NCBI RefSeq assembly: GCF_009931435.1
Contig: NZ_CP043414.1
Source: Escherichia coli
GTDB taxonomy: Bacteria; Pseudomonadota; Gammaproteobacteria; Enterobacterales; Enterobacteriaceae
Reading direction: 5' to 3' (one strand)
Length of the DNA stretch: 64,000 nt
Shown here: in pieces, positions 1 through 64,000 of the stretch
Position numbering within the stretch: the first letter of the stretch is position 1
Layout of the letters: every line of letters starts with the position of its first letter
The notes under the pieces: model-generated
Told to the model about the DNA's origin: nothing
Database searches by the model: none
The model's input: the letters and a program-made list of their open reading frames with translations, nothing else
Made by a program: the position numbers and the translations under genes

Positions 1-13496: not shown

Positions 13497-14258
13497 ATGC
13501 CCGATCAAACACAACAATTTTCGTTCAAGGTGCTCACCATCAACATTCACAAAGGCTTTACCGCGTTTAACCGACGCTTCATTTTGCCGGAACTTCGCGA
13601 CGCCGTGCGTACCGTCAGTGCCGATATTGTTTGCCTGCAAGAAGTGATGGGTGCGCACGAAGTTCATCCGCTGCATGTGGAAAACTGGCCCGATACCTCG
13701 CACTACGAGTTTCTCGCCGACACCATGTGGAGCGATTTCGCCTACGGTCGCAATGCCGTATACCCGGAAGGGCATCACGGCAACGCGGTTCTTTCACGTT
13801 ATCCCATTGAACATTATGAGAATCGCGATGTTTCGGTCGATGGTGCGGAAAAGCGCGGCGTGCTCTACTGCCGTATTGTGCCGCCGATGACCGGGAAAGC
13901 GATTCATGTGATGTGCGTACATCTGGGCCTGCGTGAGGCGCACCGTCAGGCGCAGCTTGCGATGCTCGCTGAATGGGTGAATGCGCTGCCGGACGGCGAA
14001 CCGGTATTAGTGGCAGGTGATTTCAACGACTGGCGGCAAAAAGCCAATCATCCCTTAAAAGTGCAGGCCGGGCTGGATGAGATATTTACCCGCGCCCACG
14101 GACGCCCGGCGCGTACGTTTCCGGTGCAATTTCCTCTACTACGACTGGACAGGATCTATGTCAAAAATGCCAGCGCCAGCGCGCCGACCGCGTTGCCACT
14201 ACGGACCTGGCGACACCTTTCTGATCATGCCCCTTTAAGTGCGGAGATTCATTTATGA
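13497..14258 (+). CDS. ybhP: Endonuclease/exonuclease/phosphatase-family protein YbhP
   Basis: 253-aa ORF; first gene of the ybhP-clsB-ybhN operon by synteny. Confidence 0.85.
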
Positions 14259-15496
14259 AATGTAGCTGGCGCGAAGGCAATAAAATCCAGTTGCTGGAAA
14301 ACGGCGAGCAATATTATCCCGCGGTGTTTAAAGCAATTGGCGAGGCGCAAGAACGCATCATTCTTGAAACGTTTATCTGGTTTGAGGATGACGTCGGCAA
14401 ACAGCTGCATGCGGCGCTACTGTCAGCAGCGCAACGCGGGGTAAAAGCGGAAGTCTTGCTGGATGGCTACGGTTCACCGGATCTCAGCGATGAGTTTGTC
14501 AATGAACTGACTGCGGCTGGCGTGGTATTTCGTTATTACGATCCCCGCCCTCGCCTGTTCGGTATGCGTACTAATGTATTCCGCCGGATGCATCGCAAAA
14601 TTGTGGTGGTCGATGCACGTATCGCCTTTATTGGTGGACTGAATTACTCTGCCGAGCATATGTCCAGCTACGGCCCGGAGGCTAAACAGGATTACGCGGT
14701 ACGTCTGGAAGGACCGATTGTCGAAGATATTCTGCAATTTGAACTGGAAAATTTGCCAGGACAGAGCGCAGCACGACGCTGGTGGCGACGTCATCATAAA
14801 GCAGAAGAGAACCGCCAGCCGGGAGAAGCGCAGGTATTATTGGTTTGGCGCGATAACGAAGAACATCGCGATGATATCGAACGTCACTATCTGAAAATGC
14901 TCACTCAGGCGCGCCGGGAAGTGATTATCGCCAACGCCTACTTCTTCCCCGGCTATCGATTTTTGCACGCCTTACGTAAAGCGGCACGGCGCGGGGTGCG
15001 GATCAAACTGATCATTCAGGGCGAACCGGATATGCCCATTGTCAGAGTCGGCGCGCGTTTACTGTACAACTATCTGGTTAAAGGCGGCGTTCAGGTATTT
15101 GAGTACCGCCGCCGCCCGCTCCACGGTAAAGTGGCATTGATGGACGATCACTGGGCGACGGTAGGGTCCAGTAATCTCGATCCGCTCAGTTTGTCGCTAA
15201 ATCTCGAAGCAAACGTCATCATTCACGATCGTAATTTTAACCAGACGCTACGCGATAATCTGAACGGCATCATCGCCGCCGACTGTCAACAAGTGGATGA
15301 ATCCATGCTGCCGAAACGCACCTGGTGGAACCTGACGAAAAGCGTGCTGGCGTTCCACTTTTTACGCCACTTCCCGGCGCTGGTTGGCTGGCTTCCGGCA
15401 CACACGCCACGTCTGGCGCAGGTTGACCCGCCCGCTCAGCCGACAATGGAAACGCAGGATCGGGTAGAAACTGAAAACACGGGGGTAAAACCCTGA
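14255..15496 (+). CDS. clsB: Cardiolipin synthase B (phospholipase D family)
   Basis: 413 aa; two HxK(x)4D-type PLD motif regions (HRKIVVVD..., HGKVALMDD...). Confidence 0.9.
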
Positions 15497-16452
15497 TGAG
15501 TAAATCACACCCACGCTGGCGCTTAGCAAAGAAGATCCTCACCTGGCTATTTTTTATCGCAGTGATTGTGTTGCTGGTGATCTACGCCAAAAAGGTAGAC
15601 TGGGAAGAGGTCTGGAAGGTCATCCGCGATTACAATCGCGTTGCGTTGCTCAGTGCGATTGGGCTGGTGGTCGTCAGCTATCTGATATATGGCTGCTATG
15701 ATCTGCTCGCCCGCTTCTACTGCGGTCATAAACTGGCAAAGCGCCAGGTGATGCTGGTGTCGTTTATCTGCTACGCCTTCAACCTGACGCTCAGTACCTG
15801 GGTCGGCGGCATTGGTATGCGCTATCGTTTGTACTCCCGGCTAGGGTTACCGGGCAGCACTATTACGCGGATTTTCTCGCTCAGTATTACCACCAACTGG
15901 CTGGGCTATATTTTGCTGGCCGGGATTATCTTTACCGCAGGCGTGGTGGAGCTGCCGGATCACTGGTATGTCGATCAAACTACGCTGCGTATTCTCGGCA
16001 TTGGCTTACTGCTGATTATCGCGGTTTATTTGTGGTTTTGCGCTTTCGCGAAGCACCGCCATATGACCATCAAAGGGCAAAAGCTGGTGCTGCCTTCATG
16101 GAAATTCGCCCTCGCCCAGATGCTGATTTCCAGCGTTAACTGGATGGTAATGGGAGCGATTATCTGGCTGTTGCTGGGTCAAAACGTGAACTATTTCTTT
16201 GTACTGGGCGTGTTGCTGGTTAGTAGTATTGCTGGCGTCATCGTGCATATTCCGGCGGGAATTGGTGTACTGGAAGCGGTGTTTATCGCGCTACTGGCTG
16301 GGGAGCATACCTCCAAAGGCACAATTATCGCCGCCCTGCTCGCTTACCGTGTGCTGTATTACTTTATCCCGCTGCTGCTGGCGCTGATCTGTTACCTGTT
16401 GCTGGAAAGCCAGGCGAAGAAGCTACGAGCGAAAAATGAAGCGGCGATGTGA
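15496..16452 (+). CDS. ybhN: Inner membrane protein YbhN
   Basis: 318-aa polytopic membrane ORF, overlapping the clsB stop; synteny. Confidence 0.85.
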   Translation: MSKSHPRWRLAKKILTWLFFIAVIVLLVIYAKKVDWEEVWKVIRDYNRVALLSAIGLVVVSYLIYGCYDLLARFYCGHKLAKRQVMLVSFICYAFNLTLSTWVGGIGMRYRLYSRLGLPGSTITRIFSLSITTNWLGYILLAGIIFTAGVVELPDHWYVDQTTLRILGIGLLLIIAVYLWFCAFAKHRHMTIKGQKLVLPSWKFALAQMLISSVNWMVMGAIIWLLLGQNVNYFFVLGVLLVSSIAGVIVHIPAGIGVLEAVFIALLAGEHTSKGTIIAALLAYRVLYYFIPLLLALICYLLLESQAKKLRAKNEAAM

Positions 16453-16527
16453 AGAGCCTCTCATTTAATCATTTTTGTTCAACTTGCTCTTGTGAATCAG
16501 ATTGTTGACAAAGTGCGCGTTGTTTAT

Positions 16528-16626
16528 GCCGGATGCGGCGTAAACGCCTTATCCGACCTACAAAAGCCTGCAAATTCAATATATTGCATGGACCATGTAG
16601 GCCTGATAAGCATAGCGCATCAGGCA
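16528..16626. repeat. Pair of REP (palindromic unit) elements in inverted orientation (BIME-like)
   Basis: gccggatgcggcgtaaacgccttatccgacctac and gtaggcctgataagcatagcgcatcaggca, at the junction between backbone and AT-rich island 2. Confidence 0.7.
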
Positions 16627-16641
16627 ATTTTACCTTTGTCA

Positions 16642-17220
16642 TCAGTCTCGAATGGATTCACTTTTGCCTTGATGAGGAACTTTTTCCATTTCACTATAAA
16701 ATTTGATTTGGGCATCATTTAAAGGAAAAAAGCCATCGCGAAGCTCGTAGCATCTTAAGCCCCAGAAGGCATCATCTTTCATAGCCTCGCTATCACATTG
16801 GGTAAATATAGCATCCATTGCATCGGATAAAATTTCATCATCTGTTAACAATTGTTTTTTCATCAATTCTGATTGTTTAAAAACCGCATGCATAAAAATA
16901 TTATTGAATATAACAAAATCATTTATCCCAGAATTGCAATACATCATCGTAAAATTTGCGCATTCGTCTATATCATACAAGTAATAAACTTTCTTATTTT
17001 TTACGCTAACAATAAAATAACCATCTAAATCATGACCAAATACAATGTACTCATCGGAGTCGAATACATATAATTCATCACAATAAAACGTCACCTCTTG
17101 ATTTTCATAGGGAATAAGAAGCGGCAATTTTATTTTTATTCCCTTAATTAAATTGGATGAAGATGAGTTTATTTTTTTAAAAACCTTATCAGGCTGTAAA
17201 TTAATTAGTTTTGTTAACAC
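16642..17220 (-). CDS. Hypothetical 192-aa protein, island 2 (last gene of cassette)
   Basis: ORF in AT-rich DNA, co-directional with three upstream small ORFs; acidic, Asp/Tyr/Phe-rich; no motif I recognise. Confidence 0.55.
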   Translation of the reverse strand: MLTKLINLQPDKVFKKINSSSSNLIKGIKIKLPLLIPYENQEVTFYCDELYVFDSDEYIVFGHDLDGYFIVSVKNKKVYYLYDIDECANFTMMYCNSGINDFVIFNNIFMHAVFKQSELMKKQLLTDDEILSDAMDAIFTQCDSEAMKDDAFWGLRCYELRDGFFPLNDAQIKFYSEMEKVPHQGKSESIRD

Positions 17221-17282
17221 AAGTCATCCTTTTATCGTAATTGGCAACTCACAACATTTCATTAAACTACTTCACCATAATA

Positions 17283-17747
17283 TCATTTTATTTTCAACCC
17301 AGGAGAAAATAAATAATTTAGATACATTTCATTCGAATTGGACAAACCCGGATAAATATCGCAACCAGGCTTACTCAATAAAAAATCCTTATCCAAAATC
17401 TTAAAGTCATGACGAATTAATACATTAATTAAGTCTGCAATCTCTGCACCTATATTCATCGAGCTTGTTATAACGTCATCCTTGAATATTATAAAAGCAT
17501 ATTGCCCAACAAGAGATATATAGATAAAGGCAATGCCTTTTTGCAAAACAACTTCTAATGAAAGACAGACATCATAATTTAACTCAGTGTTATCTCTAAT
17601 ATCAAATCGTGAACTAAACGCAGAAATTATTTCTTTATATTTGGATGAATTGTATCCTTCCATCACAAATGCAAAATTGGGGTTCGCCATATCAAGATAA
17701 GATGTCTTAATTGCCTGATTACACTCATTTTTAATGTCCATAACCAT
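17283..17747 (-). CDS. Hypothetical 154-aa protein, island 2
   Basis: ORF in AT-rich DNA; 62-bp gap to the downstream ORF. Confidence 0.55.
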   Translation of the reverse strand: MVMDIKNECNQAIKTSYLDMANPNFAFVMEGYNSSKYKEIISAFSSRFDIRDNTELNYDVCLSLEVVLQKGIAFIYISLVGQYAFIIFKDDVITSSMNIGAEIADLINVLIRHDFKILDKDFLLSKPGCDIYPGLSNSNEMYLNYLFSPGLKIK

Positions 17748-17845
17748 CTACAACATTCATCCTTATAATAAGACTTTCAAGTCTATAAAAACCATATATC
17801 CTTGCACAAGCTTATTAGCTATTCATATTTGCATATCTCATAAAC

Positions 17846-18205
17846 CTATTTATCCGTAAATTTAAAAGAGACTTTATTTTCCCTTTCATCACTTAAGGGA
17901 TAATCATCTCTTTTTGTATAGATAAAATCGTTTGTTTGGAGAATTAGTTCTTGTATGACAGTCTCGAGCCTTTCAGGGAGGAGCGATTCGATATCCTCAA
18001 GCTCACAACCATGATAAATTATATCTATTAATTCTTTATCACAACCTTTCCTCCGTAGAGTACGGGCAAAAAAAGGACAGAAAACAAGCAATTCAGATTC
18101 ATCTATGGTTACTGCTCCCCTTTCCAGCGAGTGTAAAGCCCCTAAAAGCAGAATAGCCATAAATTTATCTACATATTTATTTTCTATTGTGCAAACTAAT
18201 GACAT
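17846..18205 (-). CDS. Hypothetical 119-aa acidic protein, island 2
   Basis: ORF in AT-rich DNA; 50-bp gap after the upstream membrane-protein ORF. Confidence 0.5.
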   Translation of the reverse strand: MSLVCTIENKYVDKFMAILLLGALHSLERGAVTIDESELLVFCPFFARTLRRKGCDKELIDIIYHGCELEDIESLLPERLETVIQELILQTNDFIYTKRDDYPLSDERENKVSFKFTDK

Positions 18206-18256
18206 AAAAACCTCCCTTGCTTAATATTATAAATATTTTTAAATATATGTGGCATT

Positions 18257-18604
18257 TCATTTCCTTTTTGCATCAATTTTCTTTAGAAATAACACCGCCA
18301 TATACGATAGCATGAATGATAAAATCATTAAAATAACTCTCAATGGATGCGAACCGCCCCACGAAAACAATAAATATAATGTTGCAATATAAGATAGTGT
18401 GTGCGTGTACTTATTTGCTATAAATGGCGTCAGGAATACCACGGGAAGGAGAACAAAAAGCATATAAAAGCGGATAAATCCCAAACCAACTCCGTGACTT
18501 GACGGCCTGAAATATGACGTATATATCTCGCGACCGAGGTCATGTGCCATCACCATAATCATAACACCTGTAATCGCAATAATTATCTTTATTACATTCA
18601 TCAT
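18257..18604 (-). CDS. Hypothetical 115-aa small polytopic membrane protein, first gene of island 2 cassette
   Basis: Three to four hydrophobic helical stretches with a basic C-terminal tail (KKIDAKRK). Confidence 0.55.
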   Translation of the reverse strand: MMNVIKIIIAITGVMIMVMAHDLGREIYTSYFRPSSHGVGLGFIRFYMLFVLLPVVFLTPFIANKYTHTLSYIATLYLLFSWGGSHPLRVILMILSFMLSYMAVLFLKKIDAKRK

Positions 18605-18890
18605 TTGATTTCTTCAATATGCGTCCATTACCTGCACCGTGAATGCCTGGGCCAGACAAGCACAAGAGCGTTCATGGCAGGAAACCGAAACAAGCGAATA
18701 AAATCGCAATAGTGTTTTACCCCGCCAGCTACCAGCCACCCAATGAGGGGCCGGTTTTTTCCGGGCAAGTAAGTGACAGCGTATTGACGGTTCAAATGAG
18801 TTATCTATCCCTGAATTGACGCATACGGATAGTGTGACATTTGCAGCGACTGAGTTCTCATGTAAATGAGCGGAATAGTCTTTATAAAAT

Positions 18891-18920
18891 CCGAAAAAAA
18901 TCCCGACACATGGCCGGGAT
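18891..18920 (-). terminator. Rho-independent terminator downstream of ybhL
   Basis: Minus-strand hairpin atcccg-(9 nt)-cgggat followed by a U-run (plus-strand ccgaaaaaaa precedes the stem). Confidence 0.6.
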
Positions 18921-18938
18921 ATTGATGGTGAAAAAGAA

Positions 18939-19643
18939 TTAACGGCGGTTGCCGAAGATCCTCAACAACATCAGGAACAGGTTGATGAAGTCCAGATATA
19001 AGGTTAACGCGCCAAGAATGGAATATTTGCGCAGGTTTGACGTGTCGCGGGTATCAATCTGCTCACCCATATTTTTCAATTTCTGAGTGTCATATGCCGT
19101 CAATCCGACAAAGACAATCACGCCGATATAGGTAACTGCCCACATCAATGCTTCGCTTTTCAGCCAGAAGTTGACCAGCGATGCCAGCACAATGCCGATT
19201 AACGCCATAAACAGCATATTGCCAAAGCCGCTTAGATCACGTTTTGTGGTGTAACCGTACAGGCTCATTGCGCCGAACATCCCGGCAGTAACGACGAAAG
19301 TACTGGCAATCGAGGCGGCGGTATAGACAATGAAAATACTGGAAAGCGTCAGACCCGTCAGCGCCGAATAAAGCATAAAGAGCATGGTCGTTACACTTGC
19401 ACTAAGCTTTTGAATCATCGCTGATAACACAATAACCAGTGCTAATTGCGCGATGATCAGACCGATTAAAAAAACACGGTTAGTGAACAATAGCTCCATC
19501 ACGGCCGCAGAATTAGCCGCATACCAGGCAACAAATGCGGTCAGCAACAAGCCAACGGTCATCCAGCCATAGACTTGCGCCATATAAGTTTGCAAGCCAG
19601 CCCGGGGTTGTACGATTGAATCAGAACGTGGGAATCTGTCCAT
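18939..19643 (-). CDS. ybhL: BAX inhibitor-1 family inner membrane protein YbhL
   Basis: 234-aa polytopic membrane ORF adjacent to the moa operon; synteny. Confidence 0.85.
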   Translation of the reverse strand: MDRFPRSDSIVQPRAGLQTYMAQVYGWMTVGLLLTAFVAWYAANSAAVMELLFTNRVFLIGLIIAQLALVIVLSAMIQKLSASVTTMLFMLYSALTGLTLSSIFIVYTAASIASTFVVTAGMFGAMSLYGYTTKRDLSGFGNMLFMALIGIVLASLVNFWLKSEALMWAVTYIGVIVFVGLTAYDTQKLKNMGEQIDTRDTSNLRKYSILGALTLYLDFINLFLMLLRIFGNRR

Positions 19644-19778
19644 GACGATCTCCTGAAGATATAAGGAATATCTTAAGGATACTGCAAATGATGAGGCTGT
19701 GCATCGACGCAGCGTAAACGCATATACTGAGTGGTGAAATTGCCGGACGCAGCGTTACCTTATCCGGCTAATAAAAAA

Positions 19779-20231
19779 CTACCAGCGTTTTGCTGCCTGC
19801 TGATCGCTCTCCCGAGCTTCAACCCAGCGGTCGCCTTCCGGCGTGGCTTCGCGCTTCCAGAACGGTGCGCGGGTTTTGAGATAGTCCATAATAAACTGCC
19901 CGGCTTCAAACGCACTGCTACGATGCGCACTGGTGACGCCGACAAAAACGATTTCATCGCCCGGCCATAATTCCCCGATGCGGTGAATCACAGTGACGCG
20001 CCCCAGCGGCCAGCGGTTACGCGCTTCATCGACAATTTCTGCCAGTGCTTTTTCAGTCATCCCCGGATAGTGTTCGAGGGTTAATGCTTTGACGCTGTCG
20101 CCCAGGTTATGGTTGCGCACCTTACCGGTAAAGGTGACTACCGCACCGTCTTCGTCACGCTCAGCCAGCCACGGGTACTCTTCTCCTACACTGAACGGCT
20201 GCGGGCCGACAACAATTTTGGTTTCTGCCAT
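19779..20231 (-). CDS. moaE: Molybdopterin synthase catalytic subunit MoaE
   Basis: 150-aa product recognised as MoaE; last gene of moaABCDE. Confidence 0.95.
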   Translation of the reverse strand: MAETKIVVGPQPFSVGEEYPWLAERDEDGAVVTFTGKVRNHNLGDSVKALTLEHYPGMTEKALAEIVDEARNRWPLGRVTVIHRIGELWPGDEIVFVGVTSAHRSSAFEAGQFIMDYLKTRAPFWKREATPEGDRWVEARESDQQAAKRW

Positions 20232-20232
20232 T

Positions 20233-20478
20233 TTAGCCTCCAGTCACCGGCGGGAAGAAAGCCACTTCGTCGCCGTCAGTCAGCGGATGGTCAAAACTCA
20301 CCAGCGTCTGGTTGACGGCAGCCAGCAATTTGCCATCTTCCAGCGCCAGCGCCCAGCGATCGCTCTGCGCAGCCAGATGTTGGCGTAACGCTTCAACGGT
20401 TGGGAAATCCGCAGCCACTTCGCTTGCATCTGTTCCCACCAACTCGCGCACCTGGGCGAAAAAAAGAACTTTAATCAT
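20233..20478 (-). CDS. moaD: Molybdopterin synthase sulfur-carrier subunit MoaD
   Basis: 81 aa from the internal start [13 protein letters not shown]..., ending in the Gly-Gly C-terminus (..PVTGG). The track ORF is extended upstream. Confidence 0.9.
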
Positions 20479-20956
20479 CCGCTTCCACCTTAAAGTCACC
20501 TGACTTGCCGCCGCTCTTCGCCAGCAAACGTACCGGACCAATTACCATATCTTTTTGCACCGCTTTGCACATGTCATAAATGGTCAGCGCCGCCACAGAG
20601 GCCGCGGTTAACGCTTCCATTTCGACACCGGTTTTCCCGGTCAGGCGGCATAAGGTTTCTATACGCACCCGATTGTGCTCCGGCTCGGCCTGCAAATTGA
20701 CTTCAACTTTACTGAGCATCAGCGGATGACACAGCGGGATCAAATCCCATGTGCGTTTTGCTGCCTGAATACCGGCGATACGCGCAGTGGCAAATACGTC
20801 GCCTTTGTGGTGGCGACCATCAATAATCATCGCCAGCGTCTCGCTGCGCATGGTGACAAAGGCTTCGGCGCGCGCTTCACGCACGGTTTCCGCTTTGGCG
20901 GAGACATCCACCATGTGCGCTTCGCCAGCGGCGTTGATATGAGTCAGTTGCGACAT
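20471..20956 (-). CDS. moaC: Cyclic pyranopterin monophosphate synthase MoaC
   Basis: 161-aa ORF; operon position. Confidence 0.95.
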
Positions 20957-20958
20957 AC

Positions 20959-21471
20959 TTATTTCTTCAAATGTGGATGGAAATTACACGGACGCGTACG
21001 GGCATCCAGCTGCGGTGCGATGATATTTTCCCAGGCGGTACGGCACGCTTTGGTTGAACCGGGCATGGCGAAAATTAGCGTTTTGTTAGCCACACCCGCT
21101 ACCGCACGAGATTGCAACGTTGAGGTGCCAATCTCTTCGAACGACAACATCCGGAACACTTCACCAAAACCTTCAACTTCACGGTCGAACAACGGCAGCA
21201 GTGCTTCGGGAGCCTGATCACCTTCCGTCAGGCCAGTACCCCCCGTAATCAACACCACTTGTACATCGTCGCTGGCGATCCACGCAGATACCTGAGCGCG
21301 AATAGCGTAGCGGTTTTCTTTCACAATGGCTTTATCGACAACGTGATGGCCCGCTTCTTGCGCCGAATCGCGCAGATAGTGACCGGAGGTATCGTCTTCT
21401 TCACCGCGACGATTAGAAACCGTAAGAATAGCAATACGGGTCGGGATAAATTCAGTGCTTACCTGACTCAT
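20959..21471 (-). CDS. moaB: Molybdenum cofactor biosynthesis protein MoaB
   Basis: 170-aa ORF of the MoaB/MogA family; operon position. Confidence 0.95.
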
Positions 21472-21492
21472 CTGATCTCTCCTTTTGACGTT

Positions 21493-22482
21493 TTAGCCGC
21501 CAATGTACGATAAGTTTTGCGTAATACCGGTGTTGTTTTGATGCAGGAAATGGGTCTGTTTCTTCTCCCGCAGCGCCGCTGAAATACGCGCTTCCAGCGC
21601 CTGTTGCTGGGTATCGTCTTCCAGCAGATCGCGCAGGTTAACGCCGCCTTCACCGAACAGGCAGAGATGGAGTTTACCAATGGAGGAGACGCGCAGGCGG
21701 TTGCAAGTGGCGCAGAAGTCTTTTTCATACGGCATGATAAGGCCAATCTCTCCGGCGTAATCCGGATGACAAAAGACTTGCGCGGGACCGTCGCTGCGTT
21801 GACGTAATTGGTGGATCCAGCCGCGACGCAGTAACTCGTCACGCAGAACCTGACCAGAGATGTGATGCTTACGGAAGAGCTCGCTGCCCTCGCCCGTTTC
21901 CATCAGTTCGATGAAACGCAGCTGGATAGGGCGATGCTGGATCCAGTTCAGAAAGGTGTCGAGTTGGTGATGATTAACATCACGCATCAGCACGGTATTG
22001 ACTTTGACCTTCTCAAAACCGGCCTCAAATGCAGCATCGATCCCTGCCATGACCTGATTGAATTTATCCTGTCCGGTAATAGCATGAAACTGGCGAGCGT
22101 CGAGGCTATCGACACTCACGTTGATACCAGTAAGACCAGCATCACGCCAGTTCGCCACGTCGCGTTCCAGACGGTAACCATTGGTGGTGACCGCTATCTG
22201 GCGAATAGCGTCGTTTTCTCGCACAGCGGCGATGATATCGGTAAAGTCACGACGCAAAGACGGCTCTCCGCCCGTCAGACGGACTTTTTCGGTGCCCAGA
22301 CTGGCGAAGGCGCGCGTAACCCGGCGAATTTCATCGACGGTAAGAAAGCCTTTATTGGTGACGCCGCTCGGTTTGTAGCCATCCGGCAGGCAGTAGGTGC
22401 AACGGAAGTTACACACATCGGTAATCGACAGGCGCAAGTAGTAAAACTTACGCGCAAATGCATCAGTCAGTTGTGAAGCCAT
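21493..22482 (-). CDS. moaA: GTP 3',8-cyclase MoaA (radical SAM)
   Basis: 329 aa from [31 protein letters not shown] (CxxxCxxC radical-SAM cluster motif). The track ORF is extended upstream from a TTG. Confidence 0.95.
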
Positions 22483-22640
22483 GTACACCTTTCCAGATAC
22501 GGGAGGCGAAGTCATTTCTTCCTTCGCCCTGGTGGCAATCTTTGTAAGCATTGTCACGGCCAAAGCACCGTATCAGTTGACCCAGGTGCAGAGGCTAGAG
22601 TGTTTAGTGGTTAAGCCGATACTAGCGTGTAAACAGGATT
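22483..22640 (-). ncRNA. moaA 5-prime leader, expected site of the molybdenum cofactor (Moco) riboswitch
   Basis: Established knowledge that the E. coli moaA leader carries the Moco RNA motif; I have not verified the fold by eye, so coordinates are approximate. Confidence 0.4.
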
Positions 22641-22657
22641 TTTACCATCCACACTTT

Positions 22658-22681
22658 CGCTATGTAATCATATATATAGCG
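22658..22681. promoter_or_regulatory. ModE-type operator upstream of moaA
   Basis: Imperfect inverted repeat cgctatgtaatcatatatatagcg, resembling ModE half-sites (CGnTATATA). Confidence 0.55.
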
Positions 22682-22864
22682 TCATGATCGTGCTATTTCG
22701 CTACAGAATAAGGGAAAATAGCGGTTTTACTTTGATATACATCATCAGGGATGCATAGCGTACATCGTCCTTTAGAGGTAGAAGAAAATAGTTTGTATCC
22801 TCAATATTGGCAGGTTAATTGCTGTTTCCCCGCAATTTGCGCTACTGTAACGCGGAAAATCTGA

Positions 22865-23788
<924 letters not shown>

Positions 23789-23819
23789 GCGCCTGTGCCG
23801 GGGGCAGAAAAATACGACT

Positions 23820-23867
23820 GTGACTATGGCGTTTTAAATTATAGAAGGCCATAGTCACCTTTTTTTG
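23820..23867 (+). terminator. Strong rho-independent terminator after ybhK
   Basis: 11-bp stem gtgactatggc / gccatagtcac followed by cttttttt. Confidence 0.7.
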
Positions 23868-23963
23868 GCACAACCCCATTGTTAGCAGCTCATTTATCTT
23901 TCCACTTTCTGGAATTTAGTTTTGCTTCTTGATGTTTCTTGTGCCATGACTATTCTAATAATG

Positions 23964-34838: not shown

Positions 34839-34845
34839 GTCGATT

Positions 34846-36135
34846 ATGACAACGGACGATCTTGCCTTTGACCAACGCCATATCTGGCACCCATACACAT
34901 CCATGACCTCCCCGCTACCGGTTTATCCGGTGGCGAGCGCCGAAGGTTGCGAGCTGATTTTGTCTGACGGCAGACGCCTGATTGACGGTATGTCGTCCTG
35001 GTGGGCGGCAATCCACGGCTACAATCACCCGCAGCTCAATGCGGCAATGAAGTCGCAAATTGATGCCATGTCGCATGTGATGTTTGGCGGTATCACCCAT
35101 GCGCCCGCTGTCGAGCTGTGCCGCAAACTGGTGGCAATGACGCCGCAACCGCTGGAATGCGTTTTTCTCGCGGACTCCGGCTCCGTAGCGGTGGAAGTGG
35201 CGATGAAAATGGCGTTGCAGTACTGGCAAGCCAAAGGCGAAGCGCGCCAGCGTTTTCTGACCTTCCGCAATGGTTATCATGGCGATACCTTTGGCGCGAT
35301 GTCGGTGTGCGATCCAGACAACTCAATGCACAGCCTGTGGAAAGGCTATCTGCCAGAAAACCTGTTTGCTCCCGCGCCGCAAAGCCGCATGGATGGCGAA
35401 TGGGATGAACGCGATATGGTGGGCTTCGCACGTCTGATGGCGGCGCATCGTCATGAAATCGCGGCGGTGATCATTGAACCGATTGTTCAGGGCGCTGGCG
35501 GAATGCGCATGTACCATCCGGAATGGTTAAAACGAATCCGCAAAATGTGCGATCGTGAAGGTATCTTGCTGATTGCTGACGAGATAGCCACCGGTTTTGG
35601 TCGTACCGGCAAACTGTTTGCCTGCGAACATGCGGGGATCGCGCCGGACATTTTGTGCCTCGGTAAAGCCTTAACCGGCGGCACGATGACCCTTTCCGCC
35701 ACGCTCACCACGCGCGAGGTTGCGGAAACCATCAGTAACGGTGAAGCTGGCTGCTTTATGCATGGGCCTACTTTTATGGGCAATCCACTGGCCTGCGCGG
35801 CAGCAAACGCCAGCCTGGCCATTATCGAATCTGGCGACTGGCAGCAGCAGGTAGCGACTATTGAAGTACAACTGCGCGAGCAACTGGCTCCTGCCCGTGA
35901 CGCCGAAATGGTTGCCGATGTGCGCGTGCTGGGAGCGATTGGCGTGGTCGAAACCACTCGTCCGGTGAATATGGCAGCGCTGCAAAAATTCTTTGTCGAA
36001 CAGGATGTCTGGATACGACCATTTGGCAAACTGATTTACCTGATGCCGCCCTATATTATTAGCCCGCAACAGTTGCTGCGCCTGACCACAGCGGTTAACC
36101 GCGCGGTACAGGATGAAACATTTTTTTGCCAATAG
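34846..36135 (+). CDS. bioA: Adenosylmethionine-8-amino-7-oxononanoate aminotransferase BioA
   Basis: 429 aa from [20 protein letters not shown]. The track ORF is extended upstream through the operator region. Confidence 0.95.
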
Positions 36136-36193
36136 CGGGAAGTCAGCGTGAGGGTTTCTGGCTACACTTTCTGCAAACTAGAAAGGAGGGTTC

Positions 36194-36670
36194 ATGAAAC
36201 TCATCAGTAATGATTTACGCGATGGCGATAAGCTGCCGCATCGTCATGTCTTTAACGGCATGGGTTACGATGGCGATAATATTTCACCGCATCTGGCATG
36301 GGATGATGTTCCTGCGGGAACCAAAAGTTTTGTCGTCACCTGCTACGACCCGGATGCGCCAACCGGCTCCGGCTGGTGGCACTGGGTAGTTGTTAATTTA
36401 CCCGCTGATACCCGCGTATTACCGCAAGGGTTTGGATCTGGTCTGGTAGCAATGCCAGACGGCGTTTTGCAGACGCGTACCGACTTTGGTAAAACCGGGT
36501 ACGATGGTGCAGCGCCGCCGAAAGGCGAAACCCATCGCTACATTTTTACCGTTCACGCGCTGGATGTAGAACGTATTGATGTCGATGAAGGTGCCAGCGG
36601 CGCGATGGTCGGGTTTAACGTTCATTTCCACTCTCTGGCAAGCGCCTCGATTACTGCGATGTTTAGTTAA
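36194..36670 (+). CDS. ybhB: PEBP-family (kinase inhibitor homolog) protein YbhB
   Basis: 158-aa ORF; synteny. Confidence 0.85.
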   Translation: MKLISNDLRDGDKLPHRHVFNGMGYDGDNISPHLAWDDVPAGTKSFVVTCYDPDAPTGSGWWHWVVVNLPADTRVLPQGFGSGLVAMPDGVLQTRTDFGKTGYDGAAPPKGETHRYIFTVHALDVERIDVDEGASGAMVGFNVHFHSLASASITAMFS

Positions 36671-36756
36671 TCACTCTGCCAGATGGCGCAATGCCATCTG
36701 GTATCACTTAAAGGTATTAAAAACAACTTTTTGTCTTTTTACCTTCCCGTTTCGCT

Positions 36757-36777
36757 CAAGTTAGTATAAAAAAGCAG
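36757..36777. other. Unoccupied phage lambda attachment site (attB core region)
   Basis: caagttagtataaaaaagcag is the reverse complement of ctgcttttttatactaacttg, between ybhB and ybhC; no prophage is present. Confidence 0.8.
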
Positions 36778-36821
36778 GCTTCAACGGATTCATTTTTCTA
36801 TTTCATAGCCCGGAGCAACCT

Positions 36822-38105
36822 GTGAACACATTTTCAGTTTCCCGTCTGGCGCTGGCATTGGCTTTTGGCGTGACGCTGACCGCCTGTAGCTCAACACCGC
36901 CCGATCAACGTCCTTCTGATCAAACCGCGCCTGGTACCTCTTCTCGCCCGATTCTGTCGGCAAAAGAAGCGCAGAATTTCGATGCTCAACACTATTTTGC
37001 GTCCCTGACGCCAGGTGCTGCAGCGTGGAATCCTTCCCCGATTACTCTGCCTGCACAACCTGACTTTGTTGTCGGTCCGGCGGGTACTCCGGGTGTAACG
37101 CATACCACGATTCAGGCGGCGGTAGATGCGGCAATTATCAAGCGTACCAATAAGCGCCAGTATATTGCCGTGATGCCTGGTGAATATCAGGGAACGGTGT
37201 ATGTCCCTGCCGCTCCGGGTGGAATTACCGTTTATGGTACAGGTGAAAAACCGATTGATGTGAAGATTGGGCTTTCCCTTGATGGGGGCATGAGCCCTGC
37301 CGACTGGCGTCACGATGTCAATCCGCGCGGCAAATACATGCCCGGTAAACCGGCATGGTATATGTACGATAGCTGCCAGAGCAAACGCAGCGACAGTATC
37401 GGCGTTCTCTGCTCTGCGGTCTTCTGGTCACAAAACAATGGCCTGCAACTGCAAAACCTGACCATCGAAAACACGCTGGGTGATAGCGTAGATGCGGGTA
37501 ACCATCCGGCGGTGGCACTGCGTACTGATGGCGATAAAGTGCAGATCAACAACGTCAACATTCTCGGTCGTCAGAATACCTTCTTTGTGACCAACAGCGG
37601 TGTACAGAACCGTCTGGAAACCAATCGTCAACCACGTACGCTGGTGACGAATAGCTATATTGAAGGGGATGTGGATATCGTTTCTGGTCGCGGCGCAGTG
37701 GTGTTCGATAATACCGAATTCCGCGTGGTGAACTCCCGTACCCAGCAAGAAGCGTATGTGTTTGCACCGGCTACGCTGTCTAACATCTATTACGGTTTCC
37801 TCGCCGTAAACAGCCGCTTCAATGCTTCCGGTGATGGCGTGGCGCAACTGGGCCGCTCGCTGGATGTTGATGCCAATACCAACGGTCAGGTGGTGATCCG
37901 TGATAGCGCCATCAACGAAGGTTTTAACACGGCTAAACCGTGGGCCGATGCGGTGATTTCCAATCGTCCGTTTGCGGGTAATACTGGCAACGTTGATGAT
38001 AACGACGAAGTACAGCGTAATCTGAATGACACTAACTACAACCGCATGTGGGAATACAATAACCGCGGCGTGGGTAGCAAAGTGGTTGCAGAGGCGAAGA
38101 AGTAA
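36822..38105 (+). CDS. ybhC: Putative pectinesterase-family outer membrane lipoprotein YbhC
   Basis: 427 aa with a lipoprotein signal peptide (..LTACSS). Confidence 0.85.
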   Translation: MNTFSVSRLALALAFGVTLTACSSTPPDQRPSDQTAPGTSSRPILSAKEAQNFDAQHYFASLTPGAAAWNPSPITLPAQPDFVVGPAGTPGVTHTTIQAAVDAAIIKRTNKRQYIAVMPGEYQGTVYVPAAPGGITVYGTGEKPIDVKIGLSLDGGMSPADWRHDVNPRGKYMPGKPAWYMYDSCQSKRSDSIGVLCSAVFWSQNNGLQLQNLTIENTLGDSVDAGNHPAVALRTDGDKVQINNVNILGRQNTFFVTNSGVQNRLETNRQPRTLVTNSYIEGDVDIVSGRGAVVFDNTEFRVVNSRTQQEAYVFAPATLSNIYYGFLAVNSRFNASGDGVAQLGRSLDVDANTNGQVVIRDSAINEGFNTAKPWADAVISNRPFAGNTGNVDDNDEVQRNLNDTNYNRMWEYNNRGVGSKVVAEAKK

Positions 38106-38120
38106 AAGCGATTAACTTTT

Positions 38121-38320
<200 letters not shown>

Positions 38321-38337
38321 CATTCACATGGCGCTTT

Positions 38338-40599
38338 TTACATCTGACGGTTTTTATTGAAGTTAATCAAACTACCCGCCTTGATAATCTCGCGCTCTTC
38401 AGCAGTCAGACTTTCCATATAGAGCGTAATCTCTGTTACCGGCGCATCTTCATGGATCACATAACCTTTAAACGTCGTCCCCGGATTATCCAGCGCCGCT
38501 TTAATGCCAGGGATGTAAATGTAATCGCCCACTTCAAAGTTCGGTGCTTCCGCCATTTGCAGCGGTAACATCCCCCAGTTGATGACGTTAGAACGGTAGC
38601 GTTTAGTCGCGTATTCCTCGGCAATATTCGCCAGACCGCCAATCACACGCTGGCAACTCGCCGCCTGCTCACGCGCAGAACCATCGCCTGGTTTCACCGC
38701 ATAGACCATGCTGCCAATTTCAGTTTGCAGCGGATCAATATGCTCCTGACCAGCAATCTGCTTAATGCGCGCAAACACCTCTGTCAGCTCGCTGACATTG
38801 CCCGCCAGACGCTGATTTTCCAGCTCGGCAGTCGCTTTACTTCTGCCAACATAGCCCGGATCACGGCGTAACAGGGTAAACTCCGCCAAACCAATCGGAT
38901 TTGAACGATAAGAAGAGGTTTCACCGGAAGGAATCAATTCGTCGGTGGTGGTCACTTCGTCGAGGATCTTCGAGCACACTTTGAGGACGATATTGTCAGT
39001 CAGCGCCCCCAATTCCGGCCAGTCTTTGATGTTCGGTCCGTAGATCAGCGATTGCTGGGTCGCCCCTTTCACAAAGCCCTGATAGACGCGATTTTTATAC
39101 GGCGTGACATCGAAGGCATACTCCGGCACGATGTCCCAGCAGTCCAATTCACTTGCAGAGGTTAAATAACCACCGTTTGCGGCTGTTGCAGCGATAGAAC
39201 GGGCATCCATCAACGCCACCGCTGACATCTGACCGTTGGCTGGCTTAGAGCCTTCGCGATTCGGGAAGTTACGCGTGGTGTGGCGAATACTCAAACCGTT
39301 GTTGATTGGCGTGTCGCCCGCGCCAAAGCATGGGCCGCAGAACGCGGTTCTGATGATTGCGCCTGCGCCAATCAAATCTGCTACCACGCCTTTTTTGGCT
39401 AAATCCATAAACACCGGCTGTGATGATGGATAAACCGCCAGCGAGAAGGTGTCATTGCCACAGGATTGACCGCGCAGCGCATTAGCTGCAGCGATAACGT
39501 TTTCATAGTTACCGCCAGAACAGCCCGCGATAATCCCCTGCTGCACTTTCAGGCGACCATTTTCGACTTTATCCAGCAATGAGAGTTTGGCTTTCCCGTG
39601 CGCCACGCGCTCGGACTCAATTTCAATCTCACGCAGAATGTCAGTCAGGTTCTGGTTCAGCATGTCGATTTCATACACGTTGCTCGGGTGGAACGGCAGC
39701 GCAATCATTGGTTTGATGGCACTCAAATCAACGCTGATGCAGCCATCGTAGTACGCCATCGGTTGAGGGTTAAGCTGACAATAATCCTGGCCGCGACCGT
39801 GCAGCGCCAGCCAGTTATGGACTTCTTCATCAGTTTGCCAGACAGAACTTAAACAGGTCGTTTCAGTGGTCATAACGTCAACGCTGTTACGGAAATCGGT
39901 AGAGAGCGCCGCAACACCGGGACCTACGAATTCCATCACTTTGTTTTTGACGTAGCCGTTTTTGAACACGGCACCAATGATAGCCAGCGCCACATCCTGC
40001 GGCCCCACATACGGCGCAGGTTTTCCGGTCAAATGCACCGCAACAACTCCCGGATAGTCGATATCCCAGGTGTCATTAAGCAGCTGTTTTACCAACTCAC
40101 CGCCACCCTCACCGACTGCCATTGTCCCTAATGCACCGTAACGGGTGTGGCTGTCTGACCCGAGGATCATTTTGCCGCCTCCTGCCATCATCTCACGCAT
40201 ATATTGATGGATGACCGCAATATGTGGAGGCACAAAAATACCGCCATAACGCTGCGCTGCCGATAAACCAAAAACATGGTCATCACCGTTAATGGTGCCG
40301 CCGACGGCGCAGAGTGAGTTATGGCAGTTGGTCAGCACATACGGCAGCGGGAAACGTTCCATACCGGACGCTTTAGCGGTCTGTACAATACCAACAAAGG
40401 TAATATCGTGAGAGGCTAATGAATCAAACTTAATTTTAAGTTTGTCCATATTTCCGGACGTATTATGAGAAGAGAGAATAGACCAGGCAATAGTGCCTTT
40501 TTTGGCTTCTTCTTTTTTAATTTCGCCGCTGAAATGTTCTTCGGCAATTATTTCGTTATTACTGGCGAGAAACACGCCTTTTTCAGATAACTTGATCAT
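38338..40599 (-). CDS. ybhJ: Aconitase-family protein YbhJ
   Basis: 753 aa from [12 protein letters not shown]...; Cys residues in aconitase-like context. The track ORF starts 8 codons upstream. Confidence 0.85.
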
Positions 40600-40671
40600 C
40601 AAATGCTCCAGATATCTGCGCACCGTTAAGTGCGCAGAAAGATAATAAATGGATATACTCTAAATAATTCG

Positions 40672-40772
40672 AGTTGCAGGAAGGCGGCAAGCGAGTGAAT
40701 CCCCAGGAGCTTACATAAGTAAGTGACTGGGGTGAGCGAACGCAGACGCAGCACATGCAACTTGAAGTATGA
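40672..40772. repeat. Intergenic repeat resembling the E. coli box C family
   Basis: ...gtgactggggtgagcgaacgcag...caacttgaagtatgacgagtata, recognised from memory of box C; not verified by alignment. Confidence 0.4.
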
Positions 40773-40781
40773 CGAGTATAT

Positions 40782-42215
40782 TTACAGCATGTTCCAGCCG
40801 ATCAGCATATTCCACCACCACACGCCGAGGGTGATATGTACCAGGAAGGTTAATATCGTCAGTACCGCACCGACCAACCACCAGGATTTAATATCGTTAT
40901 AGCCTACGCCGAAGATGACCGGACCTGCCGCACCGCCATAGTGAGTAACCATGCCGCCATAGGAGTTGGAGAAAAGCAGCGCCAGCGCAGTTAACATTAA
41001 CGGTGCGCCGGAGACGTTCGCCAGCATGGCAAATACCGGTAACATGGCAACGATATAGGCACTACCGGAAGCAAAGAAATAACGCACGATGATGCTAAGG
41101 AAAATAATAACGAAGAAAGCTACGTTACCATGGCCGTCAAATGCCAGGTTATTTTTAAAGACTTCAGCTAACCATTCGAAGAATTTAACTTTCGATAATA
41201 AGGAGCTTAAGCCGATAATACCGCCGTACCAGATTAAGGTATTCCAGCCGCCTTTATTTTTCACCACGTCTTCCCAGGTAACGATCCCCAGCAGCAGCAT
41301 GGTCGCCATAACAACGATTGCCACAGTGGATTCATCTACCCCGAGCGTTTTACTGAAAATCCAGCCCAACAGCGCCAGCACAAAGACACCGAGCAGCATT
41401 TTTTCGCGGATTTTCATCGGCCCCAGTTCAGCAAGGCCCGCTTTGGCGATGGTTTTGTTATCCACTTTCTTAATTTCTGGCGGATACATGGTGTAAATCA
41501 CCAGCGGAGTGACCAGCAGCATAATGATGCCCGGCAATCCAGCAGCCAGCGCCCATCCACCCCAACTAATTTGTAGGTGCAGAATATCATTGATCATTTT
41601 CAGCGCCAGAATGTTCCCCGCCATTGCGGTAAAGAACATATAGCTGGTGGTTTTAGTGACCATGTAAATGGACATCATCAGGTAATGTCCAACACGACGT
41701 GGGCTTTTTTCAGGTTCTGACCCCAAAGCCACCGCCACGCTGTTGATGATCGGTAACACAATGCCGCCCGCACGCGCGGTGTTAGACGGTGTTGCCGGAG
41801 CCAGTACCAGATCGAGGAATACCGTAACGTAACCCAGCCCCAGGGTAGTGCTACCAATTTTGCCAATCAATAAATAGGCAATACGTTTACCTAACCCTGT
41901 GGTCACAAATGCGGCGCTTAAGGTAAACGCCGAGAACACCAGCCAGGTGGTACCTGAAGAGTAACCGCTTAATACGGCGGTAGTCTTAAATGCACCATCG
42001 GATAAATTACCGACCACCACCATTGAGGCAGCAACGGCAATTAACAGTACGACAGGTTCCGGGAAAGGCTTGATAACCAGCCCGACGATTGCTGCCAGGT
42101 AAATACCAAAAAGCACCCACGCCAGTTCGCTTAATCCTGCCGGAGCTGGCATAAAGCCAATAATACATGGGATCGCTAATATCAGAATTAGCTTCCATAA
42201 CGATTTTTTATTCAT
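40782..42215 (-). CDS. ybhI: DASS-family anion transporter YbhI
   Basis: 477-aa polytopic membrane protein; synteny. Confidence 0.85.
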   Translation of the reverse strand: MNKKSLWKLILILAIPCIIGFMPAPAGLSELAWVLFGIYLAAIVGLVIKPFPEPVVLLIAVAASMVVVGNLSDGAFKTTAVLSGYSSGTTWLVFSAFTLSAAFVTTGLGKRIAYLLIGKIGSTTLGLGYVTVFLDLVLAPATPSNTARAGGIVLPIINSVAVALGSEPEKSPRRVGHYLMMSIYMVTKTTSYMFFTAMAGNILALKMINDILHLQISWGGWALAAGLPGIIMLLVTPLVIYTMYPPEIKKVDNKTIAKAGLAELGPMKIREKMLLGVFVLALLGWIFSKTLGVDESTVAIVVMATMLLLGIVTWEDVVKNKGGWNTLIWYGGIIGLSSLLSKVKFFEWLAEVFKNNLAFDGHGNVAFFVIIFLSIIVRYFFASGSAYIVAMLPVFAMLANVSGAPLMLTALALLFSNSYGGMVTHYGGAAGPVIFGVGYNDIKSWWLVGAVLTILTFLVHITLGVWWWNMLIGWNML

Positions 42216-42289
42216 TTAAAATCCTGTTCTTTCTGTATGACTTATACAGAAGTCCTTTGTTAATTGCCCTTATCACGACAACGACCTTT

Positions 42290-43342
42290 TCAGGGAAGAT
42301 AAACTTCACCGGAAAATATTTTTCTGGTCGTCCGAATAACAGATGCGCGTAAGGTTGTGGCATCCTGACCTTCATTGCTTAAATGAACGTCGAGCGCACC
42401 ACTGGGATGTTCAATATTGATATTGCCATATCCTACAGAAGGGACGATTTGTCGGGTGACGGTGCCTTCCAATGCACAGCTACTGGAAATGGCAATAGCA
42501 CCGGTTATCGCCAGCGCACGATGGCAGGAGTGCGGCATAAAATAACGCACATTAATTGCCCCGCCTTTCTGCGCAGGAGAAATAAGCACAGGTTTAGGGA
42601 TAACCATATTACTGACATCACCTAAGCCCATTGCTTTACCCGCTTGTAGGCGGATAGATTCAATGCGGGCTAATAATGTTTTGTCGGCATCCAGTTCCGC
42701 CGGTAATTCATAGCCTGTTTTACCCAAATAATCAGCCGGAATAATGACGACTGGCATCGCCATATCGATACAGGTCACTGGAACATCGTCAAAATAATCA
42801 ATCTGATTATCAGTCGGGAAGACTTTTCCGGTTTTTGTTCCGGCGGCATTCAGGAAAGTGAGCGCAACCGGTGCGGCAGTACCCGGTACGCCGTCAATTC
42901 TGGCGTTACCCTCGTACTCGACAACACCATTTGGCGTTTGCACATCAGCTTCGATGAACGTACCCGTATTGACGTTGCGGATACATACGCGGGTAACTGG
43001 CGAAGTCGCTGCAATCAAACCATTTTCAATAGCAAATGCCCCAACGCCAGACAGCATATTGCCGCAGTTAGGCGTGGTATCGACACGTTGCTCATGGACG
43101 ATAACTTGAGCAAACAGATAATCGACATCAGCACGCGGATCGCTGGAACGGCTAATTATGGCGACTTTACTGGTCAGTGGATTACCGCCGCCAATACCGT
43201 CAATTTCCAGATCGTTACCGGAACCCATAATTGCCATCAATATTTTATCGCGCTGCGTTTGATCTTCGGGTAGATGTTCCGCTAACAGGAACGCGCCCCT
43301 CGAGGTTCCACCTCGCATCATCACGCAGGGTATTTTTTTCAT
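42290..43342 (-). CDS. ybhH: PrpF/AcnD-accessory-like isomerase-family protein YbhH
   Basis: 350-aa ORF; synteny. Confidence 0.8.
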   Translation of the reverse strand: MKKIPCVMMRGGTSRGAFLLAEHLPEDQTQRDKILMAIMGSGNDLEIDGIGGGNPLTSKVAIISRSSDPRADVDYLFAQVIVHEQRVDTTPNCGNMLSGVGAFAIENGLIAATSPVTRVCIRNVNTGTFIEADVQTPNGVVEYEGNARIDGVPGTAAPVALTFLNAAGTKTGKVFPTDNQIDYFDDVPVTCIDMAMPVVIIPADYLGKTGYELPAELDADKTLLARIESIRLQAGKAMGLGDVSNMVIPKPVLISPAQKGGAINVRYFMPHSCHRALAITGAIAISSSCALEGTVTRQIVPSVGYGNINIEHPSGALDVHLSNEGQDATTLRASVIRTTRKIFSGEVYLP

Positions 43343-43525
43343 AATAATGCCCTCAATTTAAAAACATAACTTATTGCGATATGGTTACATTAAGGGCAAA
43401 GCATCTCTAATGACTTTAGCTCAACGATTAATAACATTTTTTCATTAATTTAAGTTGGCTAAATGCAGTTAAAATTTTTAACGGCCTGTCATCCAAAATC
43501 GTCGCATCCATTTTTCGGAGTAATA

Positions 43526-44479
43526 ATGAAGCATGAATTATCAAGTATGAAGGCATTTGTCATACTGGCAGAGTCCAGTTCATTTAACAATGCTGCTAAA
43601 TTACTCAATATTACGCAACCTGCATTAACGCGAAGAATAAAAAAAATGGAAGAGGATTTACATATTCAACTATTTGAGCGTACAACTCGCAAGGTTATGT
43701 TAACAAAAGCAGGAAAAAGGTTGCTCCCGGAGGCGCGGGAATTAATAAAGAAATTCGATGAAACGCTTTTTAATATTCGTGATATGAATGCTTATCATCG
43801 TGGTATGGTGACGTTAGCGTGTATTCCGACCGCAGTATTTTATTTTTTACCACTGGCAATCGGTAAATTTAATGAGCTGTATCCCAATATTAAAGTGCGG
43901 ATTCTGGAACAAGGCACGAATAATTGCATGGAATCGGTGCTGTGTAACGAATCAGACTTTGGCATAAACATGAACAACGTCACAAATTCATCCATTGATT
44001 TTACCCCACTGGTCAACGAGCCGTTTGTGCTGGCCTGTCGGCGTGACCATCCATTGGCCAAAAAGCAGCTTGTAGAATGGCAGGAGTTAGTAGGTTACAA
44101 AATGATTGGCGTACGCTCCTCCAGCGGCAACCGACTTTTGATAGAACAACAGCTGGCCGACAAGCCCTGGAAGCTGGACTGGTTTTACGAAGTGCGTCAT
44201 CTTTCGACGTCATTAGGACTGGTGGAGGCGGGACTGGGGATTTCGGCGCTTCCTGGTCTGGCAATGCCCCATGCACCCTATTCTTCGATTATTGGTATCC
44301 CGCTGGTGGAACCGGTTATACGTCGGACATTGGGGATTATTCGCCGCAAAGATGCCGTGCTTTCTCCGGCAGCAGAACGCTTTTTTGCCTTGCTGATTAA
44401 TTTGTGGACTGACGATAAAGACAACTTGTGGACCAATATCGTCGAACGCCAAAGACATGCGTTACAGGAAATGGGGTAA
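43526..44479 (+). CDS. ybhD: LysR-family transcriptional regulator YbhD
   Basis: 317 aa from MKHELSSMKAFVILAESSSFNNAAKLLNITQPALTRRIKKME (HTH); divergent from ybhH. Confidence 0.85.
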   Translation: MKHELSSMKAFVILAESSSFNNAAKLLNITQPALTRRIKKMEEDLHIQLFERTTRKVMLTKAGKRLLPEARELIKKFDETLFNIRDMNAYHRGMVTLACIPTAVFYFLPLAIGKFNELYPNIKVRILEQGTNNCMESVLCNESDFGINMNNVTNSSIDFTPLVNEPFVLACRRDHPLAKKQLVEWQELVGYKMIGVRSSSGNRLLIEQQLADKPWKLDWFYEVRHLSTSLGLVEAGLGISALPGLAMPHAPYSSIIGIPLVEPVIRRTLGIIRRKDAVLSPAAERFFALLINLWTDDKDNLWTNIVERQRHALQEMG

Positions 44480-44519
44480 TACTCCGGCGCAGGAGATACT
44501 GCGCCGGGTGAATCAGCGG

Positions 44520-45551
<1,032 letters not shown>

Positions 45552-45669
45552 CTAAAATTAGTCGCTTTTGGCGGTGAATGCTGAATTAAAACGCAGAATT
45601 TTGTCCGATAGTGGTATCGGTGTACCATTCGCGCAGACGAAAATTCTTAACCTTAATCTGGAATACGCC

Positions 45670-46488
45670 ATGACCACACGCGTGATTGCACTCGACTTAG
45701 ACGGCACCTTATTGACCCCGAAAAAAACCTTGCTTCCTTCATCGATAGAAGCCCTGGCCCGCGCTCGCGAAGCAGGTTATCAATTAATCATCGTCACGGG
45801 CCGCCATCACGTCGCTATTCATCCTTTTTATCAGGCGCTGGCGCTGGATACACCTGCTATTTGCTGTAATGGCACCTATTTGTATGATTATCATGCAAAA
45901 ACAGTGCTTGAAGCCGATCCAATGCCCGTTAATAAAGCCCTGCAACTCATTGAGATGCTGAATGAACACCACATTCACGGTCTGATGTATGTGGATGATG
46001 CAATGGTCTATGAGCACCCGACCGGGCATGTCATTCGCACGTCTAACTGGGCGCAAACCCTGCCGCCGGAACAGCGTCCGACCTTTACCCAGGTTGCTTC
46101 ACTGGCCGAGACAGCGCAGGAAGTTAACGCAGTATGGAAGTTCGCCCTGACACACGATGACCTGCCGCAATTGCAGCATTTTGGTAAGCATGTTGAACAT
46201 GAATTGGGACTGGAGTGTGAATGGTCCTGGCACGATCAGGTTGATATTGCCCGCGGTGGTAACAGCAAAGGTAAACGCCTGACGAAATGGGTTGAGGCGC
46301 AAGGCTGGTCGATGGAAAACGTTGTCGCATTCGGCGATAATTTTAATGATATCAGTATGCTGGAAGCCGCTGGTACAGGCGTGGCGATGGGCAACGCTGA
46401 TGACGCAGTAAAAGCGCGCGCCAACATTGTGATTGGTGATAACACCACCGACAGCATTGCCCAGTTCATTTATAACCACCTGATTTAA
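45670..46488 (+). CDS. ybhA: HAD-family sugar/pyridoxal phosphatase YbhA
   Basis: 272 aa from MTTRVIALDLDGTLL (HAD motif I). The track ORF is extended upstream. Confidence 0.9.
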   Translation: MTTRVIALDLDGTLLTPKKTLLPSSIEALARAREAGYQLIIVTGRHHVAIHPFYQALALDTPAICCNGTYLYDYHAKTVLEADPMPVNKALQLIEMLNEHHIHGLMYVDDAMVYEHPTGHVIRTSNWAQTLPPEQRPTFTQVASLAETAQEVNAVWKFALTHDDLPQLQHFGKHVEHELGLECEWSWHDQVDIARGGNSKGKRLTKWVEAQGWSMENVVAFGDNFNDISMLEAAGTGVAMGNADDAVKARANIVIGDNTTDSIAQFIYNHLI

Positions 46489-47547
46489 TCAGGCGGTTAT
46501 CGAGACACTTTTAATTTGCGCGTATAGCCACAGGCCAGGTTTGATCGCCAGTTCATCCCTGGCCCACGGGCTTATTCGCGCCCACAGCGTTTTACCGCCG
46601 ACTTCCAGTTCCACTTCCACCTGGCCGTTGTCGTCATAACTATTAACAACTTTTGCCCGCAATACGTTACGAATGCTGGTTTGCTGCGGCGGTTGTAAAA
46701 CCAGCGAGACATCGGAAGCCTGAATGCGGATGCGTAGCGCAGCTTGCAGCGGTTCGTCCAGCTTATTGACCCACAAATGCTGATCGCCCAGCGCCAGTGC
46801 GGTCATCGCGTAATGCGGATGATGTTCCAGTACCGTTACTTTCAGAATGCTGCTTTGTTGCTCTTTCGGCAACCATGGATTCATCACGCTACTGCCCCAG
46901 ACGTCTTCCAGCGCACCGAACGCTTTCACCTGGCCGTTTTCCAGTACCATCACTCGGTCTGCCAGATGGAGGATCTCATCCAGTGAATGACTGACATAGA
47001 GCATCGGAATGTTGATTTCCCGCGTCAACCGTTGCAGATAAGGCAATAGCTCGCGTTTTCGCGGAAGATCCAATGATGCCAGCGGTTCATCCAGTAACAG
47101 CAATTCCGGTGCTGTCAGCAAAGCCCGACCAATCGCCACACGCTGTTTTTCGCCTCCGGACAGGCTGCCCGGTAAACGGTCAAGCAACGGTTCAATGCCT
47201 AAAAGCGCCACCAGCTTATCGAACTGATCGACCATGCTTTTCGCCATGCCGTAGCGCAGATTTCCACGTACTTTGTAATGCGGAAACAGCCGCGCATCCT
47301 GAAACACATAACCAACGCGACGCTTTTCTGGCGAAAGGCAGATCCTTTTTTCGGCGTCATTTAGTACCCGACCATTGAGGACAATCCGCCCTTTTTGTGG
47401 ACGTGTCAGCCCACTGATGGCATTAATCAGCGAGGTTTTTCCGGCACCAGAGACGCCAAAGATAGCAGTGATACCATTGGCGGGCAGCGTTTCATTAATG
47501 GTCAGGCAATGGTTGCCCAACGTCTGGGAAAAATTCAGTTCCAACAT
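46489..47547 (-). CDS. modC: Molybdate ABC transporter ATPase ModC
   Basis: 352 aa with Walker A (GVSGAGKTS). Confidence 0.95.
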
Positions 47548-47549
47548 GA

Positions 47550-48239
47550 TTAGCGCCCCGCCCGTTCACGGCTGATTCTGGCCAGCCATTCTGAAATCAA
47601 CAGGGAGATCATCGCCAGCGCAATAGAGATAATGCACAGTCTCGCCGCACCACTTTCCCCGCCGGGGGTCTGGATCAGGGTATACATGGCTGAAGGAATG
47701 GTTCGCGTTTCGCCAGGAATGTTAGAAACAAAGGTGATCGTTGCCCCAAACTCACCAAGCGAACGAGCGAATGCCAGTACCGTACCGACGATAATTCCCG
47801 GTAAGGTCAGCGGTAACGTGATAGTAAAGAACACGCGCCAGCGCCCTGCCCCCAATGTTCTTGCGGCCTGTTCCAGTTTGACATCAACCCCTTCCAGCGC
47901 CAGACGAATTGCCCGCACCATCAACGGAAACGACATCACGGCGGCAGCGAGAACCGCACCACGCCAGCTAAAGGCGAAGGTAATGCCAAACCAGTCATAC
48001 AGACGTTCACCGATAAATCCGCGCCGTCCCATCGAAACTAATAACAAGTAACCGACGACCACGGGCGGTAACACCAGCGGTAGATGCAGTACGCTATCGA
48101 GCAGAGCTTTGCCCGGAAATGTGCAACGCACCAGTAACCAGGCAAAAAAGATCCCAAACGGCAGGCTAAACAGCACAGCCAGGGAAGAAACTTTCAGGCT
48201 TAATAAAACCGCCTGCCATTCTGGATCGGTCAGTATCAT
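47550..48239 (-). CDS. modB: Molybdate ABC transporter permease ModB
   Basis: 229-aa polytopic membrane protein; operon position. Confidence 0.95.
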
Positions 48240-49012
48240 TACTTGGTTGTAAATCCGTAGCGTTTAAAAATTTCCGCAGCCTGCGGTCCCTTCAGATAAT
48301 CATAAAATGCTTTTACTGTCGCATTGTTATGTCCTTCCACAACAGCAACCGGATATTCCACTTTTTTATGTGAATCTTCCGGGAAGGTGGCAACCACTTT
48401 TACCCCTTTGCTGGCAACTGCGTCAGAACCGTAAACAATGCCCAGCGGCGCTTCATTGCGTTCGACCAACGCCAGCGCGCCACGAACATCTTCCGCCGGA
48501 GCCAGTTTCGGGGAGAGCGTATCCCATGCGCCCAGTTTTTGCAGTGCTTCTTTTGCATAAATGCCAGCGGGAACATGTTCCGGATCACCAACCGCCAGGC
48601 GACCGCCATTCAGCAGCGAAGTCCAGTTGGTTTTGCTGTCAATGGAGAAATCTTTCTGCTCGCTGGCTTTCGGTGCTACAACAACCAGGCTATTACCGAG
48701 TAGAGTCTGACGCGAAGCTGTATCGATCGCTTTTTTATTAACTGCATAATCCATCCATTTCTGATCGGCAGAGATAAACAGATCCGCAGGCGCTCCCGCT
48801 TCAATCTGACGGGCGAGAGTAGATGACGAAGCGAAAGAAGAAACCACATCCACGTCTTTCTCTTTTTTATACTGCGTAGCAATGTCCTGCATTGCGTTAG
48901 TCAGTGATGCGGCGGCGAATACCGTGATTTTCCCTTCATCTGCCAGTGCATTGCCAGCAGCAGCGAAAGAGAGTGCCGCCCCGGCAAACAAGTTCAACCA
49001 TTTACGAGCCAT
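48239..49012 (-). CDS. modA: Molybdate-binding periplasmic protein ModA
   Basis: 257 aa with signal peptide; operon position. Confidence 0.95.
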   Translation of the reverse strand: MARKWLNLFAGAALSFAAAGNALADEGKITVFAAASLTNAMQDIATQYKKEKDVDVVSSFASSSTLARQIEAGAPADLFISADQKWMDYAVNKKAIDTASRQTLLGNSLVVVAPKASEQKDFSIDSKTNWTSLLNGGRLAVGDPEHVPAGIYAKEALQKLGAWDTLSPKLAPAEDVRGALALVERNEAPLGIVYGSDAVASKGVKVVATFPEDSHKKVEYPVAVVEGHNNATVKAFYDYLKGPQAAEIFKRYGFTTK

Positions 49013-49030
49013 TGGTAACCCCTTAATGTG

Positions 49031-49055
49031 ACGTTATGTAGGCGACAATATAACG
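49031..49055. promoter_or_regulatory. ModE operator at the modA promoter
   Basis: acgttatgtaggcgacaatataacg, an inverted repeat immediately upstream of modA. Confidence 0.7.
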
Positions 49056-49140
49056 GCAAGTTCAGAATTTTCCCAGCAGTTATTGCTAACCTTTGTGAGG
49101 TTGATGAAAAAAATATCGGCAGGAAAAGCAGGAAGTTGAG

Positions 49141-49169
49141 AAAAAGAAAATGCCCGACTAAGCGGGCAT
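49141..49169 (-). terminator. Rho-independent terminator downstream of acrZ
   Basis: Hairpin tgcccg-actaa-gcgggca; on the minus strand it is followed by attttctttttc. Confidence 0.6.
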
Positions 49170-49177
49170 TCAGAGAA

Positions 49178-49345
<168 letters not shown>

Positions 49346-49455
49346 TCATGAGACTATTCTAACCGCTAAGCACAGAAAAGCACTCCCCTTTTGTGCGGTC
49401 AGCTTTGCGTGGCGTTCGTTTTCCGTCACAATAAGACTTTTGCCAGGACATTGTT

Positions 49456-50244
49456 ATGCAGGCCGAAATCCTTCTCACCCTTAAGCTCCAACAAAAATTA
49501 TTCGCCGACCCGCGCCGCATTTCGTTACTAAAACACATTGCGCTTTCCGGTTCCATTAGCCAGGGAGCGAAAGATGCCGGTATCAGCTATAAAAGCGCCT
49601 GGGATGCCATTAACGAGATGAATCAGTTAAGTGAGCATATTCTGGTTGAGCGCGCAACAGGCGGTAAAGGTGGCGGCGGCGCAGTACTGACCCGCTATGG
49701 TCAGCGACTGATTCAGCTCTATGATTTACTGGCGCAAATCCAGCAAAAAGCCTTTGATGTGTTAAGTGACGATGACGCCTTGCCGCTGAACAGCCTGCTG
49801 GCCGCGATCTCACGTTTTTCACTGCAGACCAGTGCCCGTAACCAGTGGTTTGGCACCATCACCGCCCGCGATCATGATGACATTCAACAACATGTTGATG
49901 TCTTACTGGCCGATGGCAAAACACGCCTTAAAGTCGCGATTACCGCACAAAGTGGCGCACGTCTGGGACTGGATGAAGGCAAAGAAGTGTTGATTCTGCT
50001 GAAAGCGCCGTGGGTGAACATTACTCAGGATGACACTGTCGCCCAGGGTGCCGACAACCAATTGCCGGGCATTATTCGTCATATAGAGCGCGGTGCAGAA
50101 CAGTGCGAAGTATTAATGGCGTTACCTGACGGGCAAACTCTGTGCGCCACGGTGCCGATAAATGAAGCAGCTTCTCTTGAACAAGGGCAGAATGCCACGG
50201 CTTACTTTAACGCCGACAGCGTGATTATCGCTACGCTTTGCTAA
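49456..50244 (+). CDS. modE: Molybdate-responsive transcriptional regulator ModE
   Basis: 262-aa ORF, divergent from modABC. Confidence 0.95.
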   Translation: MQAEILLTLKLQQKLFADPRRISLLKHIALSGSISQGAKDAGISYKSAWDAINEMNQLSEHILVERATGGKGGGGAVLTRYGQRLIQLYDLLAQIQQKAFDVLSDDDALPLNSLLAAISRFSLQTSARNQWFGTITARDHDDIQQHVDVLLADGKTRLKVAITAQSGARLGLDEGKEVLILLKAPWVNITQDDTVAQGADNQLPGIIRHIERGAEQCEVLMALPDGQTLCATVPINEAASLEQGQNATAYFNADSVIIATLC

Positions 50245-50311
50245 GCGTGTTGACAATTTGTTATGAAACACGTATCCCTGTCAGTAATCGCTGCAAAAAA
50301 TGGGATATAAA

Positions 50312-51784
50312 ATGTCATCGTTGCAAATTTTGCAAGGCACGTTTCGTCTTAGCGACACAAAAACGCTGCAATTGTCTCAGCTAACGTTAAACGCGGGTGA
50401 TAGTTGGGCGTTTGTCGGTTCGAATGGAAGCGGGAAGTCGGCGCTGGCCCGCGCGCTGGCGGGGGAACTTCCGTTTTTGAAAGGTGAACGACAAAGTCAG
50501 TTTTCCCACATCACTCGTCTCTCCTTCGAGCAATTGCAAAAGCTCGTCAGCGACGAATGGCAACGGAATAACACCGATATGCTCGGCCCTGGCGAAGATG
50601 ACACCGGACGCACTACGGCTGAAATCATTCAGGATGAAATTAAGGATGCACAGCGTTGTGCGCAGTTGGCGCAGCAGTTCGGCATTACCGCCCTTCTCGA
50701 CCGACGCTTTAAATACCTTTCCACTGGCGAGACGCGAAAAACCCTGCTGTGTCAGGCGCTGATGTCGGAGCCAGACTTGTTGATTCTTGATGAGCCGTTC
50801 GATGGCCTGGATGTTGCCTCACGTCAGCAGCTGGCTGAGCGACTCGCCTCGTTACATCAGTCCGGTATTACCCTGGTACTGGTGCTCAATCGCTTCGATG
50901 AGATCCCGGAATTTGTCCAGTTTGCTGGCGTGCTGGCGGATTGCACGTTAGCGGAAACTGGTGCTAAAGAGGAACTGCTGCAACAGGCACTTGTCGCGCA
51001 ACTGGCGCATAGCGAGCGGCTAGAAGGTGTACAACTGCCGGAGCCGGATGTACCTTCAGCACGTCACGCCTTACCCGCCAACGAACCGCGCATTGTGCTG
51101 AACAATGGCGTGGTTTCTTATAACGATCGCCCCATTCTTAATAACCTTAGCTGGCAGGTGAATCCAGGCGAACACTGGCAAATTGTCGGGCCAAATGGCG
51201 CGGGAAAATCGACGCTATTAAGCCTGATTACAGGCGATCATCCGCAAGGTTACAGCAACGATTTAACACTTTTCGGCCGACGTCGCGGCAGCGGCGAAAC
51301 CATCTGGGACATCAAAAAGCATATCGGTTACGTCAGCAGTAGTTTGCATCTGGATTACCGGGTCAGCACTACCGTGCGTAATGTGATCCTTTCTGGCTAT
51401 TTTGATTCGATTGGCATTTATCAGGCCGTTTCAGATCGCCAGCAAAAACTGGTGCAGCAGTGGCTGGATATTCTCGGCATTGATAAACGCACGGCTGACG
51501 CGCCTTACCATAGTCTTTCCTGGGGACAGCAACGTCTGGCGCTGATCGTCCGCGCGCTGGTGAAACATCCGACGTTGCTTATTCTCGATGAACCACTACA
51601 GGGGCTTGATCCGCTCAATCGCCAGCTTATCCGCCGGTTTGTTGATGTGCTGATTAGCGAAGGTGAAACGCAATTGTTGTTTGTTTCGCACCACGCCGAA
51701 GATGCGCCTGCCTGTATTACCCATCGTCTTGAGTTCGTGCCGGACGGTGAACTCTATCGCTATGTGCTGACAAAAATAAACTGA
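50312..51784 (+). CDS. modF: ABC-type ATPase ModF (two ABC domains)
   Basis: 490 aa from MSSLQILQGTFRL; two Walker A motifs (GSNGSGKS, GPNGAGKST). Confidence 0.9.
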   Translation: MSSLQILQGTFRLSDTKTLQLSQLTLNAGDSWAFVGSNGSGKSALARALAGELPFLKGERQSQFSHITRLSFEQLQKLVSDEWQRNNTDMLGPGEDDTGRTTAEIIQDEIKDAQRCAQLAQQFGITALLDRRFKYLSTGETRKTLLCQALMSEPDLLILDEPFDGLDVASRQQLAERLASLHQSGITLVLVLNRFDEIPEFVQFAGVLADCTLAETGAKEELLQQALVAQLAHSERLEGVQLPEPDVPSARHALPANEPRIVLNNGVVSYNDRPILNNLSWQVNPGEHWQIVGPNGAGKSTLLSLITGDHPQGYSNDLTLFGRRRGSGETIWDIKKHIGYVSSSLHLDYRVSTTVRNVILSGYFDSIGIYQAVSDRQQKLVQQWLDILGIDKRTADAPYHSLSWGQQRLALIVRALVKHPTLLILDEPLQGLDPLNRQLIRRFVDVLISEGETQLLFVSHHAEDAPACITHRLEFVPDGELYRYVLTKIN

Positions 51785-51802
51785 GTCGGTAATGCTGACT
51801 GT

Positions 51803-51850
51803 ACCGGAGGCGGCCTAAGCGCCCTCTCCGGCCTACAGTTCGACGCATCC
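51803..51850. repeat. REP-like palindromic element after modF
   Basis: ccggaggcggcctaagcgccctctccggcctacagttcgacgcatcc. Confidence 0.5.
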
Positions 51851-51952
51851 AGGCATGAAACCGCGTCTTTTTTTTCAGATAAAAAGCGCAATCATTCATA
51901 AAGCCGCTGTTTTATAATCACTTAATCGCGCATAAAAAACGGCTAAATTCTT

Positions 51953-51995
51953 GTGTAAACGATTCCACTAATTTATTCCATGTCACACTTTTCGC
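51953..51995 (+). promoter_or_regulatory. gal promoter region: external operator galOE and CRP site / P1-P2 core
   Basis: gtgtaaacgattccac (galOE) followed by tttattccatgtcacacttttcgcatctttgttatgctatggttatttcatacc. The internal operator gtggtagcggttacat lies at about 52066-52081 inside galE. Confidence 0.85.
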
Positions 51996-52046
51996 ATCTT
52001 TGTTATGCTATGGTTATTTCATACCATAAGCCTAATGGAGCGAATT

Positions 52047-53063
52047 ATGAGAGTTCTGGTTACCGGTGGTAGCGGTTACATTGGAAGTCATACCTGTGTG
52101 CAATTACTGCAAAACGGTCATGATGTCATCATTCTTGATAACCTCTGTAACAGTAAGCGCAGCGTACTGCCTGTTATCGAGCGTTTAGGCGGCAAACATC
52201 CAACGTTTGTTGAAGGCGATATCCGTAACGAAGCGTTGATGACCGAGATCCTGCACGATCACGCTATCGACACCGTGATCCACTTCGCCGGGCTAAAAGC
52301 CGTTGGCGAATCGGTACAAAAACCGCTGGAATATTACGACAACAATGTCAACGGCACCCTGCGCCTGATTAGCGCCATGCGCGCCGCTAACGTCAAAAAC
52401 TTTATTTTTAGCTCCTCCGCCACCGTTTATGGCGATCAGCCCAAAATTCCATATGTTGAAAGCTTCCCGACCGGCACACCGCAAAGCCCTTACGGCAAAA
52501 GCAAGCTGATGGTGGAACAGATCCTCACCGATCTGCAAAAAGCCCAGCCGGACTGGAGCATTGCCCTGCTGCGCTATTTCAACCCGGTTGGCGCGCATCC
52601 GTCGGGCGATATGGGCGAAGATCCGCAAGGTATTCCGAATAACCTGATGCCATACATCGCCCAGGTTGCTGTAGGCCGTCGCGACTCGCTGGCGATTTTT
52701 GGTAACGATTATCCGACCGAAGACGGTACTGGCGTGCGCGATTACATCCACGTAATGGATCTGGCGGACGGTCACGTCGTGGCGATGGAAAAACTGGCGA
52801 ACAAGCCAGGCGTACACATCTACAACCTCGGCGCTGGCGTGGGCAGCAGCGTGCTGGACGTGGTTAATGCCTTCAGCAAAGCCTGCGGCAAACCGGTTAA
52901 TTATCATTTTGCACCGCGTCGCGAGGGCGACCTTCCGGCCTACTGGGCGGACGCCAGCAAAGCCGACCGTGAACTGAACTGGCGCGTAACGCGCACACTC
53001 GATGAAATGGCGCAGGACACCTGGCACTGGCAGTCACGCCATCCACAGGGATATCCCGATTAA
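52047..53063 (+). CDS. galE: UDP-glucose 4-epimerase GalE
   Basis: 338 aa from MRVLVTGGSGYIGSH (Rossmann motif). The track ORF is extended upstream. Confidence 0.95.
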   Translation: MRVLVTGGSGYIGSHTCVQLLQNGHDVIILDNLCNSKRSVLPVIERLGGKHPTFVEGDIRNEALMTEILHDHAIDTVIHFAGLKAVGESVQKPLEYYDNNVNGTLRLISAMRAANVKNFIFSSSATVYGDQPKIPYVESFPTGTPQSPYGKSKLMVEQILTDLQKAQPDWSIALLRYFNPVGAHPSGDMGEDPQGIPNNLMPYIAQVAVGRRDSLAIFGNDYPTEDGTGVRDYIHVMDLADGHVVAMEKLANKPGVHIYNLGAGVGSSVLDVVNAFSKACGKPVNYHFAPRREGDLPAYWADASKADRELNWRVTRTLDEMAQDTWHWQSRHPQGYPD

Positions 53064-53072
53064 GGAACGACC

Positions 53073-54119
53073 ATGACGCAATTTAATCCCGTTGATCATC
53101 CACATCGCCGCTACAACCCGCTCACCGGGCAATGGATTCTGGTTTCACCGCACCGCGCTAAGCGCCCCTGGCAGGGGGCGCAGGAAACGCCAGCCAAACA
53201 GGTGTTACCTGCGCACGATCCAGATTGCTTCCTCTGCGCAGGTAATGTGCGGGTGACAGGCGATAAAAACCCCGATTACACCGGGACTTACGTTTTCACT
53301 AATGACTTTGCGGCCTTGATGTCTGACACGCCAGATGCGCCAGAAAGCAACGATCCTTTGATGCGTTGTCAGAGCGCGCGCGGTACCAGCCGGGTGATCT
53401 GCTTTTCACCGGATCACAGTAAAACGCTGCCAGAACTGAGCGTTGCGGCATTGACGGAAATCGTCAAAACCTGGCAGGAGCAAACCGCAGAACTGGGGAA
53501 AACATACCCGTGGGTGCAGGTCTTTGAAAACAAAGGCGCGGCGATGGGCTGCTCTAACCCGCATCCGCACGGACAGATTTGGGCAAATAGCTTCCTGCCT
53601 AACGAAGCTGAGCGCGAAGACCGCCTGCAAAAAGAATATTTCGCCGGGCAGAAATCACCAATGCTGGTGGATTATGTTCAGCGCGAGCTGGCAGACGGTA
53701 GCCGTACCGTTGTCGAAACCGAACACTGGTTAGCCGTTGTGCCTTACTGGGCTGCCTGGCCGTTCGAAACGCTACTGCTGCCCAAAGCCCACGTTTTGCG
53801 GATCACCGATTTGACCGACGCCCAGCGCAGCGATTTGGCGCTGGCGTTGAAAAAGCTGACCAGTCGTTATGACAACCTCTTCCAGTGCTCCTTCCCCTAC
53901 TCTATGGGCTGGCACGGCGCGCCATTTAATGGCGAAGAGAATCAACACTGGCAGCTGCACGCGCACTTTTATCCGCCTCTGTTACGCTCCGCCACCGTAC
54001 GTAAATTTATGGTTGGTTATGAAATGCTGGCAGAGACCCAGCGAGACCTGACCGCAGAACAGGCAGCAGAGCGTTTGCGCGCAGTCAGCGATATCCATTT
54101 TCGCGAATCCGGAGTGTAA
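53073..54119 (+). CDS. galT: Galactose-1-phosphate uridylyltransferase GalT
   Basis: 348 aa with the HPH active-site motif (CSNPHPHGQ). Confidence 0.95.
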
Positions 54120-54122
54120 GAA

Positions 54123-55271
54123 ATGAGTCTGAAAGAAAAAACACAATCTCTGTTTGCCAACGCATTTGGCTACCCTGCCACTCACACCATTCAGGCGCCT
54201 GGCCGCGTGAATTTGATTGGTGAACACACCGACTACAACGACGGTTTCGTTCTGCCCTGCGCGATTGATTATCAAACCGTGATCAGTTGTGCACCACGCG
54301 ATGACCGTAAAGTTCGCGTGATGGCAGCCGATTATGAAAATCAGCTTGACGAGTTTTCCCTTGATGCGCCTATTGTCGCACATGAAAACTATCAATGGGC
54401 TAACTACGTCCGTGGCGTAGTGAAACATCTGCAACTGCGTAACAACAACTTTGGCGGTGTGGACATGGTGATCAGCGGCAATGTGCCGCAGGGTGCAGGG
54501 TTAAGTTCTTCCGCTTCACTGGAAGTCGCGGTCGGAACCGTATTGCAGCAACTTTATCATCTGCCGCTGGACGGCGCACAAATCGCACTTAACGGCCAGG
54601 AAGCAGAAAACCAGTTTGTTGGCTGTAACTGTGGGATCATGGATCAGCTGATTTCCGCGCTCGGCAAAAAAGATCATGCCTTGCTGATCGATTGCCGCTC
54701 ACTGGGCACCAAAGCGGTTTCCATGCCGAAAGGTGTGGCTGTCGTCATCATCAACAGTAACTTCAAACGTACCCTGGTTGGCAGCGAATACAACACCCGT
54801 CGTGAACAGTGCGAAACCGGCGCGCGTTTCTTCCAGCAGCCAGCCCTGCGCGATGTCACTATTGAGGAGTTCAACGCTGTTGCACATGAACTGGACCCGA
54901 TCGTGGCGAAACGCGTGCGTCATATCCTGACTGAAAACGCCCGTACCGTTGAAGCAGCCAGCGCACTGGAGCAAGGCGACCTGAAACGTATGGGCGAGTT
55001 GATGGCGGAGTCTCATGCTTCTATGCGCGATGATTTCGAAATCACCGTGCCGCAAATTGACACTCTGGTAGAAATCGTCAAAGCTGTGATTGGCGACAAA
55101 GGTGGCGTACGCATGACTGGCGGCGGATTTGGCGGCTGTATCGTCGCACTGATCCCGGAAGAGCTGGTGCCTGCCGTACAGCAGGCTGTCGCTGAACAAT
55201 ATGAAGCAAAAACAGGTATTAAAGAGACTTTTTACGTTTGTAAACCATCACAAGGAGCAGGACAGTGCTGA
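54123..55271 (+). CDS. galK: Galactokinase GalK
   Basis: 382 aa; GHMP kinase motif ([12 protein letters not shown]). Confidence 0.95.
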
Positions 55272-56305
55272 ACGAAACTCCCGCACTGGCACCCGATGGT
55301 CAGCCGTACCGACTGTTAACTTTGCGGAACAACGCAGGGATGGTAGTCACGCTGATGGACTGGGGTGCGACTTTACTTTCCGCCCGTATTCCGCTTTCCG
55401 ATGGCAGCGTCCGCGAGGCGCTGCTTGGCTGCGCCAGCCCGGAATGCTATCAGGATCAGGCCGCGTTTCTGGGGGCCTCTATTGGTCGTTATGCCAACCG
55501 CATCGCCAATAGCCGTTATACCTTTGACGGTGAAACCGTGACGCTTTCGCCAAGTCAGGGCGTTAACCAGCTGCACGGCGGCCCGGAAGGGTTCGACAAA
55601 CGTCGCTGGCAGATTGTAAATCAGAACGATCGTCAGGTGCTATTTGCCCTGAGTTCAGAAGACGGCGATCAAGGCTTTCCGGGGAATCTCGGCGCGACAG
55701 TGCAGTATCGTCTGACCGACGATAACCGTATCTCCATTACTTATCGCGCCACAGTTGATAAACCTTGCCCGGTGAATATGACTAATCACGTCTATTTCAA
55801 CCTCGACGGCGAGCAGTCTGACGTGCGCAATCACAAGTTGCAGATTCTGGCGGACGAATATCTGCCGGTTGATGAAGCCGGTATTCCGCACGACGGTCTG
55901 AAATCTGTCGCCGGAACATCTTTTGATTTCCGCAGCGCCAAAATCATCGCCAGTGAGTTTCTTGCCGACGACGAACAGCGCAAAGTGAAAGGTTACGATC
56001 ATGCGTTCTTGTTACAGGCCAAAGGCGATGGCAAGAAAGTGGCGGCGCATGTCTGGTCAGCAGATGAAAAATTGCAGCTGAAGGTCTACACCACCGCTCC
56101 GGCTCTGCAATTCTACTCCGGCAACTTCCTCGGCGGCACACCGTCGCGGGGAACCGAACCTTACGCCGACTGGCAAGGGCTGGCGTTGGAAAGCGAGTTT
56201 CTGCCGGACAGCCCGAACCACCCTGAATGGCCGCAACCGGACTGTTTCCTGCGTCCTGGCGAAGAGTATTCCAGCCTGACGGAATATCAGTTTATTGCTG
56301 AGTAA
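55265..56305 (+). CDS. galM: Galactose mutarotase (aldose 1-epimerase) GalM
   Basis: 346-aa ORF; operon position. Confidence 0.95.
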
Positions 56306-56309
56306 TGTT

Positions 56310-56330
56310 AAGCCCTCGTCATGAGGGCTT
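56310..56330 (+). terminator. Hairpin after galM (weak U-tract)
   Basis: aagccctc-gtcat-gagggctt followed by tatcctc. Confidence 0.4.
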
Positions 56331-56507
56331 TATCCTCATATTGTTCAAATCACCAGCAAACACCGACATATTTGCAACTCAATATTCACAACAACCTTAC
56401 ACTGCGACACTATTTTCGCTATGGTTATGCGTAAGCATTGCTGTTGCTTCGTCACGGCAATATAATGAGAATTATTATCATTAAAAGATGATTTGAGGAG
56501 TAAGTAT

Positions 56508-57260
56508 ATGGCTGTAACTAAGCTGGTTCTGGTTCGTCATGGCGAAAGTCAGTGGAACAAAGAAAACCGTTTCACCGGTTGGTACGACGTGGATCTGTCT
56601 GAGAAAGGCGTAAGCGAAGCAAAAGCAGCTGGTAAGCTGCTGAAAGAGGAAGGTTACAGCTTTGATTTTGCTTACACCTCTGTGCTGAAACGCGCTATCC
56701 ATACCCTGTGGAATGTGCTGGACGAACTGGATCAGGCATGGCTGCCCGTTGAGAAATCCTGGAAACTGAACGAACGTCACTACGGTGCGTTGCAGGGTCT
56801 GAACAAAGCGGAAACTGCTGAAAAGTATGGCGACGAGCAGGTGAAACAGTGGCGTCGTGGTTTTGCGGTAACTCCGCCGGAACTGACTAAAGATGATGAG
56901 CGTTATCCGGGCCACGATCCACGTTACGCGAAGCTGAGCGAGAAAGAGCTGCCACTGACGGAAAGCCTGGCGCTGACCATTGACCGCGTGATCCCTTACT
57001 GGAATGAAACTATTCTGCCGCGAATGAAGAGCGGTGAGCGCGTGATCATCGCCGCACACGGTAACTCGTTACGTGCGCTGGTGAAATATCTCGATAATAT
57101 GAGCGAAGAAGAGATTCTTGAGCTGAATATCCCGACTGGCGTGCCACTGGTTTATGAATTCGACGAGAATTTCAAACCGCTGAAACGCTATTATCTGGGT
57201 AATGCTGACGAGATCGCGGCGAAAGCAGCGGCCGTTGCTAACCAGGGTAAAGCGAAGTAA
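56508..57260 (+). CDS. gpmA: 2,3-bisphosphoglycerate-dependent phosphoglycerate mutase GpmA
   Basis: 250 aa from [17 protein letters not shown] (RHGE catalytic motif). Confidence 0.95.
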
Positions 57261-57283
57261 ACGTCATTCGCTTAAAAATGAGA

Positions 57284-57313
57284 AAGCCGACTGCAAGTGA
57301 GTCGGCTTTTTTG
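57284..57313 (+). terminator. Rho-independent terminator after gpmA
   Basis: agccgac-tgcaagtga-gtcggct followed by tttttt. Confidence 0.7.
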
Positions 57314-57334
57314 TTGCTAACAATGGAGCACATT

Positions 57335-57370
57335 GCCTGATGCGACGCTGCGCGTCTTATCAGGCCTACG
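57335..57370. repeat. REP element between gpmA and aroG
   Basis: gcctgatgcgacgctgcgcgtcttatcaggcctacg. Confidence 0.6.
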
Positions 57371-57417
57371 GTGATTCATCGGATAACCACTGTGACGGCG
57401 CATCCGACAATTAAACT

Positions 57418-58470
57418 TTACCCGCGACGCGCTTTTACTGCATTCGCCAGTTGACGTAACAGAGCATCGGTATCTTCCCAGCCAATGCAGGCATCGGTGA
57501 TGCTCTTGCCATAGGCCAGCGGTTCCCCACTCTCGAGGCTCTGATTGCCTTCCACCAGATGGCTTTCCACCATCACGCCAATAATGGCCTTTTCGCCACC
57601 GGCAATCTGCTGGCAAACGTCAGCACAAACATCCATCTGCTTTTTGAATTGTTTCGACGAGTTAGCATGGCTGAAATCGATCATCACCTGTGCTGGCAGG
57701 CCTGCTTTGTTCAGCCCTTCTTTCACTTCAGCAACGTGCTTCGCGCTGTAGTTAGGCTCTTTACCACCGCGCAGAATGATATGGCAATCGCCGTTACCGC
57801 TGGTATTCACAATCGCCGAATGCCCCCATTTCGTTACGGACAGGAAGCAGTGCGGCGCACCGGCGGCATTAATGGCATCGATAGCCACTTTAATCGTACC
57901 GTCGGTGCCATTTTTGAAGCCGACCGGACAAGAAAGACCAGACGCCAGTTCGCGGTGCACCTGCGATTCCGTAGTACGTGCGCCAATTGCCCCCCAACTC
58001 ATCAGGTCCGCGAGATATTGTGGGGTGATCATATCGAGAAATTCACCCGCTGCTGGCAAACCGCTGTCGTTAATATCAAGCAGCAATTTACGGGCAATAC
58101 GCAGACCGTCGTTGATCTGGAAGCTGTTATCCATATGCGGATCGTTAATCAGCCCTTTCCAGCCCACCGTGGTACGCGGCTTTTCAAAATAGACGCGCAT
58201 CACGATTTCCAGCTCATCTTGCAGCTCTTCACGCAGCGCCAGCAAGCGAGTGGCATACTCTTTAGCCGCGACGGGATCATGAATAGAACACGGACCAATC
58301 ACCACCAACAGGCGATCATCATTACCTTTCAGGATCTTATGGATCGCTTTTCGGGCATGGGCAACCGTATTCGCGGCATTTTCAGTAGCAGGGAATTTTT
58401 CCAGCAATGCGACAGGAGGAAGTAACTCTTTGATTTCTTTGATTCGTAAATCGTCGTTCTGATAATTCAT
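57418..58470 (-). CDS. aroG: Phe-sensitive DAHP synthase AroG
   Basis: 350 aa starting MNYQNDDLRIKEIKELLPP. Confidence 0.95.
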   Translation of the reverse strand: MNYQNDDLRIKEIKELLPPVALLEKFPATENAANTVAHARKAIHKILKGNDDRLLVVIGPCSIHDPVAAKEYATRLLALREELQDELEIVMRVYFEKPRTTVGWKGLINDPHMDNSFQINDGLRIARKLLLDINDSGLPAAGEFLDMITPQYLADLMSWGAIGARTTESQVHRELASGLSCPVGFKNGTDGTIKVAIDAINAAGAPHCFLSVTKWGHSAIVNTSGNGDCHIILRGGKEPNYSAKHVAEVKEGLNKAGLPAQVMIDFSHANSSKQFKKQMDVCADVCQQIAGGEKAIIGVMVESHLVEGNQSLESGEPLAYGKSITDACIGWEDTDALLRQLANAVKARRG

Positions 58471-58785
58471 GTCTGTTCCAGTGTTGCCATACTTATCTTA
58501 GTGAATGCAATACTTCCAATCTATATCTTCCGTCAGAATGTGTAAACGGGGTTTTACACTATGAACGGATTAATCCTGGAATTAGCAAGAAAAACGCCAG
58601 ATTGTCGCGAAAAACGAGATCTCTCCTACAATTTCTAACTGTAACTCCTTTGTTTGTTAATTATTTCAAGATTCTCTGCTGGGTATCTTTGCCTGGCTGA
58701 AATCTTAAACCATTGCCTTATATTCACCTGCAAATGCACTGTTGGAAGAGGTTATCCGACATAACGACCATAACAGGAGCATCCT

Positions 58786-59109
58786 ATGAAAATGACAAAA
58801 CTGGCCACACTATTTTTGACTGCCACTCTAAGCCTTGCCAGCGGTGCCGCACTGGCTGCCGATAGCGGAGCGCAAAGCAATAACGGCCAAGCAAACGCCG
58901 CAGCTGATGCGGGCCAGGTAGCCCCTGATGCCCGTGAAAATGTCGCGCCAAATAACGTCGACAATAACGGGGTAAATACCGGTTCTGGCGGCACAATGCT
59001 GCATCCGGATGGTTCTTCAATGAACAATGACGGCATGACCAAAGATGAAGAGCACAAGAACACCATGTGCAAAGATGGTCGCTGCCCGGATATCAATAAA
59101 AAAGTCTAA
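58786..59109 (+). CDS. ybgS: Secreted Gly/Asn-rich protein YbgS, apparently shortened (107 codons, with 18 further in-frame codons after the TAA)
   Basis: Signal peptide [24 protein letters not shown]. After the stop at 59107-59109 the frame continues TGDGINNDVDTKTDGTTQ to a second stop at about 59164-59166; I remember K-12 YbgS as 126 aa. Confidence 0.7.
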
Positions 59110-59279
59110 ACCGGTGATGGCATCAACAATGATGTCGATACCAAAACCGACGGTACCACGCAGTAAGCCTGCGAAATAGCCAATAATGGGAGAGCGGAGT
59201 CTCTCCCTTTTAATTTTTCCCTTCTAAAAGCAGTATGATGTCATAAAGTTAAGTGAGAATAATTAAGGGATGACTCGTC

Positions 59280-60221
59280 ATGGCGCACTCACACTCACAC
59301 ACTTCCTCACACCTGCCAGAAGATAATAATGCTCGTCGCTTGTTGTATGCTTTCGGCGTGACTGCCGGGTTTATGCTCGTAGAAGTCATTGGTGGTTTTC
59401 TTTCCGGTTCTCTGGCATTGCTGGCCGATGCGGGTCATATGTTGACCGATACTGCCGCCCTGCTTTTCGCCCTACTCGCAGTGCAATTCTCCCGTCGTCC
59501 TCCCACCATTCGCCACACTTTCGGTTGGCTAAGATTGACCACGCTCGCGGCGTTTGTGAATGCCATCGCCCTGGTGGTGATTACTATTTTGATTGTCTGG
59601 GAGGCGATAGAACGCTTCCGCACGCCGCGTCCGGTCGAGGGCGACATGATGATGGCAATTGCCGTGGCTGGGCTACTGGCAAATATACTTTCTTTCTGGT
59701 TACTTCATCACGGCAGCGAAGAGAAAAACCTCAACGTGCGCGCAGCGGCACTGCATGTCCTCGGGGACCTTCTGGGTTCGGTTGGAGCTATTATTGCCGC
59801 GTTGATTATTATCTGGACCGGCTGGACACCTGCTGACCCCATTCTCTCAATACTGGTGTCGCTTCTGGTTCTGCGTAGCGCGTGGCGACTGTTGAAAGAT
59901 AGCGTGAATGAATTACTTGAAGGTGCACCGGTATCGCTGGATATCGCCGAACTGAAGCGTCGTATGTGCCGGGAAATCCCGGAAGTCCGCAATGTGCACC
60001 ATGTGCATGTTTGGATGGTGGGTGAAAAGCCAGTGATGACACTGCATGTACAGGTGATCCCGCCACACGATCACGACGCGTTGTTGGATCAGATCCAACA
60101 TTATCTGATGGATCACTATCAGATTGCACACGCCACCATCCAGATGGAATATCAACCTTGTCATGGGCCAGACTGCCACCTGAATGAAGGGGTGTCTGGC
60201 CATTCACATCATCATCATTAA
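59280..60221 (+). CDS. zitB: Zinc efflux transporter ZitB (cation diffusion facilitator)
   Basis: 313 aa with His-rich N- and C-termini and CDF membrane domain. Confidence 0.9.
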
Positions 60222-60937
60222 TGGGACAGCGCGCGTGAACCTCTTTCGCGTGCGCTGTTGATCCACATCCGGCTGCCGTTGAGGGCAATAAAGGTCAGGA
60301 TGATGTACTCCAGAGACATGGCGTAAACGCCCTGAAGTGCAAAAATAACGACGCTAATCACGTTAATAATCACCCACAATAGCCAGTTTTCCACATACTT
60401 ACGCGTCATCAGAATCATTGCCACGATAGATAACACCATCATGCAGGAATCCCAGAACGGGAAAGCGTCCGGTTGCAGTTCAGGCATCGCAACCTGTAAT
60501 CCTAATGCTTGCATGATCATGACTGCCACGCGGGTCAAAAATGCAAACACCGGATTGATAAATACCGTCATCAGACCAACCGAAACAACGCAAACCGCCA
60601 ACCAGCTGAGCGCCTTCGGCAATGGCAACCAGCGAATTTTCAACTCCGCCTCGTTCTGACTGGTTTGTCGCGACCACGCATACCAACCGTAAATATTCGC
60701 GGCAAAGAAAAACACCTGTAATAGCAGGCTGGCATACAGCTGAATCTGAAAGAAAATAATGCCAAACAAGGTGACGTTGATCAGGCCAAAGAAGTAGTTG
60801 CTGATCTTCTCCAGACTGGCAAGGCCAATACACAGCAACCCGGCGATCGTGCCTACCGCTTCGATCCATGAGAGATCATAACCGCCTGCTCCTATTGGTA
60901 TATGTACCAGGATATTCTGCACACTAAAAAAATCCAT
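60218..60937 (-). CDS. pnuC: Nicotinamide riboside transporter PnuC
   Basis: 239-aa polytopic membrane protein, downstream of nadA on the same strand. Confidence 0.9.
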
Positions 60938-60974
60938 CTTTCCCCCAAAGCGTAACGTGACGCCTTATTATTAG

Positions 60975-62018
60975 TTATCCACGTAGTGTAGCCGCAAAAT
61001 CCAGCATACGATTGAGCGGCACCAGCGCCTTCTCTCGCAGCTTTTCCTCAACATGAACCTCGTGATTGCTTCCTTCCTGTTCTAATGCCTCTGCGATGGC
61101 CTGAAGGCCATTCATGGCCATCCACGGACAATGCGCGCAGCTGCGGCAGGTTGCGCCCTCACCCGCGGTTGGTGCTTCCAGTAACTCTTTATCTGGCACC
61201 GCCTGCTGCATTTTGTAGAAAATACCCCGATCGGTTGCCACGATAAGTCGCTGATGTGGCAATGTTTTCGCAGCAGCGATCAGTTGACTGGTGGAACCGA
61301 CCGCATCCGCCATATCTACAATAGCTTGCGGTGATTCTGGATGCACCAGTATGGCAGCATCCGGGTATTGTTTTTGCAAGCGGGTTAACGCCTGAGTCTT
61401 AAATTCATCATGCACAATGCAGGCACCCTGCCAGCATAAAATGTCTGCGCCCGTCTGTTTTTGCACGTAACGCCCCAGATGTTTGTCGGGTGCCCAGATG
61501 ATTTTTTCACCCAAACTATCCAGATGATCAATAAGTTCGACGGCAATGCTTGAAGTTACCACCCAATCTGCCCGCGCTTTTACCGCAGCAGAAGTGTTGG
61601 CGTAGACGACGACAGTATGATCGGGATGGGCATCGCAAAATGCGTTAAATTCTTCAACAGGGCAGCCGAGATCCAGTGAACATTCAGCCTGAAGTGTCGG
61701 CATCAGAATTGTTTTTTCCGGACTGAGAATTTTGGCGGTTTCTCCCATAAATCTCACCCCAGCGACTAACAACGTAGAAGCGGGATGCTTTGCACCGAAG
61801 CGCGCCATTTCCAGAGAATCAGAAATACAGCCACCGGTTTCTTCTGCCAGTTGTTGAATTTCGGGATCGGTATAGTAGTGGGCAACCATCACCGCATTAC
61901 GTTCTTTTAGCAGACGTTTTATCTTCTCGCGGTAATACGCTTTTTCATCAATGCTTAACGGCGTCGGCTTCGGGGGGAAAGGATAAATCGCCGCTTCAGG
62001 ATCAAACATCACGCTCAT
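60975..62018 (-). CDS. nadA: Quinolinate synthase NadA
   Basis: 347-aa ORF recognised as NadA. Confidence 0.95.
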
Positions 62019-62090
62019 CTTACCATCTCGTTTTACAGGCTTAACATTAAAACCGACATAAGCGTGATATTCGCTATTATCGGCATAATT

Positions 62091-62108
62091 TGTTTTATAT
62101 GCTAAACA
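62091..62108. promoter_or_regulatory. NadR (NAD box)-like operator upstream of nadA
   Basis: tgttttatatgctaaaca, a TGTTTA...TAAACA-type inverted repeat about 75 bp upstream of the nadA start. Confidence 0.5.
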
Positions 62109-62420
62109 AGATAGTCGAATGGTGGGGAAAAGTCACTCGAAATACGTATGAGATGACGAATGCCACACTTTGCGTCTTATTCCTCCGACGTAGAGTCGTT
62201 TACGCAGCAAGCGCGGAGTATGTCATCAGGGTCAAGAATTGAAATTGAGAGATGCCTGAATAGCAAAAAAGCGCCTTTAGGGCGCTTTTTTACATTGGTG
62301 GGTCGTGCAGGATGACTCACTTCGCTCGCCCTTCGGGCCGTCGCCGCAAGCGGCTCCGTTGTTTCGCTGCGCTCTACTCGAACCTGCAGCAGGTTCGAAT
62401 CTTTGAATATCGCAGATAGC

Positions 62421-62447
62421 AAAAAAGCGCCTTTAGGGCGCTTTTTT
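62421..62447 (-). terminator. Terminator hairpin immediately after the last tRNA-Lys (a second copy lies at about 62265-62291)
   Basis: aaaaaagcgcc-ttta-gggcgctttttt, a symmetric hairpin flanked by A/T runs on both sides. Confidence 0.6.
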
Positions 62448-62451
62448 ACAT

Positions 62452-62527
62452 TGGTGGGTCGTGCAGGATTCGAACCTGCGACCAATTGATTAAAAGTCAA
62501 CTGCTCTACCAACTGAGCTAACGACCC
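62452..62527 (-). tRNA. lysQ: tRNA-Lys (anticodon UUU)
   Basis: Reverse complement is a 76-nt tRNA-Lys including CCA: gggtcgttagctcagttggtagagcagttgacttttaatcaattggtcgcaggttcgaatcctgcacgacccacca. Confidence 0.9.
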
Positions 62528-62659
62528 CTTGCGGGATTATGCTGCTTTAATCATTCAGGATGGTGGGTCGTGCAGGATGACTCGACTTCGTCTCGCCCTT
62601 CGGGCCGTTGCTGACGCAACGTTATCCTTCACATTCTCTACCAGTAACCACCTTTAAAT

Positions 62660-62735
62660 TGGTGGGTCGTGCAGGATTCGAACCTGCGACCAATTGATTA
62701 AAAGTCAACTGCTCTACCAACTGAGCTAACGACCC
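62660..62735 (-). tRNA. lysZ: tRNA-Lys (anticodon UUU)
   Basis: Identical 76-nt tRNA-Lys sequence on the minus strand. Confidence 0.9.
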
Positions 62736-62881
62736 ATACGGGTGTTACCTGAATGATTTCTACTCGGGACCAATCTTTAATATTGGTGGATCGTGCAGGA
62801 TGACTCGCTTCGCTCGCCCTACGGGCCGTTGCTGGCGCAACGTTATCCTTCACGCTTAACATCTGAGTTTGATGTTAAAAC

Positions 62882-62957
62882 TGGTGGGTCGTGCAGGATT
62901 CGAACCTGCGACCAATTGATTAAAAGTCAACTGCTCTACCAACTGAGCTAACGACCC
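62882..62957 (-). tRNA. lysY: tRNA-Lys (anticodon UUU)
   Basis: Identical 76-nt tRNA-Lys sequence on the minus strand. Confidence 0.9.
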
Positions 62958-62960
62958 GAG

Positions 62961-63036
62961 TGGTGGGTGATGACGGGATCGAACCGCCGACCCCCTCCTT
63001 GTAAGGGAGGTGCTCTCCCAGCTGAGCTAATCACCC
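62961..63036 (-). tRNA. valZ: tRNA-Val (anticodon UAC)
   Basis: Reverse complement is a 76-nt tRNA-Val: gggtgattagctcagctgggagagcacctcccttacaaggagggggtcggcggttcgatcccgtcatcacccacca. Confidence 0.9.
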
Positions 63037-63086
63037 GATACTGCGCTGGATACTACAAACTACTTCCACCGAACCCACCGCATTAG

Positions 63087-63162
63087 TGGTGGGTCGTGCA
63101 GGATTCGAACCTGCGACCAATTGATTAAAAGTCAACTGCTCTACCAACTGAGCTAACGACCC
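63087..63162 (-). tRNA. lysW: tRNA-Lys (anticodon UUU)
   Basis: Identical 76-nt tRNA-Lys sequence on the minus strand. Confidence 0.9.
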
Positions 63163-63164
63163 GG

Positions 63165-63240
63165 TGGTGGGTGATGACGGGTTCGAACCGCCGACCCCCT
63201 CCTTGTAAGGGAGGTGCTCTCCCAGCTGAGCTAATCACCC
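63165..63240 (-). tRNA. valT: tRNA-Val (anticodon UAC)
   Basis: 76-nt tRNA-Val differing from the 62961 copy at one T-arm position (ggttcgaac versus ggatcgaac on the plus strand). Confidence 0.9.
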
Positions 63241-63375
63241 GATACTACGCTGGATACTACAACTAACTAGGTTAGTGGTGGGTCGTGCAGGATGACTCGA
63301 CTTCGTCTCGCCCTTCGGGCCGTTGCTGACGCAACGTTATCCTTCACGTTTTACTACCGCTTCCACCTTAGCGAT

Positions 63376-63451
63376 TGGTGGGTCGTGCAGGATTCGAACC
63401 TGCGACCAATTGATTAAAAGTCAACTGCTCTACCAACTGAGCTAACGACCC
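63376..63451 (-). tRNA. lysT: tRNA-Lys (anticodon UUU)
   Basis: Identical 76-nt tRNA-Lys; first gene of the cluster after cpoB. Confidence 0.9.
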
Positions 63452-63615
63452 ACTTTTTCGTTGCTTTCGGTTTGTTTGATATCCCGTGGCAACGGCGGCA
63501 TATATTACTGATTTCAGACTTGAGCGCAACAAAAATTTCGATGTAGATCACTCAACTGCTTATGATTCGCACGACACGACCAGAAATAATGCAACTTCTG
63601 GTCGTGTGTTATGCA

Positions 63616-64000
63616 TTACATCGCGTTCAGACGTTTTTGCGCCTGTTTTGCGCCATCAGTACCAGGGTATTTACTGATAACCTGCTGGTATACGGCTTTC
63701 GCTTTTGCGGTGTCACCTTTGTCCTGCATGATGACGCCGACTTTAAACATCGCATCTGCAGCCTTCGGTGACTTCGGATAGTTTTTCACTACCGAAGCAA
63801 AATAATACGCCGCATCATCTTTTTTACCCTTGTTGTAGTTTAACTGACCCAGCCAATAATTGGCGTTTGGCAGATAAGTTGAATCAGGGTAATTTTTGAT
63901 GAAATTCTGAAATGCCACCATTGCGTCATCCTGGCGGGATTTATCCTGCACCAGCGCAATAGCTGCATTGTAATCCGTGTTTGCATCACCGCTTTTCACC
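63616..64000 (-). CDS. cpoB: Cell division coordinator CpoB (YbgF), C-terminal TPR part only (5-prime end beyond window)
   Basis: ORF reading into the window edge; TPR-like product ending ...QQVISKYPGTDGAKQAQKRLNAM. Confidence 0.85.
   Translation of the reverse strand, partial: VKSGDANTDYNAAIALVQDKSRQDDAMVAFQNFIKNYPDSTYLPNANYWLGQLNYNKGKKDDAAYYFASVVKNYPKSPKAADAMFKVGVIMQDKGDTAKAKAVYQQVISKYPGTDGAKQAQKRLNAM

What the first reader, a model, noticed from the sequence alone, without database searches (positions are those of the whole stretch)
18257..18604. Small polytopic membrane protein leads the island-2 cassette
The 115-aa product has three to four hydrophobic helices and a basic C-terminal tail (..KKIDAKRK). 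It is the first gene after a roughly 280-bp upstream region carrying a separate promoter, since ybhL has its own terminator. Small membrane proteins leading operons of unknown soluble proteins are a recurring arrangement in abortive-infection and toxin-type modules, so this is flagged separately from the cassette as a whole.
Basis: inference. Interest (0 to 1): 0.4.

Follow-up and report, generated by a model that had tools for sequence, protein, structure and literature searches.

The report
Orphan membrane immunity gene, T6SS-type
The 115-codon ORF is a real gene that RefSeq leaves unannotated; it encodes a four-helix inner-membrane protein from an uncurated family that elsewhere always follows a type VI secretion toxin gene, so here it is most likely a stand-alone immunity gene against rival bacteria, not a toxin or phage-defence component.

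Summary
The ORF exists at 18257-18604 on the minus strand. It encodes 115 aa with four hydrophobic helices (AF2 pLDDT 91.7) and a basic tail. ORF length alone is weak evidence, since 4.4% of shuffles reach it. Homology settles the question. A full HMMER scan finds 23 representative relatives of 86-158 aa (most 115-135), with conserved motifs in the two predicted periplasmic loops. None has a Pfam, NCBIfam or PDB match.

In all 10 distinct loci examined that carry the partner toxin gene, the small gene overlaps that gene's 3' end by 4-29 bp. The partner is a ~231-387-aa "E-family" protein with no Pfam or PDB match. These loci come from Serratia, Salmonella, Citrobacter, Buttiauxella, an E. coli-labelled assembly, Vibrio, Aeromonas, Pseudomonas and two assemblies of unknown taxon.

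The E gene follows VgrG or PAAR in seven of these loci. Relatives also occur fused to an N-terminal LysM domain or to an Rhs core. Extra copies of the small gene sit in immunity-gene arrays.

The window has no E gene. The ORF sits in a 2.1-kb islet with DUF3969 and SUKH-4 immunity-type genes that replaces ybhM. The islet occurs in 18 of 5,426 complete E. coli genomes, and only 3 carry the full cassette.

Verdict: an orphan T6SS immunity gene. It is a new family of a known kind, and expression and protection are untested.

The parts
18257..18604 (-). ORF115. Encodes a 115-aa four-TM inner-membrane protein of an uncurated family, read here as an orphan T6SS immunity protein. Predicted topology is N-in/C-in. 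The conserved motifs H21-D22..Y28, P34-x-S-H37-GVGLGF and W82..H86-P-L-R89 face the periplasm.
   Evidence: Intact in all 6 E. coli sequences inspected, i.e. the window plus 5 genomes. Not annotated in any of the 18 RefSeq complete genomes that carry it.
18605..18776 (-). Islet-specific 5' leader of unknown origin, about 50% G+C. It has no consensus promoter, no Rfam hit, and no detectable remnant of an E-family toxin gene.
18777..18893 (-). Remnant of the intergenic region plus the first ~6 codons of a 'middle' BI-1 paralogue that lies between ybhL and ybhM in about 740 genomes. This is the right junction of the islet. It is a possible, untested source of read-in transcription.
   Evidence: 85.7% identity to L002 2501-2625; the BI-1 CDS start is at L002 2519.
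18900..18920 (-). Intrinsic terminator-like hairpin of ybhL.
18226..18255 (-). Sigma-70-like site (ATGCCA-18-TATAAT, 10 of 12 matches) between ORF115 and the DUF3969 gene. It suggests the downstream gene can be transcribed on its own.
   Evidence: This is a consensus match only.
17846..18205 (-). DUF3969 family gene (119 aa) with a strong Shine-Dalgarno sequence. Homologues sit directly after a DUF637 (CdiA-type) toxin gene and near an RHS gene, i.e. in an immunity position.
17283..17747 (-). 154-aa hypothetical protein with no family match.
16642..17220 (-). SUKH-4 family immunity protein. PGAP's start gives 161 aa (16642-17127).
   Evidence: PF14435, 27.6 bits against a cut-off of 25.5.

Best explanation
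ORF115 is a genuine gene for a four-helix inner-membrane protein of a previously uncurated family.

Shown:
- Across Gammaproteobacteria, members of this family are the invariable downstream partner of a ~231-387-aa soluble protein family ('E-family'). The two reading frames overlap, which suggests translational coupling.
- The E-family behaves as a polymorphic T6SS toxin domain. It sits directly after VgrG or PAAR, often inside T6SS core clusters, and some relatives are fused to N-terminal LysM or to an Rhs core.

Inferred:
- The small protein is therefore the cognate immunity protein.
- It sits in the inner membrane with both termini in the cytoplasm. It presents two conserved periplasmic loops (P-x-S-H-GVGLGF and W..HPLR, together with the H-D at the outer end of helix 1) that neutralise the incoming toxin at the periplasmic face of the membrane.

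The copy in this window has no toxin gene next to it. It lies at the ybhL-proximal end of a 2.1-kb islet of immunity-type genes (DUF3969, a 154-aa unknown, SUKH-4) that replaced ybhM between ybhL and ybhN. It is therefore an orphan immunity gene. If expressed, it would protect this E. coli against T6SS attack by other Enterobacteriaceae that carry the toxin. Expression and protection are untested.
For: **The family is real**
- phmmer against 1.84 billion representatives gives 23 proteins at E<=1e-3, of 86-158 aa (most 115-135), with 9 at E<=1e-10.
- The alignment shows conserved loop motifs.
- The AF2 model has pLDDT 91.7.
- The positive-inside rule holds across 21 members: 7.3 K+R on the cytoplasmic side against 2.1 on the periplasmic side.

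**Partner gene**
- First seen in Vibrio aerogenes pLMG19650 as PAAR, then a 264-aa protein, then a 122-aa homologue with a 4-bp overlap. The pairwise E-value to ORF115 is 1e-20.
- The same pair follows VgrG in Serratia sp. DD3, in an E. coli-labelled assembly and in Logan contigs. It follows PAAR in Salmonella Miami, Aeromonas and Pseudomonas. It occurs as a stand-alone pair in Buttiauxella and Citrobacter.
- A LysM-fused E-family protein is followed by a divergent 124-aa member carrying the PPSRGIAVGI and LHPVR motifs.
- All 10 distinct E loci have the small gene overlapping by 4-29 bp.

**E-family as a toxin**
- The E proteins at the ten loci are 41-65% identical to each other.
- LysM is N-terminal in relatives. 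N-terminal LysM is a documented VgrG-loading module of T6SS toxins (PMC10673891).
- Three of 36 members carry Rhs_assc_core.

**Immunity-like behaviour**
- The small protein diverges faster than E: 18-45% identity (ignoring three local alignments of fewer than 20 residues) against 41-65%.
- There are tandem or extra copies in arrays with Imm52-like and TsiV immunity genes inside T6SS clusters.
- Toxin-less copies exist in Erwinia and Superficieibacter.

**Orphan status here**
- tblastn with ten-odd E-family and neighbouring proteins finds no E-family gene in the 64-kb window.
- blastn finds no match to the E-I pair in any of 5,426 complete E. coli genomes.

**Islet neighbours are immunity-type:**
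Against: - No experiment, and no expression evidence for this copy.
- The Shine-Dalgarno sequence is weak and no consensus promoter was found upstream.
- Substitutions between the two E. coli alleles are 4 synonymous to 6-7 non-synonymous, which cannot be told apart from neutrality. The ORF is no better conserved than its non-coding leader: 11 differences in 348 bp against 5 in 192 bp.
- One frameshifted variant exists (P0002).
- ORF115 is only 28-40% identical to toxin-linked members. Immunity is usually specific, so the toxin it would neutralise, if any, is not identified.
- The blastn search for E in E. coli would miss genes below about 65% nucleotide identity.
Confidence: 0.75

Rival explanations
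1. Decaying relic. The family is an immunity family, but this E. coli copy is a silent or functionless leftover of a horizontally acquired fragment and is drifting towards loss.
For: - No consensus promoter and a weak Shine-Dalgarno sequence.
- A neutral-looking substitution pattern, and no more conservation than in the leader.
- In the one short-islet genome where it was inspected (L003), the neighbouring DUF3969 gene carries an internal stop. An IS2 abuts the islet in another genome.
- A frameshifted allele exists.
- The islet is rare: 18 of 5,426 genomes.
Against: - The ORF is intact in all 6 sequences inspected across two allele groups that differ by about 4%.
- The intact 114-aa form is recorded on more than 110 contigs.
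- The start-codon change in the second allele (ATG to ATT) is buffered by the adjacent ATG, so the frame is preserved.
- There are too few substitutions for dN/dS to support either reading.
Confidence: 0.17
2. One reading: a small membrane toxin, holin-like protein or abortive-infection effector that leads an operon of soluble partners.
For: It is a small polytopic membrane protein at the ybhL-proximal end of a co-oriented cluster of unknown genes.
Against: - No PADLOC match for any of the four proteins.
- Relatives are never linked to DUF3969, the 154-aa gene or SUKH-4.
- Relatives occupy the position after a VgrG/PAAR/Rhs-linked toxin, with no third gene that could be an antitoxin. For example, in L008 the order is PAAR-E-I-TssE.
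- Tandem multi-copy arrays and toxin-less single copies would be hard to tolerate if the protein were itself toxic.
- The downstream genes are immunity-type.
Confidence: 0.04
3. The family is not an immunity protein. It is an accessory factor of the E-family protein, for example a membrane-bound chaperone or loading factor or a co-effector, and the E. coli copy has some unrelated membrane role.
For: - The toxin partner is soluble and its activity is unknown.
- Conserved His, Asp and Arg residues in the periplasmic loops could form a catalytic or ligand-binding site rather than a binding surface.
Against: - Two-gene modules after PAAR or VgrG leave no other candidate for immunity.
- Known T6SS adaptors (DUF4123, DUF1795, DUF2169) are soluble proteins (established knowledge).
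- Fast divergence relative to E.
- Duplication into arrays next to Imm52-like and TsiV genes, and orphan copies, are all hallmarks of immunity genes.
Confidence: 0.04

Closest known systems
Sip4, the immunity protein of the pore-forming T6SS effector Ssp4 of Serratia marcescens (EMBO J 2025, PMC12669606)
   Same: An integral inner-membrane T6SS immunity protein with four predicted TM helices and N-in/C-in topology. It is encoded by a small gene directly downstream of the effector. Its effector family is also spread over Enterobacterales, Pseudomonas and marine Gammaproteobacteria.
   Different: - Sip4 is longer: residue 145 still lies in a TM helix, its N-terminal ~43 residues are cytoplasmic, and it has only a low-confidence model.
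- Ssp4 is largely alpha-helical with predicted TM helices and is about 310-330 aa in Enterobacterales. The E-family protein is a mixed alpha/beta protein of 231-282 aa with no hydrophobic segment.
- The published list of Ssp4 homologues contains none of five E-family UniProt accessions. It has no Salmonella, Aeromonas, Photobacterium, Yersinia or K. michiganensis entry, although the E-family is common there.
- Direct sequence comparison with Sip4 and Ssp4 could not be run.
Orphan immunity genes and poly-immunity arrays of polymorphic toxin systems: SUKH and Imm families; T6SS orphan immunity in Vibrio cholerae and Bacteroidales (own knowledge; PMC12247911 seen by title and abstract only)
   Same: Toxin-less immunity genes from several unrelated families are clustered at a strain-variable chromosomal spot. 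Here the islet holds ORF115, DUF3969, a 154-aa unknown and SUKH-4.
   Different: The ORF115 family is in none of the curated Imm/SUKH/Tsi models of Pfam or NCBIfam. The islet is not attached to any T6SS, Rhs or CDI locus within the window.
BI-1/YccA family membrane proteins (ybhL, ybhM), the native occupants of this locus
   Same: Small-to-medium polytopic inner-membrane proteins with a basic C-terminus. The ORF sits exactly where ybhM and a third paralogue lie in other strains.
   Different: No sequence similarity: BLASTP E=2.1-31, and no Bax1-I Pfam hit. ORF115 has four helices rather than seven.

Membership tests
T6SS effector-immunity pair (immunity protein) | Encoded immediately downstream of, and co-oriented with, a toxin gene | tested here: met
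   Met for the family: 10 of 10 distinct E-family loci have the small gene overlapping the E stop by 4-29 bp. Not met for ORF115 itself, which has no toxin gene next to it. It is therefore filed as an orphan copy.
T6SS effector-immunity pair (immunity protein) | The partner is a T6SS substrate, i.e. linked to VgrG, PAAR, Hcp or Rhs, or to a T6SS core cluster | tested here: met
   E follows VgrG in L005, L007 and L018. E follows PAAR in L004, L008, L023 and L025. These loci sit among TssE/F/G/J/A genes. LysM-E and Rhs-core-E fusions also occur. Secretion itself was not tested.
T6SS effector-immunity pair (immunity protein) | Binds its toxin and neutralises it | not testable with these tools
   Needs toxicity-rescue and pull-down experiments.
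T6SS effector-immunity pair (immunity protein) | Located in the compartment where the toxin acts | tested here: inconclusive
   Inner-membrane location with periplasm-facing conserved loops is predicted. The toxin's site of action is unknown.
Orphan immunity gene / poly-immunity array | Toxin-less copies clustered with other immunity families, with strain-variable presence | tested here: met
   The window islet holds DUF3969 and SUKH-4. Family copies lie beside Imm52-like and TsiV genes in Yersinia and Logan loci. The islet occurs in 18 of 5,426 genomes, in two forms.
Curated immunity families (Pfam Imm*, SUKH-1..6, Tsi*, Tai/Tli; NCBIfam) | Significant match to the family HMM | tested here: not met
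   No Pfam or NCBIfam family reaches its threshold for ORF115. No Pfam family is shared by more than one of the 21 members.
BI-1/YccA (Bax1-I, PF01027) | HMM match and seven TM helices | tested here: not met
Known anti-phage defence or abortive-infection proteins (PADLOC) | Match to a defence-system HMM | tested here: not met
   No hit at E<=0.01 for ORF115 or for the three downstream proteins.
Ssp4/Sip4 family | Sequence homology of the effector to Ssp4 and of the immunity protein to Sip4 | tested here: inconclusive
   Only indirect tests were possible. E-family accessions and host genera are absent from the published Ssp4 homologue table, and the length, secondary structure and hydrophobicity differ.

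The most novel reading that the evidence does not exclude
The E-family and ORF115-family pair is an undescribed T6SS/Rhs toxin-immunity system. The toxin has a new fold and acts on a target at the periplasmic face of the inner membrane, for example a lipid-linked precursor or a membrane protein. The four-helix immunity protein does more than bind the toxin: its conserved periplasm-facing His/Asp/Arg cluster may shield or repair the membrane-embedded target. Enteric E. coli would then pick up stand-alone copies as cross-species armour.
Probability: 0.15. Interest if true: 0.7.

Novelty: new member of a known kind. Interest (0 to 1): 0.4.

Why it matters
1. Annotation. A conserved gene goes uncalled by RefSeq in all 18 complete E. 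coli genomes that carry it. Older GenBank records call it with a wrong start (75 aa), and gene callers also miss it in Pseudomonas loci. A family model would fix this.

2. Biology. It pairs two 'hypothetical' families into a widespread candidate T6SS toxin-immunity module (Salmonella, Klebsiella, Enterobacter, Citrobacter, Cronobacter, Yersinia, Vibrio, Aeromonas, Pseudomonas). The toxin has no recognisable fold, which makes a defined target for experiment.

3. Ecology. It identifies the ybhL-ybhN interval as a variable spot where E. coli stores orphan immunity genes. That is relevant to how commensal and pathogenic E. coli withstand T6SS attack in the gut.

The result is incremental for the T6SS field rather than surprising.

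Tried and rejected
- **Remnant of ybhM or of the third BI-1 paralogue.** Rejected: no BLASTP similarity. Only the upstream 117 bp (18777-18893) derive from that paralogue.
- **Spurious hydrophobic ORF in AT-rich DNA.** Rejected on homology and on a confident model. The length test alone is weak.
- **dN/dS within E. coli.** Uninformative: 10-11 substitutions in total.
- **Rfam scan of 16300-19100.** Nothing in the leader or the ORF.
- **tblastn against phages.** No match.
- **PADLOC.** No match.
- **The search for related loci with the 21-sequence alignment.** Failed because the alignment has no conserved stretch. It worked with a 7-sequence alignment.
- **Literature.** Six papers were opened; the Bacteroidales orphan-immunity preprint was seen by title and abstract only. 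None describes this pair: Klebsiella T6SS profiling, a Salmonella SPI survey, TseVF-TsiVF, Ssp4-Sip4 (preprint and EMBO J versions) and LysM/DUF2345. 'DUF3969' occurs in no paper of the library.
- **E-I identity correlation.** Weak: Spearman 0.31, and the pairs are not independent.

Full report
**1. What is at the coordinates**

The ORF lies at 18257..18604 on the minus strand and encodes 115 aa, MMNVIK...KKIDAKRK. It sits in a co-oriented run. In order of transcription this is moaABCDE, ybhL (18939..19643), a 334-bp gap, ORF115, a DUF3969 gene (17846..18205), a 154-aa unknown (17283..17747) and a SUKH-4 gene (16642..17220). ybhN and clsB follow on the other strand.

Hydropathy gives three strong hydrophobic segments and one weaker one. 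An AlphaFold2 model built on 21 homologues gives a four-helix bundle with pLDDT 91.7 and pTM 0.84.

ybhL has a terminator-like hairpin at 18920-18900. No sigma-70-like site was found in the 334-bp gap. One lies between ORF115 and the DUF3969 gene. The Shine-Dalgarno sequence of ORF115 is weak, whereas the DUF3969 gene has AAGGGAGG.

An ORF of this length arises in 4.4% of dinucleotide shuffles of the region. Length alone therefore proves little.

**2. Distribution in E. coli**

The full 2.5-kb interval is present in only 3 of 5,426 complete E. coli genomes. ORF115 with its leader and the DUF3969 gene is present in 18.

The other 15 genomes match this stretch at about 96% identity. The four of them inspected carry a shorter islet: ORF115 and DUF3969 (with an internal stop in one case), then a 73-aa ORF in three and an IS2 in the fourth. 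They lack the 154-aa and SUKH-4 genes.

The islet replaces ybhM. It also replaces a third BI-1 paralogue that sits between ybhL and ybhM in about 740 genomes. Window 18777-18893 is the remnant of that paralogue's upstream region and first codons.

RefSeq annotates nothing at ORF115 in any of the 18 genomes. GenBank records call it either as 114 aa or, from an internal TTG, as a 75-aa 'membrane protein'.

The ORF is intact in all six sequences inspected. In the second allele the first ATG is ATT and the adjacent ATG serves as the start. The alleles differ by 4 synonymous and 6-7 non-synonymous changes, which is too few to judge selection. One frameshifted variant is on record.

**3. Is it a gene? 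Relatives**

The word-indexed search of 5.8 billion proteins found only the E. coli clusters. tblastn against plasmids then hit an unannotated 122-aa ORF on Vibrio aerogenes pLMG19650, with 31% identity over 114 residues and a pairwise E-value of 1e-20.

An exhaustive HMMER scan of 1.84 billion representatives found 23 relatives of 86-158 aa, most of them 115-135 aa. They share these motifs:
- H(D/Q)LG..Y at the end of helix 1
- P-x-S-H/R-GVGLGF in loop 1
- a proline in helix 2
- W..HPLRV at loop 3

K+R counts place the N-terminus, loop 2 and the C-terminus in the cytoplasm. The two conserved loops are then in the periplasm.

The family has no Pfam, NCBIfam, PADLOC or PDB counterpart. I tested the idea that the ORF is a remnant of the BI-1 paralogues and rejected it.

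**4. Genomic context of the relatives**

| Locus / organism | Arrangement |
|---|---|
| Vibrio aerogenes plasmid | PAAR, 264-aa protein, small gene (ATGA overlap) |
| Serratia sp. DD3; an E. coli-labelled assembly; two Logan contigs | TssG-TssJ-VgrG, 264-269-aa protein, small gene (20-23-bp overlap), TssE |
| Salmonella Miami | PAAR, 231 aa, small gene, TssE |
| Aeromonas cavernicola | PAAR, 273 aa, small gene |
| Pseudomonas | TssE, PAAR, 282 aa, an uncalled 126-aa family member, TssF |
| Buttiauxella, Citrobacter | The pair stands alone |
| A metagenomic locus | LysM-fused partner followed by a divergent 124-aa member with recognisable motifs |

The partner proteins at these loci ('E-family') are 41-65% identical to each other. 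The 111 database relatives found at E<=1e-5 carry no Pfam domain other than LysM, and every one that has a name is called 'hypothetical', 'uncharacterised' or 'LysM repeat protein'.

Some E-family members carry an N-terminal LysM domain, which is a documented VgrG-loading module (PMC10673891). Three of 36 carry an Rhs-associated core. These are the architectures of a polymorphic toxin domain.

The E model is confident (pLDDT 90.6) and is a mixed alpha/beta fold without hydrophobic helices. It matches no solved structure.

Extra copies of the small gene occur in tandem. They also occur next to Imm52-like and TsiV immunity genes and a DUF6402/DUF6201 pair, inside T6SS clusters. Toxin-less copies occur in Erwinia and Superficieibacter.

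The small protein diverges faster than E: 18-45% identity (ignoring three local alignments of fewer than 20 residues) against 41-65%.

**5. Interpretation**

The family behaves as the cognate immunity protein of an uncharacterised T6SS/Rhs toxin. This is inference from gene order, overlap, duplication, orphan copies and evolutionary rate. It is not shown by experiment.

The window copy has no toxin gene beside it, and none is detectable in the 64-kb window. blastn finds no E-I pair in any complete E. coli genome, although that search would miss diverged genes.

Its neighbours are immunity-type genes. One is SUKH-4. The other is DUF3969, whose homologue directly follows a DUF637/CdiA-type toxin gene in P. 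aeruginosa and lies near an RHS gene on an E. coli plasmid.

The best reading is therefore an orphan immunity gene in a small poly-immunity islet at a hypervariable spot. The gene is not co-conserved with the three downstream ORFs, so it does not 'lead' a functional module.

Whether it is expressed is open. The retained upstream region of the displaced BI-1 gene may drive it, or it may be silent.

**6. Comparison with known systems**

The closest functional analogue found is Sip4, the four-TM inner-membrane immunity protein for the pore-forming effector Ssp4 (PMC12669606). Indirect tests argue that the two pairs are different families:
- The published Ssp4 homologue table holds none of five E-family accessions. 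It also has none of the genera Salmonella, Aeromonas, Photobacterium and Yersinia, nor K. michiganensis, where the E-family is common.
- Ssp4 is helical with TM segments, whereas E is not.
- Sip4 is longer than the ORF115 family.

Direct sequence comparison was not possible. Other membrane-located T6SS immunity proteins (Tsi4, Tsi5, TsiV2, Tmi) are analogues known to me from the literature only, and I did not test them here.

**7. Verdict**

The 'toxin or abortive-infection leader' interpretation is replaced by 'orphan T6SS immunity gene of an uncurated family'.

Novelty: a new family within a known kind of system. Interest is moderate (0.4). The practical value is an annotation fix and a defined, testable toxin-immunity pair with an unknown toxin fold.

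Noticed in passing
window 16497-16649: A ~150-bp repeated element between the ybhN stop and the SUKH-4 stop. It is present 2-29 times per E. coli genome at 85-96% identity. It has sub-threshold Rfam hits to ES036 (CssrF), naRNA4 and Ysr224, so it is probably a REP/BIME-type repeat marking the left edge of the islet.
   Followed up: partly
window 18777-18893; L002 1815-2625: The ybhL-ybhN interval is a hypervariable spot. Most genomes have ybhM only. About 740 have an extra BI-1 paralogue between ybhL and ybhM, giving three BI-1 genes in tandem. Eighteen have the immunity islet instead, and it retains the upstream region and first ~6 codons of that extra paralogue.
   Followed up: partly
L026 (P. 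aeruginosa NZ_CP116719.1) 1-6600; L027 (E. coli pL65-4): A DUF3969 homologue starts 14 bp after a DUF637 (CdiA-type) toxin gene. An array of deaminase and EndoU toxin/immunity modules follows it. Another DUF3969 gene lies near an RHS gene. DUF3969 therefore looks like an uncharacterised CDI/Rhs immunity family. The name occurs in no paper of the library.
   Followed up: partly
L018 6001-6795 and relatives (alignment A4): The ~231-387-aa partner ('E-family') is a widespread toxin-like domain with no recognisable fold. It is unannotated apart from the LysM domain carried by some relatives. It has invariant W/D/K/Q/R positions (GDWK, PYW-DA-GQIP, Y-DN-F-LRGA). It occurs stand-alone after VgrG or PAAR, with N-terminal LysM, and on Rhs cores.
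   Followed up: partly
L023/L024 4846-5226: In Pseudomonas T6SS clusters the small immunity-like gene after PAAR and the E gene is also missed by the gene callers. It overlaps the E stop by 4 bp and matches the family HMM at 3.9e-7.
   Followed up: yes
window 16642-17220: The start of the SUKH-4 gene is ambiguous. The mechanical ORF is 192 aa, but PGAP annotates 161 aa (16642-17127) in the near-identical genome.
   Followed up: no
window 23964-26261 (minus): A 765-aa AT-rich ORF next to yvcK with a stretch that looks like pentapeptide repeats (..NFSNVNFNDANMKRATLMDCKLSGASF..). It is probably another horizontally acquired gene.
   Followed up: no

Follow-up and report, generated by a model that had tools for sequence, protein, structure and literature searches.

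The 64,000-nucleotide stretch of an Escherichia coli chromosome analysed here (the window) carries at positions 36,757–36,777, on the minus strand, what is almost certainly the native, vacant attB (BOB') of phage lambda and of other lambdoid elements with lambda-type integrase specificity. The common core, the complete 21-bp sequence, the gal–bio position, the vacancy and the natural use of the identical sequence were all found at the sequence level. The site is an already known textbook feature in its commonest state, that of the majority of genomes, and the result matters little beyond annotation.

Sequence, position and neighbours of the site

The canonical 21-bp attB (B-O-B'), CTGCTTTTTTATACTAACTTG (5' to 3'), was matched exactly; the plus strand at these coordinates reads ...CGCTCAAGTTAGTATAAAAAAGCAGGCTTCAACGG..., and its reverse complement holds the 21-mer. 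The 15-bp core common to attB and attP, GCTTTTTTATACTAA, lies at 36,761–36,775 (minus strand), also as an exact match. In lysogens, the core is the segment present at both prophage ends, and the staggered strand exchanges by Int take place at the 7-bp overlap TTTATAC, which we take to be positions 36,764–36,770 (minus strand), counted within the core by the standard lambda core numbering. The B and B' core-type Int half-sites were both present around this overlap, B toward ybhC (the gal side) and B' toward ybhB (the bio side). The initial annotation, which had reported an intact core in reverse complement at 36,757–36,777 and called for an exact-match search for any mismatch in it, was correct in coordinates, strand and sequence: zero mismatches were found.

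Two genes flank the site on the plus strand. On the bio side, ybhB (36,194–36,670), encoding a Raf-kinase-inhibitor-like protein, was identified with 344 bits by the NCBIfam kinase inhibitor equivalog; 86 nt separate the end of its stop codon from attB. On the gal side, ybhC (36,822–38,105), encoding an outer-membrane lipoprotein (pectinesterase-like/acyl-CoA thioesterase), was identified by NCBIfam PRK10531 (729 bits); it starts with GTG, 44 nt past attB. The earlier placement of the site between ybhB and ybhC was thus confirmed by equivalog models for both neighbours, and this is where attB is located in the literature (PMC3467070), which defines attB as 21 bp and attP as 241 bp (PMC10863862). 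Upstream of ybhB lies bioA (34,846–36,135, plus strand), an open reading frame with a 10-residue stretch at residue 38 (letters not shown) and synteny with K-12 and strain 2017-02-2CC; its position confirms the bio side of the classical gal–attB–bio arrangement. The genes bioBFCD, bioA and ybhB are all on one side of attB, and ybhC through gal on the other.

In K-12 MG1655, the 21-mer was found at about 807,326–807,346, between ybhC (b0772, 805,998–807,281) and ybhB (b0773, 807,433–807,909); the window runs in the opposite orientation, its plus strand matching the MG1655 minus strand. BLAST of the window against about 68 kb of MG1655 showed colinearity without insertion over 28,558–64,000, with the gene order uvrB, bio, ybhB, ybhC, mod, gal, aroG, nadA and a tRNA-Lys/Val cluster at the right end. 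The window, MG1655 and 2017-02-2CC, the complete genome closest to the window, were aligned over 220 bp that run from the end of ybhB across the 151-bp spacer into the start of ybhC, and all three were 100% identical; the continuity with K-12 that the initial annotation had asked to be checked on the flanks holds. Compared with the lambda attB of K-12 (about 17 min), the 21 bp, the 220 bp around them, the neighbours, the gal/bio orientation and the spacing are the same; no difference was found at the site, although the surrounding genes are about 4.5% divergent.

In the window, the 21-mer was unique even at up to three mismatches (pattern search), and the same tolerance gave 0 matches across 100 dinucleotide-preserving shuffles, so a chance match is not expected. 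The core was unique at up to two mismatches; with a single copy, the window holds no attL/attR pair. That the match arose by chance, or is an AT-rich 'pseudo-att' motif and not a true attachment site, is vanishingly improbable. Such a reading could point to the 15-mer, for which 17 of 100 shuffles gave one or more matches at up to two mismatches, and to exact 21-mers in unrelated organisms (Ferroplasma and a Bacillales MAG). Against it stand the empty result of the 21-mer shuffles, the orthologous position within 220 bp identical to K-12, and the thousands of prophage junctions that map exactly to the site (described below); synteny and junction mapping together refute it.

The matches in unrelated organisms came from a scan of species representatives, in which the exact 21-mer was found only in Ferroplasma acidarmanus (three copies) and a Bacillales MAG, with unrelated flanks; no Enterobacteriaceae were returned, and the scan is uninformative on sister species. 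Presumably, the E. coli species representative has attB occupied or variant. The exact lambda attB 23-mer GCCTGCTTTTTTATACTAACTTG has three copies in the archaeon Ferroplasma acidarmanus Fer1, each within one and the same 28-mer and between unrelated flanks, and a single copy in the Bacillales MAG. Within the examined loci, the matches lie at 1957–1977 and 4396–4416; 4724–4744; and 3185–3205. They could be an AT-rich coincidence, a shared promoter-like motif or an artefact.

Relatives of the site outside its native place differ from it in defined ways. The Gateway sites attB1 and attB2 presumably have the same BOB' origin, with the native ...AAAAAGCAGGCT segment recognisable in them. Pseudo-attB sites for evolved Int variants have the same BOB' architecture of 21–25 bp, and ...AAAAAGCAGGCT is again recognisable (PMC10863862). 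Both kinds have altered overlap or core bases and stand outside the native chromosomal context, whereas the site in the window is wild type. Other lambdoid sites of E. coli (such as icd for phage 21/e14, and the tmRNA gene) are likewise tyrosine-integrase targets and island hotspots in Escherichia (PMC9580842), but they have a different sequence and integrase specificity and lie inside genes; none is within the window.

Since the identity to the experimentally defined K-12 site extends well beyond the 21 bp, the attB of the window is presumably a competent Int/IHF target, able to accept a prophage. It would act as a passive, naked DNA target, captured by a tetramer of Int that has assembled, together with IHF, on supercoiled attP, and the Int catalytic domains would bind the imperfectly inverted B and B' half-sites. 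Exchange of the first strand pair, at the B/C edge of the overlap, would give a Holliday junction, and the second exchange, at B'/C', would resolve it to attL and attR with the phage inserted. Int capture, ordered strand exchange and the Holliday junction are described for BOB' recombination (PMC4880445), and attP carries arm-type Int sites as well as IHF, Xis and Fis sites (PMC10863862). Judged from the sequence, the site should be available for lysogeny or for single-copy integration of the lambda-Int/CRIM type.

Vacant and occupied states among E. coli genomes

A 601-bp probe centred on attB matched 5,424 of 5,426 complete E. coli genomes. The junction was contiguous in 3,491 of the 5,424 (about 64%) and split in about 1,933 (36%). 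In the split genomes, the half-matches ended at query positions 308/309 and 291, which correspond to window positions 36,757–36,775, i.e., the core. Other probes gave the same division, with 3,493 contiguous genomes for a 2-kb probe and 3,487 for a 51-bp probe, and over the 51-bp probe, identity was 100% in 37 of 38 contiguous genomes sampled at even spacing. These population figures (about 64% vacant, about 36% occupied, the vacant site near-invariant) are useful background and not a discovery.

Strains of known state were split or contiguous as follows. Among the known lysogens, which served as positive controls, BLR(DE3) and EDL933 were both split at attB; in BLR(DE3), T7 RNA polymerase, lacI and an int fragment abut ybhC. 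O157 Sakai was split by 'prophage Sp3, lambda-like phage', with an int pseudogene adjoining ybhC and nleD adjoining ybhB, and PG20180059 and R32_14_1F were split by lambda-like prophages with J, lom and tail-fibre genes adjoining ybhB. K-12 W3110, DH5alpha and Nissle were contiguous, as is the window. In the junction alignment, the occupied genomes read phage P' arm, core and host on the ybhC side, and host, core and phage P arm on the ybhB side. The attL/attR junctions of DE3 in BLR(DE3), Sp3 in Sakai and CP-933K in EDL933 thus have the core and the host half-sites in common with the window, but they have a P or P' arm on one side of the core and a prophage of 15–50 kb between ybhB and ybhC; the window has host sequence on both sides of attB, without P or P' arm.

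There is no prophage at the gal–bio attB of the source strain. The initial annotation had called the site unoccupied and the strain free of a lambdoid prophage at the gal–bio site; the first statement agrees with the continuous host DNA on both sides, where occupied genomes switch to a P or P' arm at the core, and the second is borne out for the attB locus. The strain thus has no lambda, Sp3 or CP-933K-type prophage at gal–bio, nor the effector cargo of such prophages there, and its assembly runs unbroken through a locus where assemblies often break. Natural use of the site was seen in the genomes broken precisely at the core, among them carriers of DE3, Sp3 and lambda-like prophages; this evidence concerns the identical sequence in other strains and not the source strain.

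Precise excision by Int and Xis regenerates attB exactly, and it leaves the same sequence as a site that was empty from the start, so the site cannot be claimed as never occupied. A recent curing of a former prophage is nevertheless an unlikely history. The share of occupied E. coli genomes (about 36%) would favour it, as would the occupied attB of R32_14_1F, a strain that shares the rare ybhK–uvrB island and has a backbone 98.7% identical to that of the window; against it, the two nearest relatives at the locus, 2017-02-2CC and RMDEC465, are both unoccupied.

Among the island sites of Escherichia, the ybhC/ybhB lambda locus is a major one (PMC9580842). The cargo next to ybhB, at the attR end, differs among the prophages that occupy it: a sensor diguanylate cyclase in R32_14_1F (33,628–34,959 of the locus), a defence-like pair of an AAA ATPase and an HNH endonuclease in PG20180059 (5060–7524 of the locus) and the type III effector NleD in Sakai (1–294 of the locus).

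Sequence conservation around attB and expression of ybhC

The site lies in an unusually uniform part of the locus. Between the window and K-12, 313 of 6,999 positions around the locus differ (4.5%), and the longest run free of differences, 329 bp at 36,567–36,895, has the spacer at its centre; the next in length spans the bioA/bioB operator. We aligned nine E. coli genomes that differ by up to 4.9% and counted variable sites per 100-bp bin. Most bins had 6–16 variable sites, but the three bins of 36,700–36,999 had 1, 2 and 3. An invariant tract at 36,696–36,895, which takes in attB, the 44-nt ybhC leader with its ribosome-binding site and the first ~25 codons of ybhC, had a single variable column across its 200 bp in the nine genomes, where nearby sequence has about 9 per 100 bp. 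This trough in diversity is about as deep as that of the bio operator at 34,700–34,899.

Between the end of the ybhB hairpin and about codon 25 of ybhC, the sole change was in RMDEC465, where the T6/A6 run of the core is 1 bp shorter; this may reflect a homopolymer error in the assembly. A genuine loss would displace B with respect to the overlap and probably inactivate the site. The loss is at about 2511 in the RMDEC465 locus, and just beyond ybhC that strain carries a group II intron reverse transcriptase, ltrA (3993–5020 in its locus).

Directly after ybhB, a stable 11-bp stem-loop was found at 36,677–36,703 on the plus strand (RNA fold z-score −6.06), with a perfect 9-nt inverted repeat. 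The only two spacer substitutions among the nine genomes fall within this hairpin. It is likely a transcript end or a stabiliser for the bioA–ybhB message; no U-tract follows it. One terminator-like match, at 36,524–36,539, lies inside ybhB at chance level and was dismissed.

These features raise the possibility, on balance a doubtful one, that attB is conserved mainly as part of a host element which phages exploit, be it a promoter or leader of ybhC or the terminus of the bioA–ybhB transcript. This would complement, and does not exclude, its being the native attB. The depth of the 200-bp invariant tract (36,696–36,895), similar to that of the bio operator trough, speaks for such a role, as do the identity of the 51-mer in about 97% of the sampled unoccupied genomes and the distance of just 44 nt between attB and the start of ybhC. 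However, a promoter scan found no sigma-70-like promoter in 36,500–36,950 and an Rfam scan found no family in the ybhB–ybhC spacer; the invariant tract also covers synonymous sites of ybhC, which a promoter does not explain. The exact 21-mer was absent from species representatives of other Enterobacteriaceae, which argues against deep conservation, although that scan says little on sister species.

Expression data from another strain bear on the same point. In strain 83972, insertion of a 12.5-kb cassette next to attB coincided with lowered expression of ybhC, the most down-regulated gene, with log2 fold changes of −3.4, −3.0 and −1.6, and the cassette strain had an H2O2 sensitivity resembling that of a ybhC deletion (PMC12263705). 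The authors leave a position effect undiscussed and do not attribute the change to position, and LsrR was introduced simultaneously (PMC12263705). The hypothesis that ybhC depends on transcription crossing attB is compatible with these data. We tentatively propose, as a rather improbable idea, that the spacer is an invariant regulatory or leader element for ybhC and that a prophage in attB would sever upstream transcription and lower ybhC expression. If so, occupied strains (about 36% of E. coli) might pay a cost in peroxide tolerance, vacancy in the source strain would preserve native ybhC expression, and the classical 'neutral' lambda site would not be neutral for the host.

Accessory blocks and the surrounding chromosome

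The window contains three AT-rich blocks that are absent from K-12, at 1462–5756, 16,455–18,892 and 23,789–28,557. The initial annotation had concluded from the empty attB that the accessory islands are not phage-borne. Other phages and elements use many other sites, so an empty attB says nothing on the islands and the argument does not follow; the conclusion itself agrees with separate tests. No integrase or phage structural gene was found in the three blocks, and their PHROG matches were solely to families of unknown function, matching the SopA-like proteins. Among 50,697 phage records, BLASTN found nothing similar to the blocks at 1462–5756 and 23,789–28,557, and in the block at 16,455–18,892 only a dispersed repeat of ~130 bp (16,497–16,652) was matched. 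Direct repeats bracketing the blocks were not found, only short chance pairs, and PADLOC gave no defence-system match among the island proteins. The matches of the repeat were to scattered phage records, one of them within a region annotated as 'transduced bio-locus' in Escherichia phage DN1, which is a natural specialised transducer of the lambda-bio type; some entries of the phage collection are evidently host DNA.

The block at 1462–5756 replaces ybiA and is the espX2 locus, which is also found in O157 Sakai at the same backbone position. It contains an espX2-type SopA-like gene (1650–3662, minus strand, 670 aa), the size and rhlE–dinG position of which are those of Sakai ECs_0876, and a 561-aa open reading frame without family match (3967–5652, plus strand), which Sakai appears to lack. 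The block at 16,455–18,892 (2.4 kb) replaces ybhM and has several small open reading frames without family match, as well as a gene for a SUKH-4 immunity-like protein (16,642–17,220, minus strand). In relatives, the ybhM position is taken instead by extra Bax-inhibitor paralogues and a DUF3969 gene.

The third block, at 23,789–28,557, lies between ybhK/yvcK and uvrB and has a GC content of about 0.30. It encodes a protein of 765 aa that combines pentapeptide repeats with a SopA-like part (23,964–26,261, minus strand) and, divergently, a 550-aa open reading frame without family match (26,745–28,397, plus strand). SopA-like proteins are related to type III secretion effectors that are HECT-type E3 enzymes. 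The two SopA-like proteins of the window share 22% identity over 382 aa (E = 8e-23); their partner open reading frames of ~550 aa were considered as paralogues, and no relation was detectable (E = 0.046).

This third block is rare: of the 5,426 complete E. coli genomes, 24 have it, and in each of them it adjoins uvrB. Eighteen of the 24 copies are at least 99% identical (best about 99.9%), and in one carrier the flanking backbone is just about 98.7% identical. A recombination boundary between uvrB and attB, suspected because carriers of the island failed to rank high for the attB probe, was rejected; the attB of R32_14_1F is occupied, which cuts its match at 36,775.

Across nearly the whole window, the backbone is 94.8–96.6% identical to MG1655. 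At the bioA–ybhC locus (34,800–38,100), the window differs by 3.7–4.6% from six of the eight genomes compared, and its nearest relatives there, 2017-02-2CC (Viet Nam) and RMDEC465 (Thailand), differ by about 1.7%. This pattern of distances places the source in an outlying E. coli lineage unrepresented among complete RefSeq genomes.

Beyond ybhC, the spacer to ybhJ (38,106–39,980) is highly variable among strains, and the alignment fails beyond 38,100. A match to the REP-derived naRNA4 was found at 38,174–38,244 (71.9 bits). Strain 2017-02-2CC lacks window positions 38,108–39,980, so its ybhJ is truncated; the ybhJ of the window is intact (761 aa). A molybdenum-cofactor riboswitch (103 bits) lies at 22,470–22,614, upstream of moaA, where it is expected, and the tRNA-Lys/Val genes at 62.3–63.4 kb are interspersed with four RtT elements.

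Follow-up and report, generated by a model that had tools for sequence, protein, structure and literature searches.

The ybgS locus and its surroundings

The DNA analysed here is a 64,000-nucleotide stretch of Escherichia coli contig NZ_CP043414.1 (hereafter the window), in which ybgS lies between aroG and zitB, in the same gene order as in K-12, CFT073 and 2013C-4282. The first in-frame stop of the gene is a TAA at 59107-59109, reached after 107 codons ending in ..CPDINKKV; beyond it the frame continues for 18 sense codons, TGDGINNDVDTKTDGTTQ, up to a second TAA at 59164-59166. Both points had been made in an earlier note written from the sequence alone, and both hold in the translation, the first also in the list of open reading frames (ORFs). 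The elements of the locus are as follows:

58775..58779, plus strand: Shine-Dalgarno sequence AGGAG, 6 nt 5' of the ybgS ATG, read from the sequence and the same in CFT073 and Nissle
58786..59109, plus strand: shortened ybgS coding sequence of 107 codons, closed by the premature TAA, assigned from the ORF list, the PF13985 match and synteny with K-12 b0753
58786..58857, plus strand: signal-peptide codons (residues 1-24), identical to the E. coli YbgS signal peptide defined by mass spectrometry, with cleavage predicted here
58890, plus strand: lineage marker, synonymous CAA (Gln35) as against CAG in most E. coli, unrelated to the truncation
59068..59085, plus strand: codons of the Cys95..Cys100 (CKDGRC) disulfide loop, kept in the short product, invariant columns in two alignments
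59107..59109, plus strand: premature ochre TAA, with the derived base T at 59107 and ancestral CAA (Gln108), from the comparison with sister assemblies
59110..59163, plus strand: 18 orphaned codons TGDGINNDVDTKTDGTTQ, the remnant of the conserved C-terminal tail, now untranslated, with the same DNA as in the sister genomes
59164..59166, plus strand: ancestral ybgS stop TAA, where the 381-nt genes of K-12, CFT073 and Nissle also end
59167, plus strand: lineage marker, G directly after the ancestral stop, where CFT073 and Nissle have C, unrelated to the truncation
59188..59217, plus strand: putative intrinsic-terminator-like hairpin GGGAGAG-CGGAGT-CTCTCCC followed by a TTTTAATTTT tract, from a terminator scan and a consensus match only

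The 107-residue product matches the PF13985 (YbgS) profile at 175.7 bits (cut-off 27, E=5e-52), over profile positions 1-105 of 124. With Gln in place of the stop, the score rises to 207.9 bits and the match spans positions 1-124 of 124, the tail adding 32 bits; the short product falls short of full coverage, with the C-terminal ..KTDGTTQ motif of the family encoded past the premature stop. The 24-residue Sec signal peptide and the Cys-x4-Cys pair typical of YbgS proteins are both present in the sequence, and the precursor would be expected to be processed as usual. An open stretch of 18 codons is unremarkable alone, considering that its chance is (61/64)^18, or ~0.42; it appears meaningful through its base-for-base identity with the ancestral tail, and not through its openness. 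The terminator-like hairpin, a candidate for the native terminator, starts 22 nt 3' of the ancestral stop. Of ~55 K-12 orthologues in the window, ybgS alone contains an internal stop, and we therefore see no general gene decay in this genome.

The surroundings of the gene differ from better-known strains in several respects. Immediately downstream, zitB is intact in the window (313 aa), whilst in CFT073 and Nissle 1917 it has lost 549 bp internally (~59297-59846 in window coordinates) and is annotated as a partial pseudogene. Two low-GC (~30%) islands absent from K-12, at 1650-5652 and 23964-28397, each consist of a divergent gene pair that combines a homologue of SopA-like HECT-type E3-ligase effectors with an unannotated ORF of ~550 aa: the former (670 aa, SopA_C, E=4e-14, plus 561 aa) replaces ybiA between dinG and rhlE, and the latter (765 aa, with pentapeptide repeats, SopA central and SopA_C domains, E=2e-20, plus 550 aa) sits between ybhK and uvrB. 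A third low-GC island at 16642-18604 takes the place of ybhM between ybhN and ybhL; among its four small ORFs, all on the minus strand, are a homologue of SUKH-4 immunity proteins (PF14435) and a DUF3969 protein, and the island looks like an orphan immunity or toxin-associated cassette.

None of 5,426 complete RefSeq E. coli genomes exceeds ~98.3% identity to positions 44000-64000 over 20 kb, and typical E. coli strains reach 96.5-96.9%. The lineage of the window is absent from this collection (best 20-kb identity ~98%), and look-ups of GalE and ModE returned other lineages only, at 96.5-98.3% identity. The source belongs to an Escherichia lineage that is either deep or little represented, and its ybgS region may be mosaic or recombinant; the ybgS segment is 99.5% identical to the B2-type (CFT073/Nissle) allele, despite the ~98.3% maximum over 20 kb.

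A recent C-to-T change at codon 108

CFT073 and Nissle carry the closest ybgS alleles (99.5%) among the 5,426 complete genomes, and the ybgS region of the window differs from theirs by three bases: CAG>CAA at 58890, CAA>TAA at 59107 and C>G at 59167. The ribosome-binding site (RBS) and upstream region of ybgS are identical to CFT073. Closer still are two independent sister assemblies, found by exact-protein look-up of the neighbouring ZitB and ModF. GCA_002965045.1 compared with window positions 56280-62347 (6.1 kb), and GCA_009898965.1 compared with 49962-61784 (11,823 nt), each show a sole difference, namely C at 59107, and in both a 126-aa YbgS is called; the markers at 58890 and 59167 are common to this sister lineage. 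Because assemblies of the same lineage differ at 59107 alone, the stop is derived and results from a very recent C-to-T change, with C as the ancestral base. The CAA-to-TAA nonsense change with loss of 19 C-terminal residues, as put forward in the earlier note, is thereby upheld.

The wider comparison agrees. In K-12, b0753 (UniProt P0AAV6, PF13985 'YbgS-like') is 381 nt long and encodes 126 aa, the length given for it in the earlier note, with CAA (Gln108) at the position of the premature stop codon. K-12 YbgS shares with the window the aroG-zitB locus, the same 24-residue signal peptide and Cys95-Cys100, as well as 98% identity (2 substitutions) over the retained 107 residues; unlike it, the window protein is without residues 108-126 and its Pfam match ends at profile position 105 of 124. 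The K-12 tail equals the 18 post-stop residues of the window. Alignment with further strains, which the same note had proposed, gave CAA throughout: K-12, CFT073 and Nissle have it at codon 108, and so do all 24 intact E. coli ybgS loci fetched, in which the encoded tail is identical and the tail DNA has only two variable sites, both synonymous.

It is thus very probable that a single spontaneous C-to-T transition at 59107 made codon 108 of ybgS (CAA, Gln) an ochre TAA, in this strain or a small sub-clade. The gene has no further differences from the sister genomes, be they frameshifts, additional stops or lost expression signals, and the codons past the stop have stayed intact owing to the extreme recency of the mutation. 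As regards its origin, a Dcm hotspot can be set aside: the ancestral context, GTCCAAACCGG, contains no CCWGG site, and 5-methylcytosine deamination is therefore not the cause. A frameshift or slippage at the AAAAAA run just 5' of the stop was likewise rejected, as the tail remains in the zero frame here. Elsewhere, a natural ybgS frameshift does occur at the AAAAAA run before codon 107 (130-aa product, cluster P0057, 28 members), and other length variants (clusters P0017 and P0019) carry N-terminal in-frame duplications, of QANAAADAG (135 aa) and AALAADSG (134 aa). The only other differences between the window and GCA_002965045.1 are four clustered SNPs at 62348-62412, in a 65-nt spacer by the tRNA-Lys/Val array, which probably reflect repeat-associated gene conversion, or misassembly at the contig end of GCA_002965045.1.

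How far does the T allele extend? The exact 57-mer bearing T was found in none of 5,220 complete RefSeq genomes, comprising 1,150 with B2-type and 4,070 with K-12-type flanks; being an exact-match test, it would let a T genome with a further SNP inside the 57-mer escape, and ~200 of the 5,426 genomes fall outside both flank types. A search of JGI metagenomes for a non-C base at 59107 gave no matches, with or without the right flank, and is weak, having no C-allele positive control. The exact 107-aa protein is nonetheless on record under four accessions (NAQ63223.1, QHQ00478.1, QMP79385.1 and QMS25760.1; longest contig 5.2 Mb), and its NCBI name is 'YbgS-like family protein', not pseudogene. 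Judging from contig sizes and exact protein identity, these four accessions would belong to the lineage of the window and end at the TAA.

An apparent set of 21 contigs carrying the 107-aa protein was discarded: all ten Logan/ENA places listed are contig-end cuts at 59106, without a stop codon. Nor do these partials represent a recurrent polymorphism or structural junction at 59107, since control prefixes give equally many of them, with 31 blocks for a 106-aa control and 70 for a 108-aa control versus 41 for the 107-aa query, their ends being scattered over 59104-59111 in both allele backgrounds. As evidence for the 107-aa allele we counted only index blocks with contigs >20 kb, which number four for the 107-aa query versus zero for either control; this matches the four accessions, and genuine internal TAA alleles are therefore indicated. 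Exact ZitB or ModF traces the lineage as such to about 31-33 blocks, and, compared with four for the 107-aa protein, this confines the T allele to a subset of the lineage.

At the equivalents of 59104-59111, dozens of independent Logan/ENA assemblies end, many as contigs of ~18.35 kb and near-identical length. This suggests that the 3' end of ybgS is a systematic assembly-break zone, which may be due to the boundary of a repeat, to a hotspot of library fragmentation or to a fork from untrimmed adapters.

The lost tail and predicted termination at the new stop

The lost tail comprises 19 residues, QTGDGINNDVDTKTDGTTQ, is acidic and Thr-rich, and makes up ~15% of the protein. It is conserved: across 31 sequences from three genera (Escherichia, Citrobacter and Pseudocitrobacter), 12 of its 19 positions are at least 90% conserved, versus 59 of 83 in the retained mature part. 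T109, G110, K120, D122, G123, T124 and Q126 are invariant, as are the Cys95 and Cys100 columns, and position 108 itself is Glu in homologues from other genera. The tail is thus constrained to the same degree as the rest of YbgS. Since it is as conserved as the remainder, the allele most likely deprives a non-essential, sigma-S/Crl-dependent stress protein of part or all of its function, and would hence be an incipient pseudogene.

What is known of the full-length protein comes largely from two top-down mass spectrometry (MS) studies, in which YbgS is abundant alongside HdeA, HdeB and YahO, is found as mature residues 25-126 (~10.46 kDa) after removal of the 24-residue signal peptide, retains its complete ..TKTDGTTQ C-terminus and has a Cys95-Cys100 disulfide (precursor numbering) inferred from MS/MS (PMC8629258, PMC5594050). 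The mass that we computed for mature K-12 YbgS, 10,464.9 Da, equals the value tabulated in PMC8629258. By the same token, the window allele is predicted to give a mature protein of 83 aa and 8,497 Da (oxidised), versus 102 aa and 10,459 Da for the sister allele. An AlphaFold2 model of YbgS has a mean pLDDT of 44.6 and a pTM of 0.12, with no confident fold; this is in keeping with a low-complexity and probably disordered protein, and is silent on the role of the tail. As for its physiology, ybgS is listed in the regulon of Crl, which assists sigma-S (PMC6469107), it is a hub among genes up-regulated under multiple stresses (PMC9501238), and the protein is present in proteomes of periplasm-derived vesicles (PMC7973035).

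We propose that ribosomes stop 19 codons early at the UAA and yield a 107-aa precursor, whose unchanged Sec signal peptide would be cut after Ala24 to release an 83-residue periplasmic protein; this short YbgS would keep the Cys95-Cys100 loop and be without the tail QTGDGINNDVDTKTDGTTQ. The 18 in-frame codons past the stop would then be the undecayed remnant of the old frame. Transcription would still end at the native terminator-like hairpin ~80 nt 3' of the new stop, and because the new stop is only that far from the native terminator, a polar effect on zitB is not expected.

Could the T at 59107 simply be a sequencing or assembly error, the strain being truly CAA with a normal 126-aa YbgS? 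A lone-base difference from two sister assemblies has just the look of an isolated base-call error, and none of the complete RefSeq genomes reached contains the exact T-bearing 57-mer. However, systematic errors of current platforms do not typically take the form of a C-to-T substitution away from homopolymers, and the 107-aa product stands under four separate NCBI accessions, chromosome-size contigs among them, and its look-up, unlike those of the 106-aa and 108-aa controls, yields four blocks of contigs >20 kb. With that product recurring in contigs of up to 5.2 Mb, we regard an error as improbable.

Still harder to credit is a TAA that is programmed or efficiently suppressed, whether by a suppressor tRNA or a leaky context, such that the 126-aa form would be made beside the short form; the earlier note had kept this option, which found no support. 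It would draw on the 18 codons that lie intact and in frame past the stop, on a tRNA-Lys cluster 3.3 kb downstream as a possible source of ochre suppressors, and on the base after the stop, an A, which Poole et al. are said to have described in 1995 as not the strongest fourth-base context. Indeed, an in-frame stop followed by an open homologous frame, with tRNA-Lys genes, in which supG/supL-type suppressors arise, nearby, is reminiscent of programmed read-through or of ochre suppression (supB/supC/supG/supL). This likeness is superficial, however. None of the closest relatives, and no other Escherichia locus examined, has the stop (TAA in 0 of the 24 intact E. coli loci and in 0 sister genomes), which leaves nothing 'programmed' about it, and it is neither of the usual leaky stops, UGA or UAG, but a UAA. 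Read by both RF1 and RF2, UAA is the stop codon that leaks least and terminates most efficiently in E. coli. Of the seven tRNA genes in the window, five are for Lys(UUU) and two for Val(UAC), all with wild-type anticodons, and none is a tRNA with a UUA anticodon. At the premature stop itself we found no notable structure, no stimulatory element and no Rfam element, the only match being at chance level (17.5 bits versus a gathering score of 75). Recency explains the intact downstream frame, considering that there are 0 other differences in 11.8 kb.

Dispensability, selection and significance

Accepting a nonsense mutation, what is its likely fate? Related bacteria withstand the loss of ybgS, which at times is even favoured in them. 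In E. coli Z1324SEC0014 (NZ_CM135183.1), IS903B interrupts the gene at codon 81, the only clear disruption among the complete RefSeq genomes sampled, and ybgS is therefore dispensable. That strain and ours are alike in an independent natural loss of the YbgS C-terminus; they differ in that the insertion at codon 81 removes the disulfide loop too and is annotated as a pseudogene, whilst the window carries a point mutation that affects the tail only. More broadly, the allele resembles strain-specific nonsense polymorphisms and incipient pseudogenes of E. coli in its one-base stop relative to all orthologues, the ancestral sense codon in its sister strains, its lack of further decay and its location in a non-essential gene. 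Unlike a typical incipient pseudogene, it removes only 15% of the protein, and some residual function is possible.

An alternative that is compatible with the nonsense-mutation explanation is that the change is real and positively selected, either because shortening or inactivating an abundant sigma-S-dependent YbgS aids the sub-clade, or because the 83-residue form functions differently. Experimental evolution in Salmonella lends this some appeal: ybgS mutations recurred across evolved lines at frequencies of at least 45%, and delta-ybgS raised the competitive fitness of plasmid carriers, namely those with an IncHI2 plasmid (PMC9599605). The allele, moreover, is present in several deposited genomes and has thus persisted for some time, and the mutation leaves the promoter, RBS, signal peptide and disulfide loop as they were. 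On the other hand, of 5,426 complete genomes 5,424 have an intact ybgS, and its tail does not vary, a pattern that indicates purifying selection in nature; one occurrence in one lineage offers no signal of convergence, and the JGI metagenomes, searched as above with no positive control, returned no T allele. We therefore consider positive selection unlikely, although it is the least implausible of the alternatives weighed here.

To conclude, an ordinary nonsense mutation has shortened a known gene, and the resulting truncated allele is already present, with annotation, in public databases. Its significance is mainly annotational: the strain makes at most a YbgS without the conserved 19 C-terminal residues, the intact downstream frame is a sign of recency and not of recoding, and a fitting annotation would be a truncated ybgS allele derived from CAA. 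The predicted shift of the MALDI or top-down marker peak, normally a prominent one, from ~10.46 to ~8.50 kDa could act as a strain marker. For the study of YbgS, the allele stands as a natural tail deletion, ready for use; and should the truncation prove to be selected, it would parallel the Salmonella ybgS mutants and provide a natural separation-of-function allele of this protein.

Follow-up and report, generated by a model that had tools for sequence, protein, structure and literature searches.

tRNA-Linked Repeats of the RtT Family in the Spacers of an Escherichia coli lysT Operon Carry Copies of the Upstream tRNA 3' End on a Conserved Structured Core

In the window, by which we mean the whole 64-kb stretch of DNA analyzed here, the lysT operon lies on the minus strand and contains seven tRNA genes called by ARAGORN, accompanied by four repeat units that we number from the lysT end. 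The first gene, lysT (tRNA-Lys(UUU), 63376..63451), is separated from valT (tRNA-Val(UAC), 63165..63240) by a spacer holding unit 1, a short form of 74 nt (63276..63349) with its pseudo-tail at 63276-63293. The next genes are lysW (tRNA-Lys(UUU), 63087..63162) and valZ (tRNA-Val(UAC), 62961..63036), between which the spacer has no unit and measures 50 nt (63037..63086), compared with 149 nt including a unit in the pairwise alignment with K-12. Downstream of lysY (tRNA-Lys(UUU), 62882..62957) is unit 2, a short form of 72 nt (62784..62855) whose tail, at 62784-62801, has one mismatch to tRNA-Lys. The gene lysZ (tRNA-Lys(UUU), 62660..62735) follows, and the spacer between it and lysQ (tRNA-Lys(UUU), 62452..62527), the last gene of the operon, holds unit 3, again a short form of 74 nt (62561..62634; tail 62561-62578).

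Directly 3' of lysQ stands the first copy of the operon terminator hairpin (62421..62447), recognizable as the palindrome AAAAAAGCGCC..GGCGCTTTTTT (I1). Unit 4 (62296..62418; tail 62296-62313), a long terminal form, comes next; its 5' part consists of an inverted T-arm copy (GATTCGAACCTGC) followed by CAGGTTCGA. Beyond it lies the second terminator copy (62265..62291). The two hairpins belong to a block of tail plus Rho-independent terminator that is duplicated perfectly over 54 nt (62260-62313 = 62416-62469, repeat family D3) and that the earlier note on this DNA did not mention; it is through this duplication that unit 4 comes to sit between two copies of the operon terminator. The terminator assignment rests on the palindrome and on the published Rho-independent terminator of the lysT and valU operons, which is the hairpin after lysQ (Agrawal et al. 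2014), as a simple scan for terminators and promoters listed neither the obvious hairpins nor any promoter.

The last 18 nt of tRNA-Lys (TGGTGGRTCGTGCAGGAT) occur nine times in the window, against zero expected from 100 shuffles. Five of the nine are the 3' ends of the tRNA-Lys genes themselves, and the remaining four are extra copies at 62296, 62561, 62784 (a G->A variant) and 63276, exactly where the earlier note had placed them, each joined on the minus (tRNA) strand to a conserved structured element. Each of the four is located on the strand of a tRNA-Lys gene and 30-65 nt downstream of it, and the tail matches the 3' end of that upstream tRNA at 18/18 positions in three units and 17/18 in one. 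The core GCRACGRCCCGNAGGGYGAR is likewise found four times in the window, always within these units, and was expected zero times. A single conserved element had been described behind three of the tail copies; this holds for the units at 62561 and 63276, in which the quoted element is identical and the overall identity is 89% over 94 nt (repeat family D4), whereas the version at 62784 differs by several substitutions and a length reduced by 2 nt (repeat families D5/D6). The divergence ascribed to the copy at 62296 was borne out, in that this unit matches the element as far as ...CGGGCCGT and then continues into a longer and different body.

The units had been expected to be shared with K-12, and this was indeed the case, the K-12 lysT operon having five units and the window four. 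Aligning the spacers with those of K-12, a check that the note itself had proposed, revealed one 99-nt gap in the window, which opens immediately past the true tail and closes immediately past the pseudo-tail; the K-12 lysW-valZ unit is therefore missing by an exact 99-bp indel bounded by tail repeats. The suggestion that the units are remnants of duplication by recombination gains from this result, as it indicates that recombination between tail copies is real. Both lysW-valZ alleles are common among E. coli genomes, dividing 32 vs 26 in a spread sample of 60 records, although this split is inexact, being read from E-values and spans with neighboring pieces joined. Furthermore, the K-12 argY-argZ spacer has no unit, and the sequence past the true tail there is the same as that past the pseudo-tails elsewhere in the operon. 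At the DNA level, the tail copies act as direct repeats through which units are lost and gained.

Could these units be a novel element? The note's author had not seen them annotated; however, the feature is already known. Rfam model RF00391 (RtT RNA) scores units 1 to 4 at 60.6, 54.2, 60.6 and 48.0 bits, all above the gathering score of 45, and R1, our own model of the units, scores them at 98.2, 86.3, 95.1 and 31.5 bits. In the near-identical strain MFDS1022581, RefSeq/PGAP labels the equivalent of the terminal unit as an ncRNA, "RtT sRNA". Elsewhere in K-12, the Rfam family occurs at tyrT (133-137 bits), proK (101 bits) and lysV (47 bits), in addition to the five copies at lysT, and the unit core is common to the repeats of tyrT, proK, lysV, the arg operon and rrnB T1-T2 (the RrB-encoding repeat). 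Such elements have been catalogued as tRNA-linked repeats, or TLRs (Rudd 1999/EcoGene, as reported in PMC8144298), a class with 22 copies at ten K-12 loci and one to five copies per locus (Rudd 1999, as cited by Stenum et al. 2021, PMC8144298). Over their last 18-19 bp they are identical to the 3' terminus of the stable-RNA gene (tRNA or rRNA) that precedes them (Stenum et al. 2021, PMC8144298); they have been described since 1978 and, in that account of the earlier work, have no known function (Egan & Landy 1978, cited in PMC8144298), the stringent-response phenotype originally attributed to RtT having been retracted (PMC8144298). Matched to the class as Stenum et al. describe it, the lysT spacer units are almost certainly TLRs.

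The three internal units nevertheless depart from the full RF00391 consensus structure, whose 5' half falls on the genuine upstream tRNA. Their alignments to the model contain a 43-44 nt insertion and non-canonical pairs in this half, and the score comes from the 3' ~70 nt. Consequently, the published RtT structure is not transferable to the short units; the terminal unit, on the other hand, retains the 5' half containing GGUUCGA. The description of each unit as a diverged tRNA 3' half holds for the tail and the T-stem-like closing strand, which are tRNA-derived, but not for the ~45-nt core, a separate module of three hairpins that is common to the tyrT, proK, arg-operon and rrnB repeats. All that remains of the tRNA in the units is a T-stem-like helix, the 3' strand and three acceptor-stem pairs. 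Neither ARAGORN nor Rfam RF00005 called any of the units, both finding only the seven real tRNA genes, and an identity as tRNA genes or pseudogenes was rejected, as the tRNA models recognized no cloverleaf (D, anticodon and T arms).

Folding the ~75-nt units, as had also been proposed, predicted a four-way junction of 72-74 nt for each of the three units within the operon, with a closing helix that pairs the tail copy. Unit 1 folds at -28.5 kcal/mol (z = -3.8), and the z-scores of units 2 and 3 are -1.75 and -2.7. In this fold, the closing helix P1 is formed by a T-stem-like 5' strand and the first ~10 nt of the tail copy (tRNA positions 59-76), the last 8 nt of the tail (ACCCACCA) are single-stranded, and the place of the T-loop is taken by the core, which comprises P3 (ACGUUGC-loop-GCAACG), P4 (GCCC-GNA-GGGC) and a variable P5. 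Nearly all short units have the same minimum-energy fold. An alignment of 23 units of the Lys and Arg types has 94.8% paired cells, compared with 28-50% when the partners are slid; one P1 pair appears as UA, GC or AU, and GC, AU and UA all appear in P5. In the 137 matches to R1, both sides change in 20 of the 23 pairs, values as high as those observed arise in none of 500 shuffles, and covariation scores 0.192 versus at most 0.07 when slid, although alignments of sequences selected by the core pattern or fitted to R1 are biased towards the structure. These compensatory changes support the helices. We prefer such column-wise pairing counts as evidence over the complementarity of the 5' strand to its own versus another tail (3.18 vs 2.15 of 4 type-specific positions), a contrast weaker than expected because all tails are pyrimidine-rich. 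Copying of the T-stem at the DNA level, whether inverted or direct, could alternatively have produced the P1 complementarity, instead of selection on RNA.

A scan of genomes with the core pattern showed how far the tails follow their hosts; about a third of the loci that it returned were chance matches in high-GC actinobacterial coding sequence and were discarded. About 100 units were compared, drawn from many genera of Enterobacterales and other Gammaproteobacteria; their 18-nt tail is the 3' end of the nearest upstream tRNA, mostly at 18/18 positions. Eight tRNA species are matched in this way (Lys, Tyr, Arg-ACG, Arg-CCG, Pro-CGG, Pro-UGG, Gln-CUG and Gln-UUG), and the matching extends to lineage-specific tRNA variants at four loci (L043, L049, L063 and L069). 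Downstream of 5S rRNA, a related variant has AACTGCCAGGCAT, the 3' end of 5S, as its terminus. The tail copy thus tracks the upstream gene.

Taken together, we consider it probable that the units are structured modules of the TLR family that have the tail of their host gene as their 3' end, are processed from the tRNA precursor and are prone to recombination. Each unit is a structured module of tRNA derivation on the tRNA strand, and the three internal ones would be transcribed inside the polycistronic precursor. RNase P, cutting at the 5' end of the next tRNA, would free them from the tRNAs, and RNase E cuts in the AU-rich spacers would also separate the two. The tail and the closing helix may offer a tRNA-like 3' end to RNase P or RNase E, as has been proposed for the rRNA-linked members: the 3' end of RrB maps 3 nt beyond the tail repeat, and recognition of the repeat by RNase E was suggested (Stenum et al. 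2021, PMC8144298). The idea that the units are processing signals, already voiced in the earlier note, agrees with this proposal (PMC8144298). By analogy with those members, we put forward such processing mimicry tentatively. In the internal units, the sequence past the pseudo-tail differs from that past the true tail, so that only for the terminal unit, situated past a terminator, does the argument for a same processing site apply in full. The units are also dispensable in nature, given the spacers without TLRs and the alleles without the unit. Published northern blots with lysT spacer probes detected only precursor species, in RNase P mutants, and the products of the spacer units in this operon appear to be short-lived.

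Might the units instead be neutral scars, that is, pseudo-tRNA 3' portions that decayed after tandem tRNA-gene duplication and unequal crossing-over and that serve no selected role, with recombination or gene conversion with neighboring tRNA genes, and hitch-hiking in highly conserved operons, as the sole reasons why they stay similar and their tails exact? Their presence and absence within E. coli and the TLR-less argY-argZ spacer fit this view, as do array sizes that differ between species with tandem periods of 153-178 bp, the lack of a stable RNA from the lysT spacers in the published northern blots, and a function that is not known after more than 40 years (PMC8144298). In two Citrobacter genomes, moreover, the module sits in the T-loop of a tRNA-Tyr pseudogene that is full-length but mutated, proof that units can belong to dead tRNA genes. 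Neutral decay does not account well, however, for a core and closing helix that stay paired through compensatory changes across genera and host tRNAs, or for a 5' closing strand specific to the tail type (as in the paired change from ATCCTCCC/GGGAGGAT to ATCCTCCT/AGGAGGAT); the 18-nt tail is also short for RecA-dependent conversion, yet identical at 18/18 positions in most units. We therefore regard this reading as somewhat unlikely. The same Citrobacter module, lying exactly within the T-loop, would also suit a mobile or integrative element, present or past, that targets the 3' regions of stable RNA genes (T-loop position 58/59 in tRNAs) and leaves the tail and tail-plus-terminator copies (up to 67 bp) as att-like or target duplications. 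The inserted block always lies between direct repeats that start in the T-loop (18 nt in the internal units, 54 nt at lysQ and 67 nt at proK), and one core is found behind at least eight different tRNAs and 5S rRNA; T-loops are reportedly known integrase targets, an observation said to go back to Williams in 2002. But the repeats enclose only 81-140 bp, with no recombinase or other cargo, the loci are syntenic across genera and not scattered, and the 5' strand of each unit is fitted to the tail of that unit, a match that would not travel with a transposing element. Such an element is quite unlikely in our estimation. An origin in phages was rejected as well, as in a scan of viral contigs with nine loci the real matches were the host tRNA or tyrT flanks of prophage contigs and not phage genes. 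A further reading makes the TLR core and tail a selected mimic of the upstream stable-RNA 3' end that acts as a decoy, sensor or titrator or, alternatively, the footprint of an unrecognized element that targets such ends. The tRNA-sized four-way junction would present an authentic ...NCCA (or 5S) 3' end, its closing helix imitating the T-stem/acceptor minihelix, and selection would keep it in step with the host gene across Gammaproteobacteria; candidate readers of stable-RNA 3' ends are RNase E, RNase T, RNase PH, the CCA-adding enzyme, RelA and acceptor-end toxins. Tail tracking at eight tRNAs and 5S, the compensatory changes and a range beyond Enterobacterales are compatible with this reading, which we nonetheless judge rather unlikely.

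Could the units, once excised, act in trans, as sRNAs or as sponges for CsrA, Hfq or other RNAs, in the manner of RrA/B/F or 3'ETS-leuZ? The core module is present in RrA/B/F too, and these RNAs bind Hfq and CsrA in vitro (PMC8144298), and the terminal lysQ unit likewise lies between two terminators. On the other hand, the 19 tRNA-operon TLRs all scored below 0.01 for predicted CsrA binding (PMC8144298), the northern blots reported no stable spacer-derived species, the original RtT phenotype was retracted (PMC8144298), and the sole GGA of each short unit is buried in the predicted closing helix. A trans-acting role seems improbable to a marked degree. Several GGA motifs in single-stranded loops would be expected of the RrA/B/F-type CsrA/Hfq-binding class, and by that one GGA in the modeled helix and by the predicted CsrA scores the short units fall outside it. 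A coding role, modeled on the "protamine-like" tpr ORF of the tyrT repeat, would make the units sources of short arginine-rich peptides. Two units do contain GTG-initiated ORFs of 25-26 aa (MKDNVASATARRARRSRVILHDPP..) on the tRNA strand, but the remaining two units have either no such ORF or another one, the start codon lies within the closing helix with no obvious ribosome-binding site, and the variation preserves base pairs, not codons. Tpr (MRSFDQGSTRAPARERCRRQRPEGRSAQR) occupies another part and reading frame of the tyrT repeat, and a Tpr-like peptide was rejected; peptide coding would be extremely surprising. A resemblance of the long units (GGAUGAG-hairpin-CGA(N)UC) to the hammerhead ribozyme (CUGAUGAG-stem II-CGAAAC) was also set aside, as the invariant C3, U4 and A14 are missing, and no Rfam ribozyme matched at E<=1.

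For annotation, the units should be labeled as TLR/RtT-like repeats and not as new RNAs, with little consequence for the window. TLRs are, however, an old puzzle, dating from 1978, and one member resides in the rrnB T1T2 terminator of countless plasmids. The present analysis adds the four-way-junction fold, the tail tracking, the compensatory changes and the exact 99-bp loss relative to K-12. The host-following tail and the junction with its compensatory changes provide handles on whether the repeats are functional 3'-end mimics or recombination-prone debris, and the natural alleles with and without the unit provide another.

Integrative elements leave duplications of tRNA 3' ends, the attL and attR sites at tRNA genes. 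Like these, the lysT units show a direct repeat of the tRNA 3' end, starting in the T-loop, that flanks inserted DNA. Unlike them, the insert is ~80-140 bp long, has no coding capacity and no integrase between the direct repeats, and consists of a conserved structured module that is syntenic across genera.

The RtT RNA, or rttR, of the tyrT operon was reportedly described by Bosl and Kersten in 1991. Its repeat (RF00391) has a homologous core, ACGUUGC..GCAACG-GCCCGNAGGG-hairpin-GAGUA, fused to the upstream tRNA tail at the same T-loop position. The tyrT units differ from the internal lysT units in being of the long form, ~130 nt within a 178-bp repeat, with a Tyr tail and an extra 5' half (anti-T-arm, then GGUUCGA) that the 72-74 nt units lack; without it, the latter do not reproduce the Rfam 5' helix. 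A stable 171-nt RNA is annotated at tyrT, whereas the published northern blots document none for lysT.

The RrA, RrB and RrF RNAs, encoded between T1 and T2 of rrnA, rrnB and rrnD (Stenum et al. 2021, PMC8144298), belong to the TLR family and share the P3-P4-P5 core, and their position between two terminators is that of the terminal lysQ unit. In contrast to the lysT units, their tail is the 5S rRNA 3' end. These RNAs contain GGA motifs, and their binding to CsrA and Hfq was observed in vitro, whereas the TLRs of tRNA operons are predicted not to bind CsrA (PMC8144298). The 3'ETS-leuZ sRNA sponge (Lalaouna et al. 2015, as described in PMC8144298) is, as the lysT units would be, a non-tRNA segment released by the processing of a tRNA precursor, but it has no sequence or structural similarity to the lysT units and no tail copy. 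The closest counterparts are the TLRs of K-12 (PMC8144298), which, like the lysT units, lie in tRNA operons directly downstream of a tRNA gene and combine an 18-nt copy of the 3' end of that tRNA with a core common to other loci. With up to five per locus, in line with the five copies at K-12 lysT and the four here, nothing essential differs between the two.

The tRNA cluster identified by ARAGORN at 62452-63451 on the minus strand, with five tRNA-Lys(UUU) and two tRNA-Val(UAC) genes, is the lysT operon, which lies between cpoB and nadA and is transcribed from the minus strand, with the same gene order and neighbours in K-12 and in a near-identical RefSeq strain. We counted nine occurrences of the 18-mer TGGTGGRTCGTGCAGGAT (the reverse complement of tRNA-Lys positions 59-76) across the 64-kb window, compared with zero expected. 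Five occurrences belong to the genuine tRNA-Lys genes, and the four extra tail copies reported in the earlier note are all present, at 62296, 62561, 62784 (with one G->A change) and 63276. The conserved element said to follow three of these copies is identical behind 62561 and 63276, but at 62784 a variant shorter by 2 nt takes its place; the 62296 copy indeed departs after CGGGCCGT into a longer body. Within the 64 kb, the 20-nt core GCRACGRCCCGNAGGGYGAR is limited to these four sites, which comprise three short intra-operon units of the 72-74 nt class (63349-63276, 62855-62784 and 62634-62561, minus strand) and one long terminal unit downstream of lysQ (62418-62296, minus strand). Separately, valT (63165-63240) and valZ (62961-63036) differ by one T-loop base (GGTTCGAACCC vs GGTTCGATCCC); both K-12 genes have the valZ-type loop, and the difference may be a strain polymorphism or a sequencing difference. 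A CpoB/ybgF RNA thermometer (RF02782, 142 bits, Rfam) lies 5' of cpoB in the K-12 pal-cpoB intergenic region (490-628 of collected locus L003); its counterpart is just past the window's end and bears no relation to the repeats.

The units almost certainly belong to the tRNA-linked repeats (TLRs), known in Rfam as RtT RNA (RF00391): an Rfam scan scored all four at 48-60.6 bits, above the family's gathering score of 45. As had been expected, the feature is shared with K-12, whose lysT operon has five RtT copies; four others (133-137 bits) lie at tyrT, the site of the annotated rttR and tpr, one 3' of proK (101 bits) and one 3' of lysV (47 bits). The belief that the repeats were not annotated did not hold, given the RF00391 matches, the ncRNA label "RtT sRNA" that PGAP/RefSeq gives the terminal lysQ copy in a strain with 99.5% identity to the window, and the TLR literature. 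The class was first noticed by Egan and Landy in 1978 and is without known function, a formerly claimed role of RtT in the stringent response having been retracted (Stenum et al. 2021, PMC8144298). As given in the same paper, the Rudd 1999 catalogue covers ten K-12 loci with 1-5 copies each, 22 in all. The tail and element repeats are therefore genuine and were accurately described, yet they belong to a documented family already covered by databases; the comparative details presented here may extend Rudd 1999 or may already be contained in it. In the K-12 serV-argVYZQ operon (1152-1914 of collected locus L133), three genes, argV, argZ and argQ, are each followed by a short-form TLR with a tRNA-Arg(ACG) tail. 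The Rfam RtT score of these TLRs, 31 bits, falls short of the gathering threshold, so that annotation based on Rfam would miss them; our short-form covariance model gives them 79-93 bits.

Fold prediction gave the three intra-operon units one architecture, a closing helix P1 (CGUG.AGGAU paired with AUCCU.CACG) enclosing hairpins P3 (6 bp, tetraloop), P4 (GCCC/GGGC, triloop) and P5 (short and variable), with the 3'-terminal 8 nt ACCCACCA predicted to be single-stranded. The folding energies are -28.5, -26.5 and -25.5 kcal/mol (z-scores -3.8, -2.7 and -1.75). Because the P1 5' strand consists of CGU (tRNA-Lys positions 5-7), a T-stem-like GAAGG and AU, the short unit resembles an acceptor/T-stem minihelix in which a three-hairpin core replaces the T-loop. 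The core/tail junction falls between tRNA positions 58 and 59, as it does in the Tyr, Arg, Pro and Gln versions. The terminal unit is ordered as an inverted T-arm copy (GAUUCGAACCUGC), a loop, CAGGUUCGA, the core and the tail; the E. coli long form is without most of the P1 5' strand, a loss in keeping with its low scores (48 bits in Rfam and 31.5 bits in our model).

A single core-pattern scan of 100,044 species genomes yielded 120 loci, about two thirds of them genuine units, in Citrobacter, Enterobacter, Klebsiella, Pantoea, Erwinia, Serratia, Rahnella, Brenneria, Edwardsiella and Gilliamella and, beyond Enterobacterales, in Marinobacterium and Ectothiorhodospiraceae MAGs. In nearly all units whose locus includes the upstream tRNA, the 18-nt tail is identical to the 3' end of that tRNA (Lys, Tyr, Arg-ACG, Arg-CCG, Pro-CGG, Pro-UGG, Gln-CUG or Gln-UUG), and the match is kept where the tRNA has a lineage-specific change (loci L043, L049, L063 and L069); a variant 3' of 5S rRNA has the 5S 3' end as its tail. 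The 5' closing strand varies with the tail, reading GGGAAGGAU for Tyr, GUGCAGGAU or GUGAAGGAU for Lys and GGGAGGAU for Arg, and AGGAGGAU where the Arg tail has a C->U change. Among 23 short units, gathered by a pattern in which P3 and P4 are fixed, pairing was found in 94.8% of cells, compared with 28-50% when partners were slid. Furthermore, in 137 matches from searching the collected loci with the covariance model built from short units, in an alignment fitted to that model, 20 of 23 pairs showed changes on both sides, and none of 500 shuffles attained the observed values. In Citrobacter werkmanii and Citrobacter sp. FP75 (L019, ~380-535, and L047, ~1040-1180, minus strand of the loci), a mutated full-length tRNA-Tyr pseudogene (anticodon loop CUGCAAA) comes first after the tyrT promoter, upstream of two intact tRNA-Tyr genes, and the TLR core splits its T-loop between positions 58 and 59; the module inside this T-loop displays the kinship of TLRs and tRNA genes directly.

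Some copies of the P3-P4 core (ACGUCGC..GCGACG-GCCCGNAGGGC-GA) have no recognisable tRNA tail. Often beside terminator-like hairpins, close to contig ends or in the vicinity of 5S/tRNA genes, they occur in Brenneria (L108-L110), Arsukibacterium (L128-L131), an Alcanivoracaceae MAG (L113), Acidobacteria MAGs (L029/L095) and loci L055 and L114; these may be more TLR subfamilies or unrelated repeats. On an IMG/VR contig (L009, ~4534-4660), a tyrT-type TLR truncated in its 5' half is fused to unrelated sequence, which suggests an insertion or prophage boundary within the TLR.

The lysW-valZ spacer measures 50 nt in the window (63037-63086) and 149 nt in K-12, where it holds a fifth unit. Alignment with the K-12 spacer places a single 99-nt gap from just past the real tail to just past the pseudo-tail, and the difference is a unit lost or gained through recombination between the 18-nt repeats. 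Among complete E. coli genomes each allele seems common: the E-values and spans of 60 evenly spaced records read as ~32 with the short form and ~26 with the K-12 form. The K-12 argY-argZ spacer is likewise of the TLR-less form. Matches covering at least 80% of the whole 1.5-kb region at a single site were limited to 738 of 5,426 genomes, and the operon is therefore polymorphic in structure.

Could the tail and the closing helix serve in RNA processing? Family membership, architecture, pairing conservation, tail tracking and recombination at the repeats are what this analysis establishes. The internal units would be part of the polycistronic precursor, from which the tRNAs are separated by RNase P (Agrawal et al. 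2014, PMC4176162). Through its tail and closing helix, the excised module might then present a tRNA-like 3' end to the enzymes that process the tRNAs, an extension of the RNase E proposal for RrB (PMC8144298). We put this forward tentatively, with somewhat less than even confidence. The spacer products are probably short-lived, because spacer probes showed precursor species only, in RNase P mutants, with few intermediates in the wild type (Agrawal et al. 2014, PMC4176162).

Recombination at the repeats, set beside the conserved pairing, bears on whether the units are neutral duplication scars, which we consider unlikely, and their tails, copied from tRNAs and 5S rRNA alike, on a mobile element targeting stable RNAs, which is less probable again. 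A trans-acting sRNA is slightly more doubtful still: the rRNA-linked RrA, RrB and RrF, produced by read-through between the T1 and T2 terminators, end 3 nt past the tail repeat and bound Hfq and CsrA in vitro, and CsrA binding is predicted to be absent for the 19 tRNA-operon TLRs (PMC8144298). GTG-start ORFs of 25-26 aa, arginine-rich (MKDNVASATARRARRSRVILHDPP..), lie within two TLRs (62555-62632 and 63267-63347, minus strand) and are not conserved in the window's remaining units; they resemble tpr, the annotated "protamine-like" ORF of the tyrT repeat, but lie in another frame and region. A small peptide is highly improbable.

Overlooked in the earlier note, a perfect 54-nt direct repeat (62260-62313 and 62416-62469) consists of the tRNA-Lys tail and the Rho-independent operon terminator. 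The lysT operon thus ends in two identical terminators with the 62296 unit between them, and this unit, lying beyond a terminator, would be transcribed by read-through only. The rrnB T1-T2 region has the same TLR core (AACGTTGCGAAGCAACGGCCCGGAGGGTG-hairpin-ATA) joined to the 5S 3' end, and the terminator-TLR-terminator layout of the lysT operon end is that of rrnB T1/T2, K-12 lysV and K-12 proK.

Follow-up and report, generated by a model that had tools for sequence, protein, structure and literature searches.

A Lys-type RtT repeat unit between lysQ and nadA in Escherichia coli

Introduction

RtT elements were first defined at the tyrT locus, where the RtT/rttR repeats are reportedly 178-bp units present in about 3.14 copies. 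A stable, processed rtT RNA is released from the tyrT operon transcript, and this RNA has been proposed to act on tRNA maturation or the stringent response. Copies at tyrT also carry the tpr reading frame, which encodes a protamine-like protein and lies outside the Rfam definition of the family, and termination at tyrT relies on Rho. In K-12, the locus consists of tyrT, a spacer RtT, tyrV, and then three tandem units, each finishing in AATCCTTCCCCCACCACCA, the 3' end of tRNA-Tyr. In a full-text search for papers treating RtT outside tyrT, we came across no more than a brief reference to rttR.

Other well-described systems share single aspects of the locus considered here. Stable-RNA operons, such as rrnB with its T1-T2 pair, possess tandem intrinsic terminators. 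The T-loop is a known crossover position for tRNA-targeted integration. 3'ETS-leuZ is said to be a regulatory RNA derived from a tRNA spacer.

We analyzed the sequence between lysQ, the last tRNA-Lys gene of the lysT operon, and nadA in a 64,000-nt stretch of E. coli DNA (contig NZ_CP043414.1 of assembly GCF_009931435.1), hereafter the window. A sequence-only reading of this DNA had drawn attention to a duplicated tRNA 3' end and terminator bracketing a palindrome, and had offered three interpretations: a decayed tRNA gene, a tandem fail-safe terminator, or a small RNA. We find that the feature comprises 1.35 copies of a Lys-type RtT repeat unit, an element known to both Rfam and PGAP, and we consider this identity settled.

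The lysQ RtT element resembles its tyrT counterpart in several respects. Both lie directly 3' of the last tRNA of their operon, and both are built from a tandem unit that starts with the tRNA 3' end and stops just before the next copy of that end. Moreover, both contain the core hairpins, including GCCCGAAGGGC, both bear the host T-arm once inverted and once in direct orientation, and both pass the Rfam gathering score. They differ in host (tRNA-Tyr versus tRNA-Lys), unit length (178 versus 156 bp), and copy number (3.14 versus 1.35). Unlike tyrT, in whose trailer sequence we saw no intrinsic terminator, the lysQ unit carries one; it also lacks a tpr-like ORF, and its outer stem is degenerate.

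Results

Position of the element in the lysT operon

On the minus strand, the rightmost part of the window encodes pnuC, nadA, seven tRNA genes in one operon, and cpoB. This gene order agrees with K-12, and the best-matching complete E. coli genome shows 98.9% identity over 521 bp. Along the transcript, the tRNA genes run Lys (63451-63376), Val, Lys, Val, Lys, Lys, and Lys (62527-62452). The nadA ORF, 60975-62018(-), has its start codon at 62018 and the same orientation as the tRNA operon, and the feature under study lies between it and lysQ. Three further RtT matches, at 54-61 bits, occupy spacers within the operon, and the one closest to lysQ terminates in a pseudo-3' end of its own at 62561-62578.

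62452-62527, minus strand: last tRNA-Lys(UUU), lysQ in K-12 naming (ARAGORN; Rfam tRNA, 79.2 bits; synteny with K-12 lysQ)
62561-62659, minus strand: short-form RtT in the lysZ-lysQ spacer (Rfam RtT, 60.6 bits; clean indel relative to Nissle 1917)
62784-62881, minus strand: short-form RtT in the lysY-lysZ spacer (Rfam RtT, 54.2 bits; clean indel relative to Nissle 1917)
63276-63375, minus strand: short-form RtT in the lysT-valT spacer (Rfam RtT, 60.6 bits; clean indel relative to Nissle 1917 and O157:H7)

An exact 54-bp repeat encloses a 102-bp body

Downstream of and overlapping the 3' end of lysQ, we identified an exact direct repeat of 54 bp (100% identity) formed by 62260-62313 and 62416-62469, with mismatches immediately beyond each end. 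The duplication had been put at about 53 bp; it is real and exact, although one base longer than proposed, since the left coordinate given for it falls one base short. On the transcribed (minus) strand, each copy consists of ATCCTGCACGACCCACCA, the last 18 nt of tRNA-Lys, spanning the T-loop through the acceptor 3' strand to CCA, followed by ATGTAAAAAAGCGCCCTAAAGGCGCTTTTTTGCTAT, a 36-nt segment with an intrinsic terminator. An exact-match check bore out the order proposed by the sequence-only reading, such that the transcript proceeds from tRNA-Lys to terminator 1, a 102-nt body, a pseudo-3' end, and terminator 2. The inverted repeat that it had placed between the two copies is likewise perfect: a 9+1+9 palindrome, cgaacctgcagcaggttcg, at 62379-62397 within the 102-bp body.

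62416-62469, minus strand: promoter-proximal 54-bp copy, with the true tRNA-Lys 3' end (62452-62469) and terminator 1 (repeat search; exact-match check)
62421-62447, minus strand: terminator 1, AAAAAAGCGCC-CTAAA-GGCGCTTTTTT, a symmetric hairpin with an A-tract 5' and a U-tract 3' (fold)
62314-62415, minus strand: 102-nt body (X) of a long-form RtT element, the sole non-duplicated part of the 156-bp unit (Rfam RF00391; PGAP)
62376-62400, minus strand: T-arm palindrome hairpin, predicted as an 11-bp RNA stem (dG -15.0 kcal/mol, z -3.8)
62328-62358, minus strand: two conserved core hairpins (MFE structure; helices 4 and 5, paired 95% and 88%, the conservation of helix 5 being partly built in because it lies within the search pattern)
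62260-62313, minus strand: promoter-distal 54-bp copy, with the pseudo-3' end and terminator 2 (repeat search; exact-match check)
62296-62313, minus strand: pseudo-3' end ATCCTGCACGACCCACCA, 18 nt (identical to 62452-62469)
62265-62291, minus strand: terminator 2, same sequence as terminator 1, about 245 nt 5' of the nadA start (fold)

The terminators, identical in sequence, each contain a GCGCC-CUAAA-GGCGC stem that is extended by A6/U6 and followed by a U-tract, and the hairpin folds with a predicted dG of -19.1 kcal/mol (z -6.2). A consensus terminator scanner did not list the lysQ terminators, probably because the stem extension takes up the A/T runs. With respect to chance, a perfect 9-bp palindrome is expected at about 4e-4 per 100 bp and a 54-bp exact repeat at a negligible frequency; a chance origin is not plausible for either one.

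The element belongs to the RtT family

The Rfam RtT RNA model (RF00391, model positions 1-130) matches 62296-62418(-) at 48.0 bits against a gathering score of 45 (E 1e-8), a small margin, and the outer-stem pairs of the lysQ copy are marked non-canonical. The anatomy of the locus points the same way: the element lies directly 3' of lysQ and terminates in the 18-nt tRNA-Lys 3' end, and the sequence comprises 1.35 copies of a 156-bp unit whose period takes in that end. PGAP labels the homologous position "RtT sRNA" in E. coli MFDS1022581 and in a K-12-derived strain; the curated MG1655/K-12 record is without a feature at the lysQ and lysV RtT copies. Other Rfam families (AgrB, sraL, STnc, isrK, and others) score far under threshold and match the generic terminator hairpin only. 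Neither ARAGORN nor the Rfam tRNA model detected a tRNA cloverleaf in 62255-62451.

A small protein similar to Tpr was also considered. The transcribed strand contains no ATG-initiated ORF in 62296-62418, and we rejected this candidate. On the opposite strand, an Arg-rich 35-aa antisense ORF spans 62312-62419(+) and in all likelihood arises incidentally from the GAGTCAT junction.

Host T-arm copies and predicted structure

The palindrome can be divided into GATTCGAACCTGC, the reverse complement of the tRNA-Lys T-arm GCAGGTTCGAATC, a single T, and GCAGGTTCGA, the T-arm itself. At the same position, Tyr-associated elements bear GAACCTTC...GAAGGTTCGA and Pro-associated elements GAACCTCC...GGAGGTTCGA, in each case matching their own host tRNA. 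Judging by these sequences, the palindrome is a standard RtT part composed of an inverted and a direct copy of the host tRNA T-arm. Together with the 18-nt 3' end, it accounts for all tRNA-derived parts of the lysQ element. In the RNA, the predicted palindrome hairpin pairs GAUUCGAACCUGC (the inverted tRNA-Lys T-arm copy) with GCAGGUUCGAG (the direct copy) across a U; the core hairpins are a GGAGCCGC-UUGC-GGCGAC-type stem at 62339-62358 and GCCC-GAA-GGGC at 62328-62338. The entire 123-nt RtT stretch shows no unusual stability (z -1.4).

An alignment of 37 long-form elements with Lys, Tyr, Pro, and Arg(CCG) hosts supports a common predicted architecture, in which an outer stem, formed by the pseudo-3' end with a complementary 5' segment, would enclose five hairpins, the T-arm palindrome being the first. 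Standard pairs fill 84.9% of cells, versus 31-39% when partners are slid by 1-3 columns, a comparison that favors the structure because it was drawn after viewing the same sequences. At 17 pairs both sides have changed, and 0 of 500 shuffles reach the observed covariation score; part of this covariation merely follows host identity, and helices 3 and 6, in the core, exhibit host-independent compensatory changes. For helix 2, the T-arm palindrome, pairing across host types reaches 92.5%, and its GC/UA/CG changes follow the host. The E. coli Lys long form has kept little of the outer stem (TTCAAAGAT, versus the CGTGCNGGAT-type in Erwinia and Rosenbergiella), which fits both the marginal Rfam score and a relaxed constraint on the E. 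coli lysQ copy.

A second module follows lysV

In K-12 the same module occurs 1.7 Mb away, behind lysV, which closes the valU-valX-valY-lysV operon. The two share their layout, their body, terminators that are reported to be identical (PMC4176162), and presence/absence polymorphism. By visual comparison, the 102-nt body of the K-12 lysV copy equals that of the K-12 lysQ copy, and the window body differs from the latter at 6 of 102 positions. Beyond its different locus, the lysV module is distinguished by a first terminator copy with one substitution (ACTAT), by a convergent downstream gene, xapR, and by a repeat that is 7 nt longer, as CTGCGAT, the first bases of the body, recurs past the second terminator. 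CTGCGAT-like bases also continue after the second terminator in several other genera; at lysQ, unrelated sequence follows directly. These junctions are compatible with a unit native to a lysV-type context that would have reached lysQ by ectopic conversion.

The unit is polymorphic within E. coli

We aligned the operon from the window, K-12, Nissle 1917, O157:H7 Z869, and MFDS1022581. In this five-sequence alignment, each RtT unit behaves as a clean block indel flanked by the tRNA-Lys 3'-end repeat. The terminal 156-bp indel is present in the window, K-12, and MFDS1022581, and absent from Nissle 1917 and O157. Nissle 1917 is without any RtT unit in this operon, O157 has also lost one tRNA-Lys gene, and K-12 possesses an extra RtT unit between lysW and valZ that is not in the window.

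To extend this comparison, we turned to 5426 complete E. coli genomes, counting the body as present at 80% coverage or more. By this measure, the 102-nt body is found somewhere in 3190 of the 5426 genomes, and the long form is absent everywhere in 41%. Site occupancy was determined with junction-spanning queries, for which 80% coverage is attainable only at an occupied site. The lysQ-nadA site is occupied in 2513 of 5426 genomes (about 46%), leaving about 54% without a unit at this site, and the lysV-xapR site is occupied in 1911 of 5426. Some empty lysQ alleles (H77 and H78) have a flank 100% identical to that of the window, so turnover of the unit is recent. The lysQ RtT copy is dispensable, and many E. 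coli strains are without it; it is an already known, ordinary member of the RtT family.

Related modules occur across Enterobacterales

A scan of one genome per species with the degenerate core GCRACGRCCCGWAGGGYGAR returned at least 120 stretches. Among the matches listed, Pantoea sp. IMH, Klebsiella sp. BIGb0407, Erwinia persicina, Enterobacter, and Pluralibacter each carry a long Lys form with terminator in the interval that separates nadA from the final tRNA-Lys; in the first two genomes it comprises three tandem units at 156-bp spacing. A gltX-linked long Lys form after valU-valX-valY-lysV is found in Citrobacter, Leclercia, Pseudocitrobacter, Erwinia, and an E. coli strain. The arrangement at lysQ is thus widespread in Enterobacterales. 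In Erwinia persicina the nadA-linked and gltX-linked copies differ, indicating that concerted evolution is not universal. Core matches in Streptomyces, Acidobacteria, and Alphaproteobacteria are without stable-RNA context and fit the approximately 17 chance matches expected in 298 Gb. Phage-borne spread of the unit was considered and rejected; matches on viral contigs consist of host flanks only.

Transcription and termination

The processing of these operons in K-12 was described by Agrawal, Mohanty and Kushner (PMC4176162), who found the Rho-independent terminators of lysV and lysQ to be identical. Their northern blots place the full-length valU-lysV transcript at approximately 438 nt and the lysT-operon transcript at approximately 1100 nt, and the terminator is cut off by RNase P a few nucleotides past CCA (PMC4176162). 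In K-12 coordinates terminator 2 would add 156 nt, and the northern sizes therefore fit terminator 1 and not terminator 2. A promoter scan found no promoter-like site in the unit, and on this ground we set aside a small-RNA promoter of its own. The Term-seq table of Adams et al. contains only the mature lysQ CCA end, at 781652. K-12 contains four occurrences of the 54-mer, to which reads multi-map, so that short-read 3'-end and RNA-seq maps are ambiguous here.

Discussion

The explanation that we favor, with a probability of roughly 0.85 for the whole, is that the locus holds 1.35 copies of an RtT unit subject to repeat-mediated turnover, with a body reached by read-through only and a second terminator carried along as a passenger. 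The 156-bp unit consists of the 18-nt tRNA-Lys 3' end, the 36-nt terminator segment, and the 102-nt RtT body, and the 54-bp repeat marks the restart of this unit as a second, partial copy, the Lys counterpart of the 178-bp repeats at tyrT. The DNA comparisons show that gain and loss of the unit involve one clean block flanked by the direct repeats. Loss may proceed via homologous recombination or replication slippage between the 54-bp repeats, or, in the spacers, between the 18-bp repeats; units could be restored or spread through ectopic gene conversion involving lysQ and lysV.

At the RNA level, we propose that most operon transcripts end at terminator 1, directly 3' of lysQ, as the northern sizes suggest. 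The RtT body would then be transcribed solely through read-through, a conclusion drawn from those sizes and from the lack of a promoter-like site in the unit. The read-through RNA is predicted to form both the core hairpins and the T-arm palindrome hairpin and to halt at terminator 2, and it could be trimmed to the CCA of the pseudo-3' end. Terminator 2 is most likely a passenger of the duplication; any fail-safe effect on nadA would be a side benefit and not the reason for its existence.

Whether the second terminator might itself be what selection maintains deserves consideration, as the sequence-only reading had raised a tandem fail-safe terminator. Under this hypothesis, a double terminator prevents read-through from a strong stable-RNA promoter into the NadR-regulated nadA, which is on the same strand and starts at 62018, about 245 nt downstream. 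The strong terminator hairpin is in keeping with such a role, as are the RtT plus terminator modules that precede nadA in a number of genera, with as many as three in a row in Pantoea. Like rrnB T1-T2, the locus places two strong hairpin terminators in series after a strong stable-RNA promoter; unlike T1 and T2, these are exact copies within a repeat that includes a tRNA end, and E. coli strains vary in whether they carry the pair. At this site, about 54% of complete E. coli genomes have only one terminator, Nissle 1917 and O157:H7 among them, lysV carries the same module even though its next gene, xapR, is convergent, and the duplicated block holds an 18-nt tRNA end and a 102-nt structured body that a terminator does not need. 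The layout envisaged was correct, but selection for a fail-safe role is unsupported, both because terminator 2 is part of a 156-bp unit that over half of genomes are missing at this site and because the same module follows lysV ahead of a convergent gene. We consider this hypothesis quite unlikely. The interspecies comparison proposed by the sequence-only reading, in which conservation was to be the sign of function, did reveal a conserved module, yet one that is often lost within E. coli.

A function for the RNA itself is a related proposal, namely that the unit is a small RNA or cis-acting module subject to tRNA-like processing by RNase P and 3' exonucleases, with a role in tRNA maturation or the stringent response. 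The three interpretations originally offered are partly upheld, and "small RNA" comes nearest to the RtT identity, as borne out by the RF00391 match and the PGAP label. Beyond family membership (RF00391), conservation of the hairpins, with compensatory changes, extends over different genera and host tRNAs, and the junction of pseudo-3' end and terminator duplicates the context in which RNase P removes the lysV terminator (PMC4176162). A resemblance to 3'ETS-leuZ can also be drawn, in that both are non-tRNA parts of a tRNA operon that could be freed by tRNA processing enzymes; however, 3'ETS-leuZ precedes the operon terminator and the lysQ unit follows one, and the lysQ unit is not known to have an sRNA-pairing role. 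The lysQ copy sits behind a terminator of dG -19 and has no promoter-like site, its outer stem is degenerate in E. coli and the 123-nt stretch has a z of only -1.4, the long form is absent in 41% of E. coli, and Nissle 1917 is without every copy in the operon. We therefore regard a functional RNA from this copy as unlikely. Nonetheless, cross-genus conservation and compensatory hairpin changes argue for some selection on RNA or DNA structure, and the label of passenger may understate the role of the element.

Two accounts that derive the locus from other kinds of event fare worse. Direct repeats of a tRNA 3' end are, as is generally known, a classic signature of integration (reviewed in PMC9897764), and the pseudo-3' end begins in the T-loop, as in attL/attR repeats; the copies could on these grounds be the remains of a phage or island that integrated in the tRNA-Lys 3' end and was then almost wholly deleted. 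Yet only 102 bp separate the repeats, with neither cargo nor integrase, and the repeat continues 36 bp past the tRNA into the terminator. The interior, moreover, belongs to a chromosomal repeat family with homologous RtT sequences behind Tyr, Pro, Arg, and Ser tRNAs and 5S rRNA, the unit forms 156-bp tandem arrays, and the viral-contig matches again come down to host flanks. The short interior, the extension into the terminator, and the tandem arrays all disfavor an att relic, which we view as highly improbable. An origin as an eighth tRNA-Lys gene after lysQ, decayed until only its 3' end was left, would account for the intact 18-nt 3' end and for GCAGGTTCGA, the 5' half of the tRNA-Lys T-arm, in the body. 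However, the region has no tRNA model match, a terminator separates lysQ from the supposed gene, and the body aligns column-wise with the RtT of unrelated hosts and not with the tRNA-Lys D and anticodon arms. The missing model match and the alignment to RtT behind other tRNAs led us to reject this further suggestion of the sequence-only reading, to which we assign a very remote chance.

In itself the locus matters little, being an annotated member of a known repeat and RNA family. Owing to its repeats, the Lys/Val tRNA operon is a structural-variation hotspot, differing in the length of its spacers and in the numbers of tRNA genes and terminators, and this variation can confuse assembly and comparative analysis.

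Host-matching ends across stable RNA genes

The matches listed place elements with the same core behind at least seven tRNA species and 5S rRNA. Tentatively, on comparison of these sequences, RtT-like elements might constitute one widespread class of Gammaproteobacteria modules at the 3' ends of stable RNA genes, a proposal that we hold with considerable doubt. A core of approximately 60 nt would be shared between host-specific ends, arranged as an inverted host 3' copy and then a direct one that is split by the core; this part of the proposal is similarly speculative. So, too, is the suggestion that the direct copy runs exactly to the mature 3' end of the host. If true, the pattern would imply either a templated mode of generation and spread that copies the host 3' end or a conserved RNA function that mimics the terminal helix of the host, for example as a handle for processing by RNase P or 3' exonucleases. 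The host-matching pattern would merit a dedicated study, and it is the sole part of this analysis that might repay more work.

We scored an end as host-matching if 12 nt or more from the 3' end of the tRNA immediately upstream recur after the core. Among the 152 core matches listed, such ends were recorded for 37 of 41 elements behind Lys tRNAs, 27 of 31 behind Tyr, 13 of 14 behind Arg(ACG), 4 of 6 behind Pro(UGG), 1 of 1 behind Pro(CGG), and 1 of 2 behind Ser(UGA). The four Arg(CCG) cases copy fewer than 12 nt and have a recognizably related end along with host-matching T-arm copies. In nine further core matches the core is followed by AACTGCCAGGCAT, and Rfam identifies 5S rRNA directly upstream, in rrn distal spacers. 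These 5S-associated elements do not reach the RF00391 threshold; their anatomy consists of an inverted GGCAGTTCGCTACTC, a direct GAGAGTAGG, the core, and then the rest of the 5S 3' end.

Terminators flanking the RtT body and frames antisense to it

The two identical terminators that bracket the RtT body behind lysQ, at 62265-62291 and 62421-62447, are both symmetric, each consisting of a hairpin between A6 and T6, and by this sequence layout could work in either direction. A consensus terminator scan of the transcribed strand listed neither of them, likely because the stem takes up the A and T runs. On the strand opposite the RtT body lies an arginine-rich ORF of 35 amino acids, whose ATG arises from the GAGTCAT junction ahead of the pseudo-3′ end; comparable antisense frames overlie two spacer copies of RtT. 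The repeat probably gives rise to these frames incidentally.

Antisense ORFs over RtT copies in the window
62312-62419 (+), 35-aa ORF over the RtT body
62529-62657, similar ORF overlapping a spacer RtT copy
63292-63417, similar ORF overlapping a spacer RtT copy

Variation in the tRNA operon between strains

The lysW-valZ spacer of K-12 (620-768 of the retrieved stretch L005), whose counterpart in the window is 63037-63086, holds an extra short RtT unit; among the strains compared, this unit is missing in the window, Nissle 1917, O157:H7 and MFDS1022581. At 62784-62801 (-), in the lysY-lysZ spacer, the pseudo-3′ end reads ACGATCCACCA and differs from the real tRNA-Lys end by a C-to-T change that is common to the window and MFDS1022581 and found in neither K-12 nor O157:H7.

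Gene content and sequence also vary. The operon of O157:H7 Z869 (L004, operon region 1777-2469) contains six tRNA genes rather than seven, having lost one tRNA-Lys together with its spacer, a loss that recombination between identical tRNA-Lys genes would be expected to cause. The tRNA-Val at the valT position of the window, 63165-63240 (-), carries the T-loop TTCGAAC; the other Val copy of the window and the valT-position genes of K-12, Nissle 1917, O157:H7 and MFDS1022581 carry TTCGATC. The TTCGAAC gene still scores as a tRNA, at 66.7 bits.

RtT-like sequences at 5S rRNA genes and in a viral contig

Three retrieved stretches also carry an RtT-like core in the rrn operon spacer that separates 5S rRNA from the distal tRNA, which is Thr or Asp.

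RtT-like elements in 5S-distal tRNA spacers
L084, 297-449
L037, 205-392
L065, 80-231

The 5S 3′ end is copied twice around these cores, once inverted and once as a direct copy in split form; the elements end in AACTGCCAGGCAT. All three copies score below the gathering score of RF00391. A single core match, on the minus strand of L119, lies approximately 25 nt upstream of the 5′ end of a 5S rRNA gene (TGCCTGGCGGC...) rather than downstream of one, and is preceded by a distinct hairpin-rich sequence; this arrangement is unexplained by the pattern found at the other loci.

The valU-lysV operon flank occurs in L128, a prophage-type viral contig. Around 11042-11061 (-) of this contig, the RtT pseudo-3′ end stops after ATCC and gives way to unrelated sequence, a junction that may mark where integration or a rearrangement broke the pseudo-3′ end.
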